DNA of 64,000 bases from an uncultured Gammaproteobacteria bacterium. GTDB lineage: Bacteria > Patescibacteriota > Patescibacteriia > UBA10025 > JAHIVO01. The DNA lies in NCBI GenBank assembly GCA_964415025.1, contig CAYPXF010000006.1, forward strand, positions 58 through 64,057. The letters are read 5' to 3'. The position numbers were made by a program, and so were the translations under genes. The notes under the pieces are model-generated. The model did not search any database and had not been told where the DNA came from. It saw only the letters and a list, made by a program, of their open reading frames with translations. This document shows, one piece after another, positions 1 to 64,000 of this stretch (within the stretch, counting starts at the first letter, position 1; the number at the start of each line of letters is the position of its first letter).

Positions 1-16
1 ACGTGAGTACAATCAG

Positions 17-3000
17 CTAAAAATTCGCCGTAGCGATAAAGGTAATACTGGTCGTATACTGGCCTGCCTCAGTCTGGCCGCTGATATTGGCAATATAGTA
101 CAGACTAATTGTCTCCGTAGCAGTAGCAGTTGATTCAGAGACTAATGTCTCCTTGCTGTCAGCAATAAAGGTATAATCTGCTGCCGCGCCGCCAGTATCA
201 TAATCATAGCCTGCGGCAATGGTCGCGTCAGTGCCGGCCGAGGCACTAATAGCAAACTGCTCGGTGCCGGGCGTGCCGTTTTCGTCATTTGTCCAGGTAG
301 CTACGTCTATGCTATCTGACCCGTTCGTGAGCGTCGATCCACTATATGTGATCGAATATCCGTTATCCGCATTGGTAGTGATTTGCAGAGTGTGAGCCGG
401 GGTCGCAGTAGCCGAACCGGTCTCATCGCCGGTGGCCCAGGTAGCGGCTGTACTGGATAAAGAGCCAAAGCCGACGCCCATGTCCGGTCCGGTATCAGCA
501 ATACTGAATGATAATGTATTGAAATTCCAGCAGTCGTTATTAGTCGCGTCGAAGTTGGTGCCGTCAGTCGCGTCTATGGTATCGCCGCCGCACGCGTTTG
601 AATCACGGACATCGGTATTTGACACAAACTGGGTGCCGCTGCTGATCAAGTTCCACTGGGTACCGGTCGATGATGACCGCAGGAAAACGCGCGTACCCTC
701 GGCCTGGCCGTCGAAATCAATATTGTTAAAGGTGTAATCACTGCCCGCGTTAAACTGCAGCTGGGTGCTGGCCGTATTGGCCGTGAAATTATTGGCAGTC
801 TGGGCGGCGGCGCCAAAAATAACATCAGGATCACTGCCGCCGGCGTTGGTAATAGTGAGATTATAAAACTGGCCGCCTGCTCCTGTTAATGTCCCCTCAA
901 AAGTTTGCTGCGCAGACCCGTCAGCCGTCACCGTACTGCTGCGTGCCGTAAACGTGTCGTTGTTAGTCCAATCCCCGCCAATGGCAATACTGTTATTCTC
1001 GCCACTCTTCGTATCGAGCGTACCGCCGGTGATTGTCAGGTCATCATTCACGTCAAACGCTGACTCCAGCTGGAACGTATCACCGTCAGCCGCGTCATTT
1101 AACACCACCGCGTAGAAATCATCCTTTGTGGCACCGGTGGAATCAATAGTCACCGTGCCGGCGCTGACTGACGACGCGTCAAAAGTAACCGTACCTGACC
1201 GCGCTTCAAACGTATCACTGTTACTCCAGTTACCGCCGACCGTGATCGCGTTGTTTTCCACTGACACAACATCGAGCGTACCGTCGGTAATAGTGAGATT
1301 ACCATTGAGGGTAATCGGATCTTCTACTTCCACGGTCAGGCTACCGCCGCCACCGTCATTGACAGTAACATTATTCAGGTCACAGGTATTGCACGTCGGG
1401 CTAATCACCAGATTAGACGTTCCGGTCGTGTCATTAAAAGTAATGGTAGACGTATCCGGATAATATCTGGCACCAGAGCTCACCGTAAAATCACCGCCCA
1501 GCTCAATAAACGTTGCATCGCCCTCTCCGTCATCAGTGGCATCCATAACACCATCGATAAGTATATCTGTCTCGATCGCCACATCATAGCCATTAGTATT
1601 GAAAATATCACTGCTTCCTACACGCAGGCTCTTGGCTTTCAGGTCCGAGGACAAATCAGTCGTATCCGGCGATGCGCCGATCCACAGCGTGCCCATATCC
1701 TGGAGCGTAGCCGTACTGTCAGTAAAGGTGAGATCACCGTCAAACACGACTTTACCCGTGCCAGATGCTTTGGTAAAAGTCGTGCCAGAAGCAAGAGTAA
1801 AATTACCAGCCACGTTCAGGTCGCTGTCCGCCGCCTGGGTAAAGGCGGCCGTGTCAGCCAGGTCAAAGGTGCCGTCCACGTCCATAGCGCCCACCTGGCT
1901 GATAGTGCCGGTGCTGGAGGCCTTATAATTATAAATAGTCTGGCCGCCCGGCGTGATAGACTTGGAGGCGCCGTCCATATGGAAAGTATGATCGGTGGTT
2001 GCCGTTACAGTACAATTTGTCAGATCGACATCACCGGTCACCTGGTAGGTGCCGGTGCCGGTATTAATATTATTGGTGCCTGTACCAGCACAGGAAACCG
2101 AACCGCCTATATCCAGTGACGGGTTATTTTCCGTACCGGATAATGTCGCCGCATTGGTGCCGTCACCAATTATGAGATTATTATTTATATCCAAATCTCC
2201 CGACACTGGCAGCGTATGCGTGGCCGTCCCGCTGGGCTTAATTTCCAAATTATAATAACTGCCGTCTAATACCACGCCATCTATGCTGTCAATGTTAGTT
2301 GCGCCAGCTCCAGTATACCTGAACGTCGAGGTGCCACCCGTAATACGGCCATTTGTAGTAATAGGTGTACCTGTCCCGGTGATAATCCATGTCTTCGGTC
2401 CGGCATTTAATGTATGCTCTTTATCTCCCAGATTAAAACATGACGCCACGGCTAGTGTACCATTTACGGTCACGCTCCCTGTGCCCGTAGCGGTCGTCGT
2501 ATAAGCACCACAAACCGGCAAATAAAATTCTAGATTATTAAATGTCCAGTTGCTCGCACCGCCCATATTGCCGGTACCCGCGATGCGGAACGTAGCGCCA
2601 GTCCAATCCACCACCCCGTCGCCGGTGAGATCGCCGCCCTTGACCGTAAAGTTGTTTGACCCGGACAAGGTTGAGCCCGACCCGACAGTCACGTCATTAT
2701 TCACGGTAACGGCACTGGCAACGGTAATAGTACCCGCACCAGATGTTTGGAAATCATATAACGGATCACCTGACGTAGTCAGGGTAGCGGCATCATCTAT
2801 GTGTAATACATTGCCGGTCGCCGCCGTATAATCTCCGCCCGTAAAATCAACATCATCAGTCACTGTCCAGGTGCCCGTGCCAGACGTAATAGTTGGACTG
2901 CCGTCACCTACACCGGAAAAGCTAAGCGATCCAGTAATATTCATGGTCGGATTATTCGTGGCGCCGTCAATAGTCAGGCTGTTACCGTTTTCAACTACGC

Positions 3001-6000
3001 CGGTTAAATTATAGGCAATCGTATGCTCACCCGCACCCAGCTCAATCGTGCGGTCTGTTGTTCCTGAATTGGTGTACAGTTCCACACTGCCGCCGTATGA
3101 TCGCGCCGGCATGGTGCTCGTATTGCCATTGGTCGCGTCAAAACGGATTTGCGTGTTAATCACGCCGCCCGTTGGTATGACGGTCGCGGAATCTATAACC
3201 AAATACCCCGAATCCCGGATCGCATTAACGATCGAGCCATTGAGCGTAAATGAACTGCCGGTCCAGATTACATTAACACTGTCGATTGACAAGATGTCGC
3301 CGGTATCCACATAGAGCTGATTATCAATAGTTATATTATCCGTCTCCACTGCCACGGTCGCGGCGCCGCCGTTTGAATCCACGACCAGGTTATTAAACGT
3401 GGCGCCGTTTGATTGGAGCGTACCCGAGTCCGTCCATATCAAATCAGCCGTATCCGCAGAAACCGTTGTCTGGATAGTGAGGTCACCTGTCAAAAAATAA
3501 TTACCAGCATTAAAGGTATAGGTCGGCGTGCCGCTGGCCGGCTGGAGATACAGATTATTATATGATTTTGTCTGCTCAATAGTCGTGGCTGATGTGCCGG
3601 TGTACTTAAATGTAGACGTCTGGCCATCCAGGCTGCCGTTACCTGCGCCTCCGTCAGCCTGATCATGAAATACCGTGCCTGATCCGCTCAATATCCAGTC
3701 TTTGCCCCCGGCAGCAAGCTGGTGACTGTACCAATATTCACTGACCATCGAATAATTAGCCTGTATTGTCAGCTGATTGGTGATAGTGATACTACCGCTG
3801 CCTGTGGCGCTAGTAGTGTAATCAGTAGTACCACTGTGCTGGAATATTAAATCATAAAATGCCCAGGCACTATCACCGCCAAAATTATTGCTCCCATTAA
3901 CGATATTAAACGAACCCCCACTCATATTGATAGTGCCGTTACCGGTCACATCATCATCGACTTGGATATTCGAATCGCCAATAATAGTACCGTTAGTTAC
4001 GGTTAAATTGCCGTCGATTCCACAGCCGTTTTCAAATTCCCATTCACCGCCCACACCGTCAAAAGTCATATTATTATGCGTTGAAGCAAAATAAAGCGTT
4101 TCCCCTGTCGAGGTTGAAGTAAACTTTGTTGTATTACTTCCTGGTATATATGCGTCAATCGTATCAGCTCTCCAAGATCCACCTATGGTGACATCGTGAT
4201 CGGTCGCGTTAAATGTCGCGTCATTATCAATATGAATGTCCCCGCCCTGTTGCGTAGTTACTGTTCCTCCAGGGGCATAGGTATCACTATTCCATACGTG
4301 CAGGCCAACATTTACGTCGATAGTAAGGTTATTGGTGGATACCGCATACTTCACGTCGTCGTCACTGTCATCACCAGTAGCCAGATTGGCGTTGGTTATC
4401 GATCCAGTATCCGCGCGAACAATAACCCAGTCCTGATATACATCCACATTACTCTGGTCAGTACCGTCTGAAACGTATACTGTCGTGCCTTCTTCTGTTT
4501 CATTTTCCAGGTATACGGTGATTACATCTCCTGATGCTATCGTCAGTCCGGTGATGCTCCAGCCTCCGTCTGCGGCTGAACATTCAGTCGTATCAGCACC
4601 GGCGCCGTCAATGCGGAGATTGACTGTCTTCGCACCGGCTGAACAGTCGATAGCGGTCGTGCCTTCGTCACTGTATAATGTCCCTGAAATAGTGGCTCCA
4701 CAACTTCCCCCGGCAGAAATACTCCAGTCTGTATTATTACCCCCGTCATTCGAATACGTCGCGCAAAAGGCCACGCCGGTATTAGTCGAGTATGATACGT
4801 CAACATATGACACGTCAGCCGCCGTGGGATTGACGGTCCAGGCGCTGGTGGTCGAGGACTGCAGTGTCACCAGCTGGCCGCTGGCGCCCGTTACCGTCCA
4901 GGTACCGGAAATGGTCTGTGTCGTACCGGCCGTAAACGTCATGGTCTTGACCGCGCCAATACCCGAGACCGTAAAATCATTAAACGTCGTACTTCCGCTG
5001 ATCGTGGCGGTTGCCGTAGTCGTAAACTGGACCGTGCCGCTGTTATGCGTAAAGGTATTGCTGTTTGACCAGCTGCCCTGCACGTACAGGATACCGTTGG
5101 TACTGGTCAATGAGCCGCTACCGCCGATAGATAGGTCATGGACAGTCACATTACCGCTGTCAATCGTCACACTGCCTGACGCAGTGAAGTCATACAGCAT
5201 CTTGCCGCTGGCGTACAGTGTTTTGCTTGCCCCGTCCATGACAATACTATTGCCGCTGGTCGCGTTAAAGGTATCGCAATTTGATAAATCCATGTTGCCA
5301 CTCATAGTCCAGACGTCAGTACCAGTAGTTACCGTATTCGTGCCAGCTCCGGTTGTACAGCTGAACGTGCCATCTACATCCACGGTAGAGTCATACGTGT
5401 CTGCTTCAAACGTGACCGTATTCGTGCCGTCGCCGACTACCATATTACTTGTCGCGGCGATAAAAGTGCCATAGACTGTGTAGGTCGGCGACCCGCCGGT
5501 CGGCTTAAACTCTACATTATTATATGTCTGCGGCTCAATATTGGTCGCGCTAGTGCCCATATATCGCACGGTGGATGTCTGCGCTATAAATGAGTCCTGG
5601 CTCACGCCATCCTCATCTACCAGCGGCCGGCCTGATCCGCTCAATATCCAGTCCTTACTGCCAGCATTGAGATTATGGGAGCGGTAGTCATCACCGGTAC
5701 CATAATATGTCGATTCCAGCGTCATCACATTAGTGACAGTAATACTGCCCGAACCGGTAGCTGTTGTGTCAACCTCTACTGTACCAGAATGCCCAAACGT
5801 TAGATTATAAAATGTCCAGCCAGTGTCCCCACCAAAATTATTACTGCCATTGCTTACCTGGAACGTGCCGCCGGTCAGATTAATCGTGCCGTCACCGGTA
5901 ACATGGTCATCCACGTATATATCAGCCGTGCCGGACAGCGTGCCCGCGGTCATGGTCAGATCGCCGTATATATTACCAGTCGTGGTAAACGACCAGCCGC

Positions 6001-9000
6001 CGCCTGACCCGTTGAATACTACATCGTCAAAGTATGTACCGCCGAGATCTATGCCAAAGCCAGTGCCTGTCGCGGTAAACGTGGTCGTGTGCGGTATGCT
6101 GCGTCCAAATGTACCGCTATTGTCAAAATCACCACCCACTGACAAGGCGTTACTAGAAATATTCAAATTTGCTCCAGTAGCGATGACGACATCACCGGAT
6201 GATCCGCTGGCCGTACTGCTCGGTGAGGTGGTCACTGTTCCGCCCGGCTGGAATACGCTGCTGGCCCATATGTACAGTCCGCTGCCGCTCGATACTGTCA
6301 GATTACCGGACGTCACCGTAAATATAACATCACTGTCATTACCACTGTCATAATTATCCAGCTCGGTATTGCTTAATGCATCAAACGCGCTCTCGGTCCG
6401 GGTGATCAGGTTGTTTTGGTACAGGTCAAAATCACTAATATCATCATACGGATTTTGTATCTCCGTAACCGTGGTGGCATTAGGCGTCTCATTATCCAGG
6501 AATACCGTCATAATATCGCCTTCGGCAGACAGGTCGACACTGCTGACTGTAAACGAACCGTCTGCTGCCGTACAGGTACCGGTATTGGTGCCTGCGCCGT
6601 TTACCTTAATACTGACCGTCAGATTGTTTGCAGAACAGTCATACTGGGTCGAGCCAGTATCACTGTAAATCGTACCGGATATATTGACCGGACCAAAGTC
6701 CCAGCAGTTGTTATTCCCCGAATTTACGTTCGAAGAATCAGTTACGTCTATGGTTGTGCCGCCGCACGCGTTCGAATCCTGGACATCAATATTAACGATA
6801 GATTGTCCGTGTAAGTTTCCGTAAGTAAAATCATACTGCGTCCCTGGATTATCAGAACGGAACGTCACGCCACTGGCAGACTGGCCATTGATAGAAATAC
6901 CATAGGCACTGTATTCAGACGCATCATTGAAACGTATATAAACCCCCTGTGTGGTAATAGTTAATGTGCCCTGAATTTCCACATCACCACCTGTGAAAAT
7001 AACCCCGGGGTCAGTGTCAGGATCAGTGCCAGACGTATTGGTAATGGTCATGTGATACAAGCCATTGGGTGATAGCAGTCCGGCACCAGTGTTAATTGTC
7101 TGGGGTGATGAGCCGCCAAGGTACACGTGCCCGAGGTTATTAACAATTGACCCACCGTTATAAGCAAAGTTACCATTAATATTAAGAGCAGCAGTATTTG
7201 ATGCGGCGAATGAAGTATAGGGATTGATAGTGAGCGTCCCAGTGACAGTAAACGTCGGGTCATTTGTATTGAGGTTAAATTCTGTATCGCCCGACCCGCC
7301 GTCCTGCGTCAGTGTCAAATCACGATCCACCTCTATCGTACCGCTGGCCGCGGTGACTGTATTCGACGTCGCGTTACCGTAAATCTCCACATGCTGGTAA
7401 TCAGTCCGCTCGGACATGGTGACATTATTACTCGTACTATCAAAACGGATAGTAATCGGCGGGTTTGATGCGATAGAGCCTGTGGTAGGAAAAGCAGTCG
7501 TGGACTTATAGACAAGGGTGCCTTCACCGTCTATATATCCAGAAAAAGTAAAGATAGCGGATGAATCTACGGTCAGTGTCCGACCCGACTCAATGCTCAA
7601 AACATTACCTGTCGCAACATTAAGCGTACCGCTAACTATGGGGTCGTCTGTACCAGCACTGTCCACGTCGACATCCCCCAAAAAATCGGCTGGGTCGATC
7701 GTCAAGTTATTAAATGTGGTATCGTTCGTTCCGCTGATTGATCCGCCGGCCAGGGTAATAGTGCTCGTCCCGGCGGTGAAAGCACCGTTATTTATCCAGC
7801 CGTTATCTACTTTCATATTTTTATCATTCGTAGAAAACGTCACGCCCGAATCAATAGTAAAGCTGTTAGCAATAGGGATAGTCTGCGTGGTGCTGGTATG
7901 GATAGCCGCGTCTTCAATTATTTTAAGATTGTAAAAACTGTGGGATTCTGATTCAACATCATAAAATAAACGCTGGGTATGGGTCGTACCCTGGCAAATG
8001 GCGCCGCCTGTTACCGTGGAAGTAGTAAAGGTGCCGCCATTATAAATCAAAATATTAGACGCGGTAATATTACAGCCATTGGCATCAGGATTAGTACCGG
8101 AAATCATATTAAACGTTAGACTGCCTGACCGCTGCATTTCCCAGGAGCCGTTGGTGCCGCCGCCGTATGCTCCGGTATGATGACTGCCGCCATAGAGGTT
8201 AATCGTGGCGCCATTGTTCCATTGGAAGTAGCGCCCAGCATCTATACTGCCGTCATTTAGATTCACAGTGGTACTGGCACCATCAACCAGAAAATCAGCT
8301 GACGAACCTTCCAGATCTATATCCGCGCCGCTATTAATATCCAGCGTACCGCCGTCCATGTCAAAATCATCGGCCACATCAACCACCGAAGAAATTTCCA
8401 GCGTACCGCCGTCCATATCTATATTGTCATTGATATCGACGGTGTTAGAAATAGTGACATCGCCAGCATCAATATCCAATAAATCCTGAATAACGGTAGT
8501 CCCCCCGCTTAAGTTAACCGTAGCGCCGCTGTTTACCCGCAGATCCTCATCCGTGCTATTGCCGATAGTAAATGTTGCCGCCGTATGATTTAGCGTGCCG
8601 GTCACATCTACGGCTATACCGGCTCCATTGACATTCGTCGTCTGCTGCACATTGAGGATAGCGCTGGTATCGATCGTGATTTCAGCGGCAATCGTATTCG
8701 TGGCCGTATCCAGATACAGTGTTGCGCCGTCGTCCACGTGTACATCGCCGCCCGTGCCCTGGGTCGTGACCGTGCCGCCCGGATCATACGTATCACCGGT
8801 CCACACATGCAGCTCAAATCCAGAATCAAACGTAACATTGCCCGACGAGACATCGAATTTAATATCATCGTCCCCGGCGTCGCGGTCGCCGGATTCTAGA
8901 TTAGTATTAGTGATAGATGCGCCCGTGTCATTCCGTACTATCACCGCGTTCTGAAATACGTCGATATTTGTTTGATTAGTACCGTCAGTCTTAAATACCG

Positions 9001-12000
9001 TGGTACCTTCATACGTGCCGTGGTCGTCCAAATATACCGTAATAATATCGCCGCTGGATGCGGATACGCCGGTCACTGACCAATCGCCATTGGTATCAGT
9101 GGTATCAGAACCAGCGCTAACTCCATTCACGTCAACCTGCACGGTCACGCCGGAGCCTACATTCGTAGACTCGTCCTCCTGGTAGGCAGTGCCGGACAAC
9201 GTAATACCAGAGCTCACACAGCCGTCGCACTGGGCGATAACGAAATCTACATAGGGCGGCGTATGGTCGGCAGAATTATACTCAGCAGTAATCGTGTGCG
9301 TATGCGTACCGCTGGCGTAGTTTGAGCCACCGCTGGCGCTCACGGTCGCGCTCGGCGTACCGCTAGGGCCACTAGTCGTACCGCTGTGGCTATGGGTGTT
9401 TGCGCCTGTCTGCGTACCTTCAGTAGTGGCATGCCCCCTGATAAAGCGTTGGTAATAATCCTCTGCCGCGCCGTCAGATATGACGTTCCAGCCAGTACCC
9501 GGATCACCGTCAAAAAGCCCAATAAAATTACTAGGTATGGTTTGGGCCGTAGTATTAGTCTGCTCATAAATAAGACTGGTCACATAGGCGGGAATAGACG
9601 TAGCTCCTGCAACGCGAGAAGGATCTGGCGCGCTGTGTGTATGCGAATCACTTGCCGCAAAATCACCAAGCAATGGGTCTAATTCCTGAATAGTACCACT
9701 CACTGCACCCAGAGAATTCCAGGTCACAACATGTTCATGCGTATCGCTACCGCCAGTCGTATGTGAATTGTCAAGCCTTACCAGCCGGCTATCAGCGCTG
9801 CTGAAGCGGGTCCAAGAGCCGCCAGGGTCTGCATCAAAAAATCCGAATGAATTATCTGGTATAGTAGTGGGTACACCGGTATCGTTTTTCCATATATAAA
9901 AGGTGTGATGCGCTGGATTATTATCAGCATTGTCTACTGACGGATCCACCGTAAGATGAGTATGAGTAGAAGTGGCGACCCATGAACAACGACGGGAACA
10001 GGTCGTGCCATAGGTAGACGACGGCCCACTCACACTGGTGTGATGGATAGTATGACTATGGGTGGCATTGCCGCCACCAGTCACGCTAAATGAAGCTGCT
10101 CCACGCAGAAAATCGCTGTCAAACGTGGCCGTATCATCGGTCCAGCCTGTTGGCGCCGAGGCTGTGTTAGCCAATACATACATATACACCACGTCAATAG
10201 CCATTTGCCACTGCCGTCCCTCGTCCCAGTCACCCACACGCGCCGGACCCACGAGATATAACGCCGGGCTGACTTCTGGTGTTTTGAAATTATAGTTGAG
10301 CTCGATTGTCTGGCCAGCAGAAATAATACGATTCCACACGATTTCTTTAACCGTTTTGTTACCTCGTGGCACTTCCCGAATAGTAGCGTCATCCAGAATT
10401 TCTATGTCATACACGCCAGGTACAACTTCCACTATTTCTCCCTCATAATCATCCTGTGCATATACTTCTAATTTCATCGGCTGGTAAATATACGGGAAAA
10501 CACGGGTCGGCCCGTCTCGGCGTATAGTATAGGCTGGATCATCTTCTGCCCAAAATAAATCGTCCAGCACGCGCGTGCCGTTGGCATGTGTGGCTTCAAT
10601 ACGCACGTCATACTGCCCTACCGTGTTGGCTGAATAATTACCATAATAATCAGGTCCCCGATAATCCCCTTTAAAACGGCAGTATTCACTGACACTGATG
10701 CTGCCGTTCGTAGTCGTTAACATGGTGACCCGGCCTGACGGGCTGGTTATGGTCATGTTTACTTCTGCGTCGCAGACCATGTCACCGGCATCGTCAAGAA
10801 CGCCGATAGAAAGCAGGCTGTCCTGGCCGGTTTGATAAATAGACTGATCTGGGTTAAAAGCCAGCACACCCCAGGTGAACTCCTCAACCACTTGCTCGAC
10901 AACGCCATCCTGCTCAATGGTCAGTGCTACCCGGTATTTACCCGGTTTATCAAATACCGACGTATCGACAGTATATTCAGCCTTTGTCACGTCGCCGACA
11001 CGGACATCCTTCTTCTCGAGCGGTGCATCAATTGTTTCGCCATCCGGCGATATAATTTCAACTTTTTTAATATCGCGCGTAGTCGGATCAGCGCCAAGAA
11101 AGTCAAAAAATGCTTCTTCCTCTACAGCTACATCAATCACCGGATCTTCATCCGCAGCCAAATCTGTATCCGCGATAGTTACACTCTCCTGGATCGCCTG
11201 GCTGGCCGGATGCGGCTCCTGCAGTCCTGCTTCAATCACCACCGCATCGAGATACGCCGTAGCTGATTGATCACCGGTCGCCGCATCATAGCGCACACCG
11301 AAACGCAAGCGTGATAAATCAGCCGCGGATTCTAGATATGGCATGAGCGAAAATTTCCAATACCCTTCATTCGTGCTGTTATTCATCGCTTCATACAGCG
11401 GCTGGGTTCCTAATACTTCCCAGGTTTGCCCATCATCTACGGAGAGTAAAAAAGTGATTACGTCTTCATTACCAGCATACGTATCCGCGGCCAATGATAT
11501 GAGTACGCTGGCATGCTGCAGCAGTACATCAGCCGGGACCGTATCGGGCAAACGGTAATCGCCTGCTTCAAACAGTGCTTCCACTGGTGTGGCAATTAGC
11601 TCGTCGCTAACTGACACCTCATCGCCCAGCACCTGGGGATTTGATTCCGTAGCCGGTAACGGCTGGCTGCTGGTGTTTTTCATAACCGTTTCAGGTGGTG
11701 CTGTTGTGCCCTGTTCTGCCGAGGCTTGGTTTAGTGGCGCTGTTTGTACCGGCCGATTAGCATATACCGCGGAGTTTTTATCAGTAAACGCGCCGAGGCC
11801 GGCAGTAGAGGGCAAATCCAAATACCGCGCATTGTCTGGATACTGCCAGCCGCTGACTGTGGCCGGCTCGAGTGTGATACTGTACTCTTTTTGCTCTGGA
11901 GCGCCTGCCTGGATAGTATAGACATAACTAAAAAATATTGCCTGGACCGCAACAAAAGCAAAGGCTACTATTCCGGCGGAATACACAAATACTGAAAACT

Positions 12001-12373
12001 TCTTACTAACAAGACGAAGTTTTATTTTAGATACGGACAGCTTCGAATCCAGTACGTATTTGCCATTCTCGTATGGTTCTGGATCAGCTGGCGTTGGTGG
12101 CGGAGGTGTAACGCCATGCTCCTGCTCATATAGCTCCCGTACTACTCCGCATTCATAGCGGCGATCCTGCCGAGAACCAATGCGAACTGCGGTAAGCTTA
12201 CCAGTCCTGTCCCAATTACGAATCGTATTTGGATGAACACCAAAAATCTCACTCACTTGTTTGATAGTGAGGAGTTTAGGCAGTGAACCAAAATCGATAC
12301 GATGGCTGCTATTGGTGGTTTTTTTACCCCCTGAATTTGGTATGGTTTTTTGTGTGTTCTTGCCTCCGGGCAC
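17..12373 (-). CDS. giant 4118-aa membrane-anchored surface protein: N-terminal excisionase/MerR-type HTH, Pro-rich linker, single TM helix, then ~3900 aa of Thr/Gly/Asn/Asp-rich beta-helix/Ig-like repeat modules and a C-terminal beta-sandwich
   Basis: One open frame from 12373 to TAG at 17-19. HTH-like LLTIKQVSEIFGVHPNTIRNWDRTGKLTAVRIGSRQDRRYE, then TPPPPTPADPEP, then TM FSVFVYSAGIVAFAFVAVQAIFFSYVY. Three copies of a ~170-aa module (GDIITVYLDD..EGTTV..GGTVTTQ). The only in-frame start before the TM is GTG at 12373 (next ATG ~residue 231); no clear SD. Plus-strand ORFs overlapping it are low-complexity antisense artefacts. Confidence 0.8.
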   Translation of the reverse strand: MPGGKNTQKTIPNSGGKKTTNSSHRIDFGSLPKLLTIKQVSEIFGVHPNTIRNWDRTGKLTAVRIGSRQDRRYECGVVRELYEQEHGVTPPPPTPADPEPYENGKYVLDSKLSVSKIKLRLVSKKFSVFVYSAGIVAFAFVAVQAIFFSYVYTIQAGAPEQKEYSITLEPATVSGWQYPDNARYLDLPSTAGLGAFTDKNSAVYANRPVQTAPLNQASAEQGTTAPPETVMKNTSSQPLPATESNPQVLGDEVSVSDELIATPVEALFEAGDYRLPDTVPADVLLQHASVLISLAADTYAGNEDVITFLLSVDDGQTWEVLGTQPLYEAMNNSTNEGYWKFSLMPYLESAADLSRLRFGVRYDAATGDQSATAYLDAVVIEAGLQEPHPASQAIQESVTIADTDLAADEDPVIDVAVEEEAFFDFLGADPTTRDIKKVEIISPDGETIDAPLEKKDVRVGDVTKAEYTVDTSVFDKPGKYRVALTIEQDGVVEQVVEEFTWGVLAFNPDQSIYQTGQDSLLSIGVLDDAGDMVCDAEVNMTITSPSGRVTMLTTTNGSISVSEYCRFKGDYRGPDYYGNYSANTVGQYDVRIEATHANGTRVLDDLFWAEDDPAYTIRRDGPTRVFPYIYQPMKLEVYAQDDYEGEIVEVVPGVYDIEILDDATIREVPRGNKTVKEIVWNRIISAGQTIELNYNFKTPEVSPALYLVGPARVGDWDEGRQWQMAIDVVYMYVLANTASAPTGWTDDTATFDSDFLRGAASFSVTGGGNATHSHTIHHTSVSGPSSTYGTTCSRRCSWVATSTHTHLTVDPSVDNADNNPAHHTFYIWKNDTGVPTTIPDNSFGFFDADPGGSWTRFSSADSRLVRLDNSHTTGGSDTHEHVVTWNSLGAVSGTIQELDPLLGDFAASDSHTHSAPDPSRVAGATSIPAYVTSLIYEQTNTTAQTIPSNFIGLFDGDPGTGWNVISDGAAEDYYQRFIRGHATTEGTQTGANTHSHSGTTSGPSGTPSATVSASGGSNYASGTHTHTITAEYNSADHTPPYVDFVIAQCDGCVSSGITLSGTAYQEDESTNVGSGVTVQVDVNGVSAGSDTTDTNGDWSVTGVSASSGDIITVYLDDHGTYEGTTVFKTDGTNQTNIDVFQNAVIVRNDTGASITNTNLESGDRDAGDDDIKFDVSSGNVTFDSGFELHVWTGDTYDPGGTVTTQGTGGDVHVDDGATLYLDTATNTIAAEITIDTSAILNVQQTTNVNGAGIAVDVTGTLNHTAATFTIGNSTDEDLRVNSGATVNLSGGTTVIQDLLDIDAGDVTISNTVDINDNIDMDGGTLEISSVVDVADDFDMDGGTLDINSGADIDLEGSSADFLVDGASTTVNLNDGSIDAGRYFQWNNGATINLYGGSHHTGAYGGGTNGSWEMQRSGSLTFNMISGTNPDANGCNITASNILIYNGGTFTTSTVTGGAICQGTTHTQRLFYDVESESHSFYNLKIIEDAAIHTSTTQTIPIANSFTIDSGVTFSTNDKNMKVDNGWINNGAFTAGTSTITLAGGSISGTNDTTFNNLTIDPADFLGDVDVDSAGTDDPIVSGTLNVATGNVLSIESGRTLTVDSSAIFTFSGYIDGEGTLVYKSTTAFPTTGSIASNPPITIRFDSTSNNVTMSERTDYQHVEIYGNATSNTVTAASGTIEVDRDLTLTQDGGSGDTEFNLNTNDPTFTVTGTLTINPYTSFAASNTAALNINGNFAYNGGSIVNNLGHVYLGGSSPQTINTGAGLLSPNGLYHMTITNTSGTDPDTDPGVIFTGGDVEIQGTLTITTQGVYIRFNDASEYSAYGISINGQSASGVTFRSDNPGTQYDFTYGNLHGQSIVNIDVQDSNACGGTTIDVTDSSNVNSGNNNCWDFGPVNISGTIYSDTGSTQYDCSANNLTVSIKVNGAGTNTGTCTAADGSFTVSSVDLSAEGDIMTVFLDNETPNATTVTEIQNPYDDISDFDLYQNNLITRTESAFDALSNTELDNYDSGNDSDVIFTVTSGNLTVSSGSGLYIWASSVFQPGGTVTTSPSSTASGSSGDVVIATGANLNISSNALSVGGDFDNSGTFGRSIPHTTTFTATGTGFGIDLGGTYFDDVVFNGSGGGWSFTTTGNIYGDLTMTAGTLSGTADIYVDDHVTGDGTINLTGGTFQVSNGSNNFGGDTGWTFYNLTFGHSGTVEVDTTATGSGSITVTNVMTLESTYYGTGDDYRSHNLNAGSKDWILSGSGRPLVDEDGVSQDSFIAQTSTVRYMGTSATNIEPQTYNNVEFKPTGGSPTYTVYGTFIAATSNMVVGDGTNTVTFEADTYDSTVDVDGTFSCTTGAGTNTVTTGTDVWTMSGNMDLSNCDTFNATSGNSIVMDGASKTLYASGKMLYDFTASGSVTIDSGNVTVHDLSIGGSGSLTSTNGILYVQGSWSNSNTFTHNSGTVQFTTTATATISGSTTFNDFTVSGIGAVKTMTFTAGTTQTISGTWTVTGASGQLVTLQSSTTSAWTVNPTAADVSYVDVSYSTNTGVAFCATYSNDGGNNTDWSISAGGSCGATISGTLYSDEGTTAIDCSAGAKTVNLRIDGAGADTTECSAADGGWSITGLTIASGDVITVYLENETEEGTTVYVSDGTDQSNVDVYQDWVIVRADTGSITNANLATGDDSDDDVKYAVSTNNLTIDVNVGLHVWNSDTYAPGGTVTTQQGGDIHIDNDATFNATDHDVTIGGSWRADTIDAYIPGSNTTKFTSTSTGETLYFASTHNNMTFDGVGGEWEFENGCGIDGNLTVTNGTIIGDSNIQVDDDVTGNGTINMSGGSFNIVNGSNNFGGDSAWAFYDLIFQHSGTTDYTTSATGSGSITITNQLTIQANYSMVSEYWYSHQLAAGGKDWILSGSGTVFHDQADGGAGNGSLDGQTSTFKYTGTSATTIEQTKSYNNLYLQPASGTPTYTFNAGNYFLTGDLTIQTTVSADTADLIWTDSGTLQSNGATFNNLVVDSNGGAATVAVETDNITIDNQLYVDTGDILSIDSVNVIWTGSSFTLNGSIVNAIRDSGYLVIDSATVIPTGGVINTQIRFDATNGNTSTMPARSYGGSVELYTNSGTTDRTIELGAGEHTIAYNLTGVVENGNSLTIDGATNNPTMNITGSLSFSGVGDGSPTITSGTGTWTVTDDVDFTGGDYTAATGNVLHIDDAATLTTSGDPLYDFQTSGAGTITVASAVTVNNDVTVGSGSTLSGSNNFTVKGGDLTGDGVVDWTGATFRIAGTGNMGGASNWTFNNLEFYLPVCGAYTTTATGTGSVTVNGTLAVASCFNLGDKEHTLNAGPKTWIITGTGTPITTNGRITGGTSTFRYTGAGATNIDSIDGVVLDGSYYNLEIKPSGTATHTLPVSGDLDINNNLIIGDGTNAATLSGTENNPSLDIGGSVSCAGTGTNNINTGTGTYQVTGDVDLTNCTVTATTDHTFHMDGASKSITPGGQTIYNYKASSTGTISQVGAMDVDGTFDLADTAAFTQAADSDLNVAGNFTLASGTTFTKASGTGKVVFDGDLTFTDSTATLQDMGTLWIGASPDTTDLSSDLKAKSLRVGSSDIFNTNGYDVAIETDILIDGVMDATDDGEGDATFIELGGDFTVSSGARYYPDTSTITFNDTTGTSNLVISPTCNTCDLNNVTVNDGGGGSLTVEVEDPITLNGNLTITDGTLDVVSVENNAITVGGNWSNSDTFEARSGTVTFDASSVSAGTVTIDSTGATKDDFYAVVLNDAADGDTFQLESAFDVNDDLTITGGTLDTKSGENNSIAIGGDWTNNDTFTARSSTVTADGSAQQTFEGTLTGAGGQFYNLTITNAGGSDPDVIFGAAAQTANNFTANTASTQLQFNAGSDYTFNNIDFDGQAEGTRVFLRSSSTGTQWNLISSGTQFVSNTDVRDSNACGGDTIDATDGTNFDATNNDCWNFNTLSFSIADTGPDMGVGFGSLSSTAATWATGDETGSATATPAHTLQITTNADNGYSITYSGSTLTNGSDSIDVATWTNDENGTPGTEQFAISASAGTDATIAAGYDYDTGGAAADYTFIADSKETLVSESTATATETISLYYIANISGQTEAGQYTTSITFIATANF

Positions 12374-12499
12374 TCTTTTTTTTATATCGGCTAATTTTAG
12401 CCATTAAGTCAATACTACTTAACAAAGAACATATCATAATTATAGCAAAAAAGATGCCATCTGTCTATAGTGCGGCTTATTTTATTAACTTAACAACTT

Positions 12500-13207
12500 T
12501 TATTTTTTAGAAAAGCGTAATAATATCACTCGCCAAAAACTTTCAATCATGATTGACAGGGAGAATTTAGAACTGCCGGCGTGCCGCTCTAAAAAGGTGA
12601 TGGGTATTTCTTTGATACGGTATTTCTGTTGCCATAAGCGGTATGTCACTTCAATCTGGAAATTATATCCTCGTGATTCGAGTTTCCGAAAATCAAGCGA
12701 GGCTAATGCTTGACGGCGAAAACATTTATATCCGCCCGTCAGATCACTGATTGGTATGCCCAGGATAATTCGAATAGTGCTGTTTGCTAATTTACTGATG
12801 CAGCGACGCGGTATATTCCAATTTTCTACTCCTCCGCCACGGATATACCGCGATCCCAATACAACATCCGCCGATTGTATGACCTGGAAAAAATGCGGCA
12901 AATATTTCGGCTGGTGCGAATAATCAGCATCCATTTCAAAAATATACTGGACTGCCGTATTTTTCAAAACATGCATAAACCCGGCGGCATAAGCACGCCC
13001 CAAGCCCTGCTTCTGGGCCCGGTGTAAGACATCGATACGGTCGTGTCGCTGTGCCAGCTCATCAGCTAGTCTGCCTGTTCCGTCAGGAGAATTATCATCT
13101 ACGACTAAAATACCGCAATCAGCCGGTGCCACGCGGAGTATTTCCTGAACAATGCCCGGTAGATTTTCCCGTTCATTATAGGTGGGTAATATGATAACCG
13201 ATTTCAT
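12500..13207 (-). CDS. family 2 glycosyltransferase, polyprenol-phosphate mannose/glucose synthase-like (Dpm1-type)
   Basis: ATG start. N-terminal IILPTYNERENL and VVDDNSPDGT are GT2 DxD-region signatures. Length 235 aa is typical for the family. Confidence 0.8.
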   Translation of the reverse strand: MKSVIILPTYNERENLPGIVQEILRVAPADCGILVVDDNSPDGTGRLADELAQRHDRIDVLHRAQKQGLGRAYAAGFMHVLKNTAVQYIFEMDADYSHQPKYLPHFFQVIQSADVVLGSRYIRGGGVENWNIPRRCISKLANSTIRIILGIPISDLTGGYKCFRRQALASLDFRKLESRGYNFQIEVTYRLWQQKYRIKEIPITFLERHAGSSKFSLSIMIESFWRVILLRFSKK

Positions 13208-13283
13208 AAGAATAGTGCTATTGTATCACGGGCTATCTGCCATGTAAACGAATATCACCGGGCAGCTAATAGCTAATGCCTAT

Positions 13284-13313
13284 TTTGACGTACCATACCC
13301 TTTTTACTATAAT
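13284..13313 (+). promoter_or_regulatory. consensus sigma70 promoter TTGACG-17-TATAAT ending ~12 nt before the LCP start, implying a leaderless or near-leaderless mRNA
   Basis: Seen directly. Coordinates are approximate to within 1 nt. Confidence 0.6.
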
Positions 13314-13325
13314 GAAGGAACAATT

Positions 13326-14801
13326 ATGCCTGAATTTGTAAACAACGAAGCTGGATCACAGTTATCCAAAAAAAATACGCAGCCATCTTTGGAAGTAAAG
13401 CCCGGAAACTGGTACCAACAGCCAGCCACCAAGCGTTCATGGTGGTGGCGTATTGCTATTGGGGTGTTTGCTATTCTCCTGGTTATCGGCCTGGGAGTTC
13501 TGACCAAGGCAGTGCTTGCTATTAATAGCACAAACAGCATTTCTGGTGATAAAGTGGGATTTTTTGATCAGATTAAACACCTCATATCCAATCCCGATAA
13601 GCAGCTCGTTGGCGAAGCAGATGAGCGTGTCAATGTTTTACTAGTCGGCATAGGCGGTGCAGGACACCAGGGTGCTTACTTGGCTGATACGATAATTCTG
13701 GCCAGTATTAAGCCATCGACAGAAGAAGTAGCCACACTATCCATACCGCGTGATCTGTACGTCGAGATTCCAGAATACGGCTGGCGCAAAATTAATAATG
13801 CCATGGCTTTTGGCGAAATGGGAGACTATCTTGGCGGCGGTCCGGCCCTGCTGATCGATGCACTCGAACCGGTCATCGGCGTTCCCATACATTATTATGC
13901 CCGCGTTGATTTTGAGGGATTTAGGAAAATAATTGATGATCTCGGCGGGATTGATGTATACGTAGAAAACGGTTTTACCGACTACGAATACCCTGATTAT
14001 AATTACGGTTATCAGACTATTTCATTTACCGAGGGCTGGGAACATATGAATGGTGAGCGAGCATTACAATACTCTCGGTCACGGCACGGCACGAATGGCG
14101 AGGGTTCGGACTTTGCCCGATCCAGACGCCAGCAAAAAGTACTCTTCGCTGCCAAAGAAAAAGCCCTCTCGCTCAATACCCTGCTCAATCCGAATAAAAT
14201 CGTCAATATTTTAGAAAGTCTAGGCGAACATAACCAGACAAACATGGAAATATGGGAAATACTGCGATTAGCCGATCTGATAAAAAATATTGAACGTGAA
14301 AAGGTAATCAGCAAAGTACTGGAAAACAGCCCCGAGGGCTTGCTGCAGTCAGAAACAACTCTTGATGGCGCCTATATCCTGCGTCCGCGGACAGGTGATT
14401 ATACTGCCATTCAGGATATGGCGGAAAATATTTTCGAAGTAAATCACGTGACGCAGGAAAATGCTCAATTAATTATACAAAACAGCACCAATGTCGAAGG
14501 GCTGGCCAGTGACACTGCCGACATGCTGTCTGCCAGGGGCTACGCCATCACCACCGTTACCAATGCAAATACTGAAGAGCCGCTAGACAGGACAACAATA
14601 TATGATCTATCAAACGGCAATAAGCCCTATACTATTGTGGCTTTGCAAAAATTGCTCGATGTAACGGTAATGACCCAGCCACCTGATTTTTACCAGACGG
14701 CGCTATCAAACACTAACAGTGGCACTACCCAAATTGCCGACATTCTGGTCGTACTTGGAGCTGATTATAGCTCTATCCCATTGCTTACTAACGCTAATTA
14801 A
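13326..14801 (+). CDS. LytR-CpsA-Psr (LCP) family cell-envelope phosphotransferase
   Basis: N-terminal TM segment then an LCP core (VLLVGIGGAG, SIPRDLYVEIPEYGWRKINNA, RSRHG.. motifs). A consensus sigma70 promoter lies immediately upstream. Confidence 0.8.
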   Translation: MPEFVNNEAGSQLSKKNTQPSLEVKPGNWYQQPATKRSWWWRIAIGVFAILLVIGLGVLTKAVLAINSTNSISGDKVGFFDQIKHLISNPDKQLVGEADERVNVLLVGIGGAGHQGAYLADTIILASIKPSTEEVATLSIPRDLYVEIPEYGWRKINNAMAFGEMGDYLGGGPALLIDALEPVIGVPIHYYARVDFEGFRKIIDDLGGIDVYVENGFTDYEYPDYNYGYQTISFTEGWEHMNGERALQYSRSRHGTNGEGSDFARSRRQQKVLFAAKEKALSLNTLLNPNKIVNILESLGEHNQTNMEIWEILRLADLIKNIEREKVISKVLENSPEGLLQSETTLDGAYILRPRTGDYTAIQDMAENIFEVNHVTQENAQLIIQNSTNVEGLASDTADMLSARGYAITTVTNANTEEPLDRTTIYDLSNGNKPYTIVALQKLLDVTVMTQPPDFYQTALSNTNSGTTQIADILVVLGADYSSIPLLTNAN

Positions 14802-14805
14802 TGTT

Positions 14806-16134
14806 ATGTCACCTGCACTGCCGCGCGTTGTGCTGATCGGCAGAATTAATGCTGGGAAATCTACCCTCTTTAATACGCTTGCTGAAACAGGACGCGCACT
14901 CACTTCGCCCATACCTGGCACTACTCGAGATATCAATACACAAACGGTCCGCTGGAGGGACCGTGCTTTTGTCTTAGTCGATACAGGTGGCCTGGACGCT
15001 GATCAGCTGGGTAAGATGGAAAAGGCAGTCGCTGCCAAGGCGCAGCAAACGATTATTGAAGCCGCGGTCGTGCTCTTAGTAATCGACGGACGGCATGATC
15101 TGACTGAAGCAGACCGTCGGATTGCTAAAACGCTGAAACAACGACACAAAAATACGTTTTTAGTTATTAATAAAATTGACAGCCCTCGCCTGCGCCGCCA
15201 CGTATCGCCTGATTTTTTTAAGCTCGGGCTTGGTGAACCACATTATATTTCAGCGCTCCGCGGTACAGGCACTGGCGATCTGTTGGATGTGCTGGTCAGG
15301 GAGCTGCCGCCGCGTCAGGCGACTGAACCAGCATACGAGATCCGGGTATCACTTATCGGTAAAACCAATGTCGGCAAATCCTCTCTTATCAATGCGATGA
15401 TAGGCGATGAACGCATTATTGTCAGTGATCAGCCGCATACGACTCGCGAGCCACAGGATATTGCCCTGACCTACCATGGCACGAAGATGCTTTTTGTGGA
15501 CACTGCCGGACTACGTAAAAAAAAGGCAAAAGTAAATCAATTAGAAAAAATGGGGATTGCCCGCAGCCACGCGGCGGTGCGGCGGTCTGCTATCAGTATT
15601 ATTGTCACCGATGTCAGCCAGCCGCTGACCAGCCAGGATCAGGCTATTGCCGCTTTCGCGCTCGAGCAGCAGAATGCTATACTGGTAATAGCTAATAAGT
15701 GGGACCTTATAGCTGATAAGGATACCGACAGCATAGCGCGCTACCGGAAAAACTACCGCCGCTATTTTTCATTTATTGACTGGGCGCCGTTCATTTTTAC
15801 GTCAGCCACAGAAAAAATTCGTATCGGTAAAATACTCCAGCAAGCAGTAGCCGTATACCAGGAATACCAGCGCACGCTGACTACGGCCCAGTTGGCAAGC
15901 CTCATCCAGCAGGTCACTCCTCGACAGGCCAAGCCGAGCATGGGCAAAAAGCCCGGCAAACCAACGCGGCTGGTACAGATTGATACAGCGCCTCCGCGGT
16001 TTACGCTATATGCCAGGAGGCCAGAGCGGGTGCATCCTGCATATATAAATTTATTAGAAAAAAAGATGCGCTCTGCGCACGGATTTCAGGGGACGCCCAT
16101 CAGCATCTCGGTGACCAAAGAAAAAAACCTATGA
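14806..16134 (+). CDS. der: ribosome-biogenesis GTPase Der (EngA), tandem GTPase domains plus KH-like C-terminus
   Basis: Two P-loops (GRINAGKSTLFN and GKTNVGKSSLINAM) with DTGG/NKxD motifs. I start it at ATG 14806; the ORF-track N-extension overlaps the LCP gene and is not protein-like. Confidence 0.9.
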   Translation: MSPALPRVVLIGRINAGKSTLFNTLAETGRALTSPIPGTTRDINTQTVRWRDRAFVLVDTGGLDADQLGKMEKAVAAKAQQTIIEAAVVLLVIDGRHDLTEADRRIAKTLKQRHKNTFLVINKIDSPRLRRHVSPDFFKLGLGEPHYISALRGTGTGDLLDVLVRELPPRQATEPAYEIRVSLIGKTNVGKSSLINAMIGDERIIVSDQPHTTREPQDIALTYHGTKMLFVDTAGLRKKKAKVNQLEKMGIARSHAAVRRSAISIIVTDVSQPLTSQDQAIAAFALEQQNAILVIANKWDLIADKDTDSIARYRKNYRRYFSFIDWAPFIFTSATEKIRIGKILQQAVAVYQEYQRTLTTAQLASLIQQVTPRQAKPSMGKKPGKPTRLVQIDTAPPRFTLYARRPERVHPAYINLLEKKMRSAHGFQGTPISISVTKEKNL

Positions 16135-16667
16135 AGCTCATCGTCGGCCTGGGTAATCCAGGAAAACAATACGCGCGCACACGACATAATATCGCCTGGC
16201 ACGTACTGGCGCCGCTCTATTCATTTACCCCGCATCAGAAATTCCAGGCACACATAGCTCGCCCCTTACCAGGCGTGCTGATTGCCCTACCTCAGACGTT
16301 TATGAACAATTCAGGAAAGGCCGTGGCGTCAATCGCAAATTTTTATACCGTCAATCCAGAGGATATCTGGATCATACACGATGAAATTGATCTACCACTA
16401 GGTACTATCCGTGTGAATTTTGATCGTTCTGCGGCAGGCCATCGCGGTGTCGCGTCTGTTATCGAATCACTAGGCACCCAGGAATTCTGGCGGATCCGCA
16501 TCGGTATCCAGGCACCATCAAAAGGCGCCCTGCCGACTGATGCCTATGTCCTGCAGCCGTTTACTCCAGATGAGCAACCCCTGATCCAGCGTATCGTCGA
16601 AAAAACACAGCCACTGATTCGAGATATGATGAAGTATGGCATCACCGAGCAAAATCAGTTAGTATAA
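16131..16667 (+). CDS. pth: peptidyl-tRNA hydrolase
   Basis: MKLIVGLGNPG..YARTRHNIAW is the canonical Pth N-terminus. Its ATG overlaps the der stop. Confidence 0.9.
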   Translation: MKLIVGLGNPGKQYARTRHNIAWHVLAPLYSFTPHQKFQAHIARPLPGVLIALPQTFMNNSGKAVASIANFYTVNPEDIWIIHDEIDLPLGTIRVNFDRSAAGHRGVASVIESLGTQEFWRIRIGIQAPSKGALPTDAYVLQPFTPDEQPLIQRIVEKTQPLIRDMMKYGITEQNQLV

Positions 16668-16671
16668 ACAT

Positions 16672-17748
16672 ATGGATACCCAAAGCAAAATGACAATCGA
16701 TACAATACTGAATACGGTTGCTGGACAGCAGGCTTCTGACCTGCATTTGTCGGTGGGCAATCCGCCGGTTATCCGGCTCAATGAACAACTCGTCCCGCTG
16801 GAAAATGAGACTATCATTACCAAACGGTTTATGGAGGATTTTGTCGAAGCAATACTTACCCCTGACCAGCGTGAGAAATTAGAGGAAAAAAAGGAAATAG
16901 TTATTTCGTATCAATTCAACAAACAGGCGCGATTTAGGGTAAATATTTTTTACCAAAAAGAAGTGCTGGCCGCCTATTTACGTTATGTCAGCAACACCAT
17001 ACGGCCACTCGACCAGCTGGGACTACCCTTTTACAGTATGGAAAAACTAACTAAAAAGGATGAAGGGTTAATCATTATTAGCGGCGAATTCGGATCAGGC
17101 AAAACTACTACCTCGGCCTCAATCATCGATTATATTAATAAACACCGTTCAGCCTATATCTTGAGCATCGAGGAGCCAATCGAATACATCTTCACTAATA
17201 AAAAGAGTATTATCGAACAGCGAGAGGTCGGCCGCGACGCGATTTCTTTTGAGCAGGGACTGCATTCTGTAACACAGGAAGATATTGACGTGCTGTTTAT
17301 TTCTGACCTGCCCTCGCCAGAGGTCATAAAAGAAGTGCTGACCATCGCCAATTCCAGTCGATTGGTAGTGGCTACGGTAGAGGCAGACAGCATTCTCAAA
17401 ACATTAGAATACATTATCAACAGTTTTCCGGGTGATGAACAGCATCAGGTGCGCCAGCAGCTCGCTTCAAATCTCGAGGGTGTCATCTGCCAAAAACTTA
17501 TATCGCGCATTGGCGGAGGAAAAGCGGCAATCGCCGAAATAATGCTGGCCACTGACCCGATCCGATCCATTATTAAGGAGGGATCACTTTATCAGATTAA
17601 TAACATTATTCAGACTTCCCGCGAAGAAGGCATGGCTTCATTTGACTGGTCGCTGGCTGATCTGGTAAAAACAAACCAAGTACAGTACGAAACCGCCGTA
17701 GATCATGCCGCCGACAAACAGCGTCTGGCCACACTGCTGCGGGTATAA
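16672..17748 (+). CDS. pilT: type IV pilus retraction ATPase PilT/PilU family
   Basis: ASDLHL..PP..R motif, Walker A GEFGSGKTTT and a secretion-ATPase core. 358 aa. Confidence 0.8.
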   Translation: MDTQSKMTIDTILNTVAGQQASDLHLSVGNPPVIRLNEQLVPLENETIITKRFMEDFVEAILTPDQREKLEEKKEIVISYQFNKQARFRVNIFYQKEVLAAYLRYVSNTIRPLDQLGLPFYSMEKLTKKDEGLIIISGEFGSGKTTTSASIIDYINKHRSAYILSIEEPIEYIFTNKKSIIEQREVGRDAISFEQGLHSVTQEDIDVLFISDLPSPEVIKEVLTIANSSRLVVATVEADSILKTLEYIINSFPGDEQHQVRQQLASNLEGVICQKLISRIGGGKAAIAEIMLATDPIRSIIKEGSLYQINNIIQTSREEGMASFDWSLADLVKTNQVQYETAVDHAADKQRLATLLRV

Positions 17749-17759
17749 CATAATTAATT

Positions 17760-18809
17760 ATGGCTTTGTTTAAACAGAAAAATGAGCGGCTGGTCGGCGT
17801 TGATTTTGGTTCAGCGACTATTAAACTAGTTGAAATCGAATACACTGATCCGTCCTATCGACTCGTTACCTACGGCATTGCCCAGCGTGACCATGATGCC
17901 TATAAAATCAATACTGTCCAGGGGCAGCGCCAGGTAGCCGCTCTGCTCCAGGAGGTTGTACAGGCCGCACGGGTCAACACGATTGATACCGTTACCGCCA
18001 TCCCGGCGCTGTCCTCTTTTAACACGGTCGTCACCCTGCCCCACATGCCGGATAAAGAACTGGGTTCAGCCGTGCAATGGGAGGCGAAAAAACTGGTGCC
18101 GCTGCCTATCGAAAAAATGAAAATTGACTGGCAGCGCATCCCGCCGGATCCACGGGATGATAAAGACCAAACAAAAGTAATTATTACCGCGGCTCCATTA
18201 GATATTATCAATGCCTACATTAATATTTTCCGTCAGGTAAACCTAAATCTCAAAAGCATAGAAACAGAAATTACCGCATTACGGCGGTCCCTTGTTCCGC
18301 ATGAGGGTGGAACTTTTTTACTGGTAGATATGGGAGCTACAAACACAAATCTGGTTCTGTTTAATCGGGGAATCCCCCGGGTGAACCGCAATGTTGAGGT
18401 CGGCGGCAAAACCATTACCCAGCGCATAGCCGAAAGCCTCAATGTGCAGCCAGAACGCGCTGAACAGTTTAAAAACGATATTGGTCTGCCTCTGCCGAAC
18501 CAGCAGCCACATCCAGCGGCAAAAGCTGCTGCCTTTCTCATTGATAACATGATTGTCCGTGAAATCAAACGGTTAAGCCGCACTATCCAGAGCACCGAGC
18601 AAACAAATATTAAAAAAGTGATTCTGATCGGCGGTTGTTCCCATCTGAAAAACCTGCCTAAATACATAGAGCATGCCTTATCACTGCCTGCTGACATCGG
18701 TAACCCCTGGGAACATATTATTTACCCGCGTGATTTGCAGCATGAGATGCTGCAAATCGGCCCCCAGCTGGCAGTGGCTGTAGGACTGGCCATGAAAACA
18801 AAAAAATAG
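17760..18809 (+). CDS. pilM: type IV pilus assembly protein PilM (actin-like ATPase fold)
   Basis: N-terminal LVGVDFGSATIKLVEIE and actin-like domains. It follows pilT by 11 nt. Confidence 0.75.
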   Translation: MALFKQKNERLVGVDFGSATIKLVEIEYTDPSYRLVTYGIAQRDHDAYKINTVQGQRQVAALLQEVVQAARVNTIDTVTAIPALSSFNTVVTLPHMPDKELGSAVQWEAKKLVPLPIEKMKIDWQRIPPDPRDDKDQTKVIITAAPLDIINAYINIFRQVNLNLKSIETEITALRRSLVPHEGGTFLLVDMGATNTNLVLFNRGIPRVNRNVEVGGKTITQRIAESLNVQPERAEQFKNDIGLPLPNQQPHPAAKAAAFLIDNMIVREIKRLSRTIQSTEQTNIKKVILIGGCSHLKNLPKYIEHALSLPADIGNPWEHIIYPRDLQHEMLQIGPQLAVAVGLAMKTKK

Positions 18810-18831
18810 CTCTGAACAACTGTTCAGAGCT
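18808..18831. terminator. 11-bp perfect hairpin (AGCTCTGAACA ac TGTTCAGAGCT) acting as a bidirectional intrinsic terminator between pilM (+) and a small minus-strand gene
   Basis: Seen directly. An A-run lies on the 5' side, which is a U-run for the minus-strand transcript. It sits directly after the pilM TAG and ~10 nt after the stop of the 18841..19035 minus ORF. Confidence 0.7.
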
Positions 18832-18840
18832 ATATGCATA

Positions 18841-19035
18841 CTATAGAGACTTAAATTTTTCGCCAAATCGTTCGCATATATACGCGCAGGTTTTGGCGGC
18901 TTCACCGCCAGTAATCTGTCGCTTTGACCGATTATCATGTTCATCAGTCTCTACGGTACCAGTTAGGATGAGTCGACGAACGGCTTCAAACTCTGAAATT
19001 ATTTGATTTATGAGCAAAAGCGATGTATCTGTCAT
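18841..19035 (-). CDS. small hypothetical protein (64 aa)
   Basis: ATG preceded by a strong SD (AAGGAGG, 5 nt spacing) and followed by the hairpin terminator. No recognisable domain. Confidence 0.5.
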   Translation of the reverse strand: MTDTSLLLINQIISEFEAVRRLILTGTVETDEHDNRSKRQITGGEAAKTCAYICERFGEKFKSL

Positions 19036-19344
19036 TTTTCCTCCTTTATGTTGTTATTAAAAAAAGCATCCACATTTCTGCCTCCAAGCGCAAGGCAATA
19101 CAGTATAAAACTGCATAACCTTAACTTGTGGCTAATAACAGAGCTTAGGAGGGGTTGCTCTGTATTCACCGCTTGGTAGGCAGAAAACTAGATGCTTTTG
19201 TGTCAAAAATCCGTGGCTCTTGATTTTTTAAAAAACTAATGCAATACTACATACTAGCAGACCTTAAATACGCTGTCAAGACCTGGCGCTTTATGCGCGC
19301 CGGAATTTGGCTAATTTAAGTAATTTTTATATTAAATAATTAAA

Positions 19345-22300
19345 GTGAAACAGCATAATACTGTTGAGGATACGGGCGCACGGCTCTCGGCTATTGTATC
19401 CCAGCTCTCGACCAGCAGGTCAGTAGCACTAACCGGACTGCCCCACCCTACGAGTGAAGCGTTTTTTATTACTACCTTGCCGGCCATACAGGATCGGGTT
19501 GTCTTTTGGTTACTGAAGGGCGAAGATATTGTCCGGATGCAACGTTTGCTGATCCAGTGGCACACTATCCATAAAATTGCCAGGCCAATATGGCTGCTCG
19601 AAGAAATTAATCCGCTTCGCGCCATGCGCTTGGCACAGAAAAAACCGCAGATTATTCTGGTCGATGTCAGCCGTATGGGTGATAAAATTCCGTCCCTGGC
19701 AAACGGTAATACTAACAAGCTCACTATCAATGTTAATCAGCAGTGGACTCCGTCGCAGCTGTCACAAAAATGCATCTCGCTCGGATATGAATTTACCAGC
19801 CATGCCAGCCAGCCTGGATATTTTGCCCGGCACGGCGGTATTGTAGAAATCTATCCTATCAACACTGACAAACCGTATCGAATCGAGTTTGAGGATAATG
19901 ACTTGCGTACGATCACCGCCTTTGACCCTGTGTCCAAACGAGCTGTTGCTGAAACACAGGAGCTGACACTGGTAGCGCAAAAATTCAGCCAGGCCACGAG
20001 CCGCACTGATATAGTCGGCTATTGGCAGTCGCTGGATAACCCTCTCATCATCCACCATGAAAATGAAGAGATAAAAGAAGCCCAGCCAGAGTGGAAAAAG
20101 TATGTCCGGCAGCTAGAGCAGTACCAGCGAATCATCATCCATGATTTTGACAAACAGGCGCATACTATTGCTATGGCCAGCGCTCCTTTTTACCGTCAGG
20201 ATTTCAATGCCCTAGTCGAAGAGATGAAGAAAAAAGCAAAAGCCGGATGGCAGCTGGCTATTGCCACCAAACAGCAGAAAAAAATTGAACAGCTACTGAA
20301 AGAAAAAAAAGCCGGCTCCCTGGAAATTAATTTTTGGGAGTTTATACATTATTTCGAGGGTTTTTTGTACCGGCCAGAAAAACTCCTCTTCCTTACGGAC
20401 CGCGAAATATTCGGGGAGGACGCCATTCGTGATGAAGCGCCGCGGCACCAAGTTGATCAGGCGTTTATTATGGGATTAAAATCAGGCGATTATGTGGTCC
20501 ACCTAGACCATGGCATCGGACGATTCATAAAAATGACAACCAACGAGGTTGAGGGCGTTATCAAAGAATACTTTGTCCTGCAGTACGCCGAGGGAGACAA
20601 ACTCTATGTCCCCGTAGAGACAGCTGATAAAATCTCCAAATACATCGGCATTGCCCATCCAAAACTACACCGCCTGTCCGGCAGCCAGTGGTATCAGCTG
20701 ACTCGTAAGGTAAAGCAGGAAGCAAAGCTCCTGGCCCATGAACTGTTGAAAATATACGCCCGCCGGGAGATGATCCGGGTCAAACCTTTTGCTAAAGATA
20801 CTGCCGAAGAAAAAGAGCTCGCCAAAACATTTCCTTACCAGGAAACGCCTGACCAGGCCAAGGCTATTAACGCGGTCAAAGCAGACCTGCAAAAAGAAAC
20901 CCCCATGGATCGGCTCATCTGCGGTGATGTCGGCTTTGGCAAGACCGAGGTAGCGGTTCGCGCTACACTCAAGGCAGTCATGAATAAAAAACAAGTTGCC
21001 CTGCTGTCGCCGACCACGATCCTCACCCAGCAGCACTATGATACGTTTAAAGAACGGCTCAAAAAGTTTTCTGTCACTATCGGTATTTTATCCAGGTTTG
21101 AAAGTGATAAAGAGCAGGAGGCGGTCCTAGACCAGCTCAAGAGCGGCACTGTCGATATTGTCATCGGCACGCACCGTTTACTGTCAGCGGATGTGACCTT
21201 CCGCAATCTAGGATTAATCATCATTGACGAGGAACAGCGCTTCGGGGTGAAGGCAAAAGAACGTCTCAAAAAAATGCGTACCCAGGCGCACGTGCTGACT
21301 ATGACCGCCACACCGATCCCGCGTACCCTGAATATCGCCCTGTCAGGAGTACGTGACGTCAGTATTATTGAAACACCTCCCGAAGGCCGGCTGCCGATCG
21401 TTACCGAGATAGAACCATATTCAGAAAAACAGATAGCAACGGCCATCACCGAGGAATTAGCTCGAGATGGGCAGATATACTATTTGCATAATAAGGTAGA
21501 GACCATCCAGCTGGCCGCCAAAAAAATACAGGAATTAGTACCTGAAGCGCGGATCGGCATTGCCCACGGTCGCCTCCCGGAAAAAAACCTAGCAAAAGCC
21601 ATGAATGACTTCGATACGAAAAAGACCAACGTGTTAGCGTGTTCAACAATTATTGAAAACGGCCTGGACCTGCCTAACGTGAACACCATGATCGTGGATC
21701 ATGCCACCGACTTTGGTCTGGCCCAGTTGTATCAGCTGCGCGGCCGGATTGGCCGGGGCAAACGGCAGGCCTATGCATATTTCCTGTATCACCGCAAAAA
21801 ATTAAAAGGCAACGCCAAAAAACGGCTCCAGGCGCTGATGGAGGCCAAAAAACTGGGCAGCGGATTCCAGCTGGCGCTACGGGATCTAGAAATCCGAGGT
21901 GCGGGCAATATTCTCGGCAAAGAACAGCACGGTAAAGTATCGGCTATTGGCCTTTCCCTATATACCCGACTGTTGGCCCAGGCAATCGAGGAATTAAAAT
22001 ACGGCAAAGTACAGGAACCGATCCGTGACATAATCATCGACCTGCCACTAGAAGCCTATATACCGACGAACTATTTACCAGAAGAAGAACGCCTCGCCCT
22101 GTATCAAAAACTGGCCGGTATAGTGACCATGGATGAACTCAATAAGCTCAAGCAAAAAATCTACCGCGCCCGGACAAAGGAAGACCAGCGTCATATTCCG
22201 CAGGAACTACTGAATCTCTTCGAAGTGCTGGAAGTCCGCCTGCTGGCCCAAAAAACAGATATATCCAACATTGACACCTCCCTGATCACTGATGAGTCAG

Positions 22301-22506
22301 GCAACCGAAAACGCCGGTTAATTATCAAATTCCTATTCCCGCTCAAACCAGAACAGCTGGCGCGTTTACTGCAAAAAAATCCCGAATGGCAGTTTAGTGA
22401 TGACCTAATCAAAATCGATCTGGCCAAGCTCGGCGACAATTGGCTGCCAGAGCTGAAAAAAATACTTGCTATTTTCTCCAACAATACTAAGAAAAAAACT
22501 GCGTAA
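19345..22506 (+). CDS. mfd: transcription-repair coupling factor Mfd
   Basis: Superfamily-2 helicase motifs (GDVGFGKTEVA, DEEQRFGV, translocation domain, TRG-like region) and UvrB-homology N-terminal region. The ORF-track start is GTG at 19345; the true start may be a downstream ATG. Confidence 0.85.
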   Translation: MKQHNTVEDTGARLSAIVSQLSTSRSVALTGLPHPTSEAFFITTLPAIQDRVVFWLLKGEDIVRMQRLLIQWHTIHKIARPIWLLEEINPLRAMRLAQKKPQIILVDVSRMGDKIPSLANGNTNKLTINVNQQWTPSQLSQKCISLGYEFTSHASQPGYFARHGGIVEIYPINTDKPYRIEFEDNDLRTITAFDPVSKRAVAETQELTLVAQKFSQATSRTDIVGYWQSLDNPLIIHHENEEIKEAQPEWKKYVRQLEQYQRIIIHDFDKQAHTIAMASAPFYRQDFNALVEEMKKKAKAGWQLAIATKQQKKIEQLLKEKKAGSLEINFWEFIHYFEGFLYRPEKLLFLTDREIFGEDAIRDEAPRHQVDQAFIMGLKSGDYVVHLDHGIGRFIKMTTNEVEGVIKEYFVLQYAEGDKLYVPVETADKISKYIGIAHPKLHRLSGSQWYQLTRKVKQEAKLLAHELLKIYARREMIRVKPFAKDTAEEKELAKTFPYQETPDQAKAINAVKADLQKETPMDRLICGDVGFGKTEVAVRATLKAVMNKKQVALLSPTTILTQQHYDTFKERLKKFSVTIGILSRFESDKEQEAVLDQLKSGTVDIVIGTHRLLSADVTFRNLGLIIIDEEQRFGVKAKERLKKMRTQAHVLTMTATPIPRTLNIALSGVRDVSIIETPPEGRLPIVTEIEPYSEKQIATAITEELARDGQIYYLHNKVETIQLAAKKIQELVPEARIGIAHGRLPEKNLAKAMNDFDTKKTNVLACSTIIENGLDLPNVNTMIVDHATDFGLAQLYQLRGRIGRGKRQAYAYFLYHRKKLKGNAKKRLQALMEAKKLGSGFQLALRDLEIRGAGNILGKEQHGKVSAIGLSLYTRLLAQAIEELKYGKVQEPIRDIIIDLPLEAYIPTNYLPEEERLALYQKLAGIVTMDELNKLKQKIYRARTKEDQRHIPQELLNLFEVLEVRLLAQKTDISNIDTSLITDESGNRKRRLIIKFLFPLKPEQLARLLQKNPEWQFSDDLIKIDLAKLGDNWLPELKKILAIFSNNTKKKTA

Positions 22507-22771
22507 CACCTGGCTCGCGGTTTTTTATATTTGGCAAGCTGCCAGCAGACCAAAACCAGAGATAATAACAATTACCAACACGACCAGAATATAACGGCAA
22601 AAATTGACAACGGGTATGTTCCTTCCTTTAATATATGAAAAACTTCTGCCCATAATACCATAGCAGCATAAAATTAGTTACTTGCTTGCCTGCGATCAGC
22701 TGTGATATACTGGATCAATCATAACCTTCCCCCCCCCTATCCCGGGAAGGTATTATTTTTATATATTGCAT

Positions 22772-23866
22772 ATGAATCAAACAAATGATCTCAAATACTG
22801 GATAGCTTTTTCTTATATCCAGCCGATTGGTGCACTGGCCATGAAGCTGTTGCGTGCGTATTTTCCTGATATGCGCTCTGCGTGGCAGGCAGACCAATAC
22901 GAGCTGTTACGCGCTGGCCTGCCACCGCATAGCGCGGCTCATATCCTGCACGGTAAAAAAGCGATTAACCCTGATGCTACGTATGCCACTGTACAGCAGC
23001 ACCGGCTGGCCGCGATTACGATAAATAACCCTGCCTATCCAGCACCGCTCCGCGAACTGCATGATCCGCCGGCAACACTCTATGTACGGGGACAGCTACC
23101 GACAGACTGGCGATACGCCCTAGCCGTGGTCGGTACGCGCAAGACATCGCTCTACGGCCGGCGGATTACCAGCCAGCTGGTTGAGCCCTTGGCGCAGGCC
23201 GGACTGATTATTATTTCTGGTTTGGCGCTGGGTATTGACGCGCTGTCGCACCAATCCGCGCTTAGTGTCAACGGAACAACTGTCGGCGTACTGGCCAGCG
23301 GCTTGGACACTATCTATCCCCGGTCAAATAATGCGCTCGGAGAATCGATCATCGCACGGGGCGGCGCGTTAGTGTCAGAATATCCGCCCGGTATTCCGCC
23401 ATCCAAACGCCGATTTCCTGTGAGAAACCGCATTATTGCGGGCCTGTCACGCGCCGTCCTCGTCATCGAGGGAGCAACTGATTCAGGCTCACTGATTACC
23501 GCTCGCTGTGGGCTGGATCAAAACCGGGACGTGTTTGCCGTACCGGGTAATATCTGTAATGCCACGGCCGCCGGACCGAATTACCTCATCCAAATGGGCG
23601 CTTATCCGGTGACCAGCCCTGACCAAATACTGGAACAGCTTGACGCAATCTCGCTCAAGCAGTATAAAGAAAACAAAAAAATAATTCCGGATACTCCAGA
23701 AGAGCAAACGTTAATTACATATTTTACCGGAGAACCGGTCCATATTGACGAAATTATGCAAACCTGTAAACTAAAAGCCAGTATTATAAACGCCACGCTG
23801 GTGACGATGGAAATGAAAGGACTCGTTCGTCACTGTGGCGCGGGACGTTATATTCTCAATAAATAA
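22772..23866 (+). CDS. dprA: DNA processing protein DprA (Rossmann-fold SMF domain)
   Basis: DprA core (AVVGTRKTSLYG, GLALGIDA, VIEGA..SGSLITA). Started at the first ATG; the ORF-track start at 22766 is TTG. Confidence 0.85.
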   Translation: MNQTNDLKYWIAFSYIQPIGALAMKLLRAYFPDMRSAWQADQYELLRAGLPPHSAAHILHGKKAINPDATYATVQQHRLAAITINNPAYPAPLRELHDPPATLYVRGQLPTDWRYALAVVGTRKTSLYGRRITSQLVEPLAQAGLIIISGLALGIDALSHQSALSVNGTTVGVLASGLDTIYPRSNNALGESIIARGGALVSEYPPGIPPSKRRFPVRNRIIAGLSRAVLVIEGATDSGSLITARCGLDQNRDVFAVPGNICNATAAGPNYLIQMGAYPVTSPDQILEQLDAISLKQYKENKKIIPDTPEEQTLITYFTGEPVHIDEIMQTCKLKASIINATLVTMEMKGLVRHCGAGRYILNK

Positions 23867-23874
23867 TCGGAGCA

Positions 23875-26328
23875 ATGGCAAAAGAATTAATTATTGTCGA
23901 ATCACCGACCAAAGCAAAAACTATCTCGCGTTTTCTCGGCAAACAATATAATATCCAGGCGTCGTTCGGCCACCTGCGTGATTTGCCAAAATCGAAAATG
24001 GGCATCGACATAGAGCATAATTTTCAGCCGCAGTACGTCGTCCCAAAAACAAACCAAAAGACTGTTGCCAAGCTGAAAGAACTAGCCGCTAAATCAGATA
24101 CTATTTATTTCGCTACTGACGAAGATCGCGAGGGAGAGGCAATCGCTTGGCATCTGCTTGAAGCGTTTAAAGAAGCTAAGGGCGCGAAAAAGTTAACGCC
24201 GACCGAGCTAGATAAAAAAGTGAAGCGCATCGTCTTCCACGAGATTACCGAAGAGGCTATTAAAGACGCTCTGGAGGAGCCGCGAGATATTGACGATAAT
24301 CTGGTGGACGCCCAGCAGGCCAGGCGGATTTTGGACCGTTTGGTTGGCTATGAATTGTCTCCCTTTCTCTGGAAAAAAGTAGCACGCGGCCTATCAGCCG
24401 GGCGTGTGCAGTCTGTGGCGGTACGACTGATCGTGGAGCAGGAACGTGAAATTGAAGCATTCAAACCAGAGGAGTACTGGAGCATAGAGGGCGAATTTGC
24501 CAAACAGCGAGATGAGACCAGCCCATTCCCGGCCAAACTAACAAAAGTAAACGGTACATCACTGGATAAAATGGCTATCAAAAATAAAGGGCAGGCGCAG
24601 GAAATCATGGATAAACTGGATAAAGCTACTTATAGTATTGCCGATATCCAGCGCAAGGAGACGAAAAAAAATCCACCCACTCCGTTCACTACTTCGACAC
24701 TACAGCAAGAGGGGAACAGAAAACTGGGTTTTTCTGCGCGCCAAACCATGTACCTCGCCCAGCAGCTGTATGAGGGCGTAGACCTCGGTGAGGGATCAGT
24801 TGGTCTGATCACCTATATGCGTACTGATTCCATGAATCTGGCCCAGAAGTTCCTGAATGAAGCACGCGCCTACATCGGCACATCCTACGGCAACAAATAC
24901 CAGCTGGACAAACCGCGAGTATTTAAGAAAAAGTCAAAGCTAGCCCAGGAAGCGCACGAGGCCATCCGTCCGACTGACGTGACCCGGACACCCGAAAGTA
25001 TTGCCAAAAAACTTGATCCCAAACAGCTCAAGCTCTACACCCTGATCTGGCAGCGGACAGTCGCCTGCCAAATGCCGGCAGCTGTCATGGACAACGTCAG
25101 CGTATATATTAATGAGCAGACAAATACCTATACGTTCCGGGCCGGCGGCAGTACGGTCAAGTTCGACGGATTTATGCGTGTCTATAATACTGTCAAAGAA
25201 ACCATTCTCCCGCCGCTCAAAAAGGGAGAAGACATGGATGCGAAAAATATCGAACCACTCCAGCACTTCACCGAGCCGCCAGCCCGGTATTCAGAAGCCG
25301 GCCTGGTCAGAGCGCTCGAAGAGCGCGAAATTGGTCGGCCATCGACCTACGCACCGACCATTGCCACGATTATCGAGCGTCGGTATGTGGAAAAGGACAA
25401 CAAGCGCCTGGCCCCGACTGAAATAGGAACACTGGTCAATGACGTACTGGTCGAACATTTTCCCACGATTGTTGATTACGAATTTACCGCCCATTTGGAA
25501 GACAGCCTGGATGAAATTGCCCAGGGTGATAAAGAATGGGTACCGGTGATCAGGGATTTTTATGAACCATTTAAGAAAAATTTAGATAAAAAACAGGAAG
25601 AAGTGCATAAAAAAGACCTAACCGAGGAAGCGAGTGATGAGGTGTGCGAAAAATGCGGCAAATCCATGGTTATCAAAATAGGCCGGTTCGGCAAGTTCCT
25701 GGCCTGCACTGGATATCCTGATTGTAAAAATACGATTGATTTAAATAAGGACGGTACAAAAAACAATCAGCCTGACGCTCGAGAATTAGGCGAGCATCCA
25801 GAGGAGAAAAAACCGATCTATCTGAAAGTCGGCCGCTTTGGCGCATATCTACAGTTGGGTGCTAAGGAAAAAGGCAAAAAACCGCGCACTGCTTCCCTCC
25901 TGCCCGGCATGGAGGCGGGCACACTCACACTAGAACAAGCTATCAAGCTATTTGAGCTGCCGCGTACTGTAGGCACGGCAAAAGACGGTGAAGAAATTAA
26001 GGCAGCAAACGGCAGGTATGGCCCATATATAAAAGCTGGCTCTGAAACGCGCAGCCTGCCTGACGATATCTCGCCGCTCGAGATCACTGAAAAACAGGCC
26101 CGCGATCTATTAGCTCAACCAAAAGGCAAGGGCCGCAAACGCGGTAAGCAAGCGCTCAAAGAACTGGGCAAAGATCCAGACGGTAACGCTATCAAAATCA
26201 TGAATGGCCGCTACGGCCCGTATGTTACTGACGGCAAAGTCAATGCCTCTATTCCCCGCGGGCAGAACCCGCACAGTATAACGCTCGATGAGGCTGTTTC
26301 TCTGATTTCAGACAAACGGGACAAATAA
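23875..26328 (+). CDS. topA: DNA topoisomerase I (type IA) with C-terminal Zn-ribbon and Lys-rich tail
   Basis: TOPRIM N-terminus (LIIVESPTKAKTI), type IA core with active-site Tyr region, CxxC..CxxC ribbon, and KR-rich C-terminal repeats. Confidence 0.9.
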   Translation: MAKELIIVESPTKAKTISRFLGKQYNIQASFGHLRDLPKSKMGIDIEHNFQPQYVVPKTNQKTVAKLKELAAKSDTIYFATDEDREGEAIAWHLLEAFKEAKGAKKLTPTELDKKVKRIVFHEITEEAIKDALEEPRDIDDNLVDAQQARRILDRLVGYELSPFLWKKVARGLSAGRVQSVAVRLIVEQEREIEAFKPEEYWSIEGEFAKQRDETSPFPAKLTKVNGTSLDKMAIKNKGQAQEIMDKLDKATYSIADIQRKETKKNPPTPFTTSTLQQEGNRKLGFSARQTMYLAQQLYEGVDLGEGSVGLITYMRTDSMNLAQKFLNEARAYIGTSYGNKYQLDKPRVFKKKSKLAQEAHEAIRPTDVTRTPESIAKKLDPKQLKLYTLIWQRTVACQMPAAVMDNVSVYINEQTNTYTFRAGGSTVKFDGFMRVYNTVKETILPPLKKGEDMDAKNIEPLQHFTEPPARYSEAGLVRALEEREIGRPSTYAPTIATIIERRYVEKDNKRLAPTEIGTLVNDVLVEHFPTIVDYEFTAHLEDSLDEIAQGDKEWVPVIRDFYEPFKKNLDKKQEEVHKKDLTEEASDEVCEKCGKSMVIKIGRFGKFLACTGYPDCKNTIDLNKDGTKNNQPDARELGEHPEEKKPIYLKVGRFGAYLQLGAKEKGKKPRTASLLPGMEAGTLTLEQAIKLFELPRTVGTAKDGEEIKAANGRYGPYIKAGSETRSLPDDISPLEITEKQARDLLAQPKGKGRKRGKQALKELGKDPDGNAIKIMNGRYGPYVTDGKVNASIPRGQNPHSITLDEAVSLISDKRDK

Positions 26329-26329
26329 C

Positions 26330-28759
26330 ATGGCTTTCGCGTCACCCTACCAGGATGAGCACGCGCCAAAACCACAAGCCTGGCATATACAGCCTCGCTT
26401 TGTTTACGTCGCCGTTTTTCTGTCTGGGTTGGCGGCGCTGCTCTATGAATTACTATGGGTGCGCATACTACATATCATGTTTGGTGTCAGCAGTTTTTCT
26501 GTAGCCACAGTATTTGGTGTATTTCTTCTGGGTATTGGCATCGGCAGTGTCCTGTTCGGTAAAAAATCAGAGACCTCGGAAAATCCGCTCAAGCTGTATG
26601 CCTGGATTGAGATTGGTATCGCCGTCGTGTCCAGCATCGCTTTTATAATCGCGTATCATACTCCGGTACTCGATACTGTGTTATCTTTTACCTATAATAA
26701 CTTTTCTTTTTATCTCCAGTCACTGGCGAGGCTGGTTGTGACGGCTGTTATCCTCTTACCGCCAACAATCGCTATGGGCGGCACTATTCCAGTCATAAGC
26801 AAATATTTTATCCGCCATGAGAGGACACTGGGATCTCGGTTCAGTACTCTGTACTACCTTAACACGCTCGGGTCGTTTGCCGGCGCGCTGCTGACTGGAT
26901 TACTGTTAGTCAATATCCTCGGTATTACCTATTCCTGGGCACTGGCTGTGCTGATAAATGGAGTCATAGGAATTGGTATTTTGCTCTGGCATAGTCAGGC
27001 AGATAAAGGCCCCGCGCCCGTACCAATACAAAATCATGAATCGGCCCGGAACAGACCGGTGCGGTCAATGCTATTGGTTCTTTTTTTGACAGGCTTTATT
27101 ACTCTGGCTTTTGAAATTGTGTGGATACGCGTATTGACAAATTTCGGATCAGGCACTACCCTTGCTTCATCACTGATTCTGGGTGGCTTCTTAATCGGTT
27201 TTGTGGTGGGCAGCGTGTATATTGCGCGTATTATTGACCGGCTAAAAAATCTCGCCTGGCACTTATCACTCTACGCTGTGCTGTCCGGTACGGTGGGCGC
27301 TTTTATTCTTTTTGTGTTTGGCAACCTCAATCATTTCCTGGCTCAACAGTTTTTTTCTTATCTGACACTGCTGACTGAAGCATGGATTGGTTTTGCGCTG
27401 TCTTTCATGATTGCTATTGTCTTGGGTACCCTGTTCCCCCTGGCAGTACGTGTCTATGCCGGAAATCAAAAAAGTATCGGCAAAAAAACTGGCATGGCAT
27501 ACATCGCCAACATGATTGGTGCGATTTGCGGCAGTATTTTCACAGGTTTTGTGCTCATTCCCTTTGTCGGTATCAAGCTTTCAGTTATTATACTAGTCAG
27601 CCTCTGTCTGGTGCTGGGGATTATTATTTTTTTCAAAACTGCCCATAAAAAGACTTTGTTGGTTTATGGAGGTACGGCGCTGACTATCACTGCCTGCTTT
27701 GTCGTCTTCAGTGGCAATACGTTTTTCCGCTCTCCGGCTGATGATATTTTGCTATGGTATGAGGAGGGCGTGGCAGCCACGGTCACGGTACATGAATCAT
27801 CAATGGGTACATATACCTACAAATACCTGAATGTAGACAGTCAAACGGTTGCCGGCACCTACCCCACCGGGATTATTGACGCAAAAATACTCGCCCACAT
27901 CCCGATCCTACTCACCGCTTCTCCGCAACGTGTAGCGACTGTCGGCTATGGCACGGGTATCACAACCTATAGCATGTCACTGTATGATGCGGACGTAACT
28001 GCGCTGGAAATAGAACAACAAGTGATTAACGCTGCCATTAGTGAATTTAGTACATATAACCACCGTGCCGATACAAGACAAAACGTGTCGATCGTGATTG
28101 ACGACGCGCGTAACTACCTGCAAATGACTGACGCCCAATACGATACCATCGTGACTGATGTCACAAACTTGAAATACAAGAACAATCCCTATCTCTATAC
28201 CACCGATTATTTCCGCACCATACAGCGGCGCTTGACAAAAACAGGAGTAGCGGCTGCGTGGGTACCGCTCGGGGGGCTATCTGAAAATGATCTTAAAATT
28301 TTAGCCAAGAGTTTCCAGTCCGTATTCCCTCATACCACCATGTGGTACTATGCGTATGAACCGACCGGCTTTCTCGTCTTTGTCGGTACGCCGGAACGGT
28401 TGGTTGTCGATATTGATGCACTTGCTCAAAAAATCAAGCCCGTGGCAAACGATTTGGAGCACATTGGTATAGCCAACGAATATATGGTCGCGGCAATGCT
28501 ACTCCTTGGAGAACGGGATGTCGCTGATTTTGCGGCTGATGCACCGCTGCACACGGATGACCGTCCGATCCTCGAATATACCGATTTAGACGTCTATGCC
28601 ACGGCTAACCCATTGCAAAATTTAGAAGCCTTGGTCTCCACCCAAAAAGAAATTCTCAAACCATATTATTCATTCACTCCTGAACAGGAACAAGACCTTC
28701 TCAATGCACTCGGCACCTCCAGAGCGCTGATCAATCACTACCTGCTTGAACACCAATAA
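26330..28759 (+). CDS. fused MFS-like membrane domain / spermidine-synthase-like (polyamine aminopropyltransferase family) protein
   Basis: Roughly 450 aa of polytopic TM segments followed by a class I SAM-MTase/spermidine-synthase-like domain (VATVGYGTGIT..ALEIEQ..DDARN). Confidence 0.7.
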   Translation: MAFASPYQDEHAPKPQAWHIQPRFVYVAVFLSGLAALLYELLWVRILHIMFGVSSFSVATVFGVFLLGIGIGSVLFGKKSETSENPLKLYAWIEIGIAVVSSIAFIIAYHTPVLDTVLSFTYNNFSFYLQSLARLVVTAVILLPPTIAMGGTIPVISKYFIRHERTLGSRFSTLYYLNTLGSFAGALLTGLLLVNILGITYSWALAVLINGVIGIGILLWHSQADKGPAPVPIQNHESARNRPVRSMLLVLFLTGFITLAFEIVWIRVLTNFGSGTTLASSLILGGFLIGFVVGSVYIARIIDRLKNLAWHLSLYAVLSGTVGAFILFVFGNLNHFLAQQFFSYLTLLTEAWIGFALSFMIAIVLGTLFPLAVRVYAGNQKSIGKKTGMAYIANMIGAICGSIFTGFVLIPFVGIKLSVIILVSLCLVLGIIIFFKTAHKKTLLVYGGTALTITACFVVFSGNTFFRSPADDILLWYEEGVAATVTVHESSMGTYTYKYLNVDSQTVAGTYPTGIIDAKILAHIPILLTASPQRVATVGYGTGITTYSMSLYDADVTALEIEQQVINAAISEFSTYNHRADTRQNVSIVIDDARNYLQMTDAQYDTIVTDVTNLKYKNNPYLYTTDYFRTIQRRLTKTGVAAAWVPLGGLSENDLKILAKSFQSVFPHTTMWYYAYEPTGFLVFVGTPERLVVDIDALAQKIKPVANDLEHIGIANEYMVAAMLLLGERDVADFAADAPLHTDDRPILEYTDLDVYATANPLQNLEALVSTQKEILKPYYSFTPEQEQDLLNALGTSRALINHYLLEHQ

Positions 28760-28782
28760 GCTATTGTTATTGATATAAAAAT

Positions 28783-28805
28783 CCCAGCTGCGTATTACAG
28801 CTGGG
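28783..28805. terminator. bidirectional intrinsic terminator between convergent genes (8-bp stem CCCAGCTG/CAGCTGGG)
   Basis: Seen directly. A/T runs on both sides. Confidence 0.65.
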
Positions 28806-28824
28806 AATTGTAATTATGTCAAGG

Positions 28825-31026
28825 TTATTCTGCGGTTTGATTCTCATTTTTCAATCCTTGTATTGCTTGTTTGATGCTCTCATTTTCAGGATTTCTCTCT
28901 TGGAGCTGGATTAGTACGGCCAGCGCTTCGTCGTCACGATCTAGTTGCTGGTATAGCTGTGCGATACGGAACCATACTTCGTCATCTGTCGGTACTGCCG
29001 CTACCACATCCAGATAAACCTGCAGCGCCTGTTCGCCGACTCCGGCCAATTCATAGGCCAGCGCTTTATTTATCAATGCTAAAGTAAAATCTGGTTTTAG
29101 TCTCCGAGCAGTGTCAAAGTGAACTATGGCCTGCTGTATTAACTGTTCAGCAAGATCAATATCCGTATGCATCACACTCTCTGCCCAGAGGAGCTGCGAG
29201 CGCCCCAGATTCAAACGCAATAGCGGATCATAGGGTGATAATGTAACAGCCTGATCATACGCTGCCGCTGACAACTCATCAACATTGGCAATCAGATTAC
29301 GCAGGGAGTCATACAATACTGCTTCTTGTTGGTACACATTGGCTTGCTGGGGGGCATAATGTTTAGCCTGCTTCATAGCGTCAACAGCCTGCTGCGAATA
29401 CTGCTGCAGTGTCTCTGCTGATGTCGTTTCATCAAGCGCCGCTAGCTGCGCGGCCGTAGCATATCCCTGGGACAGGGTGATGTAATATGCTGGAGGATAT
29501 GGATTAAGGCTGATGGCCTGTTGTAAATCATCCGCAATCGTCGTAATAGCGGCCTGCTTCTGGATATGCTGCTCGGCTTGCCAAAACGCGTGGTCTGCCA
29601 GCCATATACGAATTCCAAAATAGCCCGCACCTAAGGTGGCAAGCACCATAACCGCCGCGCCCCCAACAGTGGCCCAGCGGCACCATTTGGATGCCGACCA
29701 CTTTTGAAACCGTACACGAATAAACGGCGTCAGCATACGGGCTACCAAGGCAGTCAGCAGCCACCACAGAAAATGCAGGATAAAAGTAAACGGTAACAGC
29801 CACGACGCCACAAATATAATCAGCCACAAACTGAATACAAACAGCTGCGTATACCAGGCACGGTCAGTAGTCGGTGATTGGATAATTGTTCGCACAGCGG
29901 CATATCCTACCCACAGCATAAATACGAGCAGCGCCAGCGTGGCTACAGGACCGATAGTCGCTATGTATTCCAACCACACGCTACCGCTTTTTTGGAACGT
30001 AGACCGCCACATATCAGTCGTATTAAAAGACACGGGCCGCTCTGCCTGGAACGCGTATATAAATGACTGCGGTCCATAGCCAGTGAGCGGTTTGCTTAAT
30101 AAACTATTTCCGGCGATTTCCAGAGACGTGGCTTGGTCGAGTAAAACACTGGTACTGACTTCTGGATCGGGCAATACATCACCATCCAGCACTGCACCGA
30201 GTAGCGCCAAGGCGCTAAACAATACTAAAGTCGCCATAATCCGCGCGGCAACCATGCGCCAGCGCGCCAAACATGCGCCAATCATAAAGGCTCCGGTAAT
30301 CAGCATGGCGTACCAGGCCGGATTTTTATCCAGAAAAAAGAGTAACCCCAGGCCGGCCAGCGCCAGGAGGCCCGCCAGTACACGCTGCCACAGCCGCTGG
30401 CTAATAACCAGCCAGCCCAGCGAGGCTACGGCGCCTATTCCGACAACAACCGCCAGCGATGCCGAAGAATTACTAACCAAATAAAATCTAATCTGCTCCC
30501 ATATACTCCCCAGGGGTATATGATAGCCAAAAATATGAAACAGGTTATAGAGTGCCGCTGCTGACAGCGAAACTGTTAGTGCGACAAACAACTTCGTAGC
30601 ATCACCTGACGAACGGATAGAGTGGATAATTAAATAAAAAAATACAACGAAACACAGCGTTACTATCAGCCCGTTACTGAAATAGCCGTTCAGGCCTACA
30701 GCGCTGACATAGTAATTCGGACTGAAGATAAATGAAATCAGCACTAATACCAGCCATATCCCAATCGGCCACCACAGTCTGGTCTGGAGCCAAGCCGGCT
30801 GTCTGCTGCGGACCATGCCGGAGACATACAGCGCGGCCACGAACAGGACAGCCACAACAAACAGAAGGGTCTTATTGAGCTCCATGGGATAGCTGGTTTG
30901 GGGCAGGAACAACAGCGGCACTAAGCCAACCAGAATAATCAGACACCAGCGAACTGCCGCTAGCCAGCGATTAAACGTTGCCGCCCGGGGATGGAATAAG
31001 CGCTGTCGCCACTGTCCGATGCTCAT
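28825..31026 (-). CDS. O-antigen ligase (Wzy_C)-like polytopic membrane protein with C-terminal TPR repeats
   Basis: About 12 TM helices with a Wzy_C-like periplasmic loop. The C-terminal ~280 aa has TPR-like repeats (AAYDQAVTLSPYD.., ALAYELAG..). Confidence 0.65.
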   Translation of the reverse strand: MSIGQWRQRLFHPRAATFNRWLAAVRWCLIILVGLVPLLFLPQTSYPMELNKTLLFVVAVLFVAALYVSGMVRSRQPAWLQTRLWWPIGIWLVLVLISFIFSPNYYVSAVGLNGYFSNGLIVTLCFVVFFYLIIHSIRSSGDATKLFVALTVSLSAAALYNLFHIFGYHIPLGSIWEQIRFYLVSNSSASLAVVVGIGAVASLGWLVISQRLWQRVLAGLLALAGLGLLFFLDKNPAWYAMLITGAFMIGACLARWRMVAARIMATLVLFSALALLGAVLDGDVLPDPEVSTSVLLDQATSLEIAGNSLLSKPLTGYGPQSFIYAFQAERPVSFNTTDMWRSTFQKSGSVWLEYIATIGPVATLALLVFMLWVGYAAVRTIIQSPTTDRAWYTQLFVFSLWLIIFVASWLLPFTFILHFLWWLLTALVARMLTPFIRVRFQKWSASKWCRWATVGGAAVMVLATLGAGYFGIRIWLADHAFWQAEQHIQKQAAITTIADDLQQAISLNPYPPAYYITLSQGYATAAQLAALDETTSAETLQQYSQQAVDAMKQAKHYAPQQANVYQQEAVLYDSLRNLIANVDELSAAAYDQAVTLSPYDPLLRLNLGRSQLLWAESVMHTDIDLAEQLIQQAIVHFDTARRLKPDFTLALINKALAYELAGVGEQALQVYLDVVAAVPTDDEVWFRIAQLYQQLDRDDEALAVLIQLQERNPENESIKQAIQGLKNENQTAE

Positions 31027-31862
31027 GAAGTAATTTTCCTGATAATTTCCTTGAGATCGTCTGCCGAGTAAAAATGGATCCGCACCGTGCCCTGCTGACC
31101 CTTTTTATCAATATCAACTTTTGTGCCCAGGGCCTCCTCGAGCGACTGCTCGTGCGCGGCCAGATTCGGGTCTTTACTTGTACGGCGGTGTTTGCGCACC
31201 GTCACTTTCCGCGCCGCCTGCTCGGTCGAACGCACGCTCAATTTATTATCTAGAATATGGCGGAATATCTTTTTCTGTTCTGCCGGATCCTTCACTCCCA
31301 GAATCACCTTAGCATGGCCCTCGGTAATTCTTACATCACGGAGCGCTTGCTGGATTTCCGTCGGCAGGGTAAGCAGGCGCAGCGTATTACTGATGGCCGC
31401 GCGGCTCTGGCCGACGCGCTTGCCGACCTGTTCCTGGGTAATACCAAACTCTTCGATCAGCCGGTGGTACCCATAGGCTTTTTCGAGCGGATTAAGGTTT
31501 TGGCGCTGGACGTTCTCCACCAATGCCAGTTCTAGCTTTTCCTGCTCTGACGCTGTCCGCACCACAGCCGGAACTGCCTGCAGCCCGATCATTTTAGCCG
31601 CCCTGAAGCGCCGTTCTCCGGCAATCAACTGGTATGCATTGCCCTCTTTGACCACTACGAGTGGCTGGATAATGCCGTGTTCTTTAATCGAGTTGATTAA
31701 TGCTTCCATGGAATCACGGTCAAAGTTTTCGCGTGGCTGCTGTGTATTCGGGGTAATTACCTTAATATCGATTTCTTTAACCGCGTCGTCTGACGGTATA
31801 GTGCTGGTATTGTCAGCGCCTGGTATGAGTGAACCGAGTCCGCGGCCTAAAGTCTGTGTCAT
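31023..31862 (-). CDS. parB: chromosome partitioning protein ParB
   Basis: ParB box (GERRFRAA), HTH and C-terminal dimerisation region. 4-nt overlap with the downstream gene. Confidence 0.9.
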   Translation of the reverse strand: MTQTLGRGLGSLIPGADNTSTIPSDDAVKEIDIKVITPNTQQPRENFDRDSMEALINSIKEHGIIQPLVVVKEGNAYQLIAGERRFRAAKMIGLQAVPAVVRTASEQEKLELALVENVQRQNLNPLEKAYGYHRLIEEFGITQEQVGKRVGQSRAAISNTLRLLTLPTEIQQALRDVRITEGHAKVILGVKDPAEQKKIFRHILDNKLSVRSTEQAARKVTVRKHRRTSKDPNLAAHEQSLEEALGTKVDIDKKGQQGTVRIHFYSADDLKEIIRKITS

Positions 31863-31872
31863 AATATTTGTA

Positions 31873-32655
31873 TTAAATAATTACTGGAGACTGTGTTTCC
31901 TGCTCTAGTATTTCCCGGGCCAGCCGTTGGTATGCTTTAGCGCCGGGTGAGCGCTTATCATAATGCAAAATACTCTTCCCAAAACTGGGCGCCTCGGCCA
32001 GCTTAACGTTCCGCGGAATCACTGTCCGGTAAATTGTGTCTGGAAAATACTGGTACAGCTCGTTAAAAACTTCCTTGGTCAGCTTATTGCGGTCGTCATA
32101 CATAGTCATGACGGCGCCGGCGATTTTCAGATCTGGTTTGAGATGTTTTTGTACCAGCTTAATCGTTTCCATGAGCTGGCTTAACCCCTCCAGCGCATAA
32201 TACTCTGTCTGCACCGGTATGATAACTTCTTCTCCGGCGGCCAGACCATTAATCGTCAGCAAACATAGTGACGGCGGACAATCAACAATAATATAATCAT
32301 ACTCATTGCGCACTTCGAGCAGGGCGTTATGGAGCCGAAATTCCCTCATTTCCATGTCTACTAATTCAACGCGAGCACCGGCCAGATCAGGATTTGCCGG
32401 CGCTACCCGCAACCCGTCTACCCGCGTAGGTGTGATGACCTCCTTGATTGATTGGCCGCCGACTAAGGGATGGTACACCCCCTGGGGTATATTCTTATAA
32501 TTAATACCTAAACCAGACGAAGCATTGCCCTGCGGATCTAGATCAACCAGCAGCACAAATTTACCAGCCTGTGCCAGAAATGCGGCAACATTAACAGCAG
32601 TCGTGGTCTTTCCTACTCCTCCTTTTTGGTTTACAAGCGATAAAATACGTGTCAT
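31873..32655 (-). CDS. parA: chromosome partitioning ATPase ParA (Soj)
   Basis: Deviant Walker A KGGVGKTTTAVNVAA. ParA family, 260 aa. Confidence 0.9.
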   Translation of the reverse strand: MTRILSLVNQKGGVGKTTTAVNVAAFLAQAGKFVLLVDLDPQGNASSGLGINYKNIPQGVYHPLVGGQSIKEVITPTRVDGLRVAPANPDLAGARVELVDMEMREFRLHNALLEVRNEYDYIIVDCPPSLCLLTINGLAAGEEVIIPVQTEYYALEGLSQLMETIKLVQKHLKPDLKIAGAVMTMYDDRNKLTKEVFNELYQYFPDTIYRTVIPRNVKLAEAPSFGKSILHYDKRSPGAKAYQRLAREILEQETQSPVII

Positions 32656-32699
32656 AGATATAGGTATAGTATAGCAGAAAATCGCTTACCATTCGACTG

Positions 32700-32901
32700 T
32701 AAATATGCAGTGCCCGCTTATATAGATGACCAATTACAGAATCGAATGATACAGAAATCGGGGGCATATTTGTGCTCGTTCATGCCGAGATGGAATTTTC
32801 ACGGTTTGCCCCAGGTAGACCTTGCCCTGGGCAGCTTTGAATGCTCCCAGGGTCGCATTCATCGATACCCCCCCGCCCAAGAAGGCGGGTCTTTTCTGTC
32901 C
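32700..32901 (+). ncRNA. candidate small structured RNA: three hairpins ending in an intrinsic terminator (CCCGCC caagaa GGCGGG + UCUUUUCU) with no plus-strand gene upstream
   Basis: Seen directly: hairpins at ~32809-32831 and 32839-32860, terminator at ~32872-32901. The overlapping 124-aa plus ORF (32710..33084) is not protein-like and overlaps a tRNA. Confidence 0.35.
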
Positions 32902-33021
32902 GTTCAAATCCTACAAAGCGCAAAACGCCCTCTCTTTTCAGTTAGGGTTACGCCACTGCAATTTATGGTATGCATAGTAGATTCTAACCCACGTCCTCGG
33001 GCTTGCCTGCCCGCCGGGCCA

Positions 33022-33095
33022 TACCTGGGGCCGGACTCGAACCGGCGACCTAAGGCTTATGAGTCCTTCGCTCTAACCAACTGAGCTACCCAGGC
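33022..33095 (-). tRNA. tRNA with CAU anticodon (elongator Met or lysidine-modified Ile2), no encoded CCA
   Basis: Folded by eye. Acceptor GCCTGGG/CCCAGGT, D-arm GCTCAGTTGGTTAGAGC, anticodon loop CTCATAA, T-arm GCCGGTTCGAGTCCGGC. The 31:39 position is mismatched. Confidence 0.8.
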
Positions 33096-33100
33096 TCGGC

Positions 33101-33149
33101 CTGGCAGGCGGATTAGTCCCGCGCTCTAACCGATTGAGCTACTCTGTCC
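33101..33149 (-). pseudogene. truncated tRNA-like fragment (5' acceptor strand + D-arm + non-canonical anticodon-like arm; no T-arm or 3' acceptor)
   Basis: GGACAGAGTAGCTCAATCGGTTAGAGCGCGGGACTAATCCGCC.. abuts the 5' end of the CAU tRNA 5 nt later. Its flanks (CCTGCC / GGCAGG) are complementary across the CAU tRNA. Confidence 0.5.
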
Positions 33150-33204
33150 TGTTTCCAAAAATGACGGATAAGGCATGAACCGTTATACTGGGCTTATTGT
33201 TTTT

Positions 33205-33279
33205 TGGTTGCCGGGGTGGGATTCGAACCCACGACCTCGGGATTATGAGCCCCGCGAGCTGCCACTGCTCTACCCGGCG
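33205..33279 (-). tRNA. initiator tRNA-fMet (CAU), CCA encoded
   Basis: Near-identical in layout to E. coli tRNA-fMet: C1:A72 mismatch, G-C-rich anticodon stem CGGGG-CTCATAA-TCCCG, T-arm GTGGGTTCGAATCCCAC, 3' ACCA. Confidence 0.9.
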
Positions 33280-33388
33280 ATATAGTTTATAAGTATTCTT
33301 TGGTATTATAGTTGACTTACGAAGATAATGCAAATACTTATGCCGCAGACGGGAGTTGCCGTGACCGCTGCCCTCGCGGCAGCTACGG

Positions 33389-33446
33389 TGGCCGAGAAAT
33401 TCACGCGATCTTGCGATCACGGAATTTTGAGTCCCGCGTGCCCGGC
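33389..33446 (-). pseudogene. degenerate partial copy of tRNA-Leu(CAA): acceptor stem + anticodon arm retained, D-arm and T-arm deleted
   Basis: GCCGGGC-ACGC-GGGACTCAAAATTCCG..GATCGCAAGATC..TTTCTCGGCCA aligns to the adjacent intact tRNA-Leu (GCCGAGA..ACGCACAGGACTCAAAATCCTG..CTCTCGGCA) with internal deletions. Confidence 0.5.
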
Positions 33447-33477
33447 ATGTATTATGCGACCCGCCTGCCAGTGCCTC

Positions 33478-33561
33478 TGCCGAGAGGGAGAGTCGAACTC
33501 CCATGAGGTTGCCCCCGCAGGATTTTGAGTCCTGTGCGTCTACCAATTCCGCCATCTCGGC
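33478..33561 (-). tRNA. tRNA-Leu (CAA), type II with long variable arm
   Basis: Acceptor GCCGAGA/TCTCGGC, D-arm GGCGGAATTGGTAGACGC, anticodon loop CTCAAAA, long variable arm, T-arm GGGAGTTCGACTCTCCC. Confidence 0.85.
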
Positions 33562-33691
33562 ACAGGCAGAGGCGGGCAGGTCTGACAATTACGCTACTCC
33601 GGCTTGTGAAGCATATTGTAGTAAAATAATAAATATTTGTCAATTATCAACTAGTATTGATTTAAATAGCATTAATGAATACAATATAAAC

Positions 33692-34210
33692 ATGTTCGCG
33701 ACTACCCATGTCTTAGCCAGTGTTGTTATTAGCCAGCACACGCCAACCCCGTGGTGGGCCTTTTTCGTTTCACTGCTGTCACATTATCTTCTCGATCTCA
33801 TCCCACATGGCGATCGCCCTATTGACGAATGGTTGCAAAAAGGAAATTATTTTAAAAAGGGTCTGACAATTATGGCTACTGATTTACTCTTGATCGCCCT
33901 GATCTTTACCACCTTTGCCCAACGTATGAGCCTGCCCCCGCCTCCGGTCTTGGCTGCGGCGGTGATTGGCGGTATGCTTCCTGATGTGCTCTGGATTGTA
34001 TATGAACTTTATAATCGGTATTTAAAACGATTCAAATTTTTACGGCGAGGGCTGCTTTTTTTGCCGACGGTTCTCGACCATCATCGGCGTATCCATAATT
34101 TTATTGATCACTCCCCTATTAATCACAAACTTTCACCTAACGGTATTGGGGTGGCAATACAGGTTTTATTTTTGGCAATTTTTATCATCCTGGCGCTGCA
34201 TCCGCGCTAA
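33692..34210 (+). CDS. membrane-bound metal-dependent hydrolase-like protein (DUF457/YdjM-like)
   Basis: Started at the first ATG downstream of tRNA-Leu; the ORF-track N-extension overlaps the tRNA. Polytopic protein with LLDLIPHGD and His-rich loops. Confidence 0.5.
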   Translation: MFATTHVLASVVISQHTPTPWWAFFVSLLSHYLLDLIPHGDRPIDEWLQKGNYFKKGLTIMATDLLLIALIFTTFAQRMSLPPPPVLAAAVIGGMLPDVLWIVYELYNRYLKRFKFLRRGLLFLPTVLDHHRRIHNFIDHSPINHKLSPNGIGVAIQVLFLAIFIILALHPR

Positions 34211-34451
34211 CTCGACTCCATAATAATAGGGCAATGATGAATAAGGCGATACTGACCCATTGACCAAGCTGCAGCCCTACGAATGACGGCGTCGTACAAG
34301 ATACCTTTGGCTGATTACGGGTATTTAATCAATAGCGGCCACACCAGTAAACATGCTACTGCTAGAAAAATTGATAAAAATATGTTATACTTCATCATAC
34401 GGTATCCCGTTAGGGTCGTTGCAATACTTTTTAAGCCACTAAAAAACTATT

Positions 34452-34793
34452 ATGCCATCACCAGAGCGTGACCCACGAATCCTTGTCAATAGTGAGGGAT
34501 CGGCCAGGGCAGAAAATGAAATTGATAAACTAAAAAACGAACGCAGCTTCTTTGAGGAGAAACGAAGAGAAGCAGACTCCGATCGAGAACGGCAGCTATA
34601 TGATAAATTAATTAATACAACGGAAGAACTAGAAAAGCAAATAGAGAATATGACCGACGAAGAGCAACGTCAGTGGGCTGTAGAGCGGATGGCTGAGTTC
34701 AAAGGAGGCCACGAACAATATAAACAAATGACTGATGCTGAGTATGAGAAATGGATCCAACAACGCCAAGCCGATCTGAACCAGCGCCTATAA
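34452..34793 (+). CDS. hypothetical charged coiled-coil protein (113 aa)
   Basis: ATG start, Glu/Lys/Arg-rich heptad-like sequence, no known domain. Confidence 0.45.
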   Translation: MPSPERDPRILVNSEGSARAENEIDKLKNERSFFEEKRREADSDRERQLYDKLINTTEELEKQIENMTDEEQRQWAVERMAEFKGGHEQYKQMTDAEYEKWIQQRQADLNQRL

Positions 34794-34869
34794 GAAATAC
34801 TAAATCGCTCCACATAAAAAACGGTGATCGAGGTAATTATGTAACAGACTAGAAGGCACCGATGGCTGG

Positions 34870-35658
34870 CTAGGGGTGTTTGGCTAATAGCCGATACAAA
34901 AAAGAATAACCCGCGCTGATGATCACTATAATGCTAATCCACTGCGTCACGAGCAGTGGGCCGATTTGTGGGTGATCGATACGGAAAAAGTCCAGGGCAA
35001 AACGGACAATGCCAAACAGGAAAAAGTAAACGAGTGTCAGCATTCCCGGGCGCCAGTCATATCGCCGTGACACATACCACAACATCCCGAATACCGCTAC
35101 CATGGCTAGCGATTCATACAGAAAGATCGGATGAAAATGTGTAGCCTCGATGAACTCACCGAGTCGGTTCGTAATGGAAATAGGAATACCCCACGGCAAG
35201 TCAGTGGGCGGTCCATATAGCTCCTGATTAAAATAATTCCCCCAGCGGCCAATAGCCTGCATCAGCGGTACACCAACTACCATCACATCGGTCATGCGCC
35301 AGAAGGAAAGGTGCTGGCGATGGCAGTAGACAGCTGCTGTGATCAGGCAGGCTATCAGCACACCATGAAATGCCAATCCACCCTCCCAAATACGCAATAT
35401 GGAAACAGGCTGACTGATATAATACGGCCACTCGGCTATCACATGAGCGATCCGTCCGCCGATCAAGCCGGTAGGTAATAAGAGTAAAAACAGGTTATAC
35501 ACGTGGTGTGTACTAACCTGTTTTTGTCTGGCTCGAAATATACTAACACCAAGTCCAGCAACAAGAGCGGTAACAATAATTATCCCATACCAGTATATAT
35601 TCCACGGACCAATGGCAACCGCGACTGCTCCTGGCTGATTAGTAAACAGCCAGTCCAT
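34870..35658 (-). CDS. lgt: prolipoprotein diacylglyceryl transferase
   Basis: Seven TM segments with the Lgt signature (YGLxxxxG, GGRIAHV.. region). 262 aa. Confidence 0.85.
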   Translation of the reverse strand: MDWLFTNQPGAVAVAIGPWNIYWYGIIIVTALVAGLGVSIFRARQKQVSTHHVYNLFLLLLPTGLIGGRIAHVIAEWPYYISQPVSILRIWEGGLAFHGVLIACLITAAVYCHRQHLSFWRMTDVMVVGVPLMQAIGRWGNYFNQELYGPPTDLPWGIPISITNRLGEFIEATHFHPIFLYESLAMVAVFGMLWYVSRRYDWRPGMLTLVYFFLFGIVRFALDFFRIDHPQIGPLLVTQWISIIVIISAGYSFLYRLLAKHP

Positions 35659-35665
35659 ATACTAA

Positions 35666-36445
35666 TTATTTTACTTCTTCGAGCGCTGCATCAATGGCTG
35701 CGGTAAAAGCTGACAATGGCTGCGCGCCAGAAATAAGCGTACCGTTAATAAAGGTGGCCGGCGTACCGCTGACACCGTTCTGTGATCCCTGGTTAAAGTC
35801 ATCTTTGACGGCCTGGGCGTATTTACCCTCGTCCAGACACGAATTAAACTGGCTGGAATTCAGTCCTAATTCTTTTGCCGCTGCCTTATAATTGTCTATA
35901 GTAAGTCCGTCCTGCTCATTTAGCTCATACAGTTTATCATGCATGGCCCAAAACTCACCCTGCTCACCGGCGCATTCAGCAGCCTCGCCAGCTTTTTGGG
36001 CCTGGGGATGAAACGAGAGAGGGAAGTGACGGTAGACTAACCGTACCTGATCACCATACTCTTCTAAAATTTGTTCCAGGGTAGGCTGGACACTAAAGCA
36101 GTATGGACATTCAAAATCAGAATACTCCACTAATGTTACCGGTGCGTCGGCATTACCGCGAATATGATCATCATCAGCAACCTGAATATCGGCAACAACT
36201 GGAGCGGGTTCTGGGGTTGGTTGTGGTGCGGGTGCCGTATCTTCTGCGCCCGCCACCCTAGCATTACTATTGGTATTGGCTGTAGCAGTATCGCCAATAT
36301 TAGCTTTTAGAATTGAATAATTAAGGCCAAAGGCGGTCAAAGCGGTTATTGTAATACCGACTAAAATACCCATAATAAATGATATCTTGGGCGGCGTGCG
36401 GAAAACCACGTGCTGGGCTTCCTCATTATTATTATTGTTTGACAT
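35666..36445 (-). CDS. DsbA-like thioredoxin-fold thiol-disulfide oxidoreductase, N-terminal membrane anchor
   Basis: CPYC active site in a DsbA/thioredoxin fold, with TM anchor and Pro-rich linker. Started at ATG 36445; the ORF-track start at 36475 is an alternative codon. Confidence 0.75.
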   Translation of the reverse strand: MSNNNNNEEAQHVVFRTPPKISFIMGILVGITITALTAFGLNYSILKANIGDTATANTNSNARVAGAEDTAPAPQPTPEPAPVVADIQVADDDHIRGNADAPVTLVEYSDFECPYCFSVQPTLEQILEEYGDQVRLVYRHFPLSFHPQAQKAGEAAECAGEQGEFWAMHDKLYELNEQDGLTIDNYKAAAKELGLNSSQFNSCLDEGKYAQAVKDDFNQGSQNGVSGTPATFINGTLISGAQPLSAFTAAIDAALEEVK

Positions 36446-36510
36446 AGTATAATTTGTATAGTTAATTATCCTCAAACATATACACTATTGTACCAAAAAA
36501 TAAGAGTGTG

Positions 36511-37263
36511 TCAAGATCCTTGGCCATATATGCTGATCAGCTCATCGAGGACGGTCTTAAAATTCTCCACAGATACTGCCCCCGTGAATTCCTGACCGTT
36601 AATAAAAAAGGTCGGCGTACCGTCAACCCCAGCAAAATAACCATCGCTAAAATCTTTATTCACTTCAGTCTCATATTTTCGGCTGGTCAGACAAGTATTA
36701 AACTGTATTGGATCAGGAATTTCAATTTCCCTTGCATAGCGCTGTAATGCATTCAGGCTTAAATCGTCCTGGTTTATGAACATTTTATCATGCATCGGCC
36801 AAAACATATCCTGTTCATGAGCGCATTCGCCAGCTTCTGCTGCGATTTGGGCCTGCGAATGCAGGCTGGTCAGCGGAAAATCACGATAAATAAATTTTAC
36901 CCTATCTTCGTATTGGCTTATTATTTCACGGACAACCGGGAAAGACTGGCGGCAGTACGGACATTGGAAATCAGCAAATTCAACAACAATAATAGCCGCA
37001 TCATCAGGCCCCTTATACGGATCATCGGTAGTGGCCAGAGTTTTAGACTGTGTTGTATCGGACTCAAGTGATGCAATATTTTGGCGTACTAAAAAATAAA
37101 AGTACCCGCCCCCGACCAATACCAGTATCAGTACGATAATCGCCACAATCCATGGCCAGCGCCGTTTATGCTGCGATGACACTGGCACTGCGGATTGTGA
37201 TGGTGCAGGTGATGGCCGCATGCTAGGGGAAGAGCCGTTTTCCTTCATCATCGTAGATTTCAA
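36511..37263 (-). CDS. second DsbA-like thioredoxin-fold oxidoreductase (paralog), N-terminal membrane anchor
   Basis: CPYC motif in a DsbA fold. Tandem with the previous paralog. Confidence 0.75.
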   Translation of the reverse strand: MKSTMMKENGSSPSMRPSPAPSQSAVPVSSQHKRRWPWIVAIIVLILVLVGGGYFYFLVRQNIASLESDTTQSKTLATTDDPYKGPDDAAIIVVEFADFQCPYCRQSFPVVREIISQYEDRVKFIYRDFPLTSLHSQAQIAAEAGECAHEQDMFWPMHDKMFINQDDLSLNALQRYAREIEIPDPIQFNTCLTSRKYETEVNKDFSDGYFAGVDGTPTFFINGQEFTGAVSVENFKTVLDELISIYGQGS

Positions 37264-37432
37264 TAGCTTGTGTCGGGCAGGACCGCGCTGCGTCCAGTAT
37301 CGTATCCTCGTCAGCGCCTTGGGGATCCTTGAGCACTACCTTGCCCTCATCATCCAGGGCAAAAACATCCGGGGCAATTGCCACGCACGTCCCGGCAGAA
37401 ATACATTTGTCGCGTAGTAATTTAATTTTCAT
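37223..37432 (-). CDS. small single-cluster ferredoxin (3Fe-4S/4Fe-4S type)
   Basis: CISAGTC...CP motif; about 69 aa from the first ATG. Overlaps the DsbA-2 start by ~40 nt. Confidence 0.7.
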   Translation of the reverse strand: MKIKLLRDKCISAGTCVAIAPDVFALDDEGKVVLKDPQGADEDTILDAARSCPTQAIEIYDDEGKRLFP

Positions 37433-37451
37433 ACGCAATATAATTACTTAA

Positions 37452-37952
37452 TTATTTATCCTCTTTGCCACGCGATGCGAGCTGGCGGTCCAGCATATAA
37501 AGCGCACTGGCATTATCCCCCACCTGACGGAGCATCTCCACGATTTCCAAGGTACTGGATTCCTCCTCTACCTGCTCGTCAATAAACCACGTTAAGAATT
37601 GCTCAAACGCGTAGTCTTTTTCATTCTGCGCCAGCGCATACAAATCATGGATCATGCCCGTGACTTTTTGCTCATGCTCATAGGCTAGTGAGAAGGCCTT
37701 AACAGGATCAGGAAATGTGGCCGGCGGCTGGTTAATAGCCTTCAGCTCGGGCTTCCCGCCGACATCAAACAAAAAGTTATAAAATTTCATCGCGTGCTCA
37801 ACTTCTTCGGCTGCTTGCTGCTGGAGCCAGCTGGCAAAACCTTTCAGATTATTCTCCTCATAGTGTGCTGCCAGTGCCAGATAGAGATACGCTGAATACA
37901 GCTCGGCATTGATTTGGTTATTTATCGCGTCTTGAATTTTTTTATTTACCAT
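37452..37952 (-). CDS. non-heme ferritin (ferritin-like diiron domain)
   Basis: Ferritin four-helix-bundle ligand pattern (E..EEVEH, E..QF). Confidence 0.8.
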   Translation of the reverse strand: MVNKKIQDAINNQINAELYSAYLYLALAAHYEENNLKGFASWLQQQAAEEVEHAMKFYNFLFDVGGKPELKAINQPPATFPDPVKAFSLAYEHEQKVTGMIHDLYALAQNEKDYAFEQFLTWFIDEQVEEESSTLEIVEMLRQVGDNASALYMLDRQLASRGKEDK

Positions 37953-37964
37953 ATAGTTTGTCAG

Positions 37965-38588
37965 TTACTTAGTTAAGAGTAATATTTCATAACGGCTGCC
38001 CACTTGGCTCCAGTTTACCACATTCCACCACGCTTTGATATAGTCAGGCCGTCTGTTTTGGTAGTGCAAATAATACGCATGCTCCCATACATCGAGCAGT
38101 AAAAGCGGTACCGCGCCTGCTGACAGCGGTGAATCCTGGTTTGACGTCTGCATAACAGACAGTGCCCCGGCTTCTGCCACCAGCCAGGCCCAGCCAGAAC
38201 CAAACTGGGTCGTAGCCATCTCCGTAAACTGTTCCTGAAATTTTTCAAACGAGCCAAAATCCCTGTTAATCGCTTGCATCAGCTTACCGGTCGGCTTGCC
38301 GCCGCCCTCTGGGCTCATGCTCTCCCAAAAAAGCGCATGGTTTACGTGGCCGCCGCCGTTATTTCTGACGGCCGTGCGTATATCATCAGGCACGTCGGTC
38401 AGCTTGGCCAGCAGTTCCTCTGGTTTAGTATCAAACAGTTCTGGATGCTTGGCCACTGCCGCATTGAGCTTTGCAGTATACCCGGCATGGTGCTTATCAT
38501 GGTGTATAGTCATGGTTTGCGCATCAATATGCGGCTCCAGCGCATCATACGGATAGGGCAGGTCGGGGGTGATGTATTGTTTAGGCAT
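37965..38588 (-). CDS. sodA: Fe/Mn superoxide dismutase
   Basis: Metal ligands and signature (HHDKHH.., DVWEHAYY). 207 aa. Confidence 0.9.
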
Positions 38589-38684
38589 ATATTAATATGT
38601 TAATGAATTAATTTCTAATACCTAATTTCTAATTAATGGCTAATGGCTTTATTAAACAATTAGACATTAGTTAATTGGGATTTG

Positions 38685-38850
38685 ATGAGCCTTCGGCCCT
38701 GTCATCGACTCCGAGGTCTGACGACCTCGTCGCTCCCATTCGGGCCTGAGGGCCCTTTAGGGCCTCGAACGGCAAACTCGAGGAGAGGGGTCAGGCCCTC
38801 GAAGAGAAATTACCCGTCCGCCATAGCTACGCTCTGGCGTAGGGGGCGGG
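38685..38850. other. GC-rich multi-hairpin island (~165 nt) inside an AT-rich intergenic region between sufU and sodA
   Basis: Seen directly: CGAGGTC tgac GACCTCG, GGGCC tgag GGCCC, CCTCGA..TCGAGG, CTACGC tctg GCGTAG, and repeated GGCCCTCGAA/GGGCCTCGAA. No ORF. Confidence 0.4.
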
Positions 38851-38861
38851 GAAATTCTTAA

Positions 38862-39239
38862 TTAGTATTTTTTATTATTAATTGCTTCCCGGAGCGCTTG
38901 CAGTGAAACAAGGGCACATTTCTTTCTGGCCGGACTGATCGGTGCCTGCAGATCATGAAAAAAATCCTCATCTGTATAGTGCTTGAGTTCGTCGATTGTC
39001 TTCCCCTTGACCGCTTCGGTCAGGATTGAAGCGGCTGCTTTGGCTAGGCTGCAGCCCACGCCAGAAAATTTAATATCTGTGATTACATCGTGATCGTCAG
39101 TTTTATAGGCCATAATAATCTGATCACCGCACATGGGATTTTTCTTTTCGGCGCGGGCATCAGCGTGTTTGAGCTCGCCGAAATTACGGGGGTTATCATA
39201 GTGATCCATGATTATGGCGCGGTACATATCGAAGCTCAT
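38862..39239 (-). CDS. sufU: SUF-system Fe-S scaffold SufU (NifU/IscU-like)
   Basis: Three conserved Cys (NPMCGD, GVGCS, KKCALVSL). 125 aa. Confidence 0.85.
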   Translation of the reverse strand: MSFDMYRAIIMDHYDNPRNFGELKHADARAEKKNPMCGDQIIMAYKTDDHDVITDIKFSGVGCSLAKAAASILTEAVKGKTIDELKHYTDEDFFHDLQAPISPARKKCALVSLQALREAINNKKY

Positions 39240-40468
39240 ATGCTGAATAGTTGTTTAGCTTTGTTAATCGCTTTTACTAATGCGTCAATATCATCAGGCG
39301 TATTATAGACATACAGGCTTGCCCGGGCGGTACCGGCCGGCACACCCAGCCGCTCGTGCAGCGGTTGGGCACAGTGATGTCCGGCGCGTATTGCTACGTG
39401 CAGCTCGTCAAAAATTGAGGCAATGTCATGCGGATGCATAGTGCCAATACCAAACGCGATTGCCCCACCGCGATCAGTGACTTCGTCAGGGCCGAAGATT
39501 TTCACCGCCGAGATGTCATGCAATCGCTCCAGAGCGATCTTAGTCAGCGCCTGCTCATGAGCAAAAATATTGTCCAGGTCAAGTGACGATATATATTCGA
39601 TGGCAGCGCCAAACCCAATTACTTCAGCTATCGCCGGTGTGCCTGCCTCGAATTTATGCGGCAGATCATTCCACGCTGCCTCCTGCTTAGTTACATGAAC
39701 GATCATATCGCCGCCAGTCAAAAACGGTGGCATCTCCTGGAGCAGCCGTTGCCTACCGTACAGCACGCCAACACCGGTTGGCCCCATCATCTTATGCGAG
39801 GAAAACACATAAAAATCCGCGTCCAGATCCTGGACATCAACAGGAAAATGCGGCACACTTTGCGCGCCGTCAACCAATACTAGCGCATCCGCATGTATAG
39901 TACGAATCTTAGCAACAATTTCTTTTACCGGATTAATCGTGCCGAGTACGTTTGACATATGAGTAAACGCGACCAGTTTGGTTTTATCAGAAACAAGATC
40001 GCCCAGTTTGGATACGTCCAGCCGTCCGTTATCCGTAATAGGGATGTATTTGAGACGAGCGCCTTTTTCGCGGGTTAACCGCTGCCACGGTACAATATTT
40101 GCGTGATGCTCCATTTCCGTAATCAAAATTTCATCGCCTGCCTGGATATGCTGACGTCCCCACGTATACGCGACGAGATTTATGCTTTCCGTGGCATTAC
40201 GCGTAAAAATAATTTCCCCGGTGCTGGCCGCGTTAATCAATGCGCGTACTTTTTCACGGACATTTTCATACGCCTCGGAAGATCGCTCGGACAGCTGGTA
40301 TATGCCGCGATGTACATTTGCATAATACTGCTCATAGCAGTCCTTGATTGCGTCAATCACTGCCTGCGGTTTCTGTGTGCTGGCAGCCGAATCCAAAAAA
40401 ACCAAGTCTGGATTATTGGCGAACACAGGAAAAAAATTTTTAACCGTTTCTGGCGCTAATTGGATCAT
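39236..40468 (-). CDS. sufS: cysteine desulfurase SufS (class V aminotransferase, group II)
   Basis: PLP lysine region (SSHKMMGPTGVG) and catalytic Cys region (RAGHHCAQP). Started at the first ATG. Confidence 0.85.
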   Translation of the reverse strand: MIQLAPETVKNFFPVFANNPDLVFLDSAASTQKPQAVIDAIKDCYEQYYANVHRGIYQLSERSSEAYENVREKVRALINAASTGEIIFTRNATESINLVAYTWGRQHIQAGDEILITEMEHHANIVPWQRLTREKGARLKYIPITDNGRLDVSKLGDLVSDKTKLVAFTHMSNVLGTINPVKEIVAKIRTIHADALVLVDGAQSVPHFPVDVQDLDADFYVFSSHKMMGPTGVGVLYGRQRLLQEMPPFLTGGDMIVHVTKQEAAWNDLPHKFEAGTPAIAEVIGFGAAIEYISSLDLDNIFAHEQALTKIALERLHDISAVKIFGPDEVTDRGGAIAFGIGTMHPHDIASIFDELHVAIRAGHHCAQPLHERLGVPAGTARASLYVYNTPDDIDALVKAINKAKQLFSI

Positions 40469-41126
40469 GGTAATCAAATGATGCTAAAATATCTTTTTGC
40501 CAGCGCTTAATCACTGGTTTGAAAAACCCGCTGATGATCAAACACCGGGCCATATCCGGCTGAATGCCGCGGGCAGTCAGGTAAAAGAGCTGTTCGCGGT
40601 CCACTCGTCCTGTCGTAGAACCATGTGAAGCCCGTACATCGTTTGCCCGTATTTCTAGATTTGGTACAGAAACCGCCATAGCCTGGTCAAACAGCAAAAT
40701 ATTATCGGAAAAATATGAGATGGTCTGCTGCGCTTTTTTATCTATCCGTATCATGCCGGTAAATAACCCGCGAGCAGCATCCTGATATGTCCCGCGTATC
40801 AGTATATCACCTTTGGTACGCTGTGTCGTATGCCGCATTGTCACATCAAACATATGATCGTCCTTACCCTGGCCATGGAAAATACCCGATACCCATCCCT
40901 CCGCACCATGACCAGCCAGCGTAATATTGACGGTGTTATTCCGTTTGGCCTTGTCCTGAACCAGCGTAATTACATGGACGACGGCATTGCGCCTGGCTGT
41001 AATATTGAGCGAGCCGCTCGACTGCAGTAGTACGGTAACCTGTGTATTTGCCGCGGCTTCGATAATGTTCTCTTCCTGGTTAATAACTATCGTCTGATTT
41101 TTTGTAATAATCCTTGCTTTGGACAT
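40440..41126 (-). CDS. sufD: Fe-S cluster assembly protein SufD (short form)
   Basis: SufB/SufD beta-helix C-terminal domain. Its position between sufB and sufS fits the operon. Confidence 0.7.
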   Translation of the reverse strand: MSKARIITKNQTIVINQEENIIEAAANTQVTVLLQSSGSLNITARRNAVVHVITLVQDKAKRNNTVNITLAGHGAEGWVSGIFHGQGKDDHMFDVTMRHTTQRTKGDILIRGTYQDAARGLFTGMIRIDKKAQQTISYFSDNILLFDQAMAVSVPNLEIRANDVRASHGSTTGRVDREQLFYLTARGIQPDMARCLIISGFFKPVIKRWQKDILASFDYHDPISARNG

Positions 41127-41269
41127 TGACTAATAATTATCAATTATCAATTTTCAAATCACAAACATCAAATAATAATCAAACTTCAATATTCAAATGT
41201 TCTAAAAATTATTTTTTGGAAATTAAACATTGGAATTTATTTGGGGATTGTTAATTTATTATTGGTAAT

Positions 41270-42673
41270 TTATCCCACACTGCCCTCCATCTCCAGCTGG
41301 ATAAGCCGGTTCAGCTCCACCGCGTATTCCAGGGGAATTTCCTTAGCAATCGGCTCAATAAAACCGGATACGATCATGGACATGGCCTCTGCTTCTAATA
41401 AACCGCGACTCATCAGGTAAAATAATTGCTCTTCGCCAACTTTGCCGACCGAGGCCTCGTGACCGATACAGGTGTCACTTTCCTTGATATCCATAGTCGG
41501 ATAGGTATCTGAACGCGCATTCGCGTCTAATAAAAGCGCGTCACATACAACATTAGATTTGCATCCCCGCATACCGCGTGGCACCTTAACCAGGCCGCGG
41601 TACGAGGCACGGCCGGATTGTTTTGAAATAGATTTTGAAATAATCGAGGATGATGTCTCCGGCGCGCCATGGATAGCCTTGGCCCCGGCATCCTGATGCA
41701 TGCCCTGGCTGGCAAAGGCGATAGAGAGCACTTCGCCCTTAGCTTTTGGGCCGAGTAAATACACTGCCGGATATTTCATAGTCACCCTACTACCGAGATT
41801 GCCGTCAACCCATTCCATGGTACCCTCACTATGGACGTAGCTGCGTTTGGTAACCAAATTGTACACATTTTTTGACCAGTTCTGTACCGTAGTGTAGCGT
41901 ACCCGAGCACCTGGCTGGACAATTACTTCTACGACAGCGGCATGCAGCGATCCAGTCGAGTAAATTGGCGCTGTACATCCCTCTACATAATGGACATACG
42001 AACCCGGCTCGGCAATAATCAGCGTCCGCTCAAACTGGCCGGCCTTTTCCGCGTTGATGCGGAAGTAAGCCTGTAGCGGAAAATCAACTTTGACACCGGC
42101 CGGCACATAGACAAAACTACCGCCTGACCAGACAGCAGTATTGAGCGCAGCAAACTTATTATCACCAGCCGGCACGACTGTGCCAAAATAACGTTTAATA
42201 ATTTCAGGGTATTTACGGAGAGCATCATCCATATCTGTAAAAACAACGCCCTGCTGTTCTAGCTGTTCACGCACGTTCGAATATACTGATTCAGACTCAT
42301 ACTGGGCCATGACGCCTGCAAGGTGTTTTTGTTCAGCCTGCGGTATGCCGAGCCGCTCATATGTTTTGCGAATAGTAGACGGCACGCTTTCCCATGTCCG
42401 TACTGGTTTATCAGTCGGTTTGAGATAATAATATATATCATTAAAATCAATAGCTGACAAATCAGCGCCCCAGGTGGGCATTTTCTTTTTACAAAACATA
42501 TCATACGCGCGCAAACGGATTTTTTGCATCCAATCAGGCTCATGCTTGATACGCGAAATCTCCTCGACCCTTTTTTTGTTCAGTCCTTTTTTCGAGCTAT
42601 ATAAATATTGCACGTCATCCGGACGCTCCTTTTCCGCTGTTTTATTCAATTGTTTAAGCACAGTATTCCCCAC
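41270..42673 (-). CDS. sufB: Fe-S cluster assembly protein SufB
   Basis: Full-length 467-aa SufB with a conserved C-terminal beta-helix. Start is GTG per the ORF track. Confidence 0.85.
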
Positions 42674-42703
42674 TATATATACCTCTTAATTACTAGTTAC
42701 TAA

Positions 42704-43450
42704 TTACTTCTTCATCAGCCAATCATATCCCTTCTTCTCCACCTGCGTGGCCAACTGCTTGTTTCCGGTCTTAGCAATCTTTCCGTCAATCATGATATGT
42801 ACTTTGTCTGGCTTGATATAGCGTAATATTCTGCAATAATGAGTAATCAATAAGATGCTAAGCCGCCTGTGCTGGGAGGCGACCGCCGAAAGACCTCGAG
42901 CAACTGTCTTGAGCGCGTCCACATCCAGCCCAGAGTCAGTTTCGTCCAGAATAGCCATGGTCGGCGCCAACGCTGCCATCTGCAGGATTTCTGATTTTTT
43001 CTTTTCACCGCCAGAAAAGCCTTCGTTGAGCGAACGCTTAGCAAAGGCTCGGCCCGCTTTCATTAATTCTAGTTTTTTCTGAAAATATATATGAAAATCA
43101 ACTACTGATAACGGTGCGTCGGGATGTATATTATTATACGCAGTGCGTAGAAACTGTTCGAGAGCCAAGCCCGGCACTTCTACTGGATACTGAAATGAGA
43201 GAAACAGCCCGAGCGCGGCCCGCTCCTCCGGTGGGAGGGTATTGATGCGCTTCCCCTGCATCATGATACTGCCGCGGGTGATGCGATACCCGGGATGCCC
43301 CATAATCACCGAGGCCAATGTGGACTTGCCTGAACCATTGGGCCCCATCAAGGCGTGGATTTTTCCCGGCTTGATGCTAAGAGTGACTCCATTGAGAATT
43401 TTTGTATCCCCTGACTTCACGTGCAAGTTTTTTATAGCTAACATGCTCAT
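42704..43450 (-). CDS. sufC: Fe-S cluster assembly ATPase SufC
   Basis: Walker A (GPNGSGKST) and ABC signature (LNEGFSGGEKK). 248 aa. Confidence 0.9.
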   Translation of the reverse strand: MSMLAIKNLHVKSGDTKILNGVTLSIKPGKIHALMGPNGSGKSTLASVIMGHPGYRITRGSIMMQGKRINTLPPEERAALGLFLSFQYPVEVPGLALEQFLRTAYNNIHPDAPLSVVDFHIYFQKKLELMKAGRAFAKRSLNEGFSGGEKKKSEILQMAALAPTMAILDETDSGLDVDALKTVARGLSAVASQHRRLSILLITHYCRILRYIKPDKVHIMIDGKIAKTGNKQLATQVEKKGYDWLMKK

Positions 43451-43473
43451 GGTATAAGGTAATTAATATACTT

Positions 43474-44019
43474 TTATTGCCGTTGCTTCGCGTAAAACGT
43501 ACAGCTTACCCGGAACCCGCAGGCATGGCATAGCCGCTGGTTAGTTACCTGCCTGGTAACCGTGCCGCACGCCGTACAGTGGTCATGCGCCGGCTTTTTT
43601 TTGGCGCACGCAACACACAGGCCCCGAATCTGATAATTATCCATACGTGGCACAAAATGTTGATCGCTCACCAGCTGCTGTATTTGGTAGGCAAGTGAAT
43701 CATCGTATACATCACTAATCCGGCCGCATCTTTCACAAATACAGTGAAAGTGTGCGCCCACATGCCCGTCATAATGGCTGATTTTATCCACCATAAATTC
43801 CTTAATATAGCCACGGGCCGCTAAAAAATTGAGGTTGCGGTAAACCGTACCAAAGCTAATGCGCTTATTGGTCCGCTGTACTGCGCGATAGACTGCTTCA
43901 GCGGTCGGGTGCGTATCTGCGCTACGTACGTGTTCCAGGATAGCCGCGCGCTGTTTCGTGAGTCGCCATGTTCTGTCAACATGAGGAGCAGCAGTATGTT
44001 GTCGTACTCTTTTTTTCAT
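43474..44019 (-). CDS. Fur-family metalloregulator with an extra C-terminal double-CxxC extension
   Basis: Winged-helix N-terminus and Fur dimerisation domain with H.H.C..C and CVAC. Two additional CxxC pairs (CTACG, CHACG) extend it to 181 aa. Confidence 0.8.
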   Translation of the reverse strand: MKKRVRQHTAAPHVDRTWRLTKQRAAILEHVRSADTHPTAEAVYRAVQRTNKRISFGTVYRNLNFLAARGYIKEFMVDKISHYDGHVGAHFHCICERCGRISDVYDDSLAYQIQQLVSDQHFVPRMDNYQIRGLCVACAKKKPAHDHCTACGTVTRQVTNQRLCHACGFRVSCTFYAKQRQ

Positions 44020-44029
44020 GGAAGACTAA

Positions 44030-44048
44030 TTGAGAATGATTCTTATTA
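44030..44048. promoter_or_regulatory. Fur-box-like inverted repeat TTGAGAATGATTCTTATTA, 12-25 nt upstream of the Fur-family gene start
   Basis: Seen directly: a 6-1-6 palindrome AGAAT-g-ATTCT resembling the classic Fur box (GATAATGATAATCATTATC). A -10-like TATACT lies just upstream on the minus strand. Confidence 0.5.
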
Positions 44049-44273
44049 AGATTTAGTATACCTATCGCCATCCGCTGCGTCAAGCGGGCATCCCCCCCCT
44101 CTGACAAACGGCTGTAACAGGCTGCTGCTACCGCGTGGCATGATAATAGTCCGTATTATACATACCGTCGGTTTTTGAAATCCCGATCAGAAAAACCGCA
44201 TATTGCCGGGTGCGGGACAGATGGACTAGGGTGGGGCGTTATGTTTAGAATTCTGCTAGACCCTGTTTTATGT

Positions 44274-44555
44274 ATAGTTAACAGTCAATGATGACACTTT
44301 GGAGCACTTTTTCTTGTGGGGTGAGCCCTTTTAAAGATAGATGTAAGCATTCAAAGTTATAGTATCGTAGCCACTCATAGGGTGCCTGCCACACTCTCTG
44401 GGGATTATAGTAGAATGTCTTACGGGAAATGCCGAATATCTGGCAGGTTTCCTTAACTGGACGATGGCACTTATCAACCTGGTGATACCACCTGAATCTC
44501 TGTTCTCGGTCGTATTTTGGCTTAGTCATAGGGTTAAAGGGTTAATAGTTAACAG
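44274..44555. mobile_element. decayed IS remnant: 83-aa ORF joining a transposase N-terminal HTH to an integrase-domain C-terminus, bounded by an 11-bp direct repeat ATAGTTAACAG
   Basis: The ORF 44278..44529 (-) carries CQIFGISRKTFYY (IS3/IS481-type HTH) and YNFECLHLSLKGLTPQEK (end of a DDE/RNase H fold). Identical 11-mers sit at 44274-44284 and 44545-44555. A GTGTCACCCT direct repeat lies just outside. Confidence 0.5.
44278..44529 (-). pseudogene. internally deleted transposase remnant
   Basis: Covered in the mobile-element entry above. Confidence 0.5.
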
Positions 44556-44677
44556 GTGTCACCCTATTATACCCCATGTGTCACCCTGTCGTGTTAACTG
44601 TAGAAGGTATTGACATTCATGTTAGTACTGCATATACTGAACTAATATTTATGACCTTTTACCAATAGGAGGCAGTC

Positions 44678-45037
44678 ATGGCACCATGTCACACACATAC
44701 AGTGCTTGATGGTCCTGTTTGCGTGATAACAATCACCGGCACACTCTATCATGAAGATGTTATCAGTGTCAGTGATAGTATTAAATCGGTCTTTGAAGCA
44801 GGTGCAGACATTCTTATAATTGACTTGAGCCAGCTCGCATACCTGCACTCAAAAGGCTTAGGAGCGCTCCTTGCTGCTCTAAAATACGCCCAGAAATGGA
44901 ATGCAACTATTGCGATTCTCCGACCCTCTGAAAAAGTTAAAGAGCTTTTGAAAATTACCAAGCTTGATCAGATTTTCGACGTTTACTATGACAACCTCGA
45001 CTATGTCAAGAAAATGCTCCTCGCCAAACATGAATAA
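44678..45037 (+). CDS. STAS-domain protein (anti-sigma-factor antagonist SpoIIAA-like / MlaB-like)
   Basis: STAS fold with the phosphorylatable-Ser-region pattern (IDLSQLAYLHSKGLGALL). Strong SD AGGAGG upstream. Confidence 0.7.
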   Translation: MAPCHTHTVLDGPVCVITITGTLYHEDVISVSDSIKSVFEAGADILIIDLSQLAYLHSKGLGALLAALKYAQKWNATIAILRPSEKVKELLKITKLDQIFDVYYDNLDYVKKMLLAKHE

Positions 45038-45120
45038 CGATAACCGGCCTTAACGGACAAATAAGGCCGGTTTTATTATACTTGCTATCAGCAATAAAAA
45101 TGCTTATACTATAGTAATAT

Positions 45121-45999
45121 ATGGCAGCCATCGAGGTACACAATCTAAAAAAATACTTTGGTAAAACAAAGGCTGTTGACGATATTACCTTTAGCGTAGA
45201 CCAAGGGGAAATTTTCGGTTTTCTCGGGCCCAACGGCGCCGGTAAAACAACTGCCATCCGCTGCATGATGGATTTTCTCCGTCCGACTGACGGAGCCGTG
45301 ACCATCTTTGATATGGACAGCCAGCAAGACAGCGTAGCAATTAATGCAAAAATTGGCTTCCTCTCCGGATATGTCAGGCTGAACGAGCGGTGGTCAGGAC
45401 AGGATCACATTGATTTTATCCGGAAACTAAACGGTATTAAGGAGCGGCCCACTGCATTGTGCGAGCGGCTAAATTTTAATCCGGATATTAGATCAAAAAG
45501 CCTGTCGTCAGGAAACAGGCAAAAGCTTGGTATTATCATGGCCATGATGAAGCGGCCGGAGTTACTGATTATGGACGAGCCGACCAATGGCCTCGATCCC
45601 CTGCTGCAACAGGAGGTGTACGCCATGCTCGGTGAAGCGATTGAGCGCGGCGCTACCGTCTTCATGTCGTCGCACAATTTGGCGGAAGTTGAGCGCGTCT
45701 GTGATCGCGTGGCAATTATCAAACAGGGTAAGCTGGTAGCCACAGAAAGCATTGCTTCACTGAAAAAAAAGAAGATTAACACCGTACACGCCTATTTTGA
45801 TGAGCCGGTAGATAAAAACGAATTTAAACTGGATAATATTGAGCTGGAAAAATCCGTTGATCATACGCTCATCCTAAAAGCAAAAGGAGATATCAACCCC
45901 CTAATCAAGAAACTCGCCGAGTATAGACTCAATGATCTGGATATTTCCCAGGCATCACTTGAAGATATTTTCCTCGAATATTACGAAAAGGAAAAATAA
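45121..45999 (+). CDS. ABC transporter ATP-binding protein (ABC-2 exporter type)
   Basis: Walker A GPNGAGKTT, signature LSSGNRQKL, Walker B LLIMDEPT. Confidence 0.85.
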   Translation: MAAIEVHNLKKYFGKTKAVDDITFSVDQGEIFGFLGPNGAGKTTAIRCMMDFLRPTDGAVTIFDMDSQQDSVAINAKIGFLSGYVRLNERWSGQDHIDFIRKLNGIKERPTALCERLNFNPDIRSKSLSSGNRQKLGIIMAMMKRPELLIMDEPTNGLDPLLQQEVYAMLGEAIERGATVFMSSHNLAEVERVCDRVAIIKQGKLVATESIASLKKKKINTVHAYFDEPVDKNEFKLDNIELEKSVDHTLILKAKGDINPLIKKLAEYRLNDLDISQASLEDIFLEYYEKEK

Positions 46000-46001
46000 T
46001 T

Positions 46002-46805
46002 ATGGGAACAATCATCCTCCGCTTACTAAAGGACAGACGCATTTCAATCATGGTGTATTCAGTATCCGGCATTTTACTGTTGTGGATGTATATCGCCATG
46101 TTCCCCGGTATCCGTGATTCAGCAGAACAGTTTAACGAAGTACTGCAAAACTACCCAAAGGAGTTTTTCAAGGTTTTTAATATAGAGGAGCTTAATTTTG
46201 CCCAGATTGAAAACTTCCTGGCAGTCGAACATTTCAGTATAGTCTGGCCGCTGCTGGTTATCTTCTTGTCTATTTCCTTTGCCACCTTAAGCATTGCTAC
46301 CGGCATTGAGCGCGGCACTATTGAGCTGGTCTTGGCACAGCCGATTTCCCGTCTAAAACTGTTTACCGGACGGTATATAGCCGGATTGATCGCCCTGGTT
46401 ATATTTGCTGTTTGTTCGATTTTTGCGGTAGCACCGCTGTCCGAGCTGCATAGTGTCGAGTATCGGTTTTCTCATTTCTTAAATGTCGCGTTGCTTTCAT
46501 TCTTATTCGGTTGGGCTGTATACAGTGTTGCGTTCTTATTTTCTGCGCTCTTTTCCGAGCGGAGCAAGTCGTTTATGGGTACTGGCATACTGCTCATCCT
46601 GATGTATGTGCTGAATATTATTGCCAATCTCAAGGATAATCTCAATGACCTCAAATACGGATCGTTTTTCTACTATTACAAATACAATGCCGCCCTGGTC
46701 AAGGGAGAGCTCGATACGACCTCAATCCTGGTATTTGCCGGAGTAATAATTGCTTTTACCCTAGCCGCCGCCTGGTGGTTCCGCCGCCGGGATATTGCCG
46801 TATAA
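46002..46805 (+). CDS. ABC-2 family transporter permease
   Basis: Six TM segments. Its start overlaps the ATPase gene stop. Confidence 0.7.
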   Translation: MGTIILRLLKDRRISIMVYSVSGILLLWMYIAMFPGIRDSAEQFNEVLQNYPKEFFKVFNIEELNFAQIENFLAVEHFSIVWPLLVIFLSISFATLSIATGIERGTIELVLAQPISRLKLFTGRYIAGLIALVIFAVCSIFAVAPLSELHSVEYRFSHFLNVALLSFLFGWAVYSVAFLFSALFSERSKSFMGTGILLILMYVLNIIANLKDNLNDLKYGSFFYYYKYNAALVKGELDTTSILVFAGVIIAFTLAAAWWFRRRDIAV

Positions 46806-46847
46806 AAAAAGCCCTCATCGTACAGATAAGGGCGTAAACTTCCTCCC

Positions 46848-47042
46848 TTAATACCTATGGCAACGGGAGTATTTGTGGTTATCGAGTCGCGCTTTCTGCT
46901 CCGCAGTAACCTGACAATTATGCTTAAACGGCTGGATTGAACATTCGAGCACCCATTCGTCTTCATAATAGCTTAAACGCAGCGTACCGCTACAGTGCTC
47001 CACCGGACACTGATCACCTTCTGCTAAACCATTAAAAATCAT
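46848..47042 (-). CDS. small Cys-rich putative zinc-ribbon protein (64 aa)
   Basis: ATG preceded by a strong SD GGAGGAGG with 5 nt spacing. CPVEHC...C...C pattern. A hairpin terminator lies ~15-35 nt after the stop. Confidence 0.5.
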   Translation of the reverse strand: MIFNGLAEGDQCPVEHCSGTLRLSYYEDEWVLECSIQPFKHNCQVTAEQKARLDNHKYSRCHRY

Positions 47043-47091
47043 CAAAACCTCCTCCAGACATATTGCCTGCTGTTTTTCTAAAGAGCTGCCA

Positions 47092-48603
47092 TTATTTATT
47101 CGTCTTTTTGATGGTGAAAATCGTTTCTTTTTTCAGGGCCTCCAGAGCCAGATCTATGCGATCTTGGGTCTGGGCATAGAGCGTGTACAACCGTTCTCCT
47201 TTGCGGACTTTTTGGCCTAGGCGTTTGTTGATGTAGATACCGGCCAGCTTGTCATGCGGCGCACCCAGAGTGCGGGCAATCTGGTCTACTATTTTATCAT
47301 TGACCGCAGTCACTTTTCCATCAGTAGGTGCGTGATACCGGTGGCGGATAGCAGCCATGGTCAAATCTTCTGAATCGATATTTGGGTCACCGCCCTGCTC
47401 TTTGATAATCTGTTGCATTTTTTCCCAGGCTTTGCCCGAGGTCAGCGCTTCGGCGGCATACATGTGGCCTTTCCCCTTCTCTACGGCGCCGGTCAATTCT
47501 AGTAATTTAGCTGCTAGTTTGATGCTTTTTTTCTGCAAATCTGACGGCCGGTAATCTTTTTGCTGTAATACGCGCAGTACGTCGCGAGCCTCGAGTGACG
47601 GACCGATGCCACGGCCGACCGGTTCTCGCGTCTCCGTCACAACCACCTCGATGGTAATGCCAAAACGCTTGGCGATTCTGATGAATTTATCCTTCACTTT
47701 CAGCGCTTCGCTGCGCGAGATTACCTTGACAGTCGGACCGTACGGCAAATCAATGACCAAATGGGTCACGCCCATGGCAACTTTTTTCGCAAGTATGCTC
47801 ACCACCATTTTATCCAGTGGTTCGAGGGCCAGCGACCTCTGCACCCGGATAATATAGTCATCTGCCGGAGCCAGCTTAAAACTGCCGCCCCAGATCATAC
47901 AGCAGTTAATTTTTTTAATAATCTGCTTCATGCGCTTGAAGCGGATAGATACCGGCGCAATCACTTCCATAGTATCAGCCGTTCCCGCCGGTGAAGTAAT
48001 AGCCCGTGATGATGTCTTCGGAATAAACACGCCGTATGAGGCCACGATTGGAATAACTACCATGGTAGTACGATTGCCGGCCACCCCGCCGATTGAATGT
48101 TTGTCAGCCACTACGTCACTATCTAATTGCAGTATCTCGCCGGTCTCGGCCATGGCCTTGGTCATATAGTACAGCTCGTCATCAGTAAAATCTTTCAAAA
48201 AACTCGAAGCCACAAAATACGTAATCTCCACTTTGCTCAAATTATGCTTGACAATATCATCGATAATCAAGTACATCTCCTCATATGAAAGCTCACCGCC
48301 GAGTAGCTTCTTACGGATAGCCTCGATTGACGGCGGCCGAGACAGTACCCGTATGGTTACCGGTTCATTATTGGTGACCTGTCGGTATTTCCAAATCTCC
48401 CGAAACATGCCGATCTGACCGCGCTCTACCTTTGACTGGGTATAGTACGCGACCACTGTGGCGCGCTGCCGACCCCAGCGGATTTCGATCAAATCACCCA
48501 TAACCACGCCCAGCGTGCGGGCCTCTTTTTCCTGTAGGACAACTACCCAAGGCTGACCACCCGAGGAAAAATCCAGTTTTTTCGCCCGGAGAACAAAAGG
48601 CAT
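47092..48603 (-). CDS. AMP phosphorylase (archaeal-type thymidine-phosphorylase homologue with N-terminal extension)
   Basis: 503 aa with an ~85-aa N-terminal extension. HSIGGVAGNRTT..PIVASYGV.IPKTSSRAITSPAGTADTMEV, WGGSFKLAPADD and SGKAWEKMQQIIKEQGGDPNI closely match AMPpase rather than the ~440-aa bacterial DeoA. Confidence 0.75.
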   Translation of the reverse strand: MPFVLRAKKLDFSSGGQPWVVVLQEKEARTLGVVMGDLIEIRWGRQRATVVAYYTQSKVERGQIGMFREIWKYRQVTNNEPVTIRVLSRPPSIEAIRKKLLGGELSYEEMYLIIDDIVKHNLSKVEITYFVASSFLKDFTDDELYYMTKAMAETGEILQLDSDVVADKHSIGGVAGNRTTMVVIPIVASYGVFIPKTSSRAITSPAGTADTMEVIAPVSIRFKRMKQIIKKINCCMIWGGSFKLAPADDYIIRVQRSLALEPLDKMVVSILAKKVAMGVTHLVIDLPYGPTVKVISRSEALKVKDKFIRIAKRFGITIEVVVTETREPVGRGIGPSLEARDVLRVLQQKDYRPSDLQKKSIKLAAKLLELTGAVEKGKGHMYAAEALTSGKAWEKMQQIIKEQGGDPNIDSEDLTMAAIRHRYHAPTDGKVTAVNDKIVDQIARTLGAPHDKLAGIYINKRLGQKVRKGERLYTLYAQTQDRIDLALEALKKETIFTIKKTNK

Positions 48604-48724
48604 AGGACTTTATAGGTTAACACGAGCTATATGACAAAAAGATTACTAGGTTAAACAGATAACAATATGTTCGCTACTGCGCTTATTAACCTACAACTCT
48701 TTTAGCTCTTATTAAACCTCTATA

Positions 48725-49648
48725 TTAAATAATCTTATTACGTTTGGCAAAATATATACTACCCATTACAATCCCGGCCAGGATAAAAAAGACCACCCAC
48801 ACGCCGATGGGGTGGTCGGCAAACGGCAGTCCTTCCACGTTCATGCCATAAATGCTGGCTACCAGCGTCATCGGCAGCAGAGCTACGGAAATGACGGTCA
48901 GCGTCTTGATCACTTCGTTTGTCTTCTGATTAATCAGTGATTCGTTCGTATTATACAGGCTATCCAGCGCGTCCCGATAGCTTTCTAGCGCCGTCCACAT
49001 GTTCTCCATATAATCATGCACGTCATCAAAATATACTGCCAGTTTTTCATTAAAAAACGGCTGGCGCATGTGCACGAGCTTATCCACCATTTTCAACTGC
49101 GGTTCGAGCGTACGCCGCAGAGTCAAAATATTTCTTCGGATAATGGCCAGATTAGTCGTAGCTTCCTTATTACTGTCAGAATACACCTCTTCCTCTACTT
49201 CGTTAAGTGATACGCCAATATCATTAATGACCGGCAGATGTTCATGGAATAAATTATCCAATACTTTGTATAGCAAATAACCCGGACTATTTTCCAGGGC
49301 ATCATAGGTTGCGCCGTCCTTAGCCCGCTCTCTAAAATTCTTAAAATAATCCTCCAAAAAATCACCCGGAGCGCTTGAAGCAGTAATAATATAGTCCTTA
49401 CCCAGGAACACGTTCAGCGATAAAATTCCTACCCGCCGCTTTTGACGCTCAAAGGTAGGAAAATGCAAAATCATAAATAAATACTCCTGGTAAATATCCA
49501 GCTTGGGACGCTGGACTCCTTCACGGCAGTCTTTCAGATCCAGCGGGTGGAATGGGAAATGCTCCTCTAAATACCCAATATCCCCGTCAGTAATCGGATT
49601 TATATGGATCCAGCGCAGTTTATGTAATTGTACAACTTTTGGCGGCAT
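48725..49648 (-). CDS. corA: magnesium/cobalt transporter CorA
   Basis: Two C-terminal TM helices with the YGMNV (GMN) motif. 307 aa. Confidence 0.85.
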   Translation of the reverse strand: MPPKVVQLHKLRWIHINPITDGDIGYLEEHFPFHPLDLKDCREGVQRPKLDIYQEYLFMILHFPTFERQKRRVGILSLNVFLGKDYIITASSAPGDFLEDYFKNFRERAKDGATYDALENSPGYLLYKVLDNLFHEHLPVINDIGVSLNEVEEEVYSDSNKEATTNLAIIRRNILTLRRTLEPQLKMVDKLVHMRQPFFNEKLAVYFDDVHDYMENMWTALESYRDALDSLYNTNESLINQKTNEVIKTLTVISVALLPMTLVASIYGMNVEGLPFADHPIGVWVVFFILAGIVMGSIYFAKRNKII

Positions 49649-49756
49649 AAAATCTCGTGTTCACGAGTGAACTATGTCCATATTATACAGGATTTATCCA
49701 AAAAACAAAAACCCGGAAACAATCCAGAATGTACGAATATATATGCAAAAAAAATA

Positions 49757-50056
49757 TTATCTCTTTTTCGACTGGCGCGTAACCTTGTTCAAGTCATCCA
49801 GAATCGAATCCAGCGGCACGCCGTGCACTGCCGCGCCGGCCTCAAGCGTTTCATACGGTGAAATCATACAGCCAATACAGTGAAAACCATACTGTATTAA
49901 AACCTCGGCTGCTTCAGGATGTTTTTCTAAAATCTCACCCATGAGCATGTCTTTAGTGATCAGTCCGGCTGTCTTTTTGTCAGCCTTTTTCTTCGCGGCC
50001 GTGGTTGGTTTTTTCTTAGTAGCCGTGCGTGGCATAGTATATCGATTAATAAGCAT
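49757..50056 (-). CDS. DUF1858-type redox-active-disulfide small protein (hybrid-cluster-protein-associated family) with Lys-rich N-terminal tail
   Basis: ITKDMLMGEILEKHPEAAEVLIQYGFHCIGC...ETLEAGAAVHGVPLD matches the DUF1858 CxGC family. Confidence 0.65.
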   Translation of the reverse strand: MLINRYTMPRTATKKKPTTAAKKKADKKTAGLITKDMLMGEILEKHPEAAEVLIQYGFHCIGCMISPYETLEAGAAVHGVPLDSILDDLNKVTRQSKKR

Positions 50057-50174
50057 TTGTAGTGTAGCAATCAGCGTGCTGCTGTCAAGCCACTCCCGAT
50101 TACCAATTACGTGTTCTCAAAACGAAAAAAACATTTTTCATTCCTGGATTCCTCCCGCCAGTCCTCTTGTCTTA

Positions 50175-50203
50175 CTCTAATTGCAAATTATTTGCAATTA
50201 GAG
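50175..50203. promoter_or_regulatory. perfect 13-3-13 inverted repeat CTCTAATTGCAAA-TTA-TTTGCAATTAGAG overlapping the -35 of a sigma70-like promoter upstream of the Fur-family/znuACB operon; candidate Zur operator
   Basis: Seen directly. The reverse complement differs only in the central 3 nt. TTGCAA (50192-50197), a 17-nt spacer and TATACT (50215-50220) form the promoter. Confidence 0.6.
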
Positions 50204-50360
50204 TATATTCCTGCTATACTCCCGGTAGACAGTCGTCGGTTATATGTTGAAATAAAAAGTACAAAAAATTTCCGTGTACTAGGCTGCCATTTTCAGCCTT
50301 TTACCTTAAGCCTATAACTACGCTCCTTTCCTAAAGCATGAGACATGTAACATAGTTATT

Positions 50361-50738
50361 ATGAATCCAGTGGATACATTAAAAAAAGCCGGCTATAAAA
50401 TCACCCGTCCCCGCCGCGTGGTAATTAATATTCTCCTCCAAAACAAACATCCCCGGTCAGCGCGGGATATTCATACTGCGCTCAAGCGATCACGGATTAA
50501 TCTCACTTCAGTGTATCGTAGTCTGGAATTATTCGAATACCTGGCTATTGCTTTCAGTGAAGAACGCAATGGCGAACGGTACTACTACCTCGCCAAGGAG
50601 CAGCACCATCACATCACCTGTCGGAAATGCCAACGCACCGAGTGTCTTCCCTGCAAAATGGAATTTAAACCGCCGGCTGGATTTATAAATATCGAACATC
50701 AGCTCACCTTGACCGGGCTGTGTAAGAAATGTATTTAA
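50361..50738 (+). CDS. Fur-family transcriptional regulator, probably Zur (zinc uptake regulator)
   Basis: 125-aa Fur fold with HHH..C..C..C..C. It sits immediately upstream of znuA-znuC-znuB. Confidence 0.7.
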   Translation: MNPVDTLKKAGYKITRPRRVVINILLQNKHPRSARDIHTALKRSRINLTSVYRSLELFEYLAIAFSEERNGERYYYLAKEQHHHITCRKCQRTECLPCKMEFKPPAGFINIEHQLTLTGLCKKCI

Positions 50739-50757
50739 TAATAATTAATAAAAAATC

Positions 50758-51759
50758 ATGAAATCAAAATCCATTATTACAATCCTTATAAGTGCCGCTT
50801 TCGTTGCCATCGTTGTTTTATTAGCCACTGGAGAATCAAAACGCTCTACGGATGAAAATAAAATTACCGTGGGTGCCACGATTTTTCCGGTTTATGATAT
50901 TGCCCGGAATATCGGCGGAGACAATGTCAATGTTATGCAAATTGTTCCCTCCGGCGCCAGTCCGCATACGTATGAAGTAACGCCGGACACCATCGAACAA
51001 TTAGCCCAGGCAAAAACAATATTTGCCATCGGCCACGGTGCTGATTCCTGGACAGACACTATCACCCAAAGTTTGGACAACATAAGGGTAATGATCGTGG
51101 ATAATAATATTACGTTGCTCCCTTTCAGCCAGCACCACCAACATGACCACGAACAAGAGGAACATGAACATGAGCATGAGCATGACCACGAACAAGAGGA
51201 ACATGAGCATGAGCATGACCACGAACAAGAGGAACATGAGCATGAAGGAGAGCATGATCCACACTATTGGCTCTCCGTTACCAACGCCCGACTCATTGCT
51301 GCTACCATAGCGAATGAGTTGGCCGCGCTCGACCCGGACCATAGCGCTGATTACCAGGAAAATCTGAACAGCTACCAAAGCAAGCTCGACACCCTGCTCA
51401 CCGCATCTCACGCAAAACTGGCTACGCTGGATAATAAAAATATAGTGGCCACGCATGGCGCCTGGCAGTATTTTTGCGATGAATTCGATCTGGAAACAGT
51501 CGGCGTGTTTCAGGCCTCGCCCGGCAGAGAGCCTACTCCCCAGGAACTGGCCGCACTGCAAGAAATTGTGGAAACGTACGATATTAGGGCATTATTCTCT
51601 GAACCACAGCTATCTGATGAAGTAGTACGGCCGTTCGCTGATGATACCGGCCTGCCAATATATGACCTCGATCCGCTGGGCGGTACCGACAATCGACAGT
51701 CGTATGTTGAACTGATACAATACAACGTGAACACGATTTATAACGCGCTGCGTCAATGA
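50758..51759 (+). CDS. znuA: zinc ABC transporter substrate-binding protein ZnuA with His/Glu-rich flexible loop
   Basis: Cluster-9 SBP fold. His-rich loop HHQHDHEQEEHEHEHEHDHEQEEHEHEHDHEQEEHEHEGEHDPH. Confidence 0.85.
   Translation: MKSKSIITILISAAFVAIVVLLATGESKRSTDENKITVGATIFPVYDIARNIGGDNVNVMQIVPSGASPHTYEVTPDTIEQLAQAKTIFAIGHGADSWTDTITQSLDNIRVMIVDNNITLLPFSQHHQHDHEQEEHEHEHEHDHEQEEHEHEHDHEQEEHEHEGEHDPHYWLSVTNARLIAATIANELAALDPDHSADYQENLNSYQSKLDTLLTASHAKLATLDNKNIVATHGAWQYFCDEFDLETVGVFQASPGREPTPQELAALQEIVETYDIRALFSEPQLSDEVVRPFADDTGLPIYDLDPLGGTDNRQSYVELIQYNVNTIYNALRQ
51142..51258 (+). repeat. three tandem ~33-39-nt repeats (CATGACCACGAACAAGAGGAACATGAGCATGAG) encoding the ZnuA His/Glu-rich loop
   Basis: Seen directly in the DNA. 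In frame within znuA. Confidence 0.8.
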
Positions 51760-52469
51760 ACGTCGCTTCTGTAAAAAACCTTACGGTCAAATACGGCCAT
51801 CACCTTATTCTGGACAATCTGTCTTTTACGATACTTGAAAAATCAATCACCGCTATCATCGGCCCGAACGGCTCGGGCAAGACCACACTGCTGAAAGCAA
51901 TGCTTGATTTGATCCCTTTTCAGGGCACAGTCCGCATCCTCGGCACCAGCCTGCGGCAGGCCAGATCAGACATCGGCTACGTCCCTCAGCGTTTCAGTTT
52001 TGATACCAGTTTCCCCATCACCGTAACAGAATATTTAACACTGGCTCAAAAAAAGAAAAATCAATCGGCTATAGACACGCAGCTCGAAGAAGTAGACATG
52101 CGTGACCGCAGCCAGCAGCTACTGGGCGAACTTTCAGGCGGCCAGCTGCAGCGCGTCTTGGTGGCTAAAGCGCTCCTCAATCAACCGCGTATTCTGTTTC
52201 TCGACGAACCGGCCGCCGGCATAGACATTGGCGGTGAACGCAATTTTTATGAATTGATCCAGCACCTCAATCAAACGCACGGCGTTACTATCCTGGTCGT
52301 ATCCCATGAAATAGATATTGTCTATAAATACGCCACCCAGGTCCTCTGTCTCAATAAACGCATGCTCTGCATGGGCAAGCCCCGTGAAATCTTGACAAGT
52401 GACACGCTGCGGCAACTATACGGCCAGGAAGCATCACTGTACCAACACGCTTATGACAAACATGATTGA
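51756..52469 (+). CDS. znuC: zinc ABC transporter ATP-binding protein ZnuC
   Basis: Walker A GPNGSGKTT, signature LSGGQLQRV. ATGA overlap with the znuA stop. Confidence 0.85.
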   Translation: MNVASVKNLTVKYGHHLILDNLSFTILEKSITAIIGPNGSGKTTLLKAMLDLIPFQGTVRILGTSLRQARSDIGYVPQRFSFDTSFPITVTEYLTLAQKKKNQSAIDTQLEEVDMRDRSQQLLGELSGGQLQRVLVAKALLNQPRILFLDEPAAGIDIGGERNFYELIQHLNQTHGVTILVVSHEIDIVYKYATQVLCLNKRMLCMGKPREILTSDTLRQLYGQEASLYQHAYDKHD

Positions 52470-53274
52470 GCTATTCCAATACCCGTTCATGCAGCGGGCG
52501 CTCATCGTCGGGATTATGCTCGGTGCACTGCTGGCGTATTTAGGGATTTTCGTGATCCTGAAACGTATGGCTTTTTTCGGTGATGGCGTTGCACATGCTT
52601 CACTGGCCGGCATCGCCATCGGCATCCTAGCAGGCATATCACCGCTCATAACAGCGCTGATCTATGGTATTGCCATCGCCCTGATTATGTACTGGACCGA
52701 GCGCAAAGGAAAAATATCCAGTGACGCGGTAATCGGTATTTTTTTTACGGCCAGTATGGCGCTCGGTGTCATTTTAATGAACTACCAGCAGGGATACCAG
52801 CCCGAACTTATCAGCTTTCTATTCGGAAATATTTTGGCCATACAATCGATCGATGTATATATCATCGGAATAATTGCTGCCATTGTGCTGGTATTTTTGA
52901 GCGTCAATTTCAAAAAAATATCACATCTGACGTTTGATCGTGAAAGCGCGTTCCTGGCCGGCATTAATATCACCTTGCTGGAAATCAGCATGTATATTGC
53001 TCTGGCGGTCGCTGTAGTGATTGGCGTCAAAATTTTAGGAATAATTCTCGTCAGCGCACTACTGATACTGCCCGCCTCCACCAGTAAATTAATTGCTGGT
53101 TCGTTTCGCGGTCTACTGGTTAACAGCATCATCGTCGGCGAGCTTTCGGTAATTATTGGTATTATTCTATCGTATACGATAAACTGGCCGACAGGAGCAA
53201 CCATCGTGCTTATCGGCACAGTATTTTTTATCATGACGCTGCTCCTGCGGATGGCGTTTAAAACTAATACGTAA
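52462..53274 (+). CDS. znuB: zinc ABC transporter permease ZnuB
   Basis: Start MIELFQ.. matches the E. coli ZnuB N-terminus MIELL. ATGATTGA start/stop overlap with znuC. The ORF-track N-extension was discarded. Confidence 0.8.
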   Translation: MIELFQYPFMQRALIVGIMLGALLAYLGIFVILKRMAFFGDGVAHASLAGIAIGILAGISPLITALIYGIAIALIMYWTERKGKISSDAVIGIFFTASMALGVILMNYQQGYQPELISFLFGNILAIQSIDVYIIGIIAAIVLVFLSVNFKKISHLTFDRESAFLAGINITLLEISMYIALAVAVVIGVKILGIILVSALLILPASTSKLIAGSFRGLLVNSIIVGELSVIIGIILSYTINWPTGATIVLIGTVFFIMTLLLRMAFKTNT

Positions 53275-53276
53275 TC

Positions 53277-53813
53277 ATGGCGCATAAGGAAAGTCCCCCG
53301 CCCTTGGTCCACCTTGTCACTGACGAGGAAGCCAAAGGAAAAGCTAAAGAACTGTTTGAACAAATGAAAGCCAAAACCGGCGCCGTCCCCAAATGGATGC
53401 GGGTCATGGCCAGCAATGATGATATCCTGGTTGGTTTTTTCACCCTGTTCAAAGCAACCATGGACGATCAGCCGGTCGAAGCAAAGCTAAAATGGAAAAT
53501 GGCCTACGCCGTGTCCGAAGCCAATAAATGCGAATTCTGCGTCAGCGTATCGAAGCAAATGCTGGCCAGCTTCGGCATGAGCGACCAGGAAATCGGCAGC
53601 CTGGACCAGACCGCCAATGAACGTGAAAAAACAGCCATGGAATATGCGGCCGCGTCGACCGAACACGCGTATAACATCGACCAAGAATTATTCAGCCGGG
53701 TCAAACAGTATTTCAGCGACAAGGAAATCGTCGAGCTGACCAGTGTTGTCGGATTATTCAACTTTATTAACCGATTTAATGATTCGCTGGGCGTACTGCC
53801 GGACATGAAATAA
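53277..53813 (+). CDS. carboxymuconolactone decarboxylase (CMD)/AhpD-like family protein
   Basis: AhpD-like helical fold with a CEFC motif. 178 aa. Confidence 0.6.
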   Translation: MAHKESPPPLVHLVTDEEAKGKAKELFEQMKAKTGAVPKWMRVMASNDDILVGFFTLFKATMDDQPVEAKLKWKMAYAVSEANKCEFCVSVSKQMLASFGMSDQEIGSLDQTANEREKTAMEYAAASTEHAYNIDQELFSRVKQYFSDKEIVELTSVVGLFNFINRFNDSLGVLPDMK

Positions 53814-53822
53814 TACCACCAT

Positions 53823-53860
53823 ACGTAAAACAGAGCACTGACCAGTGCTCTGTTTTACGT
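53823..53860. terminator. 18-bp perfect hairpin, bidirectional terminator between convergent genes
   Basis: Seen directly: ACGTAAAACAGAGCACTG ac CAGTGCTCTGTTTTACGT. Confidence 0.75.
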
Positions 53861-54991
53861 ATGCGGCGGGGATCCTACTGGCCGCGGTTTGGGACGACGG
53901 ATAAACCGCGCCGCCAGCCAGGTAGTGATGGGTACGGCCAGCACCAAACCAATACTGCCGGTCAGCGTCCGCACGATCTCCGTGGCTATTTGTTCATTAT
54001 TAATCACGTCCCCCAATGTAGTAAAGGGTGGCTGGTTTATGGAAAACAAAATAAGCAGCGGCAGCGCCGCGCCGGCATAAGCCAAAAACAGCGTATTGAC
54101 CATGGAACTCATGTGGGATACACCGACCCGCATGGCTTTTTTGAACACCTGACCGGTGGACAAGTCGGGGTTACTGGCTTTGAATTCCCTGACTAACACG
54201 GTCTGGGAAATAGCCACGTCGTCCAGCACACCGAGCGCCCCGATAATAATGCCGGCCAGCAGTAAACCCTGAACATTGAGATCGCCGACACCGAGACTGA
54301 TCAGATAAATCGCTTCATCACTAGCAAACCCGGTCAGCTTAGTCAGGCTTGTAAACCACAGTGAAAGTAGTCCTGTGATAATCAGGGAAATAAGAATCCC
54401 ACTAACAGCAATGGTGGAGCTGCGTTTAAATCCTTCAGTAAAATATATCGCCACCACCAGAATAGCAACAGCTCCGATAATACTGACCAGCAACGGCGGC
54501 CAGCCATCCAAAATACGAGGAATGATGAACCCCAGGATAACTAAAAAAGTCAAGACTAACACAAGCAGGGCTCGCAATCCCTTGAGACGTCCGACCACAA
54601 TCACTATTACCGCAAAGAGCAGCGCTAGCCATAGCAACGGCCCCTGTCGCACATAATCCACGACAAAGAAGATATCCTCGCCGTCGACGTTGATCGTGTG
54701 CGTTACCTGCACTTTATCACCAACACTATATTCAGGAACTGCCGTGACTTCATACTGTGTCCCGTCATAAATAATTTCCTTATTTTCCCAGGATCCCTCG
54801 AGTGGCCGCAATTTTAATTTTTGCTGCACCGCCGTATCGCCGGCTTCATTGGCTATTGTTTTTTGTTCCATGACCTCGACCACCCGTGCCGGAAATGTTT
54901 CACTGGCGGCAGTATTCTGCTGCTGAGCTGCTCCAATCTGGGGCAAACAAATAAGTCCGGTCAGTAATAGTATGAGGGCGCATTTCTTCAT
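53855..54991 (-). CDS. YibE/F-family polytopic membrane protein
   Basis: Signal peptide plus an extracytoplasmic N-domain, then ~8 TM helices with a YibE/F-like pattern. Confidence 0.55.
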   Translation of the reverse strand: MKKCALILLLTGLICLPQIGAAQQQNTAASETFPARVVEVMEQKTIANEAGDTAVQQKLKLRPLEGSWENKEIIYDGTQYEVTAVPEYSVGDKVQVTHTINVDGEDIFFVVDYVRQGPLLWLALLFAVIVIVVGRLKGLRALLVLVLTFLVILGFIIPRILDGWPPLLVSIIGAVAILVVAIYFTEGFKRSSTIAVSGILISLIITGLLSLWFTSLTKLTGFASDEAIYLISLGVGDLNVQGLLLAGIIIGALGVLDDVAISQTVLVREFKASNPDLSTGQVFKKAMRVGVSHMSSMVNTLFLAYAGAALPLLILFSINQPPFTTLGDVINNEQIATEIVRTLTGSIGLVLAVPITTWLAARFIRRPKPRPVGSPPHT

Positions 54992-55070
54992 AGCCTCAAT
55001 TGTATTCCGAAAATAATACTATGTCAAACCAAACCAGCCTGCTGTCCTGGCCGGTTTAAGTCGGGATATT

Positions 55071-55100
55071 TACTTAAACATTCTTAAGAATGTTTAAGTA
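55071..55100. promoter_or_regulatory. 30-nt perfect palindrome TACTTAAACATTCTT|AAGAATGTTTAAGTA ~80 nt upstream of the YibE/F-family gene
   Basis: Seen directly. Zero-spacer inverted repeat centred on CTTAAG. Confidence 0.45.
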
Positions 55101-55474
55101 AAACAGGCAACTTCTTGTCCCTTCAGGTCGCTAACGCGTTTATAGAGGTCGTTGGCAATTCCTCGTGTTCGGCAGCAGGGCCCTCACCATGTATATCACT
55201 TTCCGGCCAAACATACATAGGCTGATTAGCACAATTTATGAAAAGCTCCATCACAATGGACAATATAAACGAACGTGGCAATAGTCAAATCTGTCACTCC
55301 TAACCTGAAGAAAACTATACAGCAGTTCATCGCTCCGGACGTGGTCCGCCCCATCATTAATTTGGCAATAAGCAGATAAAATAATATTTCACCACTGCAG
55401 TCTGCCGGCGGATTTGTGTCCGGTGGATCTGCTATTGAATCACCGCGCTTCCTAAAACAAATCCTAATCCTTGA

Positions 55475-56014
55475 TTACTGTTTATTGGCTATACTGGCTC
55501 GAAATTGTTTCTGCCCGAGCCCAGCTCGTGCCATCTCAAATGCCCCGAAGAGAAGAAAACTATACACCAGATCTCCCGCGAGCATATTGCGCCAAAAAGG
55601 AATACCGAGGGTATACGCATACAACAGCCCCCCGACAGTTTTTTCATACCACGGTGAAAAAGCCCAGACAGCAGCGTTTGTCACTAGGAAAAAAAGCAAC
55701 GACGACCCTACAATGGTAAAAAATAGCGGTATTACCCCTCGCCATTTACTCCCTGCCCAGCTCACGCACCCGATCAGGACGATGGAGCCATAAACACTTA
55801 GCATGATCTTCCAGTCGTACCAGCCAATCAGTGCGTCTGATATGGCCAGCGCAGTGACAGGCAGTATGAGCGACCATCGCTTACCTATATAAACACTGCT
55901 GACTAAGGCAATCGCCACGAGCGGTGTTGCGTTCGGCATGTGCGGCAACAGGCGCCCGCCGACACCTAGTGCCAGGAGGGCAATAATAATTGGAAGAATA
56001 TTGTTCTTATGCAT
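55475..56014 (-). CDS. small polytopic membrane protein, putative ECF-type S-component-like vitamin (cobalamin?) transporter subunit
   Basis: 179 aa with 5-6 TM helices. Last gene of the nrdJ-pduO-DUF4430 operon. The family assignment is an inference. Confidence 0.4.
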   Translation of the reverse strand: MHKNNILPIIIALLALGVGGRLLPHMPNATPLVAIALVSSVYIGKRWSLILPVTALAISDALIGWYDWKIMLSVYGSIVLIGCVSWAGSKWRGVIPLFFTIVGSSLLFFLVTNAAVWAFSPWYEKTVGGLLYAYTLGIPFWRNMLAGDLVYSFLLFGAFEMARAGLGQKQFRASIANKQ

Positions 56015-56029
56015 ACATTTTTATACATC

Positions 56030-56464
56030 TCAAAATTCAGAACTAGTAAAATGCCACTCGACCACGTCGCCGTCGTGCAATTGGAGCGCATCGGCGCCAA
56101 CCTCCGGCATAACGCCGTTAACTGTATACTGCCAATACTTATCATCAGCACCGTTTGTTTTTCCGTTCATGCTCTCTACTAACACGCCGAGTCCTGGGTA
56201 CTCTTTGACAATAAGCTGTAGCCGCGATTCTGTATCGTCAAGCTGTGCCAATACTGCCAGCACCGTTTGTTCCGAAGCTATGGCGACTGCCCGCTCATTA
56301 AATACTCCTTCGACAGAAATAACCACGCTTGCCGCAGAGTCTGATACCTGGTCTGTTGCTTCTGTGACCACGTTATTATCCCGACCGGCGATGAAAAACA
56401 CGACAGCCAACGCGGCTATGACGACACCAGTACCGACAAATTTCCATATTCGTTTGCTATACAT
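56030..56464 (-). CDS. DUF4430-like (transcobalamin beta-domain-like) membrane-anchored protein
   Basis: Started at the internal ATG (MYSKRIWKF..). The ORF-track N-extension is not protein-like and overlaps pduO. One TM helix then a ~110-aa domain. Confidence 0.5.
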   Translation of the reverse strand: MYSKRIWKFVGTGVVIAALAVVFFIAGRDNNVVTEATDQVSDSAASVVISVEGVFNERAVAIASEQTVLAVLAQLDDTESRLQLIVKEYPGLGVLVESMNGKTNGADDKYWQYTVNGVMPEVGADALQLHDGDVVEWHFTSSEF

Positions 56465-56477
56465 AGTAATAAAATTA

Positions 56478-57014
56478 TTATTGATAAGACGGTGGTGATT
56501 CGTGTACGCCCTGGACCGCGACACTATATCGTGCCAAAACGTATAAAAAACTGGAAAGGCGGTTAAGATATGCAGCGGATTCTCGGGAAATATTCCGCTC
56601 GGACCGGATTCCCCAAACCGTACGTTCTGCACGGCGAGCCACTGCACGGGCATAATCACATAACGCGGAAAAGGAAGTGGCTCCCGGAATGACAAAAGAG
56701 GACGATTTTGGAATTAACTTTTCTACCCGGTCAATGTTTTTTTCTAACACGTCGATATGGATTTTGCCGATAGACTTTCCTGCGCCGGCAATTTCGGCCT
56801 GAATAATAAACAAGCATTCTTGTACCGCCCTAATCATGCGCGGGGTATCCATAGCTTTTTCATCCGGACCAGAACGCACACGGCATATGCCGAGCAGTGA
56901 ATTCAATTCATCAACATCACCGAGTGCTTTATAAATGGGGCTGTTTTTAGGTAGCCGCTCACTTGTCCCGAAAAGTCCTGTCGTTCCCTTATCTCCCCGA
57001 CGGGTATACAGCAT
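56478..57014 (-). CDS. PduO-type ATP:cob(I)alamin adenosyltransferase
   Basis: N-terminus MLYTRRGDKGTTGLFG..YKALGDVDELNSLLG is the MMAB/PduO signature. Its stop is 4 nt before the nrdJ start. Confidence 0.8.
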   Translation of the reverse strand: MLYTRRGDKGTTGLFGTSERLPKNSPIYKALGDVDELNSLLGICRVRSGPDEKAMDTPRMIRAVQECLFIIQAEIAGAGKSIGKIHIDVLEKNIDRVEKLIPKSSSFVIPGATSFSALCDYARAVARRAERTVWGIRSERNISRESAAYLNRLSSFLYVLARYSVAVQGVHESPPSYQ

Positions 57015-57018
57015 ATAA

Positions 57019-59319
57019 CTACTGTTGTGCCTCAACCGGGACGACCATGTCTATTTCACACGCGCCCCCGGCACAGGCCAGCTCTTTCTTTTGTTCTGTT
57101 TCGTCGGTATGCTCATACGTCACTAGCTTAGCATAATCAATCAAGGGAAATTTCGACATCATTTCATCATACGTTTTCTTATCTACTGCTTCGTACGGGG
57201 CTAAACGGTACACGTGGTCTGTCCGCGGTAAAAACGACAGTCCGCCGATAATGCTCCAGTTTTTCTGCAGCCAATCCACGACACTTATCCACTCATCCTC
57301 GCCAACCGAAATAGTCGCTGACGGATTATGTTCAGTATAATTCAGCTTTACTGTCTTCCAGTATTCCAGCTGTTCCAGCGCTGACAGGTCGTCTTTGTAA
57401 ACAGAACTGTCCGGCGCGGCTACCGGAAATTCCAGCACATAGGTGCTGGCGGTTTCCCGGGATTGCCCGACTTCGGGATAATAGGGCGCGCCCTGGTCTC
57501 GCAGCATCTTAAATAAAGAGTCGGTGGCGGAAATACGCACCCGCCTGATATAATACTTGGCATGGCGGGGATGAATCCCTGAAGAGCAATTAAATGTCTG
57601 CGAAACAGTCCCCGAAGGTTTGACGGCTGTGACTGACGTTGCCGGATTTACGCCAAAACGTTTGGCATACTCGACGTTCGACTGCACCGCGGTATCGCGC
57701 ATAGCGCGGAGCACGACCGGTTTTCTCGCCTCCGCTGAATCCCACTGGCCGGTAACCGAAACGCCGAGCAGACGTTCTGCCTCACAATTCTTTTCCCAAT
57801 CTTTGGATATATAATTAAAAGAAGTAAGCGTCGACTGATAAGTGCCGAGCAATGCGGCCAGTCGAGCCTTACGCACGAGGCTGTGCCGGGTATCCTGCGG
57901 ACGCGCGATGATTTCCGAAAGATTGCAGAACTGTTTTGACTGCAGAATGATCTCACCGCACGGATTAGTACCGATAGAACCTCGTACCGCGCCATCATTA
58001 TCGAGATAGCCTTTTTTTTGGAAATACTTGGCACGCCGTTCTGTCAACGTATGGCCAAGCGATCCACGGTTAAATATGCCGCGTTCTCCGGATCCGCTTT
58101 TCATCAGGGCGACCCACTCCTCAAGCAGCTCGGTATTGGACGGCTTTGTTTCGTACACGGCTGAATTATTGGCAACCGAGCGATGCGGTTCAGTCAGGAA
58201 AAATTGTCCTTTTTTAGCGTCACGCAGCTCCACATCATCCAAGTCTGACAAACTAATCATGGCCGTACGCCGTACGCCGCCGGAAACAACACACTCCCCG
58301 ATCTTGCAGATAATATCATGCACATCGATTGACCGGAGACGGCGCCCCTGACGGGCCATTATTTTTTCCCGGGCAAATTCCAGCAGCGACTGCAGCGGTT
58401 CGGACCCGGATGCTTTCCCGCCCATAGTCTTTAAACGTGCTCCGGCCGGACGAATTTTTGAATAATTAAATTCTATATCCTTCCCGGCGTACCATGTTTT
58501 CAGGCCGAGCGTCAGCGCGTCGCACCATCCTTCTTTGGAATCTGCTACCGTATGCGTGGACAATTTTTTCTTCTGCTGTATCTGTATCTGGGGCATTTGC
58601 TCAATATTTTGGCTCTCTACTGAATAGCCGACGCCGCATCCCTGCATGGACAGATACATGATTTCCGCAAAGTCCTCGAGTGATGCCGGAGCGATAAACG
58701 AGCAGTTATACGCACATGTATTACAGCGGCGAGCCGGCTCTCCCGCGAACTGCATGAGACGCATAGATGGCATGACTTCCTGTTTCAATATCGCCTCACG
58801 TACTTCATCGTATTCCGTATCGGTCAGTTTGGAACCCAGGTTTTCCCGCATGAACGATATATACCTATCCACTGTTTCAATCCACGTCTCGCGCCGTTGT
58901 TCTGCTTCGATCCAGCGGGCATAGGTGCGTAAATAAATAAATTCGCCGAGCGGGTTACCTTTAAAATATTTTTTGCTCTGCGCGGCGAGTGAGCGCACTT
59001 GTTCAGGAATCATGCCTTGTCTTTCGCGCTTCTGGTGCTGCTGCTCACGGTACAGGATATAAGCTCGGGCCACTTCGAAAAAGCCCTGTTCGGCAATCTT
59101 CTGCTCGACAATATCCTGGATGTTTTCTACGGTGGGAATGCTCGCCCTACCAAAACGCTCCTCTAGTACAGCGATAACGTCATCAGTCACTTGGCTGTAG
59201 AAACTATCAGCCACCGTAGTCTGGGCGGCAGTACAGGCCTTTTGGATAGCTCGCTCGATTCTGGTGCGGTCAAACATAACGACCGCGCCGCTACGTTTTT
59301 TGATCTTTTTTATTATCAT
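57019..59319 (-). CDS. nrdJ: class II (adenosylcobalamin-dependent) ribonucleotide reductase with N-terminal ATP-cone
   Basis: ATP-cone (VMFDRTRIERAI), class II core with NPCGEI and C-terminal redox Cys. 766 aa. Confidence 0.85.
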   Translation of the reverse strand: MIIKKIKKRSGAVVMFDRTRIERAIQKACTAAQTTVADSFYSQVTDDVIAVLEERFGRASIPTVENIQDIVEQKIAEQGFFEVARAYILYREQQHQKRERQGMIPEQVRSLAAQSKKYFKGNPLGEFIYLRTYARWIEAEQRRETWIETVDRYISFMRENLGSKLTDTEYDEVREAILKQEVMPSMRLMQFAGEPARRCNTCAYNCSFIAPASLEDFAEIMYLSMQGCGVGYSVESQNIEQMPQIQIQQKKKLSTHTVADSKEGWCDALTLGLKTWYAGKDIEFNYSKIRPAGARLKTMGGKASGSEPLQSLLEFAREKIMARQGRRLRSIDVHDIICKIGECVVSGGVRRTAMISLSDLDDVELRDAKKGQFFLTEPHRSVANNSAVYETKPSNTELLEEWVALMKSGSGERGIFNRGSLGHTLTERRAKYFQKKGYLDNDGAVRGSIGTNPCGEIILQSKQFCNLSEIIARPQDTRHSLVRKARLAALLGTYQSTLTSFNYISKDWEKNCEAERLLGVSVTGQWDSAEARKPVVLRAMRDTAVQSNVEYAKRFGVNPATSVTAVKPSGTVSQTFNCSSGIHPRHAKYYIRRVRISATDSLFKMLRDQGAPYYPEVGQSRETASTYVLEFPVAAPDSSVYKDDLSALEQLEYWKTVKLNYTEHNPSATISVGEDEWISVVDWLQKNWSIIGGLSFLPRTDHVYRLAPYEAVDKKTYDEMMSKFPLIDYAKLVTYEHTDETEQKKELACAGGACEIDMVVPVEAQQ

Positions 59320-59559
59320 ATGATTTTTAATATTATTTTATATTAGTGCGGCGACAAAAAAAGCGTTTCCGCCAGTATGCGGTACGATATACTAAAAACC
59401 CGCCAGCAAAAATTCACGTTATGAGACGCGGGTGCTGAAGAGTTTTACTATATTGATCTGCCGTATATCGCATACGAAATTAATTGTTTTTGTCTTCGTA
59501 TTGTATTTGGTTTAAATAAGGGAAGCAAGAGGCATGTTACGTACTTATCCTCGAATAAT

Positions 59560-59573
59560 TACAATATATTGTA
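59560..59573. promoter_or_regulatory. NrdR-box-like perfect palindrome TACAATATATTGTA in the nrdJ leader, with a second degenerate copy ~33 bp away overlapping the -10
   Basis: Seen directly. Matches the NrdR box core (acaCwAtATaTwGtgt). Minus-strand promoter TTGACT-16-TATAAT at ~59586-59613 gives a ~260-nt leader. Confidence 0.5.
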
Positions 59574-59585
59574 TGCCTATGTACA

Positions 59586-59613
59586 ATTATAGCACAACAT
59601 GTAGAAAAGTCAA
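59586..59613 (-). promoter_or_regulatory. near-consensus sigma70 promoter (TTGACT-16-TATAAT) for the nrdJ operon
   Basis: Seen directly on the minus strand. Confidence 0.55.
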
Positions 59614-59666
59614 CACGGGGTATTTTACGGAAAATACTCGTTTCTGTGGAAAAATGCTTTGCCCGG

Positions 59667-60623
59667 CTAATTATTCCGGGCCGGATAAAATTCCTCGCCA
59701 CTTAGCCCCAAATGCCGACGAATCTTCTCGGCATGCATGGCAATATTCTCTCCCATAAATGAAATGCGCGTTTTACCCTGGTACTGCTGCAGCGGCAGCC
59801 AGCTCCAGCGGCCGAAAACATAGTTGAGCAGCAATATTCCCTGATCAGTTCTGACCATGCCTTTTATCCGGTAAAAATCCCGCCGCGGCAAACCGGATAA
59901 CAGCGCTTCAAACGCTTGTTTGGCTAATGTCTGACCGGTTTTCAGTGTAAATATTTCCACCTCATGGTGATGGTGGCCAGTGTCCTTCCCCTGTTCTGCC
60001 AGCGTAATCTGCTCCTGGGCGGTAAACAGCTTGGTATCCAGGCCAAAAATCAGATCTGGGTTAACACTCCCCTTGTTTGTCCTGACTTTTGGCGTGTTAG
60101 GATTTAATTCATACACGTCGTCTAGCGCATCCTCCATGCGACGTTCATCCGTCACCAGCTCATGTTTGTTGATCAAGATAAGGTCAGTATACTGCGCCTG
60201 AAGCTCGGCTGTATAGCTCTTGTCCTTATACCCGTCGAAATTCAGCGCGTCAATCACCGTAACTATGCCGTCGAGCTTGAAGTGATCTGACAATTTTCTG
60301 ATTTCTATGGCAATCGGCGCGGGATACGCAGATCCAGATGTTTCGATGATTATCCGGTCTGGATTGTATTCAGTCCTGATTTGCTCGAGCGCATCCCCCA
60401 TCTTGCCGATCAGCACGCAGCACAGGCACCCGTTAATCATTTCCTTGGCCTGAATATTATTTTCTTTGGCCACCTGCGAATCTACCTCCACGTCGCCAAA
60501 TTCATTTTTCAGCCAGACCATGTTGTATTCCCGGGGCAATTGTTTAATCACGTTTAAAATAATAGTGGTCTTGCCACTGCCGAGATAACCGGTAAATACG
60601 GTGATGGGTATTCTTTTGTTCAT
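59667..60623 (-). CDS. COG0523-family G3E GTPase (CobW/YjiA/ZigA-like metallochaperone)
   Basis: Walker A GYLGSGKTT, CxCC metal motif (GCLCCV), and a His-rich stretch (GHHHHE) before the C-terminal domain. Confidence 0.8.
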   Translation of the reverse strand: MNKRIPITVFTGYLGSGKTTIILNVIKQLPREYNMVWLKNEFGDVEVDSQVAKENNIQAKEMINGCLCCVLIGKMGDALEQIRTEYNPDRIIIETSGSAYPAPIAIEIRKLSDHFKLDGIVTVIDALNFDGYKDKSYTAELQAQYTDLILINKHELVTDERRMEDALDDVYELNPNTPKVRTNKGSVNPDLIFGLDTKLFTAQEQITLAEQGKDTGHHHHEVEIFTLKTGQTLAKQAFEALLSGLPRRDFYRIKGMVRTDQGILLLNYVFGRWSWLPLQQYQGKTRISFMGENIAMHAEKIRRHLGLSGEEFYPARNN

Positions 60624-60904
60624 AAATAGTAAATAACAATTTTACAATTTATCAAACTCCAATAACCAATATTCTAAAAAGTTTGTAATCTTCCCCATTT
60701 TAGCAGGTGGGATCCGGGGAGCTTCTAGAAGGTGGGATTTGCTACTAGAAAAGTGAGATACTAACAATATATTTATTTGGTATTTCCTTTTAATCCCGCC
60801 TGCTTTGCCAGTTCGGCGGGCCACGTACTACGTGGCGGGCAGGCAGAAAGCGCTAAAGCATGTCCCGTGTGAAGTCAAAGGATTCTGAATAACAGCCGAG
60901 TATA

Positions 60905-61492
60905 TCACGCAAACTGTTTCAGCACATGAAAATCCTTCAGCAATACTTCTTTCATGCGTGCATTATACGTGACTGTGGCCGGATGGTACAGAGGAATAAT
61001 AGCAAATGCGCCGAGCTGCCTGTCCTCTGCCCTGAATATCTGCCCATGCATCTGGCTGATACCCCGTATCTGATCAGTCAGACCGAATTGTTCCATAATA
61101 AATTTTGCGGAAAACCGTCCAAGGCAGGCTATCGCCTTTGGCTTAATTATCTCCATCTGTCGCAATAAATACGGCGTACACGCTGCTATTTCCTCTGGTT
61201 TTGGGTCGCGGTTGCCGGGCGGCCGTGACTTCAAAATATTCGTGATATAAACATCCTGGCGCTGCAGACCGATCGATGTAATCAGCTCGTCCAATATCTT
61301 GCCAGCCGCACCGCAAAACGGCCGGCCGGCCTTGTCCTCGCTAGCCCCGGGCGCTTCACCAACAAATACAATAGCCGCGTCGTGGCTGCCTTCGCCGACT
61401 ACCGGCAGTATCCGGGATTTGTGCAGCGGGCATTTGGTACAGCGCACCACCTCGTCGCGGATCTGCTTCATAGCCGGCTGGTGCTCTGCCAT
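60905..61492 (-). CDS. family 4 uracil-DNA glycosylase
   Basis: CTKCPLH..GEAPG..FCG motifs with Fe-S Cys ligands. Started at ATG 61492, which abuts the upstream gene stop; the ORF-track start is GTG. Confidence 0.75.
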   Translation of the reverse strand: MAEHQPAMKQIRDEVVRCTKCPLHKSRILPVVGEGSHDAAIVFVGEAPGASEDKAGRPFCGAAGKILDELITSIGLQRQDVYITNILKSRPPGNRDPKPEEIAACTPYLLRQMEIIKPKAIACLGRFSAKFIMEQFGLTDQIRGISQMHGQIFRAEDRQLGAFAIIPLYHPATVTYNARMKEVLLKDFHVLKQFA

Positions 61493-61493
61493 G

Positions 61494-61898
61494 CTATCGC
61501 CCGATAACACCGATCTGATACTGACTGGCAATGTCCCGCGCACGCAGCGAATGCGGACTGTTATCAGTCGGCCGGCTTTCGAACAGCCCGGTCGCGTCGA
61601 TGCCGCAGCCGCGGATTATGACTGAACCACCCGGGTGCCGTGAAATAAACTCGGTTACGTCATACACCTTGCCCTGGATCACCATCCAGCAATCAGTGGC
61701 TGAATCGTGTTCCGCTACCTGGGCTATGGTATAAATCGCGGTATTATTATTGACGTTTGTGTCCGGGGCCGGCGTATTTGTGTTCGCAGTGGCTGTATTG
61801 GCAATATCTGAATCATTATCACTGGCAACAAAAAACACCACAGCGCTTAACCCCAGGACAGCTACCACGATAATAACCGTAAATACTGTTTTATTCAT
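61494..61898 (-). CDS. membrane-anchored cytochrome b5-like heme-binding domain protein
   Basis: TM anchor, Asn/Thr-rich linker, then HDSATDCWMVIQGKVYDVTEFISRHPGG (cyt b5 signature with two His ligands). Confidence 0.65.
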   Translation of the reverse strand: MNKTVFTVIIVVAVLGLSAVVFFVASDNDSDIANTATANTNTPAPDTNVNNNTAIYTIAQVAEHDSATDCWMVIQGKVYDVTEFISRHPGGSVIIRGCGIDATGLFESRPTDNSPHSLRARDIASQYQIGVIGR

Positions 61899-61910
61899 TG
61901 CAATAATGTA

Positions 61911-62408
61911 TTAATTCGAAGCAGTAGTGATTCCCACCAGTGTCATATTATCGTCATCATCCCGGCTGATACTGACTGTGGCAGTGCGCTCATCTTTCTC
62001 GGCAATAATAGTGGCGCCAGAGCCAATAGTCATGGTGCCGGTAATCTCCCAGCCGTCATCAGTCAGCTCATCAGTATACGCATCCTGCGCGTCGGCCACT
62101 GATGTATCGGTCTGGATTGATACTGAAAAACCGTTACTTTCTACAACCTCCATAGCAGAGATGATTGTCCCGTCGATCACATACACATCGTCGGGAAAAT
62201 TATCAGGCAGCGCCACCTCTTCCCCGGCTGTGAACGAACCGGCATTGGTATTAACCGTGACGGTTTCGTCATCAAAATCAACTTCTGCCTCATTATTAGT
62301 TGATGATTCGATGGCTGATTCAGCGGCTTTTTCTGCTGCCTGCTCGGTACAGCCGCTCAAAACTGCCACCAGACCAACCAGGGCAATAATAACCAACGTT
62401 TTTTTCAT
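61911..62408 (-). CDS. secreted lipoprotein, Asp/Glu/Thr-rich, unknown function
   Basis: Lipobox LSGC after a signal peptide. Acidic low-complexity mature region. Confidence 0.55.
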   Translation of the reverse strand: MKKTLVIIALVGLVAVLSGCTEQAAEKAAESAIESSTNNEAEVDFDDETVTVNTNAGSFTAGEEVALPDNFPDDVYVIDGTIISAMEVVESNGFSVSIQTDTSVADAQDAYTDELTDDGWEITGTMTIGSGATIIAEKDERTATVSISRDDDDNMTLVGITTASN

Positions 62409-62565
62409 AGTAAAATAATTAATGGTTACTATCCATAGTATACCGTATTACCTCATCAATCACAATCCACAGCAGCCTTGACCAGGTGCGGCAATTATCA
62501 TACTATGAAATGACACAAATATAAAATAATACTGTCCTTTTAATATATAACCAAAGGAGTTAATC

Positions 62566-63720
62566 ATGCATACTCCCCCTGTTTTTGGCATGCGAATAGG
62601 CGCTATTGCCTCCTACGCACCAAAAACCCGAATCACCAACAGGGATATCGCCCTTCGACTTGAGCAAGAAAAAAATGCAGACAATGCGGCACGCCGAACT
62701 GCCGGCCTGCCAGCGATCTCTGATGAGAAAGCAAAAACATATAAGACAAGTGATGCTTGGATCAGACGCTACATTGGATTCACAGAACGACGATTTGCTG
62801 GCGAAGCAGAGGGAACGATTGATCTAGGTGCAAAAGCGACCCGGCGCTTATTACTAGATGCTGATCTTGATCCCTGTTCTATTGATGCGATTATCTTCGC
62901 CACGGTCACGCCATCATACCGCAGCAGCAATCCTGACGCGACTGAATTGCAGTATGCTATCGGGCTGTCAGCATATCACCAATCTGGACAGCCGAGAAAT
63001 CTCTACTGTGTCGACGCGGCCCTGGCATGTAGTTCTTGGACAGCTGCGCTCCAAATAGCCTACGCGCGCATCCGGAGCGGCCTGTCCGAAAACGTACTAC
63101 TCATCGGAGCAGATAAAATGAGTACCATGATCAACTGGCGTGACAGGGTTTTTGCCTGCGTGCTGGGCGATGCGGGTACTGCCGCTTGGTGCACCGCCGT
63201 ACCGACAGAGGAAGATTGGTTCGGCGTGAAGCATTTTTGGGCCTGGTCGCACGGTCAATTCGCCCATACTATCCGCTCGCCACGCGGTGGCTCAAAACAG
63301 CCGCTCACTTCCGCGGCAGAGCTCCTAGCATACATGCATTGCCTGGCAATGGATGGCACGTTTATAAAAGAAACTTTTGTTCCCTTTATGAGCGAGAGGG
63401 GTATCAATGCTGCTCTGGAGCGTGTCGGGTGGCAGTTATCTGATATTGATCTGGCTGTGATGCACGAAGCGAACCGTTCCCAGCTCAATGCCAAAATTAT
63501 TGAACATTGGCAGAAACAAGGGTTTGCCGGTCAGGTATTGGATGCCGGGGGTATGTTTGGCAACACGACTACAGCCTCAATCCCCCTAGCTATGACGCTA
63601 CATCCTGCAGAACTTAAAACCGGCCGGAAATTTGTCTGCGCCGGATTTGGCGGCGGATTGAGCGCTAATATCACGTGTGGCGAAATTAAGCACCCATTAC
63701 CCGTTTATGCTGACGTGTAA
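62566..63720 (+). CDS. FabH-like beta-ketoacyl-ACP synthase III / type III PKS-like condensing enzyme
   Basis: Cys-His-Asn triad context (ALACSSW, VMHEANRS) in a thiolase fold. SD AAAGGAG upstream. 384 aa. Confidence 0.7.
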   Translation: MHTPPVFGMRIGAIASYAPKTRITNRDIALRLEQEKNADNAARRTAGLPAISDEKAKTYKTSDAWIRRYIGFTERRFAGEAEGTIDLGAKATRRLLLDADLDPCSIDAIIFATVTPSYRSSNPDATELQYAIGLSAYHQSGQPRNLYCVDAALACSSWTAALQIAYARIRSGLSENVLLIGADKMSTMINWRDRVFACVLGDAGTAAWCTAVPTEEDWFGVKHFWAWSHGQFAHTIRSPRGGSKQPLTSAAELLAYMHCLAMDGTFIKETFVPFMSERGINAALERVGWQLSDIDLAVMHEANRSQLNAKIIEHWQKQGFAGQVLDAGGMFGNTTTASIPLAMTLHPAELKTGRKFVCAGFGGGLSANITCGEIKHPLPVYADV

Positions 63721-63725
63721 TCATG

Positions 63726-63759
63726 TCCCTGCTGTTATTAAACACAGCAGGGATTTTTT
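63726..63759 (+). terminator. intrinsic terminator after the FabH-like gene (10-bp stem + T6)
   Basis: Seen directly: TCCCTGCTGT tattaaac ACAGCAGGGA TTTTTT. Confidence 0.75.
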
Positions 63760-63778
63760 ATCAAAAAAAAGGGACGGG

Positions 63779-63985
63779 CTAATTTGCCGTCCCATATGGC
63801 TGTCGCTGTTCCCAGCGGCGTGCAAAATCTTTGGCACCGCCGTGATCAATATAGTGCTGTGCAGCTTCACTTTTTGTCGGCCGCCGACCCAGGGTCAGCC
63901 CAGCAAAATACATATTAATCGGTCCCAGTATTTCCATCCGCTGTAAAAACATATATAGCGACATTTCCTTTTTATCTCGGCACAT
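63779..63985 (-). CDS. C-terminal part of a hypothetical protein whose 5' end probably lies beyond the window
   Basis: Open frame runs to the window edge. No recognisable domain. Confidence 0.25.
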   Translation of the reverse strand: MCRDKKEMSLYMFLQRMEILGPINMYFAGLTLGRRPTKSEAAQHYIDHGGAKDFARRWEQRQPYGTAN

Positions 63986-64000
63986 GGCACCACCTCCAGA

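Follow-up and report, generated by a model that had tools for sequence, protein, structure and literature searches.

The 4118-aa protein encoded at positions 17..12373 of the window (the whole 64-kb stretch of DNA analysed here; minus strand, GTG start, stop codon at 17-19) carries at its N-terminus a BldC/Xis/MerR-type winged helix-turn-helix (wHTH) domain, followed by a single hydrophobic segment and an extracytoplasmic part of ~3960 aa. This HTH-giant fusion is not an artefact, and it is conserved in a manner that speaks for strong purifying selection. Our preferred explanation, to which we give a probability of roughly 40%, is that the HTH is an autoregulator of BldC type, tethered to the membrane and produced in equal number with the exported giant; that it binds DNA, at which site, in which direction it regulates and whether it is cleaved off are points that we infer. 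The fused HTH would thereby probably let the cell regulate a very costly gene.

Patescibacteria (CPR) are ultra-small and mostly episymbiotic, and hardly anything is known of how they regulate their genes or attach to hosts. The giant gene takes up 19% of the window, as had been noted before, and in a typical CPR bacterium it would fill about 1% of the genome; its control must therefore matter to the cell. The HTH domain, together with a leader containing G[GT]TAAGT elements and a palindrome, is a candidate regulator-target pair in an uncultured phylum and possibly a new coupling of protein export, or of surface-protein copy number, to transcription. The work also defines a family of giant proteins, with more than 2500 members, whose ectodomains are without Pfam annotation.

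The HTH domain and the leader of the giant gene

The HTH domain spans aa 31-83 (12125..12283, minus strand, as are all protein features below) and follows a basic, poorly conserved N-terminal tail (aa 1-30, 12284..12373; 15% mean identity). Its signature is LP.LLTI.QV..I..VHPNT(I/L)RNWD..GKL.AVR.G.R.DRRY. The original prediction of an excisionase/MerR-type HTH was borne out by profile searches, in which Pfam MerR (PF00376; 30.3 bits with the whole protein and 35.4 bits with aa 1-220; gathering cutoff 28.2) and HTH_17 (PF12728; 27.8 and 32.9 bits; gathering cutoff 27) both matched aa 34-83 above their gathering scores, as expected of a genuine MerR/Xis/BldC-type domain. The best PDB relatives are BldC (6amk, E 1e-5), about 45% identical over 50 aa, and Pukovnik Xis (4j2n). 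More narrowly drawn models fall short: NCBIfam BldC NF033787 scores 26.5 and 31.7 bits, far under its cutoff of 77, excisionase TIGR01764 scores 16.6 and 21.3 bits under a cutoff of 28.8, and the MerR_1 (PF13411) match spans profile positions 2-38 of 69 only. This is a minimal wHTH, ending at ~aa 83 and free of any additional dimerisation domain; it is followed by a Pro-rich linker and the membrane segment, not by the C-terminal coiled coil and effector domain of classical MerR proteins.

Conservation is concentrated in this domain. Mean identity is 61% in the HTH, 31% in the juxtamembrane region and 16% in the linker, and 14 HTH positions are invariant in 20 proteins whose ectodomains are merely ~30-45% identical. 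The most conserved residues (H47, N49, T50, R52, W54, R64, R68 and R71) lie in the helix-turn-helix and the wing. The base-contacting Lys36 of BldC has its equivalent in K59; the position aligned with Arg30 of BldC is N53, which is not conserved but adjoins the invariant R52.

A stand-alone HTH gene of ~60 aa is widespread in Patescibacteria. Such ORFs (up to 200 aa, most of them ~60 aa) make up 53 of the 80 loci kept from our genome scan and bear the same VHPNTLRNWD signature; the giant's HTH is 50-60% identical to the 60-aa proteins, which are themselves without a partner domain. It is reasonable to assume that this very common BldC-like gene is probably an autoregulated transcription factor. 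No stand-alone paralogue is found in the 64 kb window. We also looked for a small HTH gene directly upstream of HTH-less paralogues, as an operon precursor of the fusion, and saw none in 3 loci.

Upstream of the giant lies a sigma-70-like promoter (12439..12467, minus; TAGACA, 17 nt, TG-extended TATAAT; 11/12 matches); across 14 orthologous loci, the -35 T(G/A)GACA and the TGnTATAAT/TATACT boxes fall into register. One GTTAAGT is located upstream of the -35 box (12488..12494, minus) and a second ~15 nt past the -10 box (12417..12423, minus), where it may serve as one half of an operator or form the 5′ arm of a hairpin in the leader; its inverted partner ACTTAAT (12403..12409, minus) would complete a TTAAGT/ACTTAA stem in the predicted hairpin. 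A perfect 14-bp palindrome, GGCTAAAATTAGCC, follows in the leader at 12389..12402. In the upstream alignment of the 14 giant loci, the -35 box and the extended -10 box are followed by tandem G[GT]TAAGT repeats and an inverted copy. The tandem repeats past the -10 box recur every 9-10 bp, but inverted copies are present too; related GCTAAC.TAAGC or TTAGCC elements occur in orthologue leaders.

In the 64 kb of the window, GTTAAGT is found no more than 3 times, twice within the 130-bp intergenic region, and GKTARGT is rarer than expected (10 copies vs 21.8), with 2 of the 10 flanking the giant's promoter. Across genomes, G[GT]TA[AG]GT stands upstream of the HTH codons in 18 of 28 giant loci (expected 2.4%, P~6e-23), clustering at -172..-197 nt from the VHPNT codon, and upstream of 22 of 53 stand-alone HTH genes (expected 5%, P~6e-15), both P values being overstated because the loci are phylogenetically related. 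The earlier description of this gene had missed these leader repeats. Their presence shortly after the -10 box of both giants and stand-alone HTH genes of the same type indicates autoregulation rather than sensing.

The leader allows other interpretations as well. It folds into two hairpins (z = -2.78) with stem sequences that differ between clades, and the motif could work at the RNA level, as a stem-loop at the 5′ end; alternatively, it could be promoter inheritance from a small HTH gene fused to the giant gene. An HTH-less paralogue (L083) has a similar leader, so the element may respond to a regulator acting in trans or have nothing to do with the fused HTH. Rfam holds no family for the leader, the sole match (IS128, E = 1.6) being noise.

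We hypothesize that the HTH stays cytoplasmic and that the single hydrophobic segment keeps it at the membrane; because it would sit there on the giant's own chain, the output would be strictly one HTH per exported giant. It would bind the TAAGT-containing repeats and the palindrome between the -10 box and its own GTG start and feed back, probably negatively, on transcription of the 12.4-kb gene. Tethering to the membrane should be no bar to chromosome access where the cell is ultra-small. The logic would hold if the segment remains an N-terminal anchor, and also if signal peptidase cuts between A156 and G157 to leave a 156-aa tethered HTH remnant that could be released by intramembrane proteolysis.

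Hydrophobic segment, ectodomain and family distribution

The cytoplasmic linker (aa 84-125, 11999..12124) includes the poly-Pro stretch that had been predicted, TPPPPTPADPEP at aa 89-100, and varies in length among family members. The K/R-rich KIKLRLVSKK directly precedes the one hydrophobic segment found in 4118 aa, at ~aa 126-156 (11906..11998), which is either a signal anchor or the h/c-region of a signal peptide. The basic residues before and acidic residues after it imply an N-in topology, with the HTH inside the cell. Of the single TM helix originally proposed, the one hydrophobic segment and its orientation stand, but the segment could belong, as h-region, to a cleavable signal peptide.

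The segment ends in T-I-Q-A156 before G157, where signal peptidase I may cut. Conservation of A156 is 90% or more, the context is [AVIL]-x-A before [G/E/D/S] in 19/19 HTH-bearing proteins analysed, and this nearly invariant small-x-Ala site lies ~11 residues upstream of the conserved P..GW motif. HTH-less paralogues begin with ordinary short signal peptides that end in the same type of site at a median of 10 residues from P..GW vs 11; judging by sequence, the hydrophobic segment corresponds to these signal peptides. The layout expected by signal peptidase I, with a positively charged n-region, a hydrophobic h-region and small, AXA-like residues at -3 and -1, is seen here (KIKLRLVSKK, a hydrophobic stretch, I-Q-A156 before G) and is the same in the paralogues. 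A conserved site at a paralogue-like distance from the first ectodomain motif makes cleavage plausible, and we see about even odds that signal peptidase cuts between A156 and G157 and parts the HTH from the ectodomain. No lipobox Cys is present at the end of the segment.

Taken further, this leads to an alternative in which a cleavable Sec signal peptide has an n-region of ~125 aa that includes the HTH, signal peptidase I cuts during export, and a signal-peptide peptidase or site-2 protease (S2P) processes the 156-aa remnant so that the freed HTH reports to the chromosome that the giant has been exported, with one regulator molecule for each protein. We find it unlikely, if worth serious attention, and consider doubtful the complete circuit, in which a remnant freed by intramembrane proteolysis would report secretion to its own operator. 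Besides the conserved site and its counterpart in the HTH-less paralogues, this alternative gains from distant HTH-bearing members with short typical h- and c-regions (e.g., AWSLMVAIGVLGSIAMSGALARA followed by DTG), and from signal peptides already known to be active after cleavage, namely the 98-aa signal peptide of MMTV Rem (PMC5371415) and the pheromones of enterococci, which Eep excises from the signal peptides of lipoproteins (PMC4173765). The uncharged stretch measures 34 aa in the window protein, 29-34 when its closest relatives are included and 18-22 in several distant HTH-bearing members. A length of 29-34 residues is more typical of an uncleaved signal anchor and weighs against the signal peptide. 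No other anchor was found, LPXTG, lipobox and C-terminal TM being all absent, so cleavage would free the giant unless its C-terminal domain binds the envelope; the 64 kb window shows no gene for a signal peptidase or an S2P. To our knowledge, there is no bacterial precedent for a signal peptide carrying a transcription factor; if true, secretion would act on transcription directly, with no kinase in between.

A further point against cleavage comes from three small proteins (P0154, P0155 and P0157) in which a closely related HTH is followed by a linker, a TM segment and an extracellular lectin-like DUF1080, with no Ala-x-Ala site after the TM. The absence of a cleavage-like site suggests that this type of HTH is used in genuinely tethered receptors.

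Beyond the membrane, the juxtamembrane motif P..(C).GW....A..ID......F...NSA (aa 170-202, 11768..11866) is common to HTH-bearing and HTH-less members. The family-defining array of beta-sandwich (Ig/MG-like) domains covers aa ~267-729 (10187..11575), modelled by AF2 with a pLDDT of 81. The top Foldseek matches in the PDB are 3lso, alpha-2-macroglobulin/complement MG domains and AgI/II; the resemblance to MG arrays has an E of 1e-7 but a TM of only 0.14-0.16, and Pfam MG2 matches are weak. Next come a His-rich, internally repeated region (aa ~765-1000, 9374..10081), with recurrent (G/S/N/D)-(T/S)-H-x-H motifs and aa 765-881 matching 872-996, and a long T/G/S/D/N-rich repeat region, presumably a beta-helix (aa 1054-3957, 503..9214), built of 95-200-aa segments with 31-59% identity in higher-order units of about 650 aa. 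These repeats do not follow a simple 170-aa period. From the ~12 kb of beta-helix/Ig-like repeats of the original prediction, the beta-sandwich part was supported by AF2 and Foldseek for aa ~267-729; the beta-helix part returned only a sub-threshold G8 match. The C-terminal domain (aa 3904-4118, 20..664) was matched in 8 further members of the family with E values of 1e-48 to 1e-65 and invariably forms the very end of the protein, here ...TSITFIATANF; the AF2 model of these 215 aa is unreliable (pLDDT 47.7). Pfam gave no ectodomain family above threshold, and when the His-rich region, the repeats and the C-terminal domain were searched against Pfam and the PDB, nothing above threshold came up.

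The giant belongs to a large Patescibacterial family with a beta-sandwich (MG/Ig-like) stalk, long repeats and the conserved C-terminal domain. It was an exhaustive HMMER search that revealed this family, with 2513 relatives; a word-index homology search with aa 1-220 found nothing, and the profile A1 query returned small HTH proteins only, missing the giants. The genome scan found HTH and hydrophobic segment in one ORF at 28 GTDB species loci, so that the fusion is conserved among relatives; a stop or frameshift between the two, named beforehand as an observation that would count against it, occurs at 0 of these 28 orthologous or paralogous loci. Among the 150 best family representatives, 21 have the HTH and 129 lack it, and on a tree of the ectodomain core its presence is clade-structured (6 state changes vs about 19 at random). 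The wHTH of ~55 aa is placed, in one lineage set, in frame before the predicted export signal. No description of this architecture was found in the literature searched.

The original prediction suggested a membrane-tethered regulator that could sense surface contact. Spelled out, this would be an uncleaved ToxR-like one-component regulator whose ectodomain senses host or surface contact, as force or ligand, and signals through the single TM, for instance by clustering, so that HTH binding shifts and attachment genes are regulated. Contact sensing by the ectodomain is possible; the model as a whole we judge improbable. It accords with the conserved architecture, with a hydrophobic segment long enough for a stable anchor, with the tethered DUF1080 proteins and with envelope and pilus genes as neighbours, and clustering could plausibly control binding given that BldC-type HTHs bind cooperatively as multimers. 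However, contact sensing needs HTH and ectodomain to remain covalently joined, and the conserved small-x-Ala site at the outer end of the segment, by making cleavage plausible, weakens it. A linker so variable in length and sequence speaks against conformational coupling, a flexible ectodomain of ~3960 aa is implausible as an allosteric sensor, most of the best family representatives do without the HTH, and the gene neighbourhood differs between homologues.

Gene neighbourhood, nature of the HTH and authenticity of the reading frame

The envelope genes said to adjoin the giant are indeed there (GT2, LCP, PilT-like and PilM), as are Der and Pth. No integrase is present within the 64 kb window, and the neighbourhood is one of chromosomal housekeeping genes. 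We rejected the idea of a conserved gene neighbourhood, as the contexts of P0002, P0029, P0042 and P0050 differ. A glycosyltransferase gene is near the giant in two homologue loci (L082, L083), and hypothetical genes of roughly 210-380 aa lie downstream in three (L001, L082, L083).

The HTH might also be no transcription factor. It could serve in protein binding or targeting, link the chromosome to the membrane non-specifically, or act before translocation in the manner of the ESPR or YSIRK extensions, which time or position the export of very large proteins. The HTH of RodZ is XRE-type and binds MreB, not DNA, which provides a precedent, and FtsA/PilM-type and PilT-type genes are nearby. N-terminal signal-peptide extensions are typical of very large exported proteins, both as the ESPR of autotransporter and TPS proteins (PMC2805444) and as YSIRK (PMC12004944). 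Nevertheless, we regard this possibility as quite improbable: conservation peaks in the helix-turn-helix and the wing, the identity to stand-alone HTH proteins without a partner domain is 50-60%, the closest solved relatives bind DNA, and conserved repeat elements are located at the gene's own promoter.

The original prediction of one open frame over 17-12373 holds, as a single ORF; the gene is on the minus strand, a correction to the earlier description. As had been stated, no SD precedes GTG1 and no in-frame ATG lies between HTH and TM, the first being codon 231 (nt 691); further in-frame candidates are GTG40, within the HTH, and GTG130, within the hydrophobic segment. With no alternative start between the HTH and the export segment, the HTH is necessarily translated together with it. 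The closest orthologues have GTG or TTG alone at the equivalent start position, and in several of them the ORF opens only 3-6 codons upstream of it. A start at GTG130 with a plain signal peptide was rejected, since it lies inside the hydrophobic segment, leaves no charged n-region and gives no reason for the HTH to be conserved. The out-of-frame ATG at 12404, read as the true start with an error in the A8 homopolymer, is disfavoured by the GTG/TTG starts of orthologues and by a second assembly yielding the same product. Finally, the notion that a mistake in assembly or in a homopolymer run had fused a small HTH gene to the giant, or that the start was miscalled, could appeal to the GTG without SD, the A-runs (A8, A6, A7) around the start and this ATG, but is effectively refuted by the frame unbroken from HTH to hydrophobic segment in 28 independent species loci, by the identical 4118-aa protein (P0001) in two independent assemblies (NCBI, on a contig of 64199 nt, and Logan), by the missing intermediate start codon and by the fact that a frameshift near the A8 run would merely lengthen the N-terminal tail and keep the HTH.

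Comparison with known systems

BldC of Streptomyces (PDB 6amk/6ama; PMC5859096) and Pukovnik Xis (4j2n) have the same minimal MerR-type wHTH as the giant, without coiled coil or effector domain. BldC binds 9-bp direct repeats head-to-tail and cooperatively (PMC5859096), and repeats are likewise present at the giant's presumed target. However, the DNA motif of BldC is AATTxxxxC vs the giant's candidate G[GT]TAAGT, the equivalent of the base-contacting Arg30 is shifted in the giant's HTH, and BldC is a free cytoplasmic protein of 68 aa, whereas the giant's domain would be the membrane-tethered N-terminus of a 4118-aa exported protein.

The membrane-bound one-component regulators ToxR, CadC, TcpP and VtrA are laid out like the giant, with a DNA-binding domain on the cytoplasmic side at the N-terminus, one TM and a C-terminal part outside the cytoplasm, and they signal without a kinase. 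They differ in combining an OmpR/PhoB-type wHTH with a small periplasmic sensor domain, where the giant has a MerR/BldC-type HTH, an adhesin-like ~3960-aa ectodomain and a signal-peptidase-like site after the TM. RodZ has a similar order of cytoplasmic N-terminal HTH, one TM and extracytoplasmic domain, but is without sequence relation to the giant. The RodZ- and ToxR-like comparison of the original prediction is therefore reduced to an analogy, as Pfam places neither family's HTH type in the giant: no match was obtained for Trans_reg_C, the mark of ToxR, or for HTH_25 and DUF4115, the marks of RodZ.

The giants of Omnitrophota (bioRxiv 10.1101/2023.11.21.568195) are also extracytoplasmic proteins of several thousand residues in ultra-small or episymbiotic bacteria, with N-terminal export signals; an HTH is not reported for them. 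ESPR, YSIRK/GXXS, the signal peptide of MMTV Rem and the pheromone precursors resemble the giant in an N-terminal extension placed before an h-region and cleavage site of ordinary type, on a very large secreted protein, and in a signal peptide that may act after cleavage; none of their extensions is known to be a folded DNA-binding domain. The giant's n-region would measure about 125 aa. Alpha-2-macroglobulins are marked by MG-type beta-sandwich domains, a thioester (CxEQ) and a bait region. With its stalk of beta-sandwich/MG-like domains, as modelled here, the giant may resemble giant repeat adhesins and bacterial alpha-2-macroglobulin-like MG proteins.

The giant gene and its genomic setting

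A single 4118-aa ORF (17..12373, minus strand) encodes the giant surface protein; it starts with GTG and has ~50% GC against ~48% for the window. In-frame start candidates are GTG1, GTG40 within the helix-turn-helix (HTH) domain and GTG130 within the hydrophobic segment; no start lies between these two regions and, as originally predicted, the first ATG comes far downstream, at codon 231. A 26-codon basic ORF (MAKISRYKKKSARRQEHTKNHTKFRG and stop, 12376-12404) begins at an out-of-frame ATG (12404, -) and overlaps the GTG; loss of one base from an A8 run (12383-12376, -) would put it into the giant's frame. We do not favour this ATG as the giant's start, since orthologues point to the GTG. A Shine–Dalgarno-like GGAGG (12363-12367, -) sits in codons 3-4, 6 nt past the GTG; folding predictions pair it within a leader/5′-coding structure, and there is no usable start codon after it.

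Near the giant lie genes for a GT2 glycosyltransferase, an LCP protein, Der, Pth, a PilT-like ATPase, PilM, Mfd, DprA and TopA, among them the envelope genes originally noted beside it (GT2, LCP, PilT-like, PilM). Elsewhere the window has the usual chromosomal content (ParAB, Lgt, DsbA-like genes, SUF, Fur, ZnuABC, RNR). It includes an 809-aa ORF joining an MFS-like membrane region to a spermidine-synthase-like methyltransferase domain (26330-28759, +) and a cluster of two tRNA-Met (CAT) and one tRNA-Leu (CAA) that mechanical ORFs overlap (33022-33562, -). Two DsbA-like genes of the thioredoxin fold come in tandem after Lgt, the prolipoprotein diacylglyceryl transferase (34870-37263, -); therefore, the organism should make lipoproteins and oxidise exported cysteines. 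This bears on the conserved Cys of a P..C.GW motif found in many family members, where the window protein has V.

The stop codon of the giant is where the window ends, and downstream genes were seen at related loci instead (L001 28181-33333; L082 11011-13641; L083 9951-12500). Hypothetical genes of ~210-380 aa often follow family members there, some with dockerin or Big-like matches. Seven related loci (L002, L010, L016, L020, L022, L023 and L029) come from MAG records titled 'uncultured Gammaproteobacteria bacterium' and are typical of Patescibacteria; the title, as deposited, is probably taxonomically wrong.

T, G, S, D and N are abundant in most of the protein, which has internal repeats of 95-200 aa (31-59% identity) in ~650-aa units; the repeats do not follow a simple 170-aa period. 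An AF2 model of aa 157-760 (12-sequence alignment, mean pLDDT 81) has a small membrane-adjoining beta domain, then a low-complexity, disordered linker and a series of beta-sandwich domains. Its Foldseek matches in the PDB include a C. diphtheriae 'membrane anchored protein' (3lso), MG-domain arrays of alpha-2-macroglobulin, complement and CD109, and streptococcal AgI/II C-terminal domains, with E ~1e-7 and low TM-scores, as expected for a flexible multidomain chain. Pfam MG2 matches were weak, both precomputed and direct, and no Pfam or PDB match was found for the His-rich repeats, the long repeat region or the C-terminal domain. The His-rich region (aa ~765-1000; window 9374-10081, -) is internally duplicated and carries recurrent T/S-H-x-H motifs (THSHTIHH, DTHEH, DSHTH, NTHSH, GTHTH), reminiscent of the metal-binding HxH motifs of phage fibre proteins. 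The last 215 aa (3904-4118; window 20-664, -) are conserved in eight other family members, with or without the HTH, at 49-60% identity and always at the extreme C-terminus. They could be a tip-adhesion or envelope-binding domain; their AF2 model is unreliable (pLDDT 47.7).

The HTH domain and the export segment

Profile searches bear out the HTH: MerR (PF00376) and HTH_17 (PF12728) match aa 34-83 above Pfam gathering thresholds, and the domain is a member of this superfamily. NCBIfam BldC, HspR and excisionase models match below their cutoffs. The nearest solved structure is BldC (6amk, E 1e-5, ~45% identity over 50 aa), and a second relative is the Xis of mycobacteriophage Pukovnik (4j2n). 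The domain behaves like the minimal BldC/Xis subgroup, though it stays under the curated BldC and excisionase cutoffs. Fourteen positions are invariant in an alignment of 20 HTH-bearing N-termini (P32, L35, H47, N49, T50, R52, W54, D55, L60, R64, G66, R68, D70, R71).

The HTH is followed by a stretch rich in Pro, TPPPPTPADPEP (aa 89-100), another rich in K/R and a hydrophobic segment (aa ~126-156), the only one in the protein, in line with the predicted linker and single segment. Since K/R residues precede the segment and acidic residues follow it, the HTH is expected inside the cell. The proposed TM helix, however, corresponds to the signal peptide of HTH-less paralogues. One juxtamembrane motif, P..(C).GW....A..ID......F...NSA, is common to both kinds of family members. 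In HTH-less members a canonical signal-peptide end lies ~10 residues before it (e.g., ...GLFSMGMVLA/AGNTT, ...ALPALVQA/QSSS, ...PLAVWA/AENR), and in HTH-bearing members the segment ends alike, ~11 residues ahead (e.g., TIQA/G, TIRA/E, VVQA/E, HALA/D, LARA/D, IAKA/G). A156 is at least 90% conserved while adjacent residues vary, and the site A156/G157 fits the -3/-1 rule for signal peptidase I, so the HTH would effectively lie within a ~125-aa n-region. Two features speak against cleavage in the window protein, its long uncharged stretch (34 aa, with 29-32 in the closest relatives but 18-22 in several distant HTH-bearing members) and the lack of an evident alternative anchor: inspection of the giant found no LPXTG, lipobox or C-terminal TM. 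Overall, we regard cleavage as about as likely as not.

In three small proteins of 340-368 aa (P0154, P0155, P0157), a long linker and one TM join a very similar HTH to an extracellular DUF1080/ConA-like domain (PF06439). Their TM lacks an AXA site; therefore, this HTH type also serves genuinely tethered proteins, and they are a compact transmembrane version of the giant's HTH.

The fusion recurs in related genomes. An exhaustive HMMER search with aa 1-1100 returned 2513 relatives, giant proteins from Patescibacteria MAGs, some named merely 'helix-turn-helix domain-containing protein' at NCBI. Among the 150 best cluster representatives, 21 have the same N-terminal HTH and a hydrophobic segment 40-80 residues on, and the rest have a short signal-peptide-like segment right at their start. 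When one genome per GTDB species was scanned, the HTH signature turned up at 291 loci. Within the best 80 of these it lies 28 times in a long ORF (usually >1300 aa, nearly all overrunning the ~4.5 kb fetched downstream), with a hydrophobic segment detected after it in 26, and 53 times in a small stand-alone ORF (<=200 aa, most ~60 aa), distributed among Saccharibacteria, Parcubacteria and further lineages. Mean identity to the window protein is 61% in the HTH, 16% in the linker, 28% in the hydrophobic segment, 31% in the juxtamembrane region and 29-38% in the conserved ectodomain base. Mapped on an NJ tree built from the conserved ectodomain core, the presence of the HTH takes only 6 state changes against ~19 (minimum 14) for randomised labels, and all members of one clade of 12 carry it; therefore, the fusion is stably inherited and under purifying selection.

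Promoter-proximal repeats

The giant has its own promoter (12467-12439, -), TAGACA and a TG-extended TATAAT spaced by 17 nt. The leader then carries GTTAAGT (12423-12417, -), its inverted partner ACTTAAT (12409-12403, -), the perfect palindrome GGCTAAAATTAGCC (12402-12389) and, last before the GTG, the A8 run; a second GTTAAGT (12494-12488, -) lies upstream of the -35 box. GTTAAGT has just three copies in the 64 kb. The form GKTARGT is under-represented window-wide (10 found, 21.8 +/- 4.7 expected), and two of the ten lie within the giant's 130-bp promoter region.

Upstream regions align in 14 orthologous loci although protein identity is only ~45-50%, sharing the -35 box, the extended -10 box, tttG[GT]TAAGT repeated in tandem every 9-10 bp and a copy in inverted orientation (GCTAAC.TAAGC). 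The stand-alone gene (signature VHPNTLRNWD...DRRY) is widespread in Patescibacteria, from Saccharibacteria and Parcubacteria to Woesebacteria and others (loci L024-L081, e.g., L032 ~3900-4170 and L053 ~1400-1700). At or directly after its own -10 box stands aatG[GT]TAnCA aatGGTA[AG]GT or a dyad such as GTAAACTTATGGTAAGTTTAC, which suggests that the ~60-aa HTH is an autoregulated regulator across much of the phylum. The motif precedes 18 of the 28 giants, the window included (2.4% expected, P~6e-23), and 22 of the 53 small genes (5% expected, P~6e-15), positionally enriched in both, with P values inflated by shared ancestry. BldC itself multimerises head to tail on 9-bp direct repeats (PMC5859096). 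The motif is absent from two HTH-less paralogues; one (L083) has a similar leader.

The leader could also act at the RNA level, as a 5′ stabiliser or translational element for a 12-kb mRNA lacking a Shine–Dalgarno sequence. It folds into two adjacent predicted hairpins (z = -2.78), and most orthologous leaders have predicted hairpins, with differing stem sequences.

A proposed fused autoregulator and its alternatives

In the reading with the best support, a giant surface protein's export signal gained a small autoregulated BldC-type regulator in front of it. Each exported giant would yield one cytoplasmic, membrane-tethered HTH, which would feed back on the promoter-proximal repeats of its own gene; we infer the steps past architecture, conservation and motif co-occurrence. 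The model would hold with or without signal cleavage and needs no allostery through the 3960-aa ectodomain.

If cleavage does occur, the regulator might instead be released on secretion, a signal-peptide-borne transcription factor that would be categorically new and is the most novel of the rivals. We consider this version unlikely. Functional signal peptides have eukaryotic virus and enterococcal precedents (PMC5371415, PMC4173765). ToxR-like contact sensing through the ectodomain, the original prediction, and a non-transcriptional role of the HTH, RodZ-like or ESPR/YSIRK-like, are further rivals. The giant is not a classical MerR, ToxR-like or RodZ protein, as tests for the defining features of each showed, and the likeness originally drawn to the latter two is one of analogy. 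An artefact is effectively excluded, as no stop or frameshift between HTH and membrane segment was found at any of the 28 long-ORF loci.

In the literature searched, we found no giant MG/Ig-repeat protein that has a BldC-type HTH in front of its export signal, as is conserved here across a CPR clade. That combination is what is new here, and its components belong to known kinds: like membrane-anchored HTH proteins, the giant carries an HTH ahead of a membrane segment, and like giant proteins with extended signal peptides, it has an N-terminal extension.

Follow-up and report, generated by a model that had tools for sequence, protein, structure and literature searches.

Two of the three tRNA genes upstream of parAB on this Patescibacteria (CPR) chromosome lie inside the remains of older tRNA genes. 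We consider it probable, at roughly 65%, that two resident tRNA genes were replaced by means of cassettes bounded by inverted repeats, each carrying a CCA-less tRNA with the same anticodon, and that the old genes decayed. Each inner gene is nested between two pieces of an outer one, the outer halves are homologous to orthologous tRNAs, inverted repeats bound the inserts, and relatives occur both with and without nesting. The whole feature spans positions 32966 to 33643 of the window, i.e. the entire 64,000-nucleotide stretch of DNA that was analysed, and is wider than the interval 33022-33561 given by the first-pass annotation.

The cluster consists of three minus-strand tRNA genes (Leu-CAA, fMet, and CAU). 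As the first-pass annotation had proposed, all three are genuine, since they were found by both ARAGORN and Rfam RF00005, the latter with 59-68 bits against a gathering score of 29. The cluster and its putative control elements are as follows.

33022..33095, minus strand: intact (inner) tRNA-CAU, 74 nt, no encoded CCA (ARAGORN; Rfam, 68.3 bits)
33205..33279, minus strand: tRNA-fMet (initiator), encoded CCA, not nested (ARAGORN, Rfam)
33305..33334, minus strand: promoter-like site P2 (TTTGCA-18-TATAAT, 10/12), for tRNA-fMet and the CAU nest
33342..33386, minus strand: GC-rich hairpin (GCTGCC-GCGAG-GGCAGC core) in the gap between the Leu nest and the fMet promoter (folds and direct reading)
33478..33561, minus strand: intact (inner) tRNA-Leu(CAA), 84 nt, no encoded CCA (ARAGORN; Rfam, 59 bits)
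33615..33643, minus strand: promoter-like site P1 (TTGACA-17-TACAAT; consensus scan, 11/12)

The initiator tRNA is marked by a C1:A72 mismatch and a GGG/CCC anticodon stem (three G-C pairs), and the tRNA-CAU at 33022..33095 is either an elongator Met or an Ile2 tRNA. P1 lies 11 nt upstream of the 5' end of the old Leu gene, and the arrangement TTGACAAA...TACAAT recurs in related loci L231 and L085 with equal spacing to the 5' end of tRNA-Leu. The hairpin at 33342..33386 may mark where a transcript ends, or be one more palindromic element. Rfam matches over the tRNAs to YrlA, Plastid-ycf2, and similar families were discarded, as they fall far under the gathering scores and reflect tRNA-like shape only.

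As read from its sequence, the old tRNA-CAU gene has an insert of 107 nt in its anticodon loop, following nt 36, which gives the following arrangement around the inner tRNA-CAU.

33112..33149, minus strand: pseudo-tRNA-CAU 5' half, nt 1-36 (fragment A; 81% repeat, alignment, shuffle test)
33096..33111, minus strand: left inverted-repeat arm of the CAU cassette, CCGCCTGCCAGGCCGA (inverted-repeat scan, MFE fold)
33005..33021, minus strand: right inverted-repeat arm of the CAU cassette, TGGCCCGGCGGGCAGGC (inverted-repeat search, MFE fold)
32966..33004, minus strand: pseudo-tRNA-CAU 3' half, nt 37 to the end including CCA (fragment C), AAGCCCGAGGACGTGGGTTAGAATCTACTATGCATACCA (repeat, BLAST, shuffles)

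Fragment A, which had already been recognized as a partial tRNA copy, is real. Positions 33106-33142 share 81% identity with the 5' half of the adjacent tRNA-CAU, and the local alignment score of the fragment with a relative's tRNA-CAU is 45, a value reached by none of 2000 shuffles (11.6 ± 2.1). Its anticodon is AAT, mutated from CAT. The complementary flanks reported alongside it are likewise borne out by inverted-repeat search, scan, and MFE fold. Fragment C is supported by a BLAST match (32980-33004) and by a shuffle test (score of 40 versus 11.3 ± 1.9; 0/2000). When A and C are joined, they align over the full length of the tRNA-CAU of L083/L085, terminal CCA included, with 62/76 identical positions (82%). 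In contrast, only 52/77 positions are identical between the joined halves and the inner tRNA-CAU of the window (∼32% different).

The alignments place a comparable split in the old tRNA-Leu(CAA) gene, where an insert of 121 nt follows nt 23, at the D-loop's 3' end.

33581..33603, minus strand: pseudo-tRNA-Leu 5' part (acceptor strand and D-arm, nt 1-23), GCCGGAGTAGCGTAATTGTCAGA (aligns with Leu nt 1-23)
33562..33580, minus strand: left inverted-repeat arm of the Leu cassette, CCTGCCCGCCTCTGCCTGT (inverted-repeat search, inverted-repeat scan, MFE fold)
33460..33477, minus strand: right inverted-repeat arm of the Leu cassette, GAGGCACTGGCAGGCGGG (inverted-repeat scan, MFE fold)
33387..33459, minus strand: pseudo-tRNA-Leu 3' remains (fragment B; alignment, shuffle test)

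The 5' part starts exactly where the promoter predicts the tRNA to start, and is the positional homologue of the outer 5' parts in L091 and L231. In shuffle tests it scored 17-21 versus 10.8 ± 2 with Leu genes of the L083 and L235 types, and was not significant with the Leu of L085 or L088. The right arm GAGGCACTGGCAGGCGGG has counterparts in L091 (GAGGCAGGCGGG) and L231 (AAGGCAATGGCAGGCAG). In fragment B, the anticodon arm is decayed and has a CTCAAAA loop, a hairpin of the variable arm is present, and the T-arm is deleted; the fragment ends in a tail, TGAATT-TCTCGGCCACC, from a still older layer, which matches TGTGAATT...TCTCCCGGCACCA of L091. This copy, too, had been noticed before and is real but weaker than fragment A, with scores of 21-26 versus 13 ± 2.1 that were reached by 2-13 of 2000 shuffles. 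Overall, decay of the Leu outer gene is severe, its 23-nt 5' part being only marginally significant and fragment B apparently mixing two older layers. The fragments had been described as truncated pseudogenes. They are indeed relics, but they are split rather than truncated, the complementary pieces being the CAU 3' half at 32966-33004 and the Leu 5' part at 33581-33603, both of which had been overlooked. The inverted repeat around the intact tRNA-Leu, of the same kind as that at the CAU gene, had likewise gone unnoticed.

Both inserts have the same composition, an intact CCA-less tRNA and GC-rich imperfect inverted repeats that belong to one motif family (CCTGCCCGCC / GGCAGGCGG). The arm motif CCTGCCYGCC occurs 3 times in the window versus 0.19 expected, and there is a third motif pair, which is free of tRNA.

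60795..60846, minus strand: CTGCCTGCCCGCC - 22 nt - CTGGCAAAGCAGGCGGG, intergenic between cobW-like and UDG genes

Within 64 kb there are therefore three arm pairs, one of which has no cargo. MFE folds of the window give a nested cloverleaf. Terminal inverted repeats, by which MITEs are recognized, are thus present, with arms that are imperfect in the window and perfect in several relatives (14 bp in L091, 9 bp in L092 for Leu, 14 bp in L092 for CAU, and 16 bp in L125). No direct duplication of the target site was seen at the junctions read, and only 4 extra nt break the continuity of the L125 outer gene across the insert. CCA is encoded in 0/8 distinct nested genes versus 39/67 other tRNAs.

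Two other origins for the palindromic sequences and their cargo were considered and rejected. A GC-rich palindrome acting as the clade's parS could not account for arms split by a tRNA, and the window contains no intact palindrome; neither the window nor the loci of close relatives contain a canonical parS. L088, L232, and L122 share a related perfect palindrome of 20 nt, with no differences among them. As for a phage origin, exact 25-28-mers of the inner tRNAs had no match in IMG/VR. Arm-gap-arm patterns matched 56 viral contigs, and we attribute these matches to chance because the sampled contigs are GC-rich and have no tRNA between the arms.

The fragments are non-functional, as had been suspected. 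ARAGORN called no tRNA in the fragments or in the joined outer CAU gene, and none when introns were allowed or thresholds relaxed. At E ≤ 10, Rfam gave no hit in the fragments and detected neither a group I intron nor another family. The exons of the outer CAU gene are decayed, with an AAT anticodon and broken T- and acceptor stems. The possibility that the outer genes are intron-containing tRNAs was dismissed on these grounds, and because the insert is itself a tRNA. These results support the earlier idea of tRNA gene turnover. A Pfam scan covered the flanking ORFs and all remaining ORFs of 150 aa or more that do not overlap one another in the window, except one of 4118 aa. There was no integrase, transposase, reverse transcriptase, or homing endonuclease/nuclease among them, and the scanned ORFs correspond to housekeeping genes only.

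The gene order dsbA-lgt-ydjM-[tRNAs]-parAB is common to the window and its relatives. Those that share the nested architecture have ParB proteins 47-64% identical to that of the window and up to three nested Leu genes. In L091/L227, perfect arms (GCGCCCGCCTGCCT/AGGCAGGCGGGCGC) flank an intact Leu gene, and arms and gene together are contained in an older Leu that is well preserved and is in turn enclosed by a third, outermost Leu; in L091, the three layers are of three different Leu sequence types, and the outer Leu is intact except for the D-loop and folds as a cloverleaf round the insert. The inner tRNA-Leu of L091 is 83/84 identical to that of the window, as read from the alignment. L231 has the same Leu nest. 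In L095, the CAU nest is collinear with that of the window, and the two inner tRNA-CAU are 70/74 identical. Inverted repeats flank both Leu and CAU in L092. In L125 (ParB 47%), the Leu nest begins after the same D-loop nt 23 as in the window, with a 16-bp repeat that is unrelated. The Leu inserts in L091, L092, and L125 all resume at the 3' strand of the D-stem (CGCG...), although few independent events are represented. The cargo has the anticodon of the interrupted gene wherever the outer anticodon loop survives (CAU and Leu in the window, L091, L092 Leu, and L125), the outer genes of L095 and L231 being assigned from other segments.

On the other hand, the clusters of L234 and L235 are clean and un-nested, which shows that nesting is polymorphic. 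The arrangement is therefore not kept in relatives as a conserved single unit, which favours the pseudogene reading against that alternative, named at the outset as a check. No pair of empty and filled sites was found between close strains, the nearest relative having 64% ParB identity, and we therefore infer insertion from the anatomy. As few as one or two old events may underlie the nests seen in the window, L091, L231, and L095. Independent events are therefore few, L125 being certain and L092 possible. More widely, a ParA scan of the genome collection returned only relatives at most 62% identical, from many phyla, and showed that a tRNA-Leu(CAA) of divergent sequence is commonly present upstream of parA. 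An exact look-up of the ydjM-like protein gave no match. A cyanobacterial origin, considered because of GATCGC motifs, was rejected: HIP1 (GCGATCGC) occurs once versus 1.4 expected, and the named ParB homologues bear the labels Patescibacteria or Kerfeldbacteria.

The tRNA block of relatives also contains other kinds of repeats. In L083, L095, L135, and L234 there is an element of ∼140 nt that has a repeat of the 3' end of the preceding tRNA at each boundary. In L094, a 1.27-kb insert separates an intact Leu from a 55-nt copy of the Leu 3' half. L083 has tandem repeats (units of roughly 180 nt) containing tRNA 3' ends, and L234 has two differing units. In L088 and L232, 33 nt from the 5' part of the resident tRNA-Leu are duplicated exactly. 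Small GIY-YIG ORFs occur within the tRNA block of L088, L232, L091, L096, and L116; in L088, L096, and L232, the ORF lies between the duplicated tRNA 5' part and the intact gene. The encoded proteins (66-102 aa) are putative nucleases with no obvious DNA-binding domain. Searching all six frames of the window with those of L088 and L091 revealed no homologue.

The replacement that we favour might have proceeded as follows. A cassette would have arrived either by site-specific insertion or by homing-like gene conversion, in which conserved tRNA halves would serve as homology arms, through an enzyme that is apparently not encoded in the window. An insertion that kills an essential tRNA gene would survive only because a working copy is carried in. 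Once redundant, the old genes would have decayed into the present fragments. The cassettes probably lack a promoter of their own, and the inner genes would use that of the old gene: P1 would drive the whole Leu nest, and P2, reading through fMet, would drive CAU. In the transcript, the repeat arms are predicted to pair into a stem that lengthens the inner acceptor stem and would prevent the homologous outer halves from pairing wrongly with the inner tRNA. With mispairing blocked in this way, RNase P and RNase Z could excise the inner tRNA, to which CCA would be added.

Four other explanations were weighed against this replacement. The fragments had been attributed to integrase activity, i.e. 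attL/attR-type duplications left by islands or prophages that were later excised or decayed. tRNA genes are classical integration sites, and att-like duplications are present in the tRNA block of relatives, in the form of the L094 insert with its Leu copy and the ∼140-nt element with tRNA 3'-end repeats in four loci. The window pieces, however, are complementary halves in the correct order round an intact gene instead of direct repeats, and are bounded by inverted repeats. Moreover, the inserts consist of a tRNA and inverted repeats in 107-121 nt, the Pfam-scanned window ORFs of at least 150 aa include no integrase, and the outer and inner genes are ∼32% different, so neither is a regenerated copy of the other. 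For the window's fragments, this attribution is largely refuted, and we judge it very unlikely. Purely local duplication and decay, by partial tandem duplications giving 5'-5'-3'-3' halves or by hairpin slippage, would need no incoming DNA. Two partial duplications could formally produce this order, and tandem repeats with tRNA 3' ends (L083) and exact 33-nt 5' duplicates (L088, L232) exist in relatives. Nevertheless, the outer CAU gene resembles orthologues in other genomes (62/76) more than it does the inner gene (52/77), the motif of the cassette-bounding repeats recurs elsewhere in the window, the insertion site recurs in L125 with a repeat of unrelated sequence, and the three layers of L091 are three Leu sequence types. 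We regard local duplication as improbable.

A functional composite precursor, in which the outer halves and the repeat stem would be under selection because they scaffold processing, give rise to small RNAs resembling tRNA halves, or act as decoys, is also unlikely, if somewhat less so. The outer CAU halves can be aligned between the window and L095 (ParB 58%), whereas the adjoining intergenic DNA cannot, and recognizable outer halves that persist across divergent genomes could thus be under selection rather than junk. The nearly intact outer Leu of L091, with its cloverleaf fold, points the same way. Against selection stand the lineage-specific deletions (the T-arm in fragment B, the D-loop in L091), the hairpin insertions and the mutated anticodon, the absence of outer halves from L234 and L235, and the rejection of the outer genes by ARAGORN and Rfam. 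Lastly, chimeric joining of tRNA k-mers common to co-occurring strains could in principle create nests during metagenome assembly. A Logan contig of the same organism stops inside tRNA-fMet, as is typical where an assembly graph breaks at a repeat, and the Leu nest is covered in one assembly only. Yet over 11,389 nt, a stretch that takes in the CAU nest, the window is matched without a difference by Logan, an independent assembly. Homologous nests were also recovered from other samples that had been assembled independently (L091, L227, L231, L092, L095, and L125), and mis-joins do not make perfect inverted repeats abutting tRNA ends. An artefact is therefore extremely improbable.

Beyond the replacement of two genes in the window, we tentatively entertain the possibility, which we would not call likely, that Patescibacteria harbour a family of tiny non-autonomous tRNA-in-tRNA cassettes. 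Made up of an intact CCA-less tRNA gene with palindrome-like arms on either side, these would insert or home site-specifically at a position coding for a loop of the cognate resident tRNA, rescue the function that they disrupt, borrow the resident promoter, and stack up to three deep, driven by an enzyme recognizing the palindromic arms or by the small GIY-YIG nucleases of relatives. If such a family exists, stacked cassettes may be a fossil record of successive tRNA gene replacements. In the full-text literature searched, neither nested tRNA genes nor tRNA cassettes are described for CPR or any other bacteria, which is not in itself proof of novelty.

If the cassette reading is true, this is a minimal way by which DNA, selfish or incoming, can invade an essential single-copy RNA gene. 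Neither a self-splicing intron nor a regenerated 3' end is needed, because the insert brings a complete replacement gene. It would also make the replacement of tRNA genes legible as strata in reduced genomes with one gene per tRNA, and suggests that these CPR symbionts, which are naturally competent, often exchange tRNA genes horizontally. Given arms that lengthen the acceptor stem, and CCA that is consistently not encoded, maturation is predicted to follow a dedicated route that depends on RNase Z. In practice, nests give spurious overlapping tRNA calls during annotation, such as the 76-nt "tRNA-Leu" called by ARAGORN in L091, and break contigs at tRNAs during assembly.

Several known systems share some of these properties. 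In phage T4, the free-standing GIY-YIG enzyme SegB is encoded in a tRNA cluster, and gene conversion replaces the tRNA region of the recipient (PMC2330249). Five of the relatives (L088, L232, L091, L096, and L116) similarly have GIY-YIG ORFs in the tRNA block. In contrast, no GIY-YIG gene is present in the window, whose cassettes have no room for a coding sequence, and SegB homing leaves no nested genes. In archaea and red algae, disrupted tRNAs (intron-containing, split, or permuted) are repaired at the RNA level by bulge-helix-bulge splicing (PMC3978253, PMC3728597). As in the window, the interruption is in the D-loop or anticodon loop, with paired flanks at the junction. However, the interrupted gene is functional in those organisms, whereas in the window it is dead and the interrupting sequence is the working tRNA. 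The bulge-helix-bulge splicing endonuclease is not known in bacteria.

REP/BIME, Rickettsia palindromic elements, and MITEs resemble the arms in being short, GC-rich, dispersed inverted-repeat units. Short palindromic elements are tolerated in non-essential DNA and at times inside RNA genes, but none is reported to have a tRNA gene in its middle or to lie within a cognate one. Unlike MITEs, the cassettes show no target-site duplication, and there is no transposase in the Pfam-scanned ORFs. At the E. coli tyrT locus, 178-bp repeats each end in the 3' terminus of tRNA-Tyr. There, as in L083 and L234, partial tRNA 3' ends are repeated downstream of an intact tRNA, a pattern that accounts for the downstream ∼140-nt element but not for the nested halves and inverted repeats of the window. 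Finally, islands and prophages that target tRNA genes through tyrosine integrases also insert in a tRNA gene, bring sequence that keeps the tRNA working, and leave a displaced partial copy. They replace only a 3' segment, are flanked by direct repeats, extend over kilobases, and encode their integrase, whereas the window has a complete tRNA of ∼75-85 nt on each insert of 107-121 nt, inverted repeats, and both halves of the old gene. If our reading is true, such cassettes would represent a third solution beside introns and att-site regeneration.

ARAGORN and Rfam agree on all three tRNA genes of the cluster reported in the first-pass annotation. These genes lie in a 1-kb intergenic region, with parA on one side and a divergent ydjM-like gene on the other:

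31873-32655, parA, followed by parB
33022-33095, minus strand, tRNA-CAU
33205-33279, minus strand, initiator tRNA-fMet
33478-33561, minus strand, tRNA-Leu(CAA)

Named-source ParB homologues are labelled Patescibacteria or Kerfeldbacteria, and the nearest non-self ParB shares 63-64% identity. A single 4118-aa ORF (17-12373, minus strand) fills the first 12 kb of the window. Of the window ORFs of at least 150 aa, those run against Pfam are ordinary housekeeping genes. The canonical parS, TGTTTCACGTGAAACA, is absent from the 64-kb window around parAB (≤3 mismatches allowed) and from within ∼5 kb of parB in close relatives (loci L082-L133 and L227-L233; ≤2 mismatches). Loci further removed (L134-L169) and ParA loci from outside the CPR commonly have it, and the clade of the window may use a diverged parS.

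Fragment A, a pseudo-tRNA-CAU 5' half (33112-33149), is genuine: it shares 81% identity with the first half of the adjacent tRNA-CAU, and its alignment score is reached by 0 of 2000 shuffles. The complementary flanks described in the first pass are genuine too. Overlooked at that stage was AAGCCCGAGGACGTGGGTTAGAATCTACTATGCATACCA (32966-33004), which comes immediately after the intact tRNA-CAU and the repeat arm downstream of it. When joined, fragment A and this segment yield a complete tRNA-CAU, alignable from end to end, terminal CCA included, with the orthologous tRNA of relatives. An older CAU gene is thus interrupted behind nt 36, in its anticodon loop, by an insert of 107 nt consisting, in order, of CCGCCTGCCAGGCCGA, the intact tRNA, and TGGCCCGGCGGGCAGGC. 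The joined outer gene is identical to its counterpart in the relatives' loci L083/L085 at 62 of 76 positions, but to the intact gene it encloses at only 52 of 77. Judged from its sequence, this outer gene no longer works: the anticodon has become AAT, neither the T-stem nor the acceptor stem is intact, and ARAGORN does not accept it as a tRNA, also when introns are allowed.

The Leu side has the same layout, with outer gene parts and arms bracketing an intact gene, an arrangement that we call a nest. Eleven nt downstream of a strong promoter-like site (TTGACA-17-TACAAT) lies GCCGGAGTAGCGTAATTGTCAGA, the 5' part of the old Leu gene, which aligns with nt 1-23 of Leu tRNA and is marginal by itself in the shuffle test. 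Downstream are, in order, CCTGCCCGCCTCTGCCTGT, the intact tRNA-Leu, GAGGCACTGGCAGGCGGG, and fragment B, the 3' remains of a pseudo-tRNA-Leu (33387-33459). Fragment B is also genuine but weaker than fragment A (score reached by 2-13 of 2000 shuffles). Because its tail, CGTGAATT-TCTCGGCCACC, corresponds to the junction TGTGAATT...TCTCCCGGCACCA in locus L091, fragment B looks like a more decayed homologue of the Leu layers found there.

The arm motifs of the two inserts form one family, the CAU flanks being the reverse complement of the Leu flanks. CCTGCCYGCC occurs three times in the window versus 0.19 expected, the third occurrence belonging to an intergenic arm pair at 60795-60846 that holds no tRNA. 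In MFE folds, the nests appear as nested cloverleaves, with the arms pairing into a stem beneath the inner acceptor stem.

Relatives conserve the gene order dsbA-dsbA-lgt-ydjM-tRNA block-parA-parB-TPR and the three tRNA identities. The clearest nest is that of L091/L227 (ParB 63-64%), with the Leu order GCCGAAGTGGCG, CCCGCCTGCCttt, intact Leu, gaGGCAGGCGGG, CGCGTGCGACTCAAAATCGCA...CCTTCGGCA. The inner Leu matches the intact Leu of the window at 83 of 84 positions. The outer Leu is whole apart from the D-loop, its D-stem continuing directly into a perfect 14-bp arm stem, and around these two genes lie the ends of a third Leu gene, which belongs to another sequence type. The Leu nest of L231 is the same; in L092, repeats flank both Leu and CAU, and remnants of outer genes are present; and L095 has a CAU nest collinear with that of the window, outer halves included. 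In L125 (ParB 47%), the intact Leu is inserted behind D-loop nt 23, as in the window, the outer Leu can still be recognised, and the perfect 16-bp repeat, CCCCGCACCAATTTAT, is unrelated to those of other nests. The outer Leu restarts at the same D-stem 3' strand (CGCG...) in L091, L092, and L125. Clusters in L085, L234, and L235 are clean and un-nested, so that nesting is polymorphic and does not form a conserved functional unit.

Orientation varies as well. The whole tRNA block is inverted in the window (32966-33643), its tRNAs being co-directional with parA, when compared with L083, L085, L091, L231, L234, and L235; almost all relatives, and many Patescibacteria loci, have tRNA-Leu(CAA) and parA pointing away from each other. 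Other inversions involve Leu only (L095) or fMet and/or CAU (L088, L092, L112-115, L129, L229).

This anatomy fits compact tRNA cassettes, bounded by inverted repeats, that would have inserted into the cognate resident gene, after which the redundant outer gene decayed. The cassettes seem too short to hold a promoter, so that their tRNAs would be served by the old promoters, and the arms would lengthen the acceptor stem, insulating the inner tRNA from the homologous outer halves. CCA is encoded by 0 of 8 distinct nested sequences versus 39 of 67 other tRNAs. In Bacillus subtilis, endonucleolytic 3' processing by RNase Z is inhibited by CCA, and the lack of encoded CCA is consistent with nested tRNA 3' ends being made by this enzyme. 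Movement might be site-specific or occur by homing through conserved tRNA halves, as favored by the presence of unrelated repeats at the same Leu site and by an anticodon always shared between cargo and target where the outer anticodon loop survives (window CAU and Leu, L091, L092 Leu, L125). Considering that we found no enzyme for movement (Pfam scan of window ORFs of at least 150 aa; GIY-YIG search), no target-site duplication at cassette junctions, and no empty/filled site pair between close strains (nearest non-self ParB 63-64%), and that several nests may share one ancestral event, we make no confident claim on movement.

The first-pass annotation had described partial tRNA copies as typical scars of integrase activity at tRNA genes, or else as possible marks of tRNA gene turnover. 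Relatives do have att-like repeats of the classical kind nearby, but integrase scars do not fit the window: its pieces are two complementary halves, the insert between them is tiny and has inverted repeats, and there is no integrase among the ORFs of at least 150 aa that were run against Pfam. Local duplication is at odds with the inner and outer CAU genes differing by 32% and with the three different Leu types in L091. That selection keeps the outer parts within a composite precursor would agree with outer remnants being easier to align between the window and L095 than is the adjacent spacer, but we consider it improbable. An assembly artefact is unlikely, since a second (Logan) assembly of the same organism has an identical CAU nest and independent samples contain homologous nests. 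The Logan contig (SRR7048225_9914, L081) ends inside tRNA-fMet at window position 33261, from where 11,389 nt are identical to the window; this break is probably due to repeated tRNA sequence in the assembly graph.

Besides cassette nests, the tRNA block of relatives often holds other sorts of partial tRNA copy. L088 and L232 contain, in order, an exact 33-nt tRNA-Leu 5' duplicate, an identical 18-nt palindrome (loop position 32/33), a small GIY-YIG gene, and the intact Leu. Small GIY-YIG ORFs (66-102 aa) were found in the tRNA blocks of several relatives, and none in the window:

L088, 3802-4110
L232, 3803-4042
L091, ∼3088-3286, flanked by ∼35-nt direct hairpin repeats
L096, 3508-3777, and a match outside its tRNA block at 1140-1424
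L116, 3510-3809

In L088, L096, and L232, the ORF is preceded by a duplicate of the tRNA 5' part on one side and adjoins the intact gene on the other. In L094 (2721-4126), a 1.27-kb insert separates an intact tRNA-Leu(CAA) from a copy, 55 nt long, of the Leu 3' half starting in the anticodon loop. The arrangement is an att-like islet without integrase; the insert has a 308-aa ORF whose HxH start may point to a PHP-type phosphoesterase.

Other palindromes were also seen. A perfect 20-nt palindrome, CCTGCCTGCCGGCAGGCAGG, with half-sites similar to the window arms, is identical in distantly related Patescibacteria (L088 4065-4084; L232/L233 4066-4085; L122 6566-6585; variants at L130 8119 and L150 4673). 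In L088 and L232, its place is loop position 32/33 of a tRNA-Leu pseudogene; in L122, it is in an AT-rich intergenic spacer. Inserted hairpins starting CCCCG or TCCCG and ending CGGGG or CGGGA recur at D-loop, anticodon-loop, or T-loop positions of decayed tRNA-Leu copies in relatives (L236 1-275; L092 380-420; L091 3720-3790 and 3990-4050; L125 2480-2530; L113 1395-1440), which suggests that tRNA loop sequences tolerate, or are the target of, another class of small palindromic insert.

A conserved non-coding element of ∼140-190 nt follows a tRNA in the window and relatives:

Window, 32783-32925, minus strand, after CAU
L083, 3027-3385, after CAU, two near-identical tandem copies
L095, 3570-3712, after fMet
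L135/L136, 3653-3805, after Leu (L135)
L234, ∼3440-3780, after fMet, two differing units

It begins GGATTCGAAC, shows 4 compensatory pairs in a core hairpin (GACGAATGCGACC...GAGCATTCGGCG) that is conserved, and has no match in Rfam. Its 3' end repeats the last ∼17-20 nt of the preceding tRNA in relatives, and matches neither CAU gene in the window. Either a miniature integrative element or a gene for a small RNA would be conceivable.

A full-text literature search returned no description of a complete tRNA cargo with inverted-repeat arms inside a cognate tRNA gene. The closest known systems are tRNA-targeted islands, which restore the 3' end of the tRNA, intronless homing of the SegB type among the tRNA genes of T4 (PMC2330249), the disrupted tRNA genes of archaea and algae (PMC3978253, PMC3728597), and short palindromic repeat elements. 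None of these unites the features found together in the window, i.e. a complete tRNA cargo, inverted-repeat arms, and insertion into the cognate gene.

Follow-up and report, generated by a model that had tools for sequence, protein, structure and literature searches.

Upstream of a Fur-family regulator gene and a znuACB importer operon in the 64,000-nucleotide stretch of DNA analysed here (the window) lies a long inverted repeat, and the locus raises the question of whether this repeat is an operator and, if so, which protein and which metal it answers to. The first-pass annotation of this DNA had reported a 29-bp sequence, CTCTAATTGCAAATTATTTGCAATTAGAG, at 50175-50203, and it was found there exactly. 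The 13-3-13 architecture assigned to it had to be revised, as the arrangement inside 50175-50203 is 14-1-14 and extends outward to a perfect 16-1-16 inverted repeat of 33 bp, TACTCTAATTGCAAAT-T-ATTTGCAATTAGAGTA, at 50173-50205 (no strand assigned), which is the candidate operator considered below. That the palindrome exceeds chance, as also proposed earlier, was borne out by first-order Markov simulations of the window scored for perfect inverted repeats with a spacer of at most 5 nt: the longest repeat in each of 40 simulations had arms of 8-12 nt, compared with 16 nt in the real palindrome. Its 23-mer core is single-copy in the window even at 3 mismatches and gave 0 matches in 100 shuffles. 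Its rank as the strongest operator candidate in the window could not be upheld, given other long palindromes, 21-2-21 at 53820-53863 and 17-0-17 at 55069-55102. At the centre of the repeat, a core 7-1-7 box read directly from the sequence, TGCAAAT-T-ATTTGCA (50182-50196, no strand), matches the Fur-family operator frame T-x-x-x-A-A-T N A-T-T-x-x-x-A and is enclosed in the 21-mer AATTGCAAAT-N-ATTTGCAATT at 50179-50199. Elsewhere in the window, a 12-3-12 inverted repeat, GATTTGCAGCAT-GAG-ATGCTGCAAATC, at 18732-18758, just before a hairpin at 18806-18833, carries the box heptamers in everted order (ATTTGCA...TGCAAAT), probably by chance.

The position of the palindrome suggests how it could act. 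A consensus scan confirmed the earlier proposal that the right-arm TTGCAA is the -35 of a TTGCAA-17-TATACT promoter before the Fur-family gene and znuACB: the -35 hexamer is at 50192-50197 and the extended -10, TGcTATACT, at 50212-50220 (TG at 50212-50213, TATACT at 50215-50220), both on the + strand, so that the box overlaps the predicted core promoter of the gene it would regulate. This promoter, TTGCAA-17-TGcTATACT, reads into five + strand genes, beginning with the Fur-family regulator that adjoins the box (50361-50738, 125 aa, Pfam FUR 2e-15; a 'mini-Zur') and continuing with ZnuA, a zinc-type substrate-binding protein recognized by its ligand motifs and His/Glu-rich loop (50758-51759), the ABC ATPase ZnuC (51756-52469), the ABC-3 permease ZnuB (52399-53274, start codon uncertain) and, as last gene of the operon, a CMD/AhpD-like (YciW-related) gene (53277-53813). 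The operon ends at a 21-2-21 perfect hairpin, CATACGTAAAACAGAGCACTG-AC-CAGTGCTCTGTTTTACGTATG (53820-53863, no strand), which overlaps the stop codon of a convergent gene for a YibE_F membrane protein (53855-54991, - strand) and is a bidirectional terminator serving both the AhpD-like gene and the YibE_F gene. With a 7-1-7 core of Fur-family type, and a Fur-family gene first in the operon, autoregulation through the box is the natural reading; and because the right-arm TTGCAA is the -35, a bound repressor would block RNA polymerase.

Other long palindromes do occur in the window, and the repeat might accordingly be imagined as the site of an unrelated transcription factor encoded elsewhere, or as a structural element (a hairpin, terminator or recombination site). 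However, it lies upstream of both transcription starts and is therefore not expected in RNA, its 1-nt loop, AT-rich stem and absence of a T tract are unlike a terminator, no repeat copies or mobile-element genes are nearby, and the tight linkage of the box to Fur-family genes across phyla, described below, argues against an unrelated factor. A role of this kind is thus considered extremely improbable, and the operator reading is retained in what follows.

Comparison with close relatives gave the same picture. A word-based protein search recovered three relatives of the regulator, with 72, 68 and 55% identity, and the box is conserved upstream of every recovered relative. In the loci whose regulators are 68-72% identical to that of the window (L001/L002 and L003), CTAATTGCAAAT-C-ATTTGCAATTA is invariant and the 21-mer differs from the window at the centre base only. 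The -10 block GCTATACT, 17 nt after TTGCAA, is likewise invariant in the window, L001 and L003, and on the regulator side of the three-way alignment invariance is concentrated in the box and GCTATACT, the remainder of the spacer there having diverged; this is a clear phylogenetic footprint of the box and -10. The spacing of 17 nt between TTGCAA and the -10 is found in L001, L003, L066 and L076 as well. In the more distant locus, L004 (regulator 55% identical), the box reads TTGCAAAC-G-GTTTGCAA, as it does in L005; the inner pair is changed on both arms, and this compensatory change keeps the symmetry of the palindrome. There the left arm acts as the -35, 17 nt from TGaTAAACT, with the ATG 6 nt further on. 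The operator thus remains on the core promoter despite a shift of the promoter by one arm, because TTGCAA is self-complementary and fits the -35 consensus at 4/6 positions. Each of the 15 Patescibacteria (CPR)-type loci examined, which together span about 105 kb, carried exactly one box, without exception within the promoter region of its fur-like operon.

The start codon of the regulator gene is separated from the -10 by a pyrimidine-rich leader of about 140 nt (50221-50360, + strand; 3349-3511 in L001 and 628-774 in L003), confined to the window, L001 and L003 and containing a conserved block, CCTT-TAACCTTA. L004, L066 and L076 have no such leader: about 6-11 nt separate the -10 from the ATG, which makes their regulator mRNAs leaderless or nearly so. 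A regulatory RNA in the leader was considered and rejected: Rfam gave no match, the fold z-score was -0.77, and the consensus fold of the three sequences reached -5 kcal/mol with a positive covariation term. L003 lacks the terminator-like hairpin at 50281-50299 through a deletion, and a small open reading frame was likewise rejected, because the lengths of the indels are not divisible by three. With its 140 nt, the leader could accommodate a second, so far unrecognized promoter closer to the ATG.

On the other side of the box, the divergent gene was confirmed to encode a DUF1858/TIGR03980 redox-disulfide domain protein (49757-50035, - strand), as annotated earlier; the ATG at 50035, which lines up with the start codons of L001 and L003, is the most probable start of the gene. 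The shared intergenic region, the DUF1858 adjacency kept in the window, L001/L002 and L003, and the ability of Fur-family proteins to act from upstream sites might together suggest a bidirectional operator, and co-regulation of the DUF1858 gene had in fact been proposed. But the consensus scan revealed that this gene has its own promoter, TTGACA-16-TACACT with a TG (50061-50088, - strand), both hexamers of which are conserved in L001 and L003. The box stands upstream of the DUF1858 -35 and so would not block RNA polymerase there, and its distance shifts by about 62 nt, from about 20 nt in L001 and L003 to about 85 nt in the window, the larger distance being due to a 62-nt insertion. Moreover, beyond these relatives, no CPR locus that carries the box has DUF1858 as a neighbour. 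Control of the DUF1858 gene by the box is therefore quite unlikely; the gene is probably not part of this regulatory unit, and the proposal of co-regulation found no support other than the adjacency itself.

Further members of a regulon were sought across the window. Counts of sites resembling the 21-mer (at most 6 mismatches) or the 15-mer core (at most 3) were equal to the Markov background, which provides no second box in the 64 kb, and none of the classic Zur targets in the window (ribosomal-protein paralogues, COG0523) carries the motif. A half-site-like string, TTTACAATT, noted earlier upstream of the COG0523 gene does exist, but it has no significant match to the box, is absent from the list of sites with at most 6/20 mismatches, and is noise. 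As far as the 64-kb window and 15 CPR-type loci reach, the regulon is a local, autoregulated operon. The COG0523 gene itself is the first of a minus-strand cluster at 55475-60623 that also encodes a class II (B12-dependent) ribonucleotide reductase with an ATP-cone, a PduO-type cobalamin adenosyltransferase, DUF4430 and DUF6580. Its place at the head of a B12-related cluster points to cobalamin rather than zinc, and the cluster looks like a module for cobalamin salvage and use. In L001 the same cluster, without COG0523, directly follows znuB, and this 9.9-kb locus ends inside the ribonucleotide reductase gene.

Several observations concern the YibE/F family. A YibE/F-family gene neighbours the fur-like/ZIP or fur-like/znu cluster in the window and in 7 of about 12 CPR-type loci (L041, L050, L066, L076, L086, L089, L098); in two of these, L041 and L098, it and the regulator gene are transcribed divergently from either side of a TTGCAAAT box. 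This suggests a role for YibE/F in zinc or other metal homeostasis. In the window, the YibE_F gene has a strong minus-strand promoter, TTGACA-17-TACAAT, 7 nt before its ATG at 54991, and about 35 nt upstream of the -35 is the perfect 17-0-17 palindrome, TTTACTTAAACATTCTT followed directly by AAGAATGTTTAAGTAAA, at 55069-55102. This palindrome shows no sequence relationship to the TTGCAAAT box and is a possible second operator; a metagenome scan with its 20-nt core returned 7 unrelated matches, consistent with chance.

The regulator protein was examined for the identity of the sensed metal. It carries a HHH motif at residues 82-84 and six cysteines, C87, C90, C95, C98, C121 and C124. Invariant among the four closest members are H38, E67, HHH82-84, H113, C87/C90 and C121/C124, the two cysteine pairs forming the structural Cys4 site of the family, together with an extra C95-x-x-C98. 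The clade is small, with about 45 clusters (50% identity) below 1e-17, mostly of 118-135 aa. Aligned with M. tuberculosis Zur (2o03), the protein has Ala at the position of Cys76 and no equivalent of Asp62, but retains the HHH motif; the canonical set of Zur sensing-site ligands (Asp, Cys, His, His) is thus not present in it. A metal-sensing site involving C95 and C98 may be hypothesized. Assignment of the metal from the regulator protein was attempted and set aside: an NCBIfam search reached no equivalog cut-off, and sequence and fold searches of the PDB, in which Fur, Zur and PerR structures ranked best, did not discriminate between Fur, Zur, PerR and Mur, R. leguminosarum Mur (5fd5) appearing at 3.7e-6. 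In the AlphaFold model the DNA-binding winged-helix domain is confident, but the C-terminal domain has pLDDT values of 52-67, and therefore the geometry of the metal site could not be read from the model.

The transporter is more telling. In ZnuA, each of the three ligand positions is a His (SPHTY, DPHYW, THGAW), whereas manganese-type proteins carry Glu at the third (SEGAF), and its fourth position lacks Asp (EPQLS, compared with ESSVD in PsaA). It also contains a His/Glu-rich loop of 40 residues, 15 of them His, and its best solved match is Synechocystis ZnuA (1pq4, 1.9e-36). L001 and L089 encode ZnuA proteins of this type too. In sister loci a ZIP transporter follows the regulator instead (L012, L041, L065, L066, L071, L076 and L098; the family was confirmed by Pfam for L012, L041, L066 and L071). 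A zinc-uptake target such as is expected in a Zur regulon is thereby present, in the form of a His-His-His ZnuA with a His-rich loop and 1pq4 as closest structure, and of ZIP in the sister loci. From the three His ligands and the His-rich loop, the regulator is most likely zinc-responsive (Zur-like), and if the box is indeed the regulator's operator, zinc is the best call for the operon and a rather likely one. The loop is itself encoded by tandem direct repeats of 12-21 nt at 51130-51257 (HEQEEHEHEHEHD...), and as its length and sequence differ between the window, L001 and L089, it appears to be fast-changing by repeat expansion and contraction.

The first-pass annotation had described the palindrome as probably the Zur box of this lineage. 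"Zur box" stands as the best reading, with a zinc-type transporter and a box conserved upstream of the recovered regulator relatives; "of this lineage" does not, since the identical 21-mer is found beside metal genes in many phyla. When a one-genome-per-species collection was scanned for AATTGCAAAYNRTTTGCAATT, the exact 21-mer was present in at least 119 genomes, compared with a chance expectation, by our own calculation, of about 2 at uniform base composition and about 20 at 65% A+T. The matches listed span Verrucomicrobia (many), Rhizobiales, Nostocales, Clostridia, Enterococcus, Liquorilactobacillus, Bacteroidetes, Patescibacteria/Paceibacterota, Nitrospira, Neisseria and others. Among the matches listed, 139 open reading frames starting at most 200 nt from the motif and reading away from it were taken for Pfam analysis, and these included FUR (27), Zip (23), ZnuA (11), multicopper oxidase (9), Nramp (5), YibE_F (2) and CobW (2). 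Of 118 loci analysed among the same listed matches, 41 have a Fur-family gene within 2.5 kb of the 21-mer and 79 have a Fur, ZIP, ZnuA, ZnuB, Nramp, COG0523, YibE_F or multicopper-oxidase gene within that distance. Occurrence in at least 119 genomes, together with these neighbours, indicates that the box is a widespread metal-regulon operator and not a peculiarity of one lineage. It precedes ZnuA genes with His-rich loops in one Verrucomicrobia and one Methylomirabilota genome.

Some of these loci have features of their own. In Nostocales and one Chroococcales (L034, L037, L051, L085, L091, L100, L104, L106 and L111), the 21-mer lies about 30 nt upstream of a gene whose 341-aa product has a Tat-type signal and matches multicopper-oxidase domains, and L106 and L111 have a second Fur/Zur-like box (AATTGACAATAATT...) 40 nt from the 21-mer. 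A Fur paralogue of 125-131 aa adjoins TTGCAAAT-type boxes in Enterococcus sp. DIV0876 (L072), E. avium (L123) and Liquorilactobacillus (L011), with two such boxes per intergenic region in L011 and L072; in L072 and L123 the paralogue is divergent from a COG0523 gene of 357-363 aa. The published Zur site of E. faecalis yciC is Bacillus-type, and the Enterococcus TTGCAAAT box therefore belongs to a different regulator and was not counted as evidence for zinc; the Fur paralogue and COG0523 appear to form a separate regulator/COG0523 module. Two metagenome-assembled contigs labelled 'uncultured Gammaproteobacteria bacterium', L024 and L041 (CAZJUO010000013 and CAZUKA010000002), have regulators and neighbourhoods closest to those of Patescibacteria/Paceibacter metagenome-assembled genomes, and these labels look doubtful.

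How the box relates to operators already described was then a matter of comparing sequence as well as architecture. The B. subtilis Zur box has a 7-1-7 or 9-1-9 arrangement, TCGTAAT-N-ATTACGA. Autoregulated zur-znuABC operons and Zur boxes (B. subtilis, S. coelicolor, E. coli) likewise link a Fur-family repressor gene to a zinc ABC importer, and the window shares with them a palindromic operator over the -35, 7-1-7 symmetry and the common frame T...AAT-N-ATT...A. Positions +/-4 to +/-6, however, are ACG in the window box (TGCAAAT) and TGC in the Bacillus Zur box (TCGTAAT); the specificity positions differ from both Bacillus and gammaproteobacterial Zur, in agreement with the earlier suggestion that the box departs from these consensus sequences. 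The window regulator also differs from canonical Zur in being shorter (125 aa), in lacking the Asp/Cys sensing ligands and in having the extra conserved CxxC (C95, C98), and, unlike Zur regulons, the 64-kb window yielded no further members. The Fur box, TGATAAT-N-ATTATCA, and the PerR box, TTATAAT-N-ATTATAA, are both 7-1-7 (forms quoted in PMC12748984, PMC1698941) and have in common with the window box their architecture, protein family and use as part of a core promoter, but they differ at the specificity positions, and the window operon contains no iron- or peroxide-related gene. A literature search for the literal box sequence gave no relevant match.

The closest known DNA sequence is that of the manganese regulator Mur. 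Rodionov et al. (2006) reported a palindrome of 19 bp that precedes sitABCD, mntH and a Brucella irr paralogue (PMC1698941), and footprints of Mur on the promoters of fur4 and mntH covered a Mur-responsive sequence (MRS) described as 7-1-7 (PMC12748984). In our scan, AATTGCAAA(T/C)-N-(A/G)TTTGCAATT was found in Brucella, Phyllobacterium, Aliihoeflea and Aquamicrobium. It stands immediately before Nramp (mntH) genes in the first two, and in Brucella also upstream of an Irr-type/fur4-type paralogue (NCBIfam IrrA, 4e-51); in the last two it lies between the gene for a regulator that, among solved structures, is most similar to R. leguminosarum Mur (5fd5, 6.5e-42) and that for a substrate-binding protein whose SEGAF motif is of the manganese type. 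From their positions we infer that these Rhizobiales sites are the published Mur box, the logo of which is given in the papers only as a figure; with that reading, the Mur box/MRS of Rhizobiales and Rhodobacterales is the same DNA as the window box, the same 21-mer being present at mntH and mur-sitA.

It must therefore be asked whether the same operator and repressor might respond to manganese or iron, the regulator being Mur- or Fur-like. The identity of the 21-mer with sites upstream of mntH in Brucella and Phyllobacterium, its place between a Mur orthologue and a manganese-type SitA in Aliihoeflea and Aquamicrobium, the description of the Mur box as a 19-bp palindrome with 7-1-7 symmetry (PMC1698941; PMC12748984), and a window regulator without the Asp/Cys ligands of the Zur sensing site would all be accommodated by such an effector. 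The proteins of the window nevertheless point elsewhere. The target is a zinc-type ZnuABC and not MntH/SitABCD controlled through a Mur orthologue: ZnuA is a textbook zinc-binding type in which the ligands are three His, none is Glu or Asp, and the loop is rich in His; the relatives carry ZIP or zinc-type ZnuA. The regulator has the Cys4 site, its conserved C95 and C98 are absent from Mur, and it matches Mur (5fd5) at 3.7e-6, compared with 6.5e-42 for the regulator of the Rhizobiales loci; and the same box stands before the His-rich-loop ZnuA genes of Verrucomicrobia and Methylomirabilota. Manganese or iron as effector is thus regarded as unlikely, and zinc remains the preferred assignment.

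Taken together, the palindrome is very probably a binding site of the Fur-family protein encoded next to it, and probably the operator of a Zur-like Fur-family repressor, placed on the -35 of the repressor's own zinc-uptake operon, with binding, repression and the zinc effector proposed by analogy with characterized members of the family. When zinc is sufficient, a metal-loaded dimer would bind the 7-1-7 core TGCAAAT-N-ATTTGCA, as Zur, Fur and Mur do at their own sites, and the longer arms may accommodate a second dimer or offer additional contacts. Repression would silence the regulator gene, znuA, znuC, znuB and the AhpD-like gene together; when zinc is scarce, the apo-protein would leave the DNA and relieve repression of the operon. 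The regulator would thus act in a negative autoregulatory loop, as is expected of Zur systems (PMC6103462).

In summary, a Fur-family repressor that sits over the -35 of the uptake operon to which its gene belongs is a known, textbook design. Less ordinary are the invariance of a 21-bp box across phyla, its identity with the manganese Mur box (as judged from position), and a minimal regulator with non-canonical ligands. For this uncultured, reduced-genome lineage, probably one of the Patescibacteria/CPR, the analysis provides a predicted operator and regulator pair for metal homeostasis. The box known as the Rhizobiales Mur box stands before zinc-type importers in several other phyla, and its presence at both zinc- and manganese-type importers is a warning against assigning the metal from box sequence alone in regulon annotation. 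More tentatively, and with somewhat less than even confidence, TGCAAAT-N-ATTTGCA may be an ancient cross-phylum operator class in which the site has stayed near-invariant while the sensed metal has changed, and in which the CPR mini-Zur senses its metal through a non-canonical site at C95/C98. If so, CPR/Patescibacteria, Verrucomicrobia and Methylomirabilota would sense zinc through this box and Rhizobiales would sense manganese, and the CPR 'mini-Zur' of about 125 aa would use its extra CxxC (C95, C98) in place of the Asp/Cys ligands.
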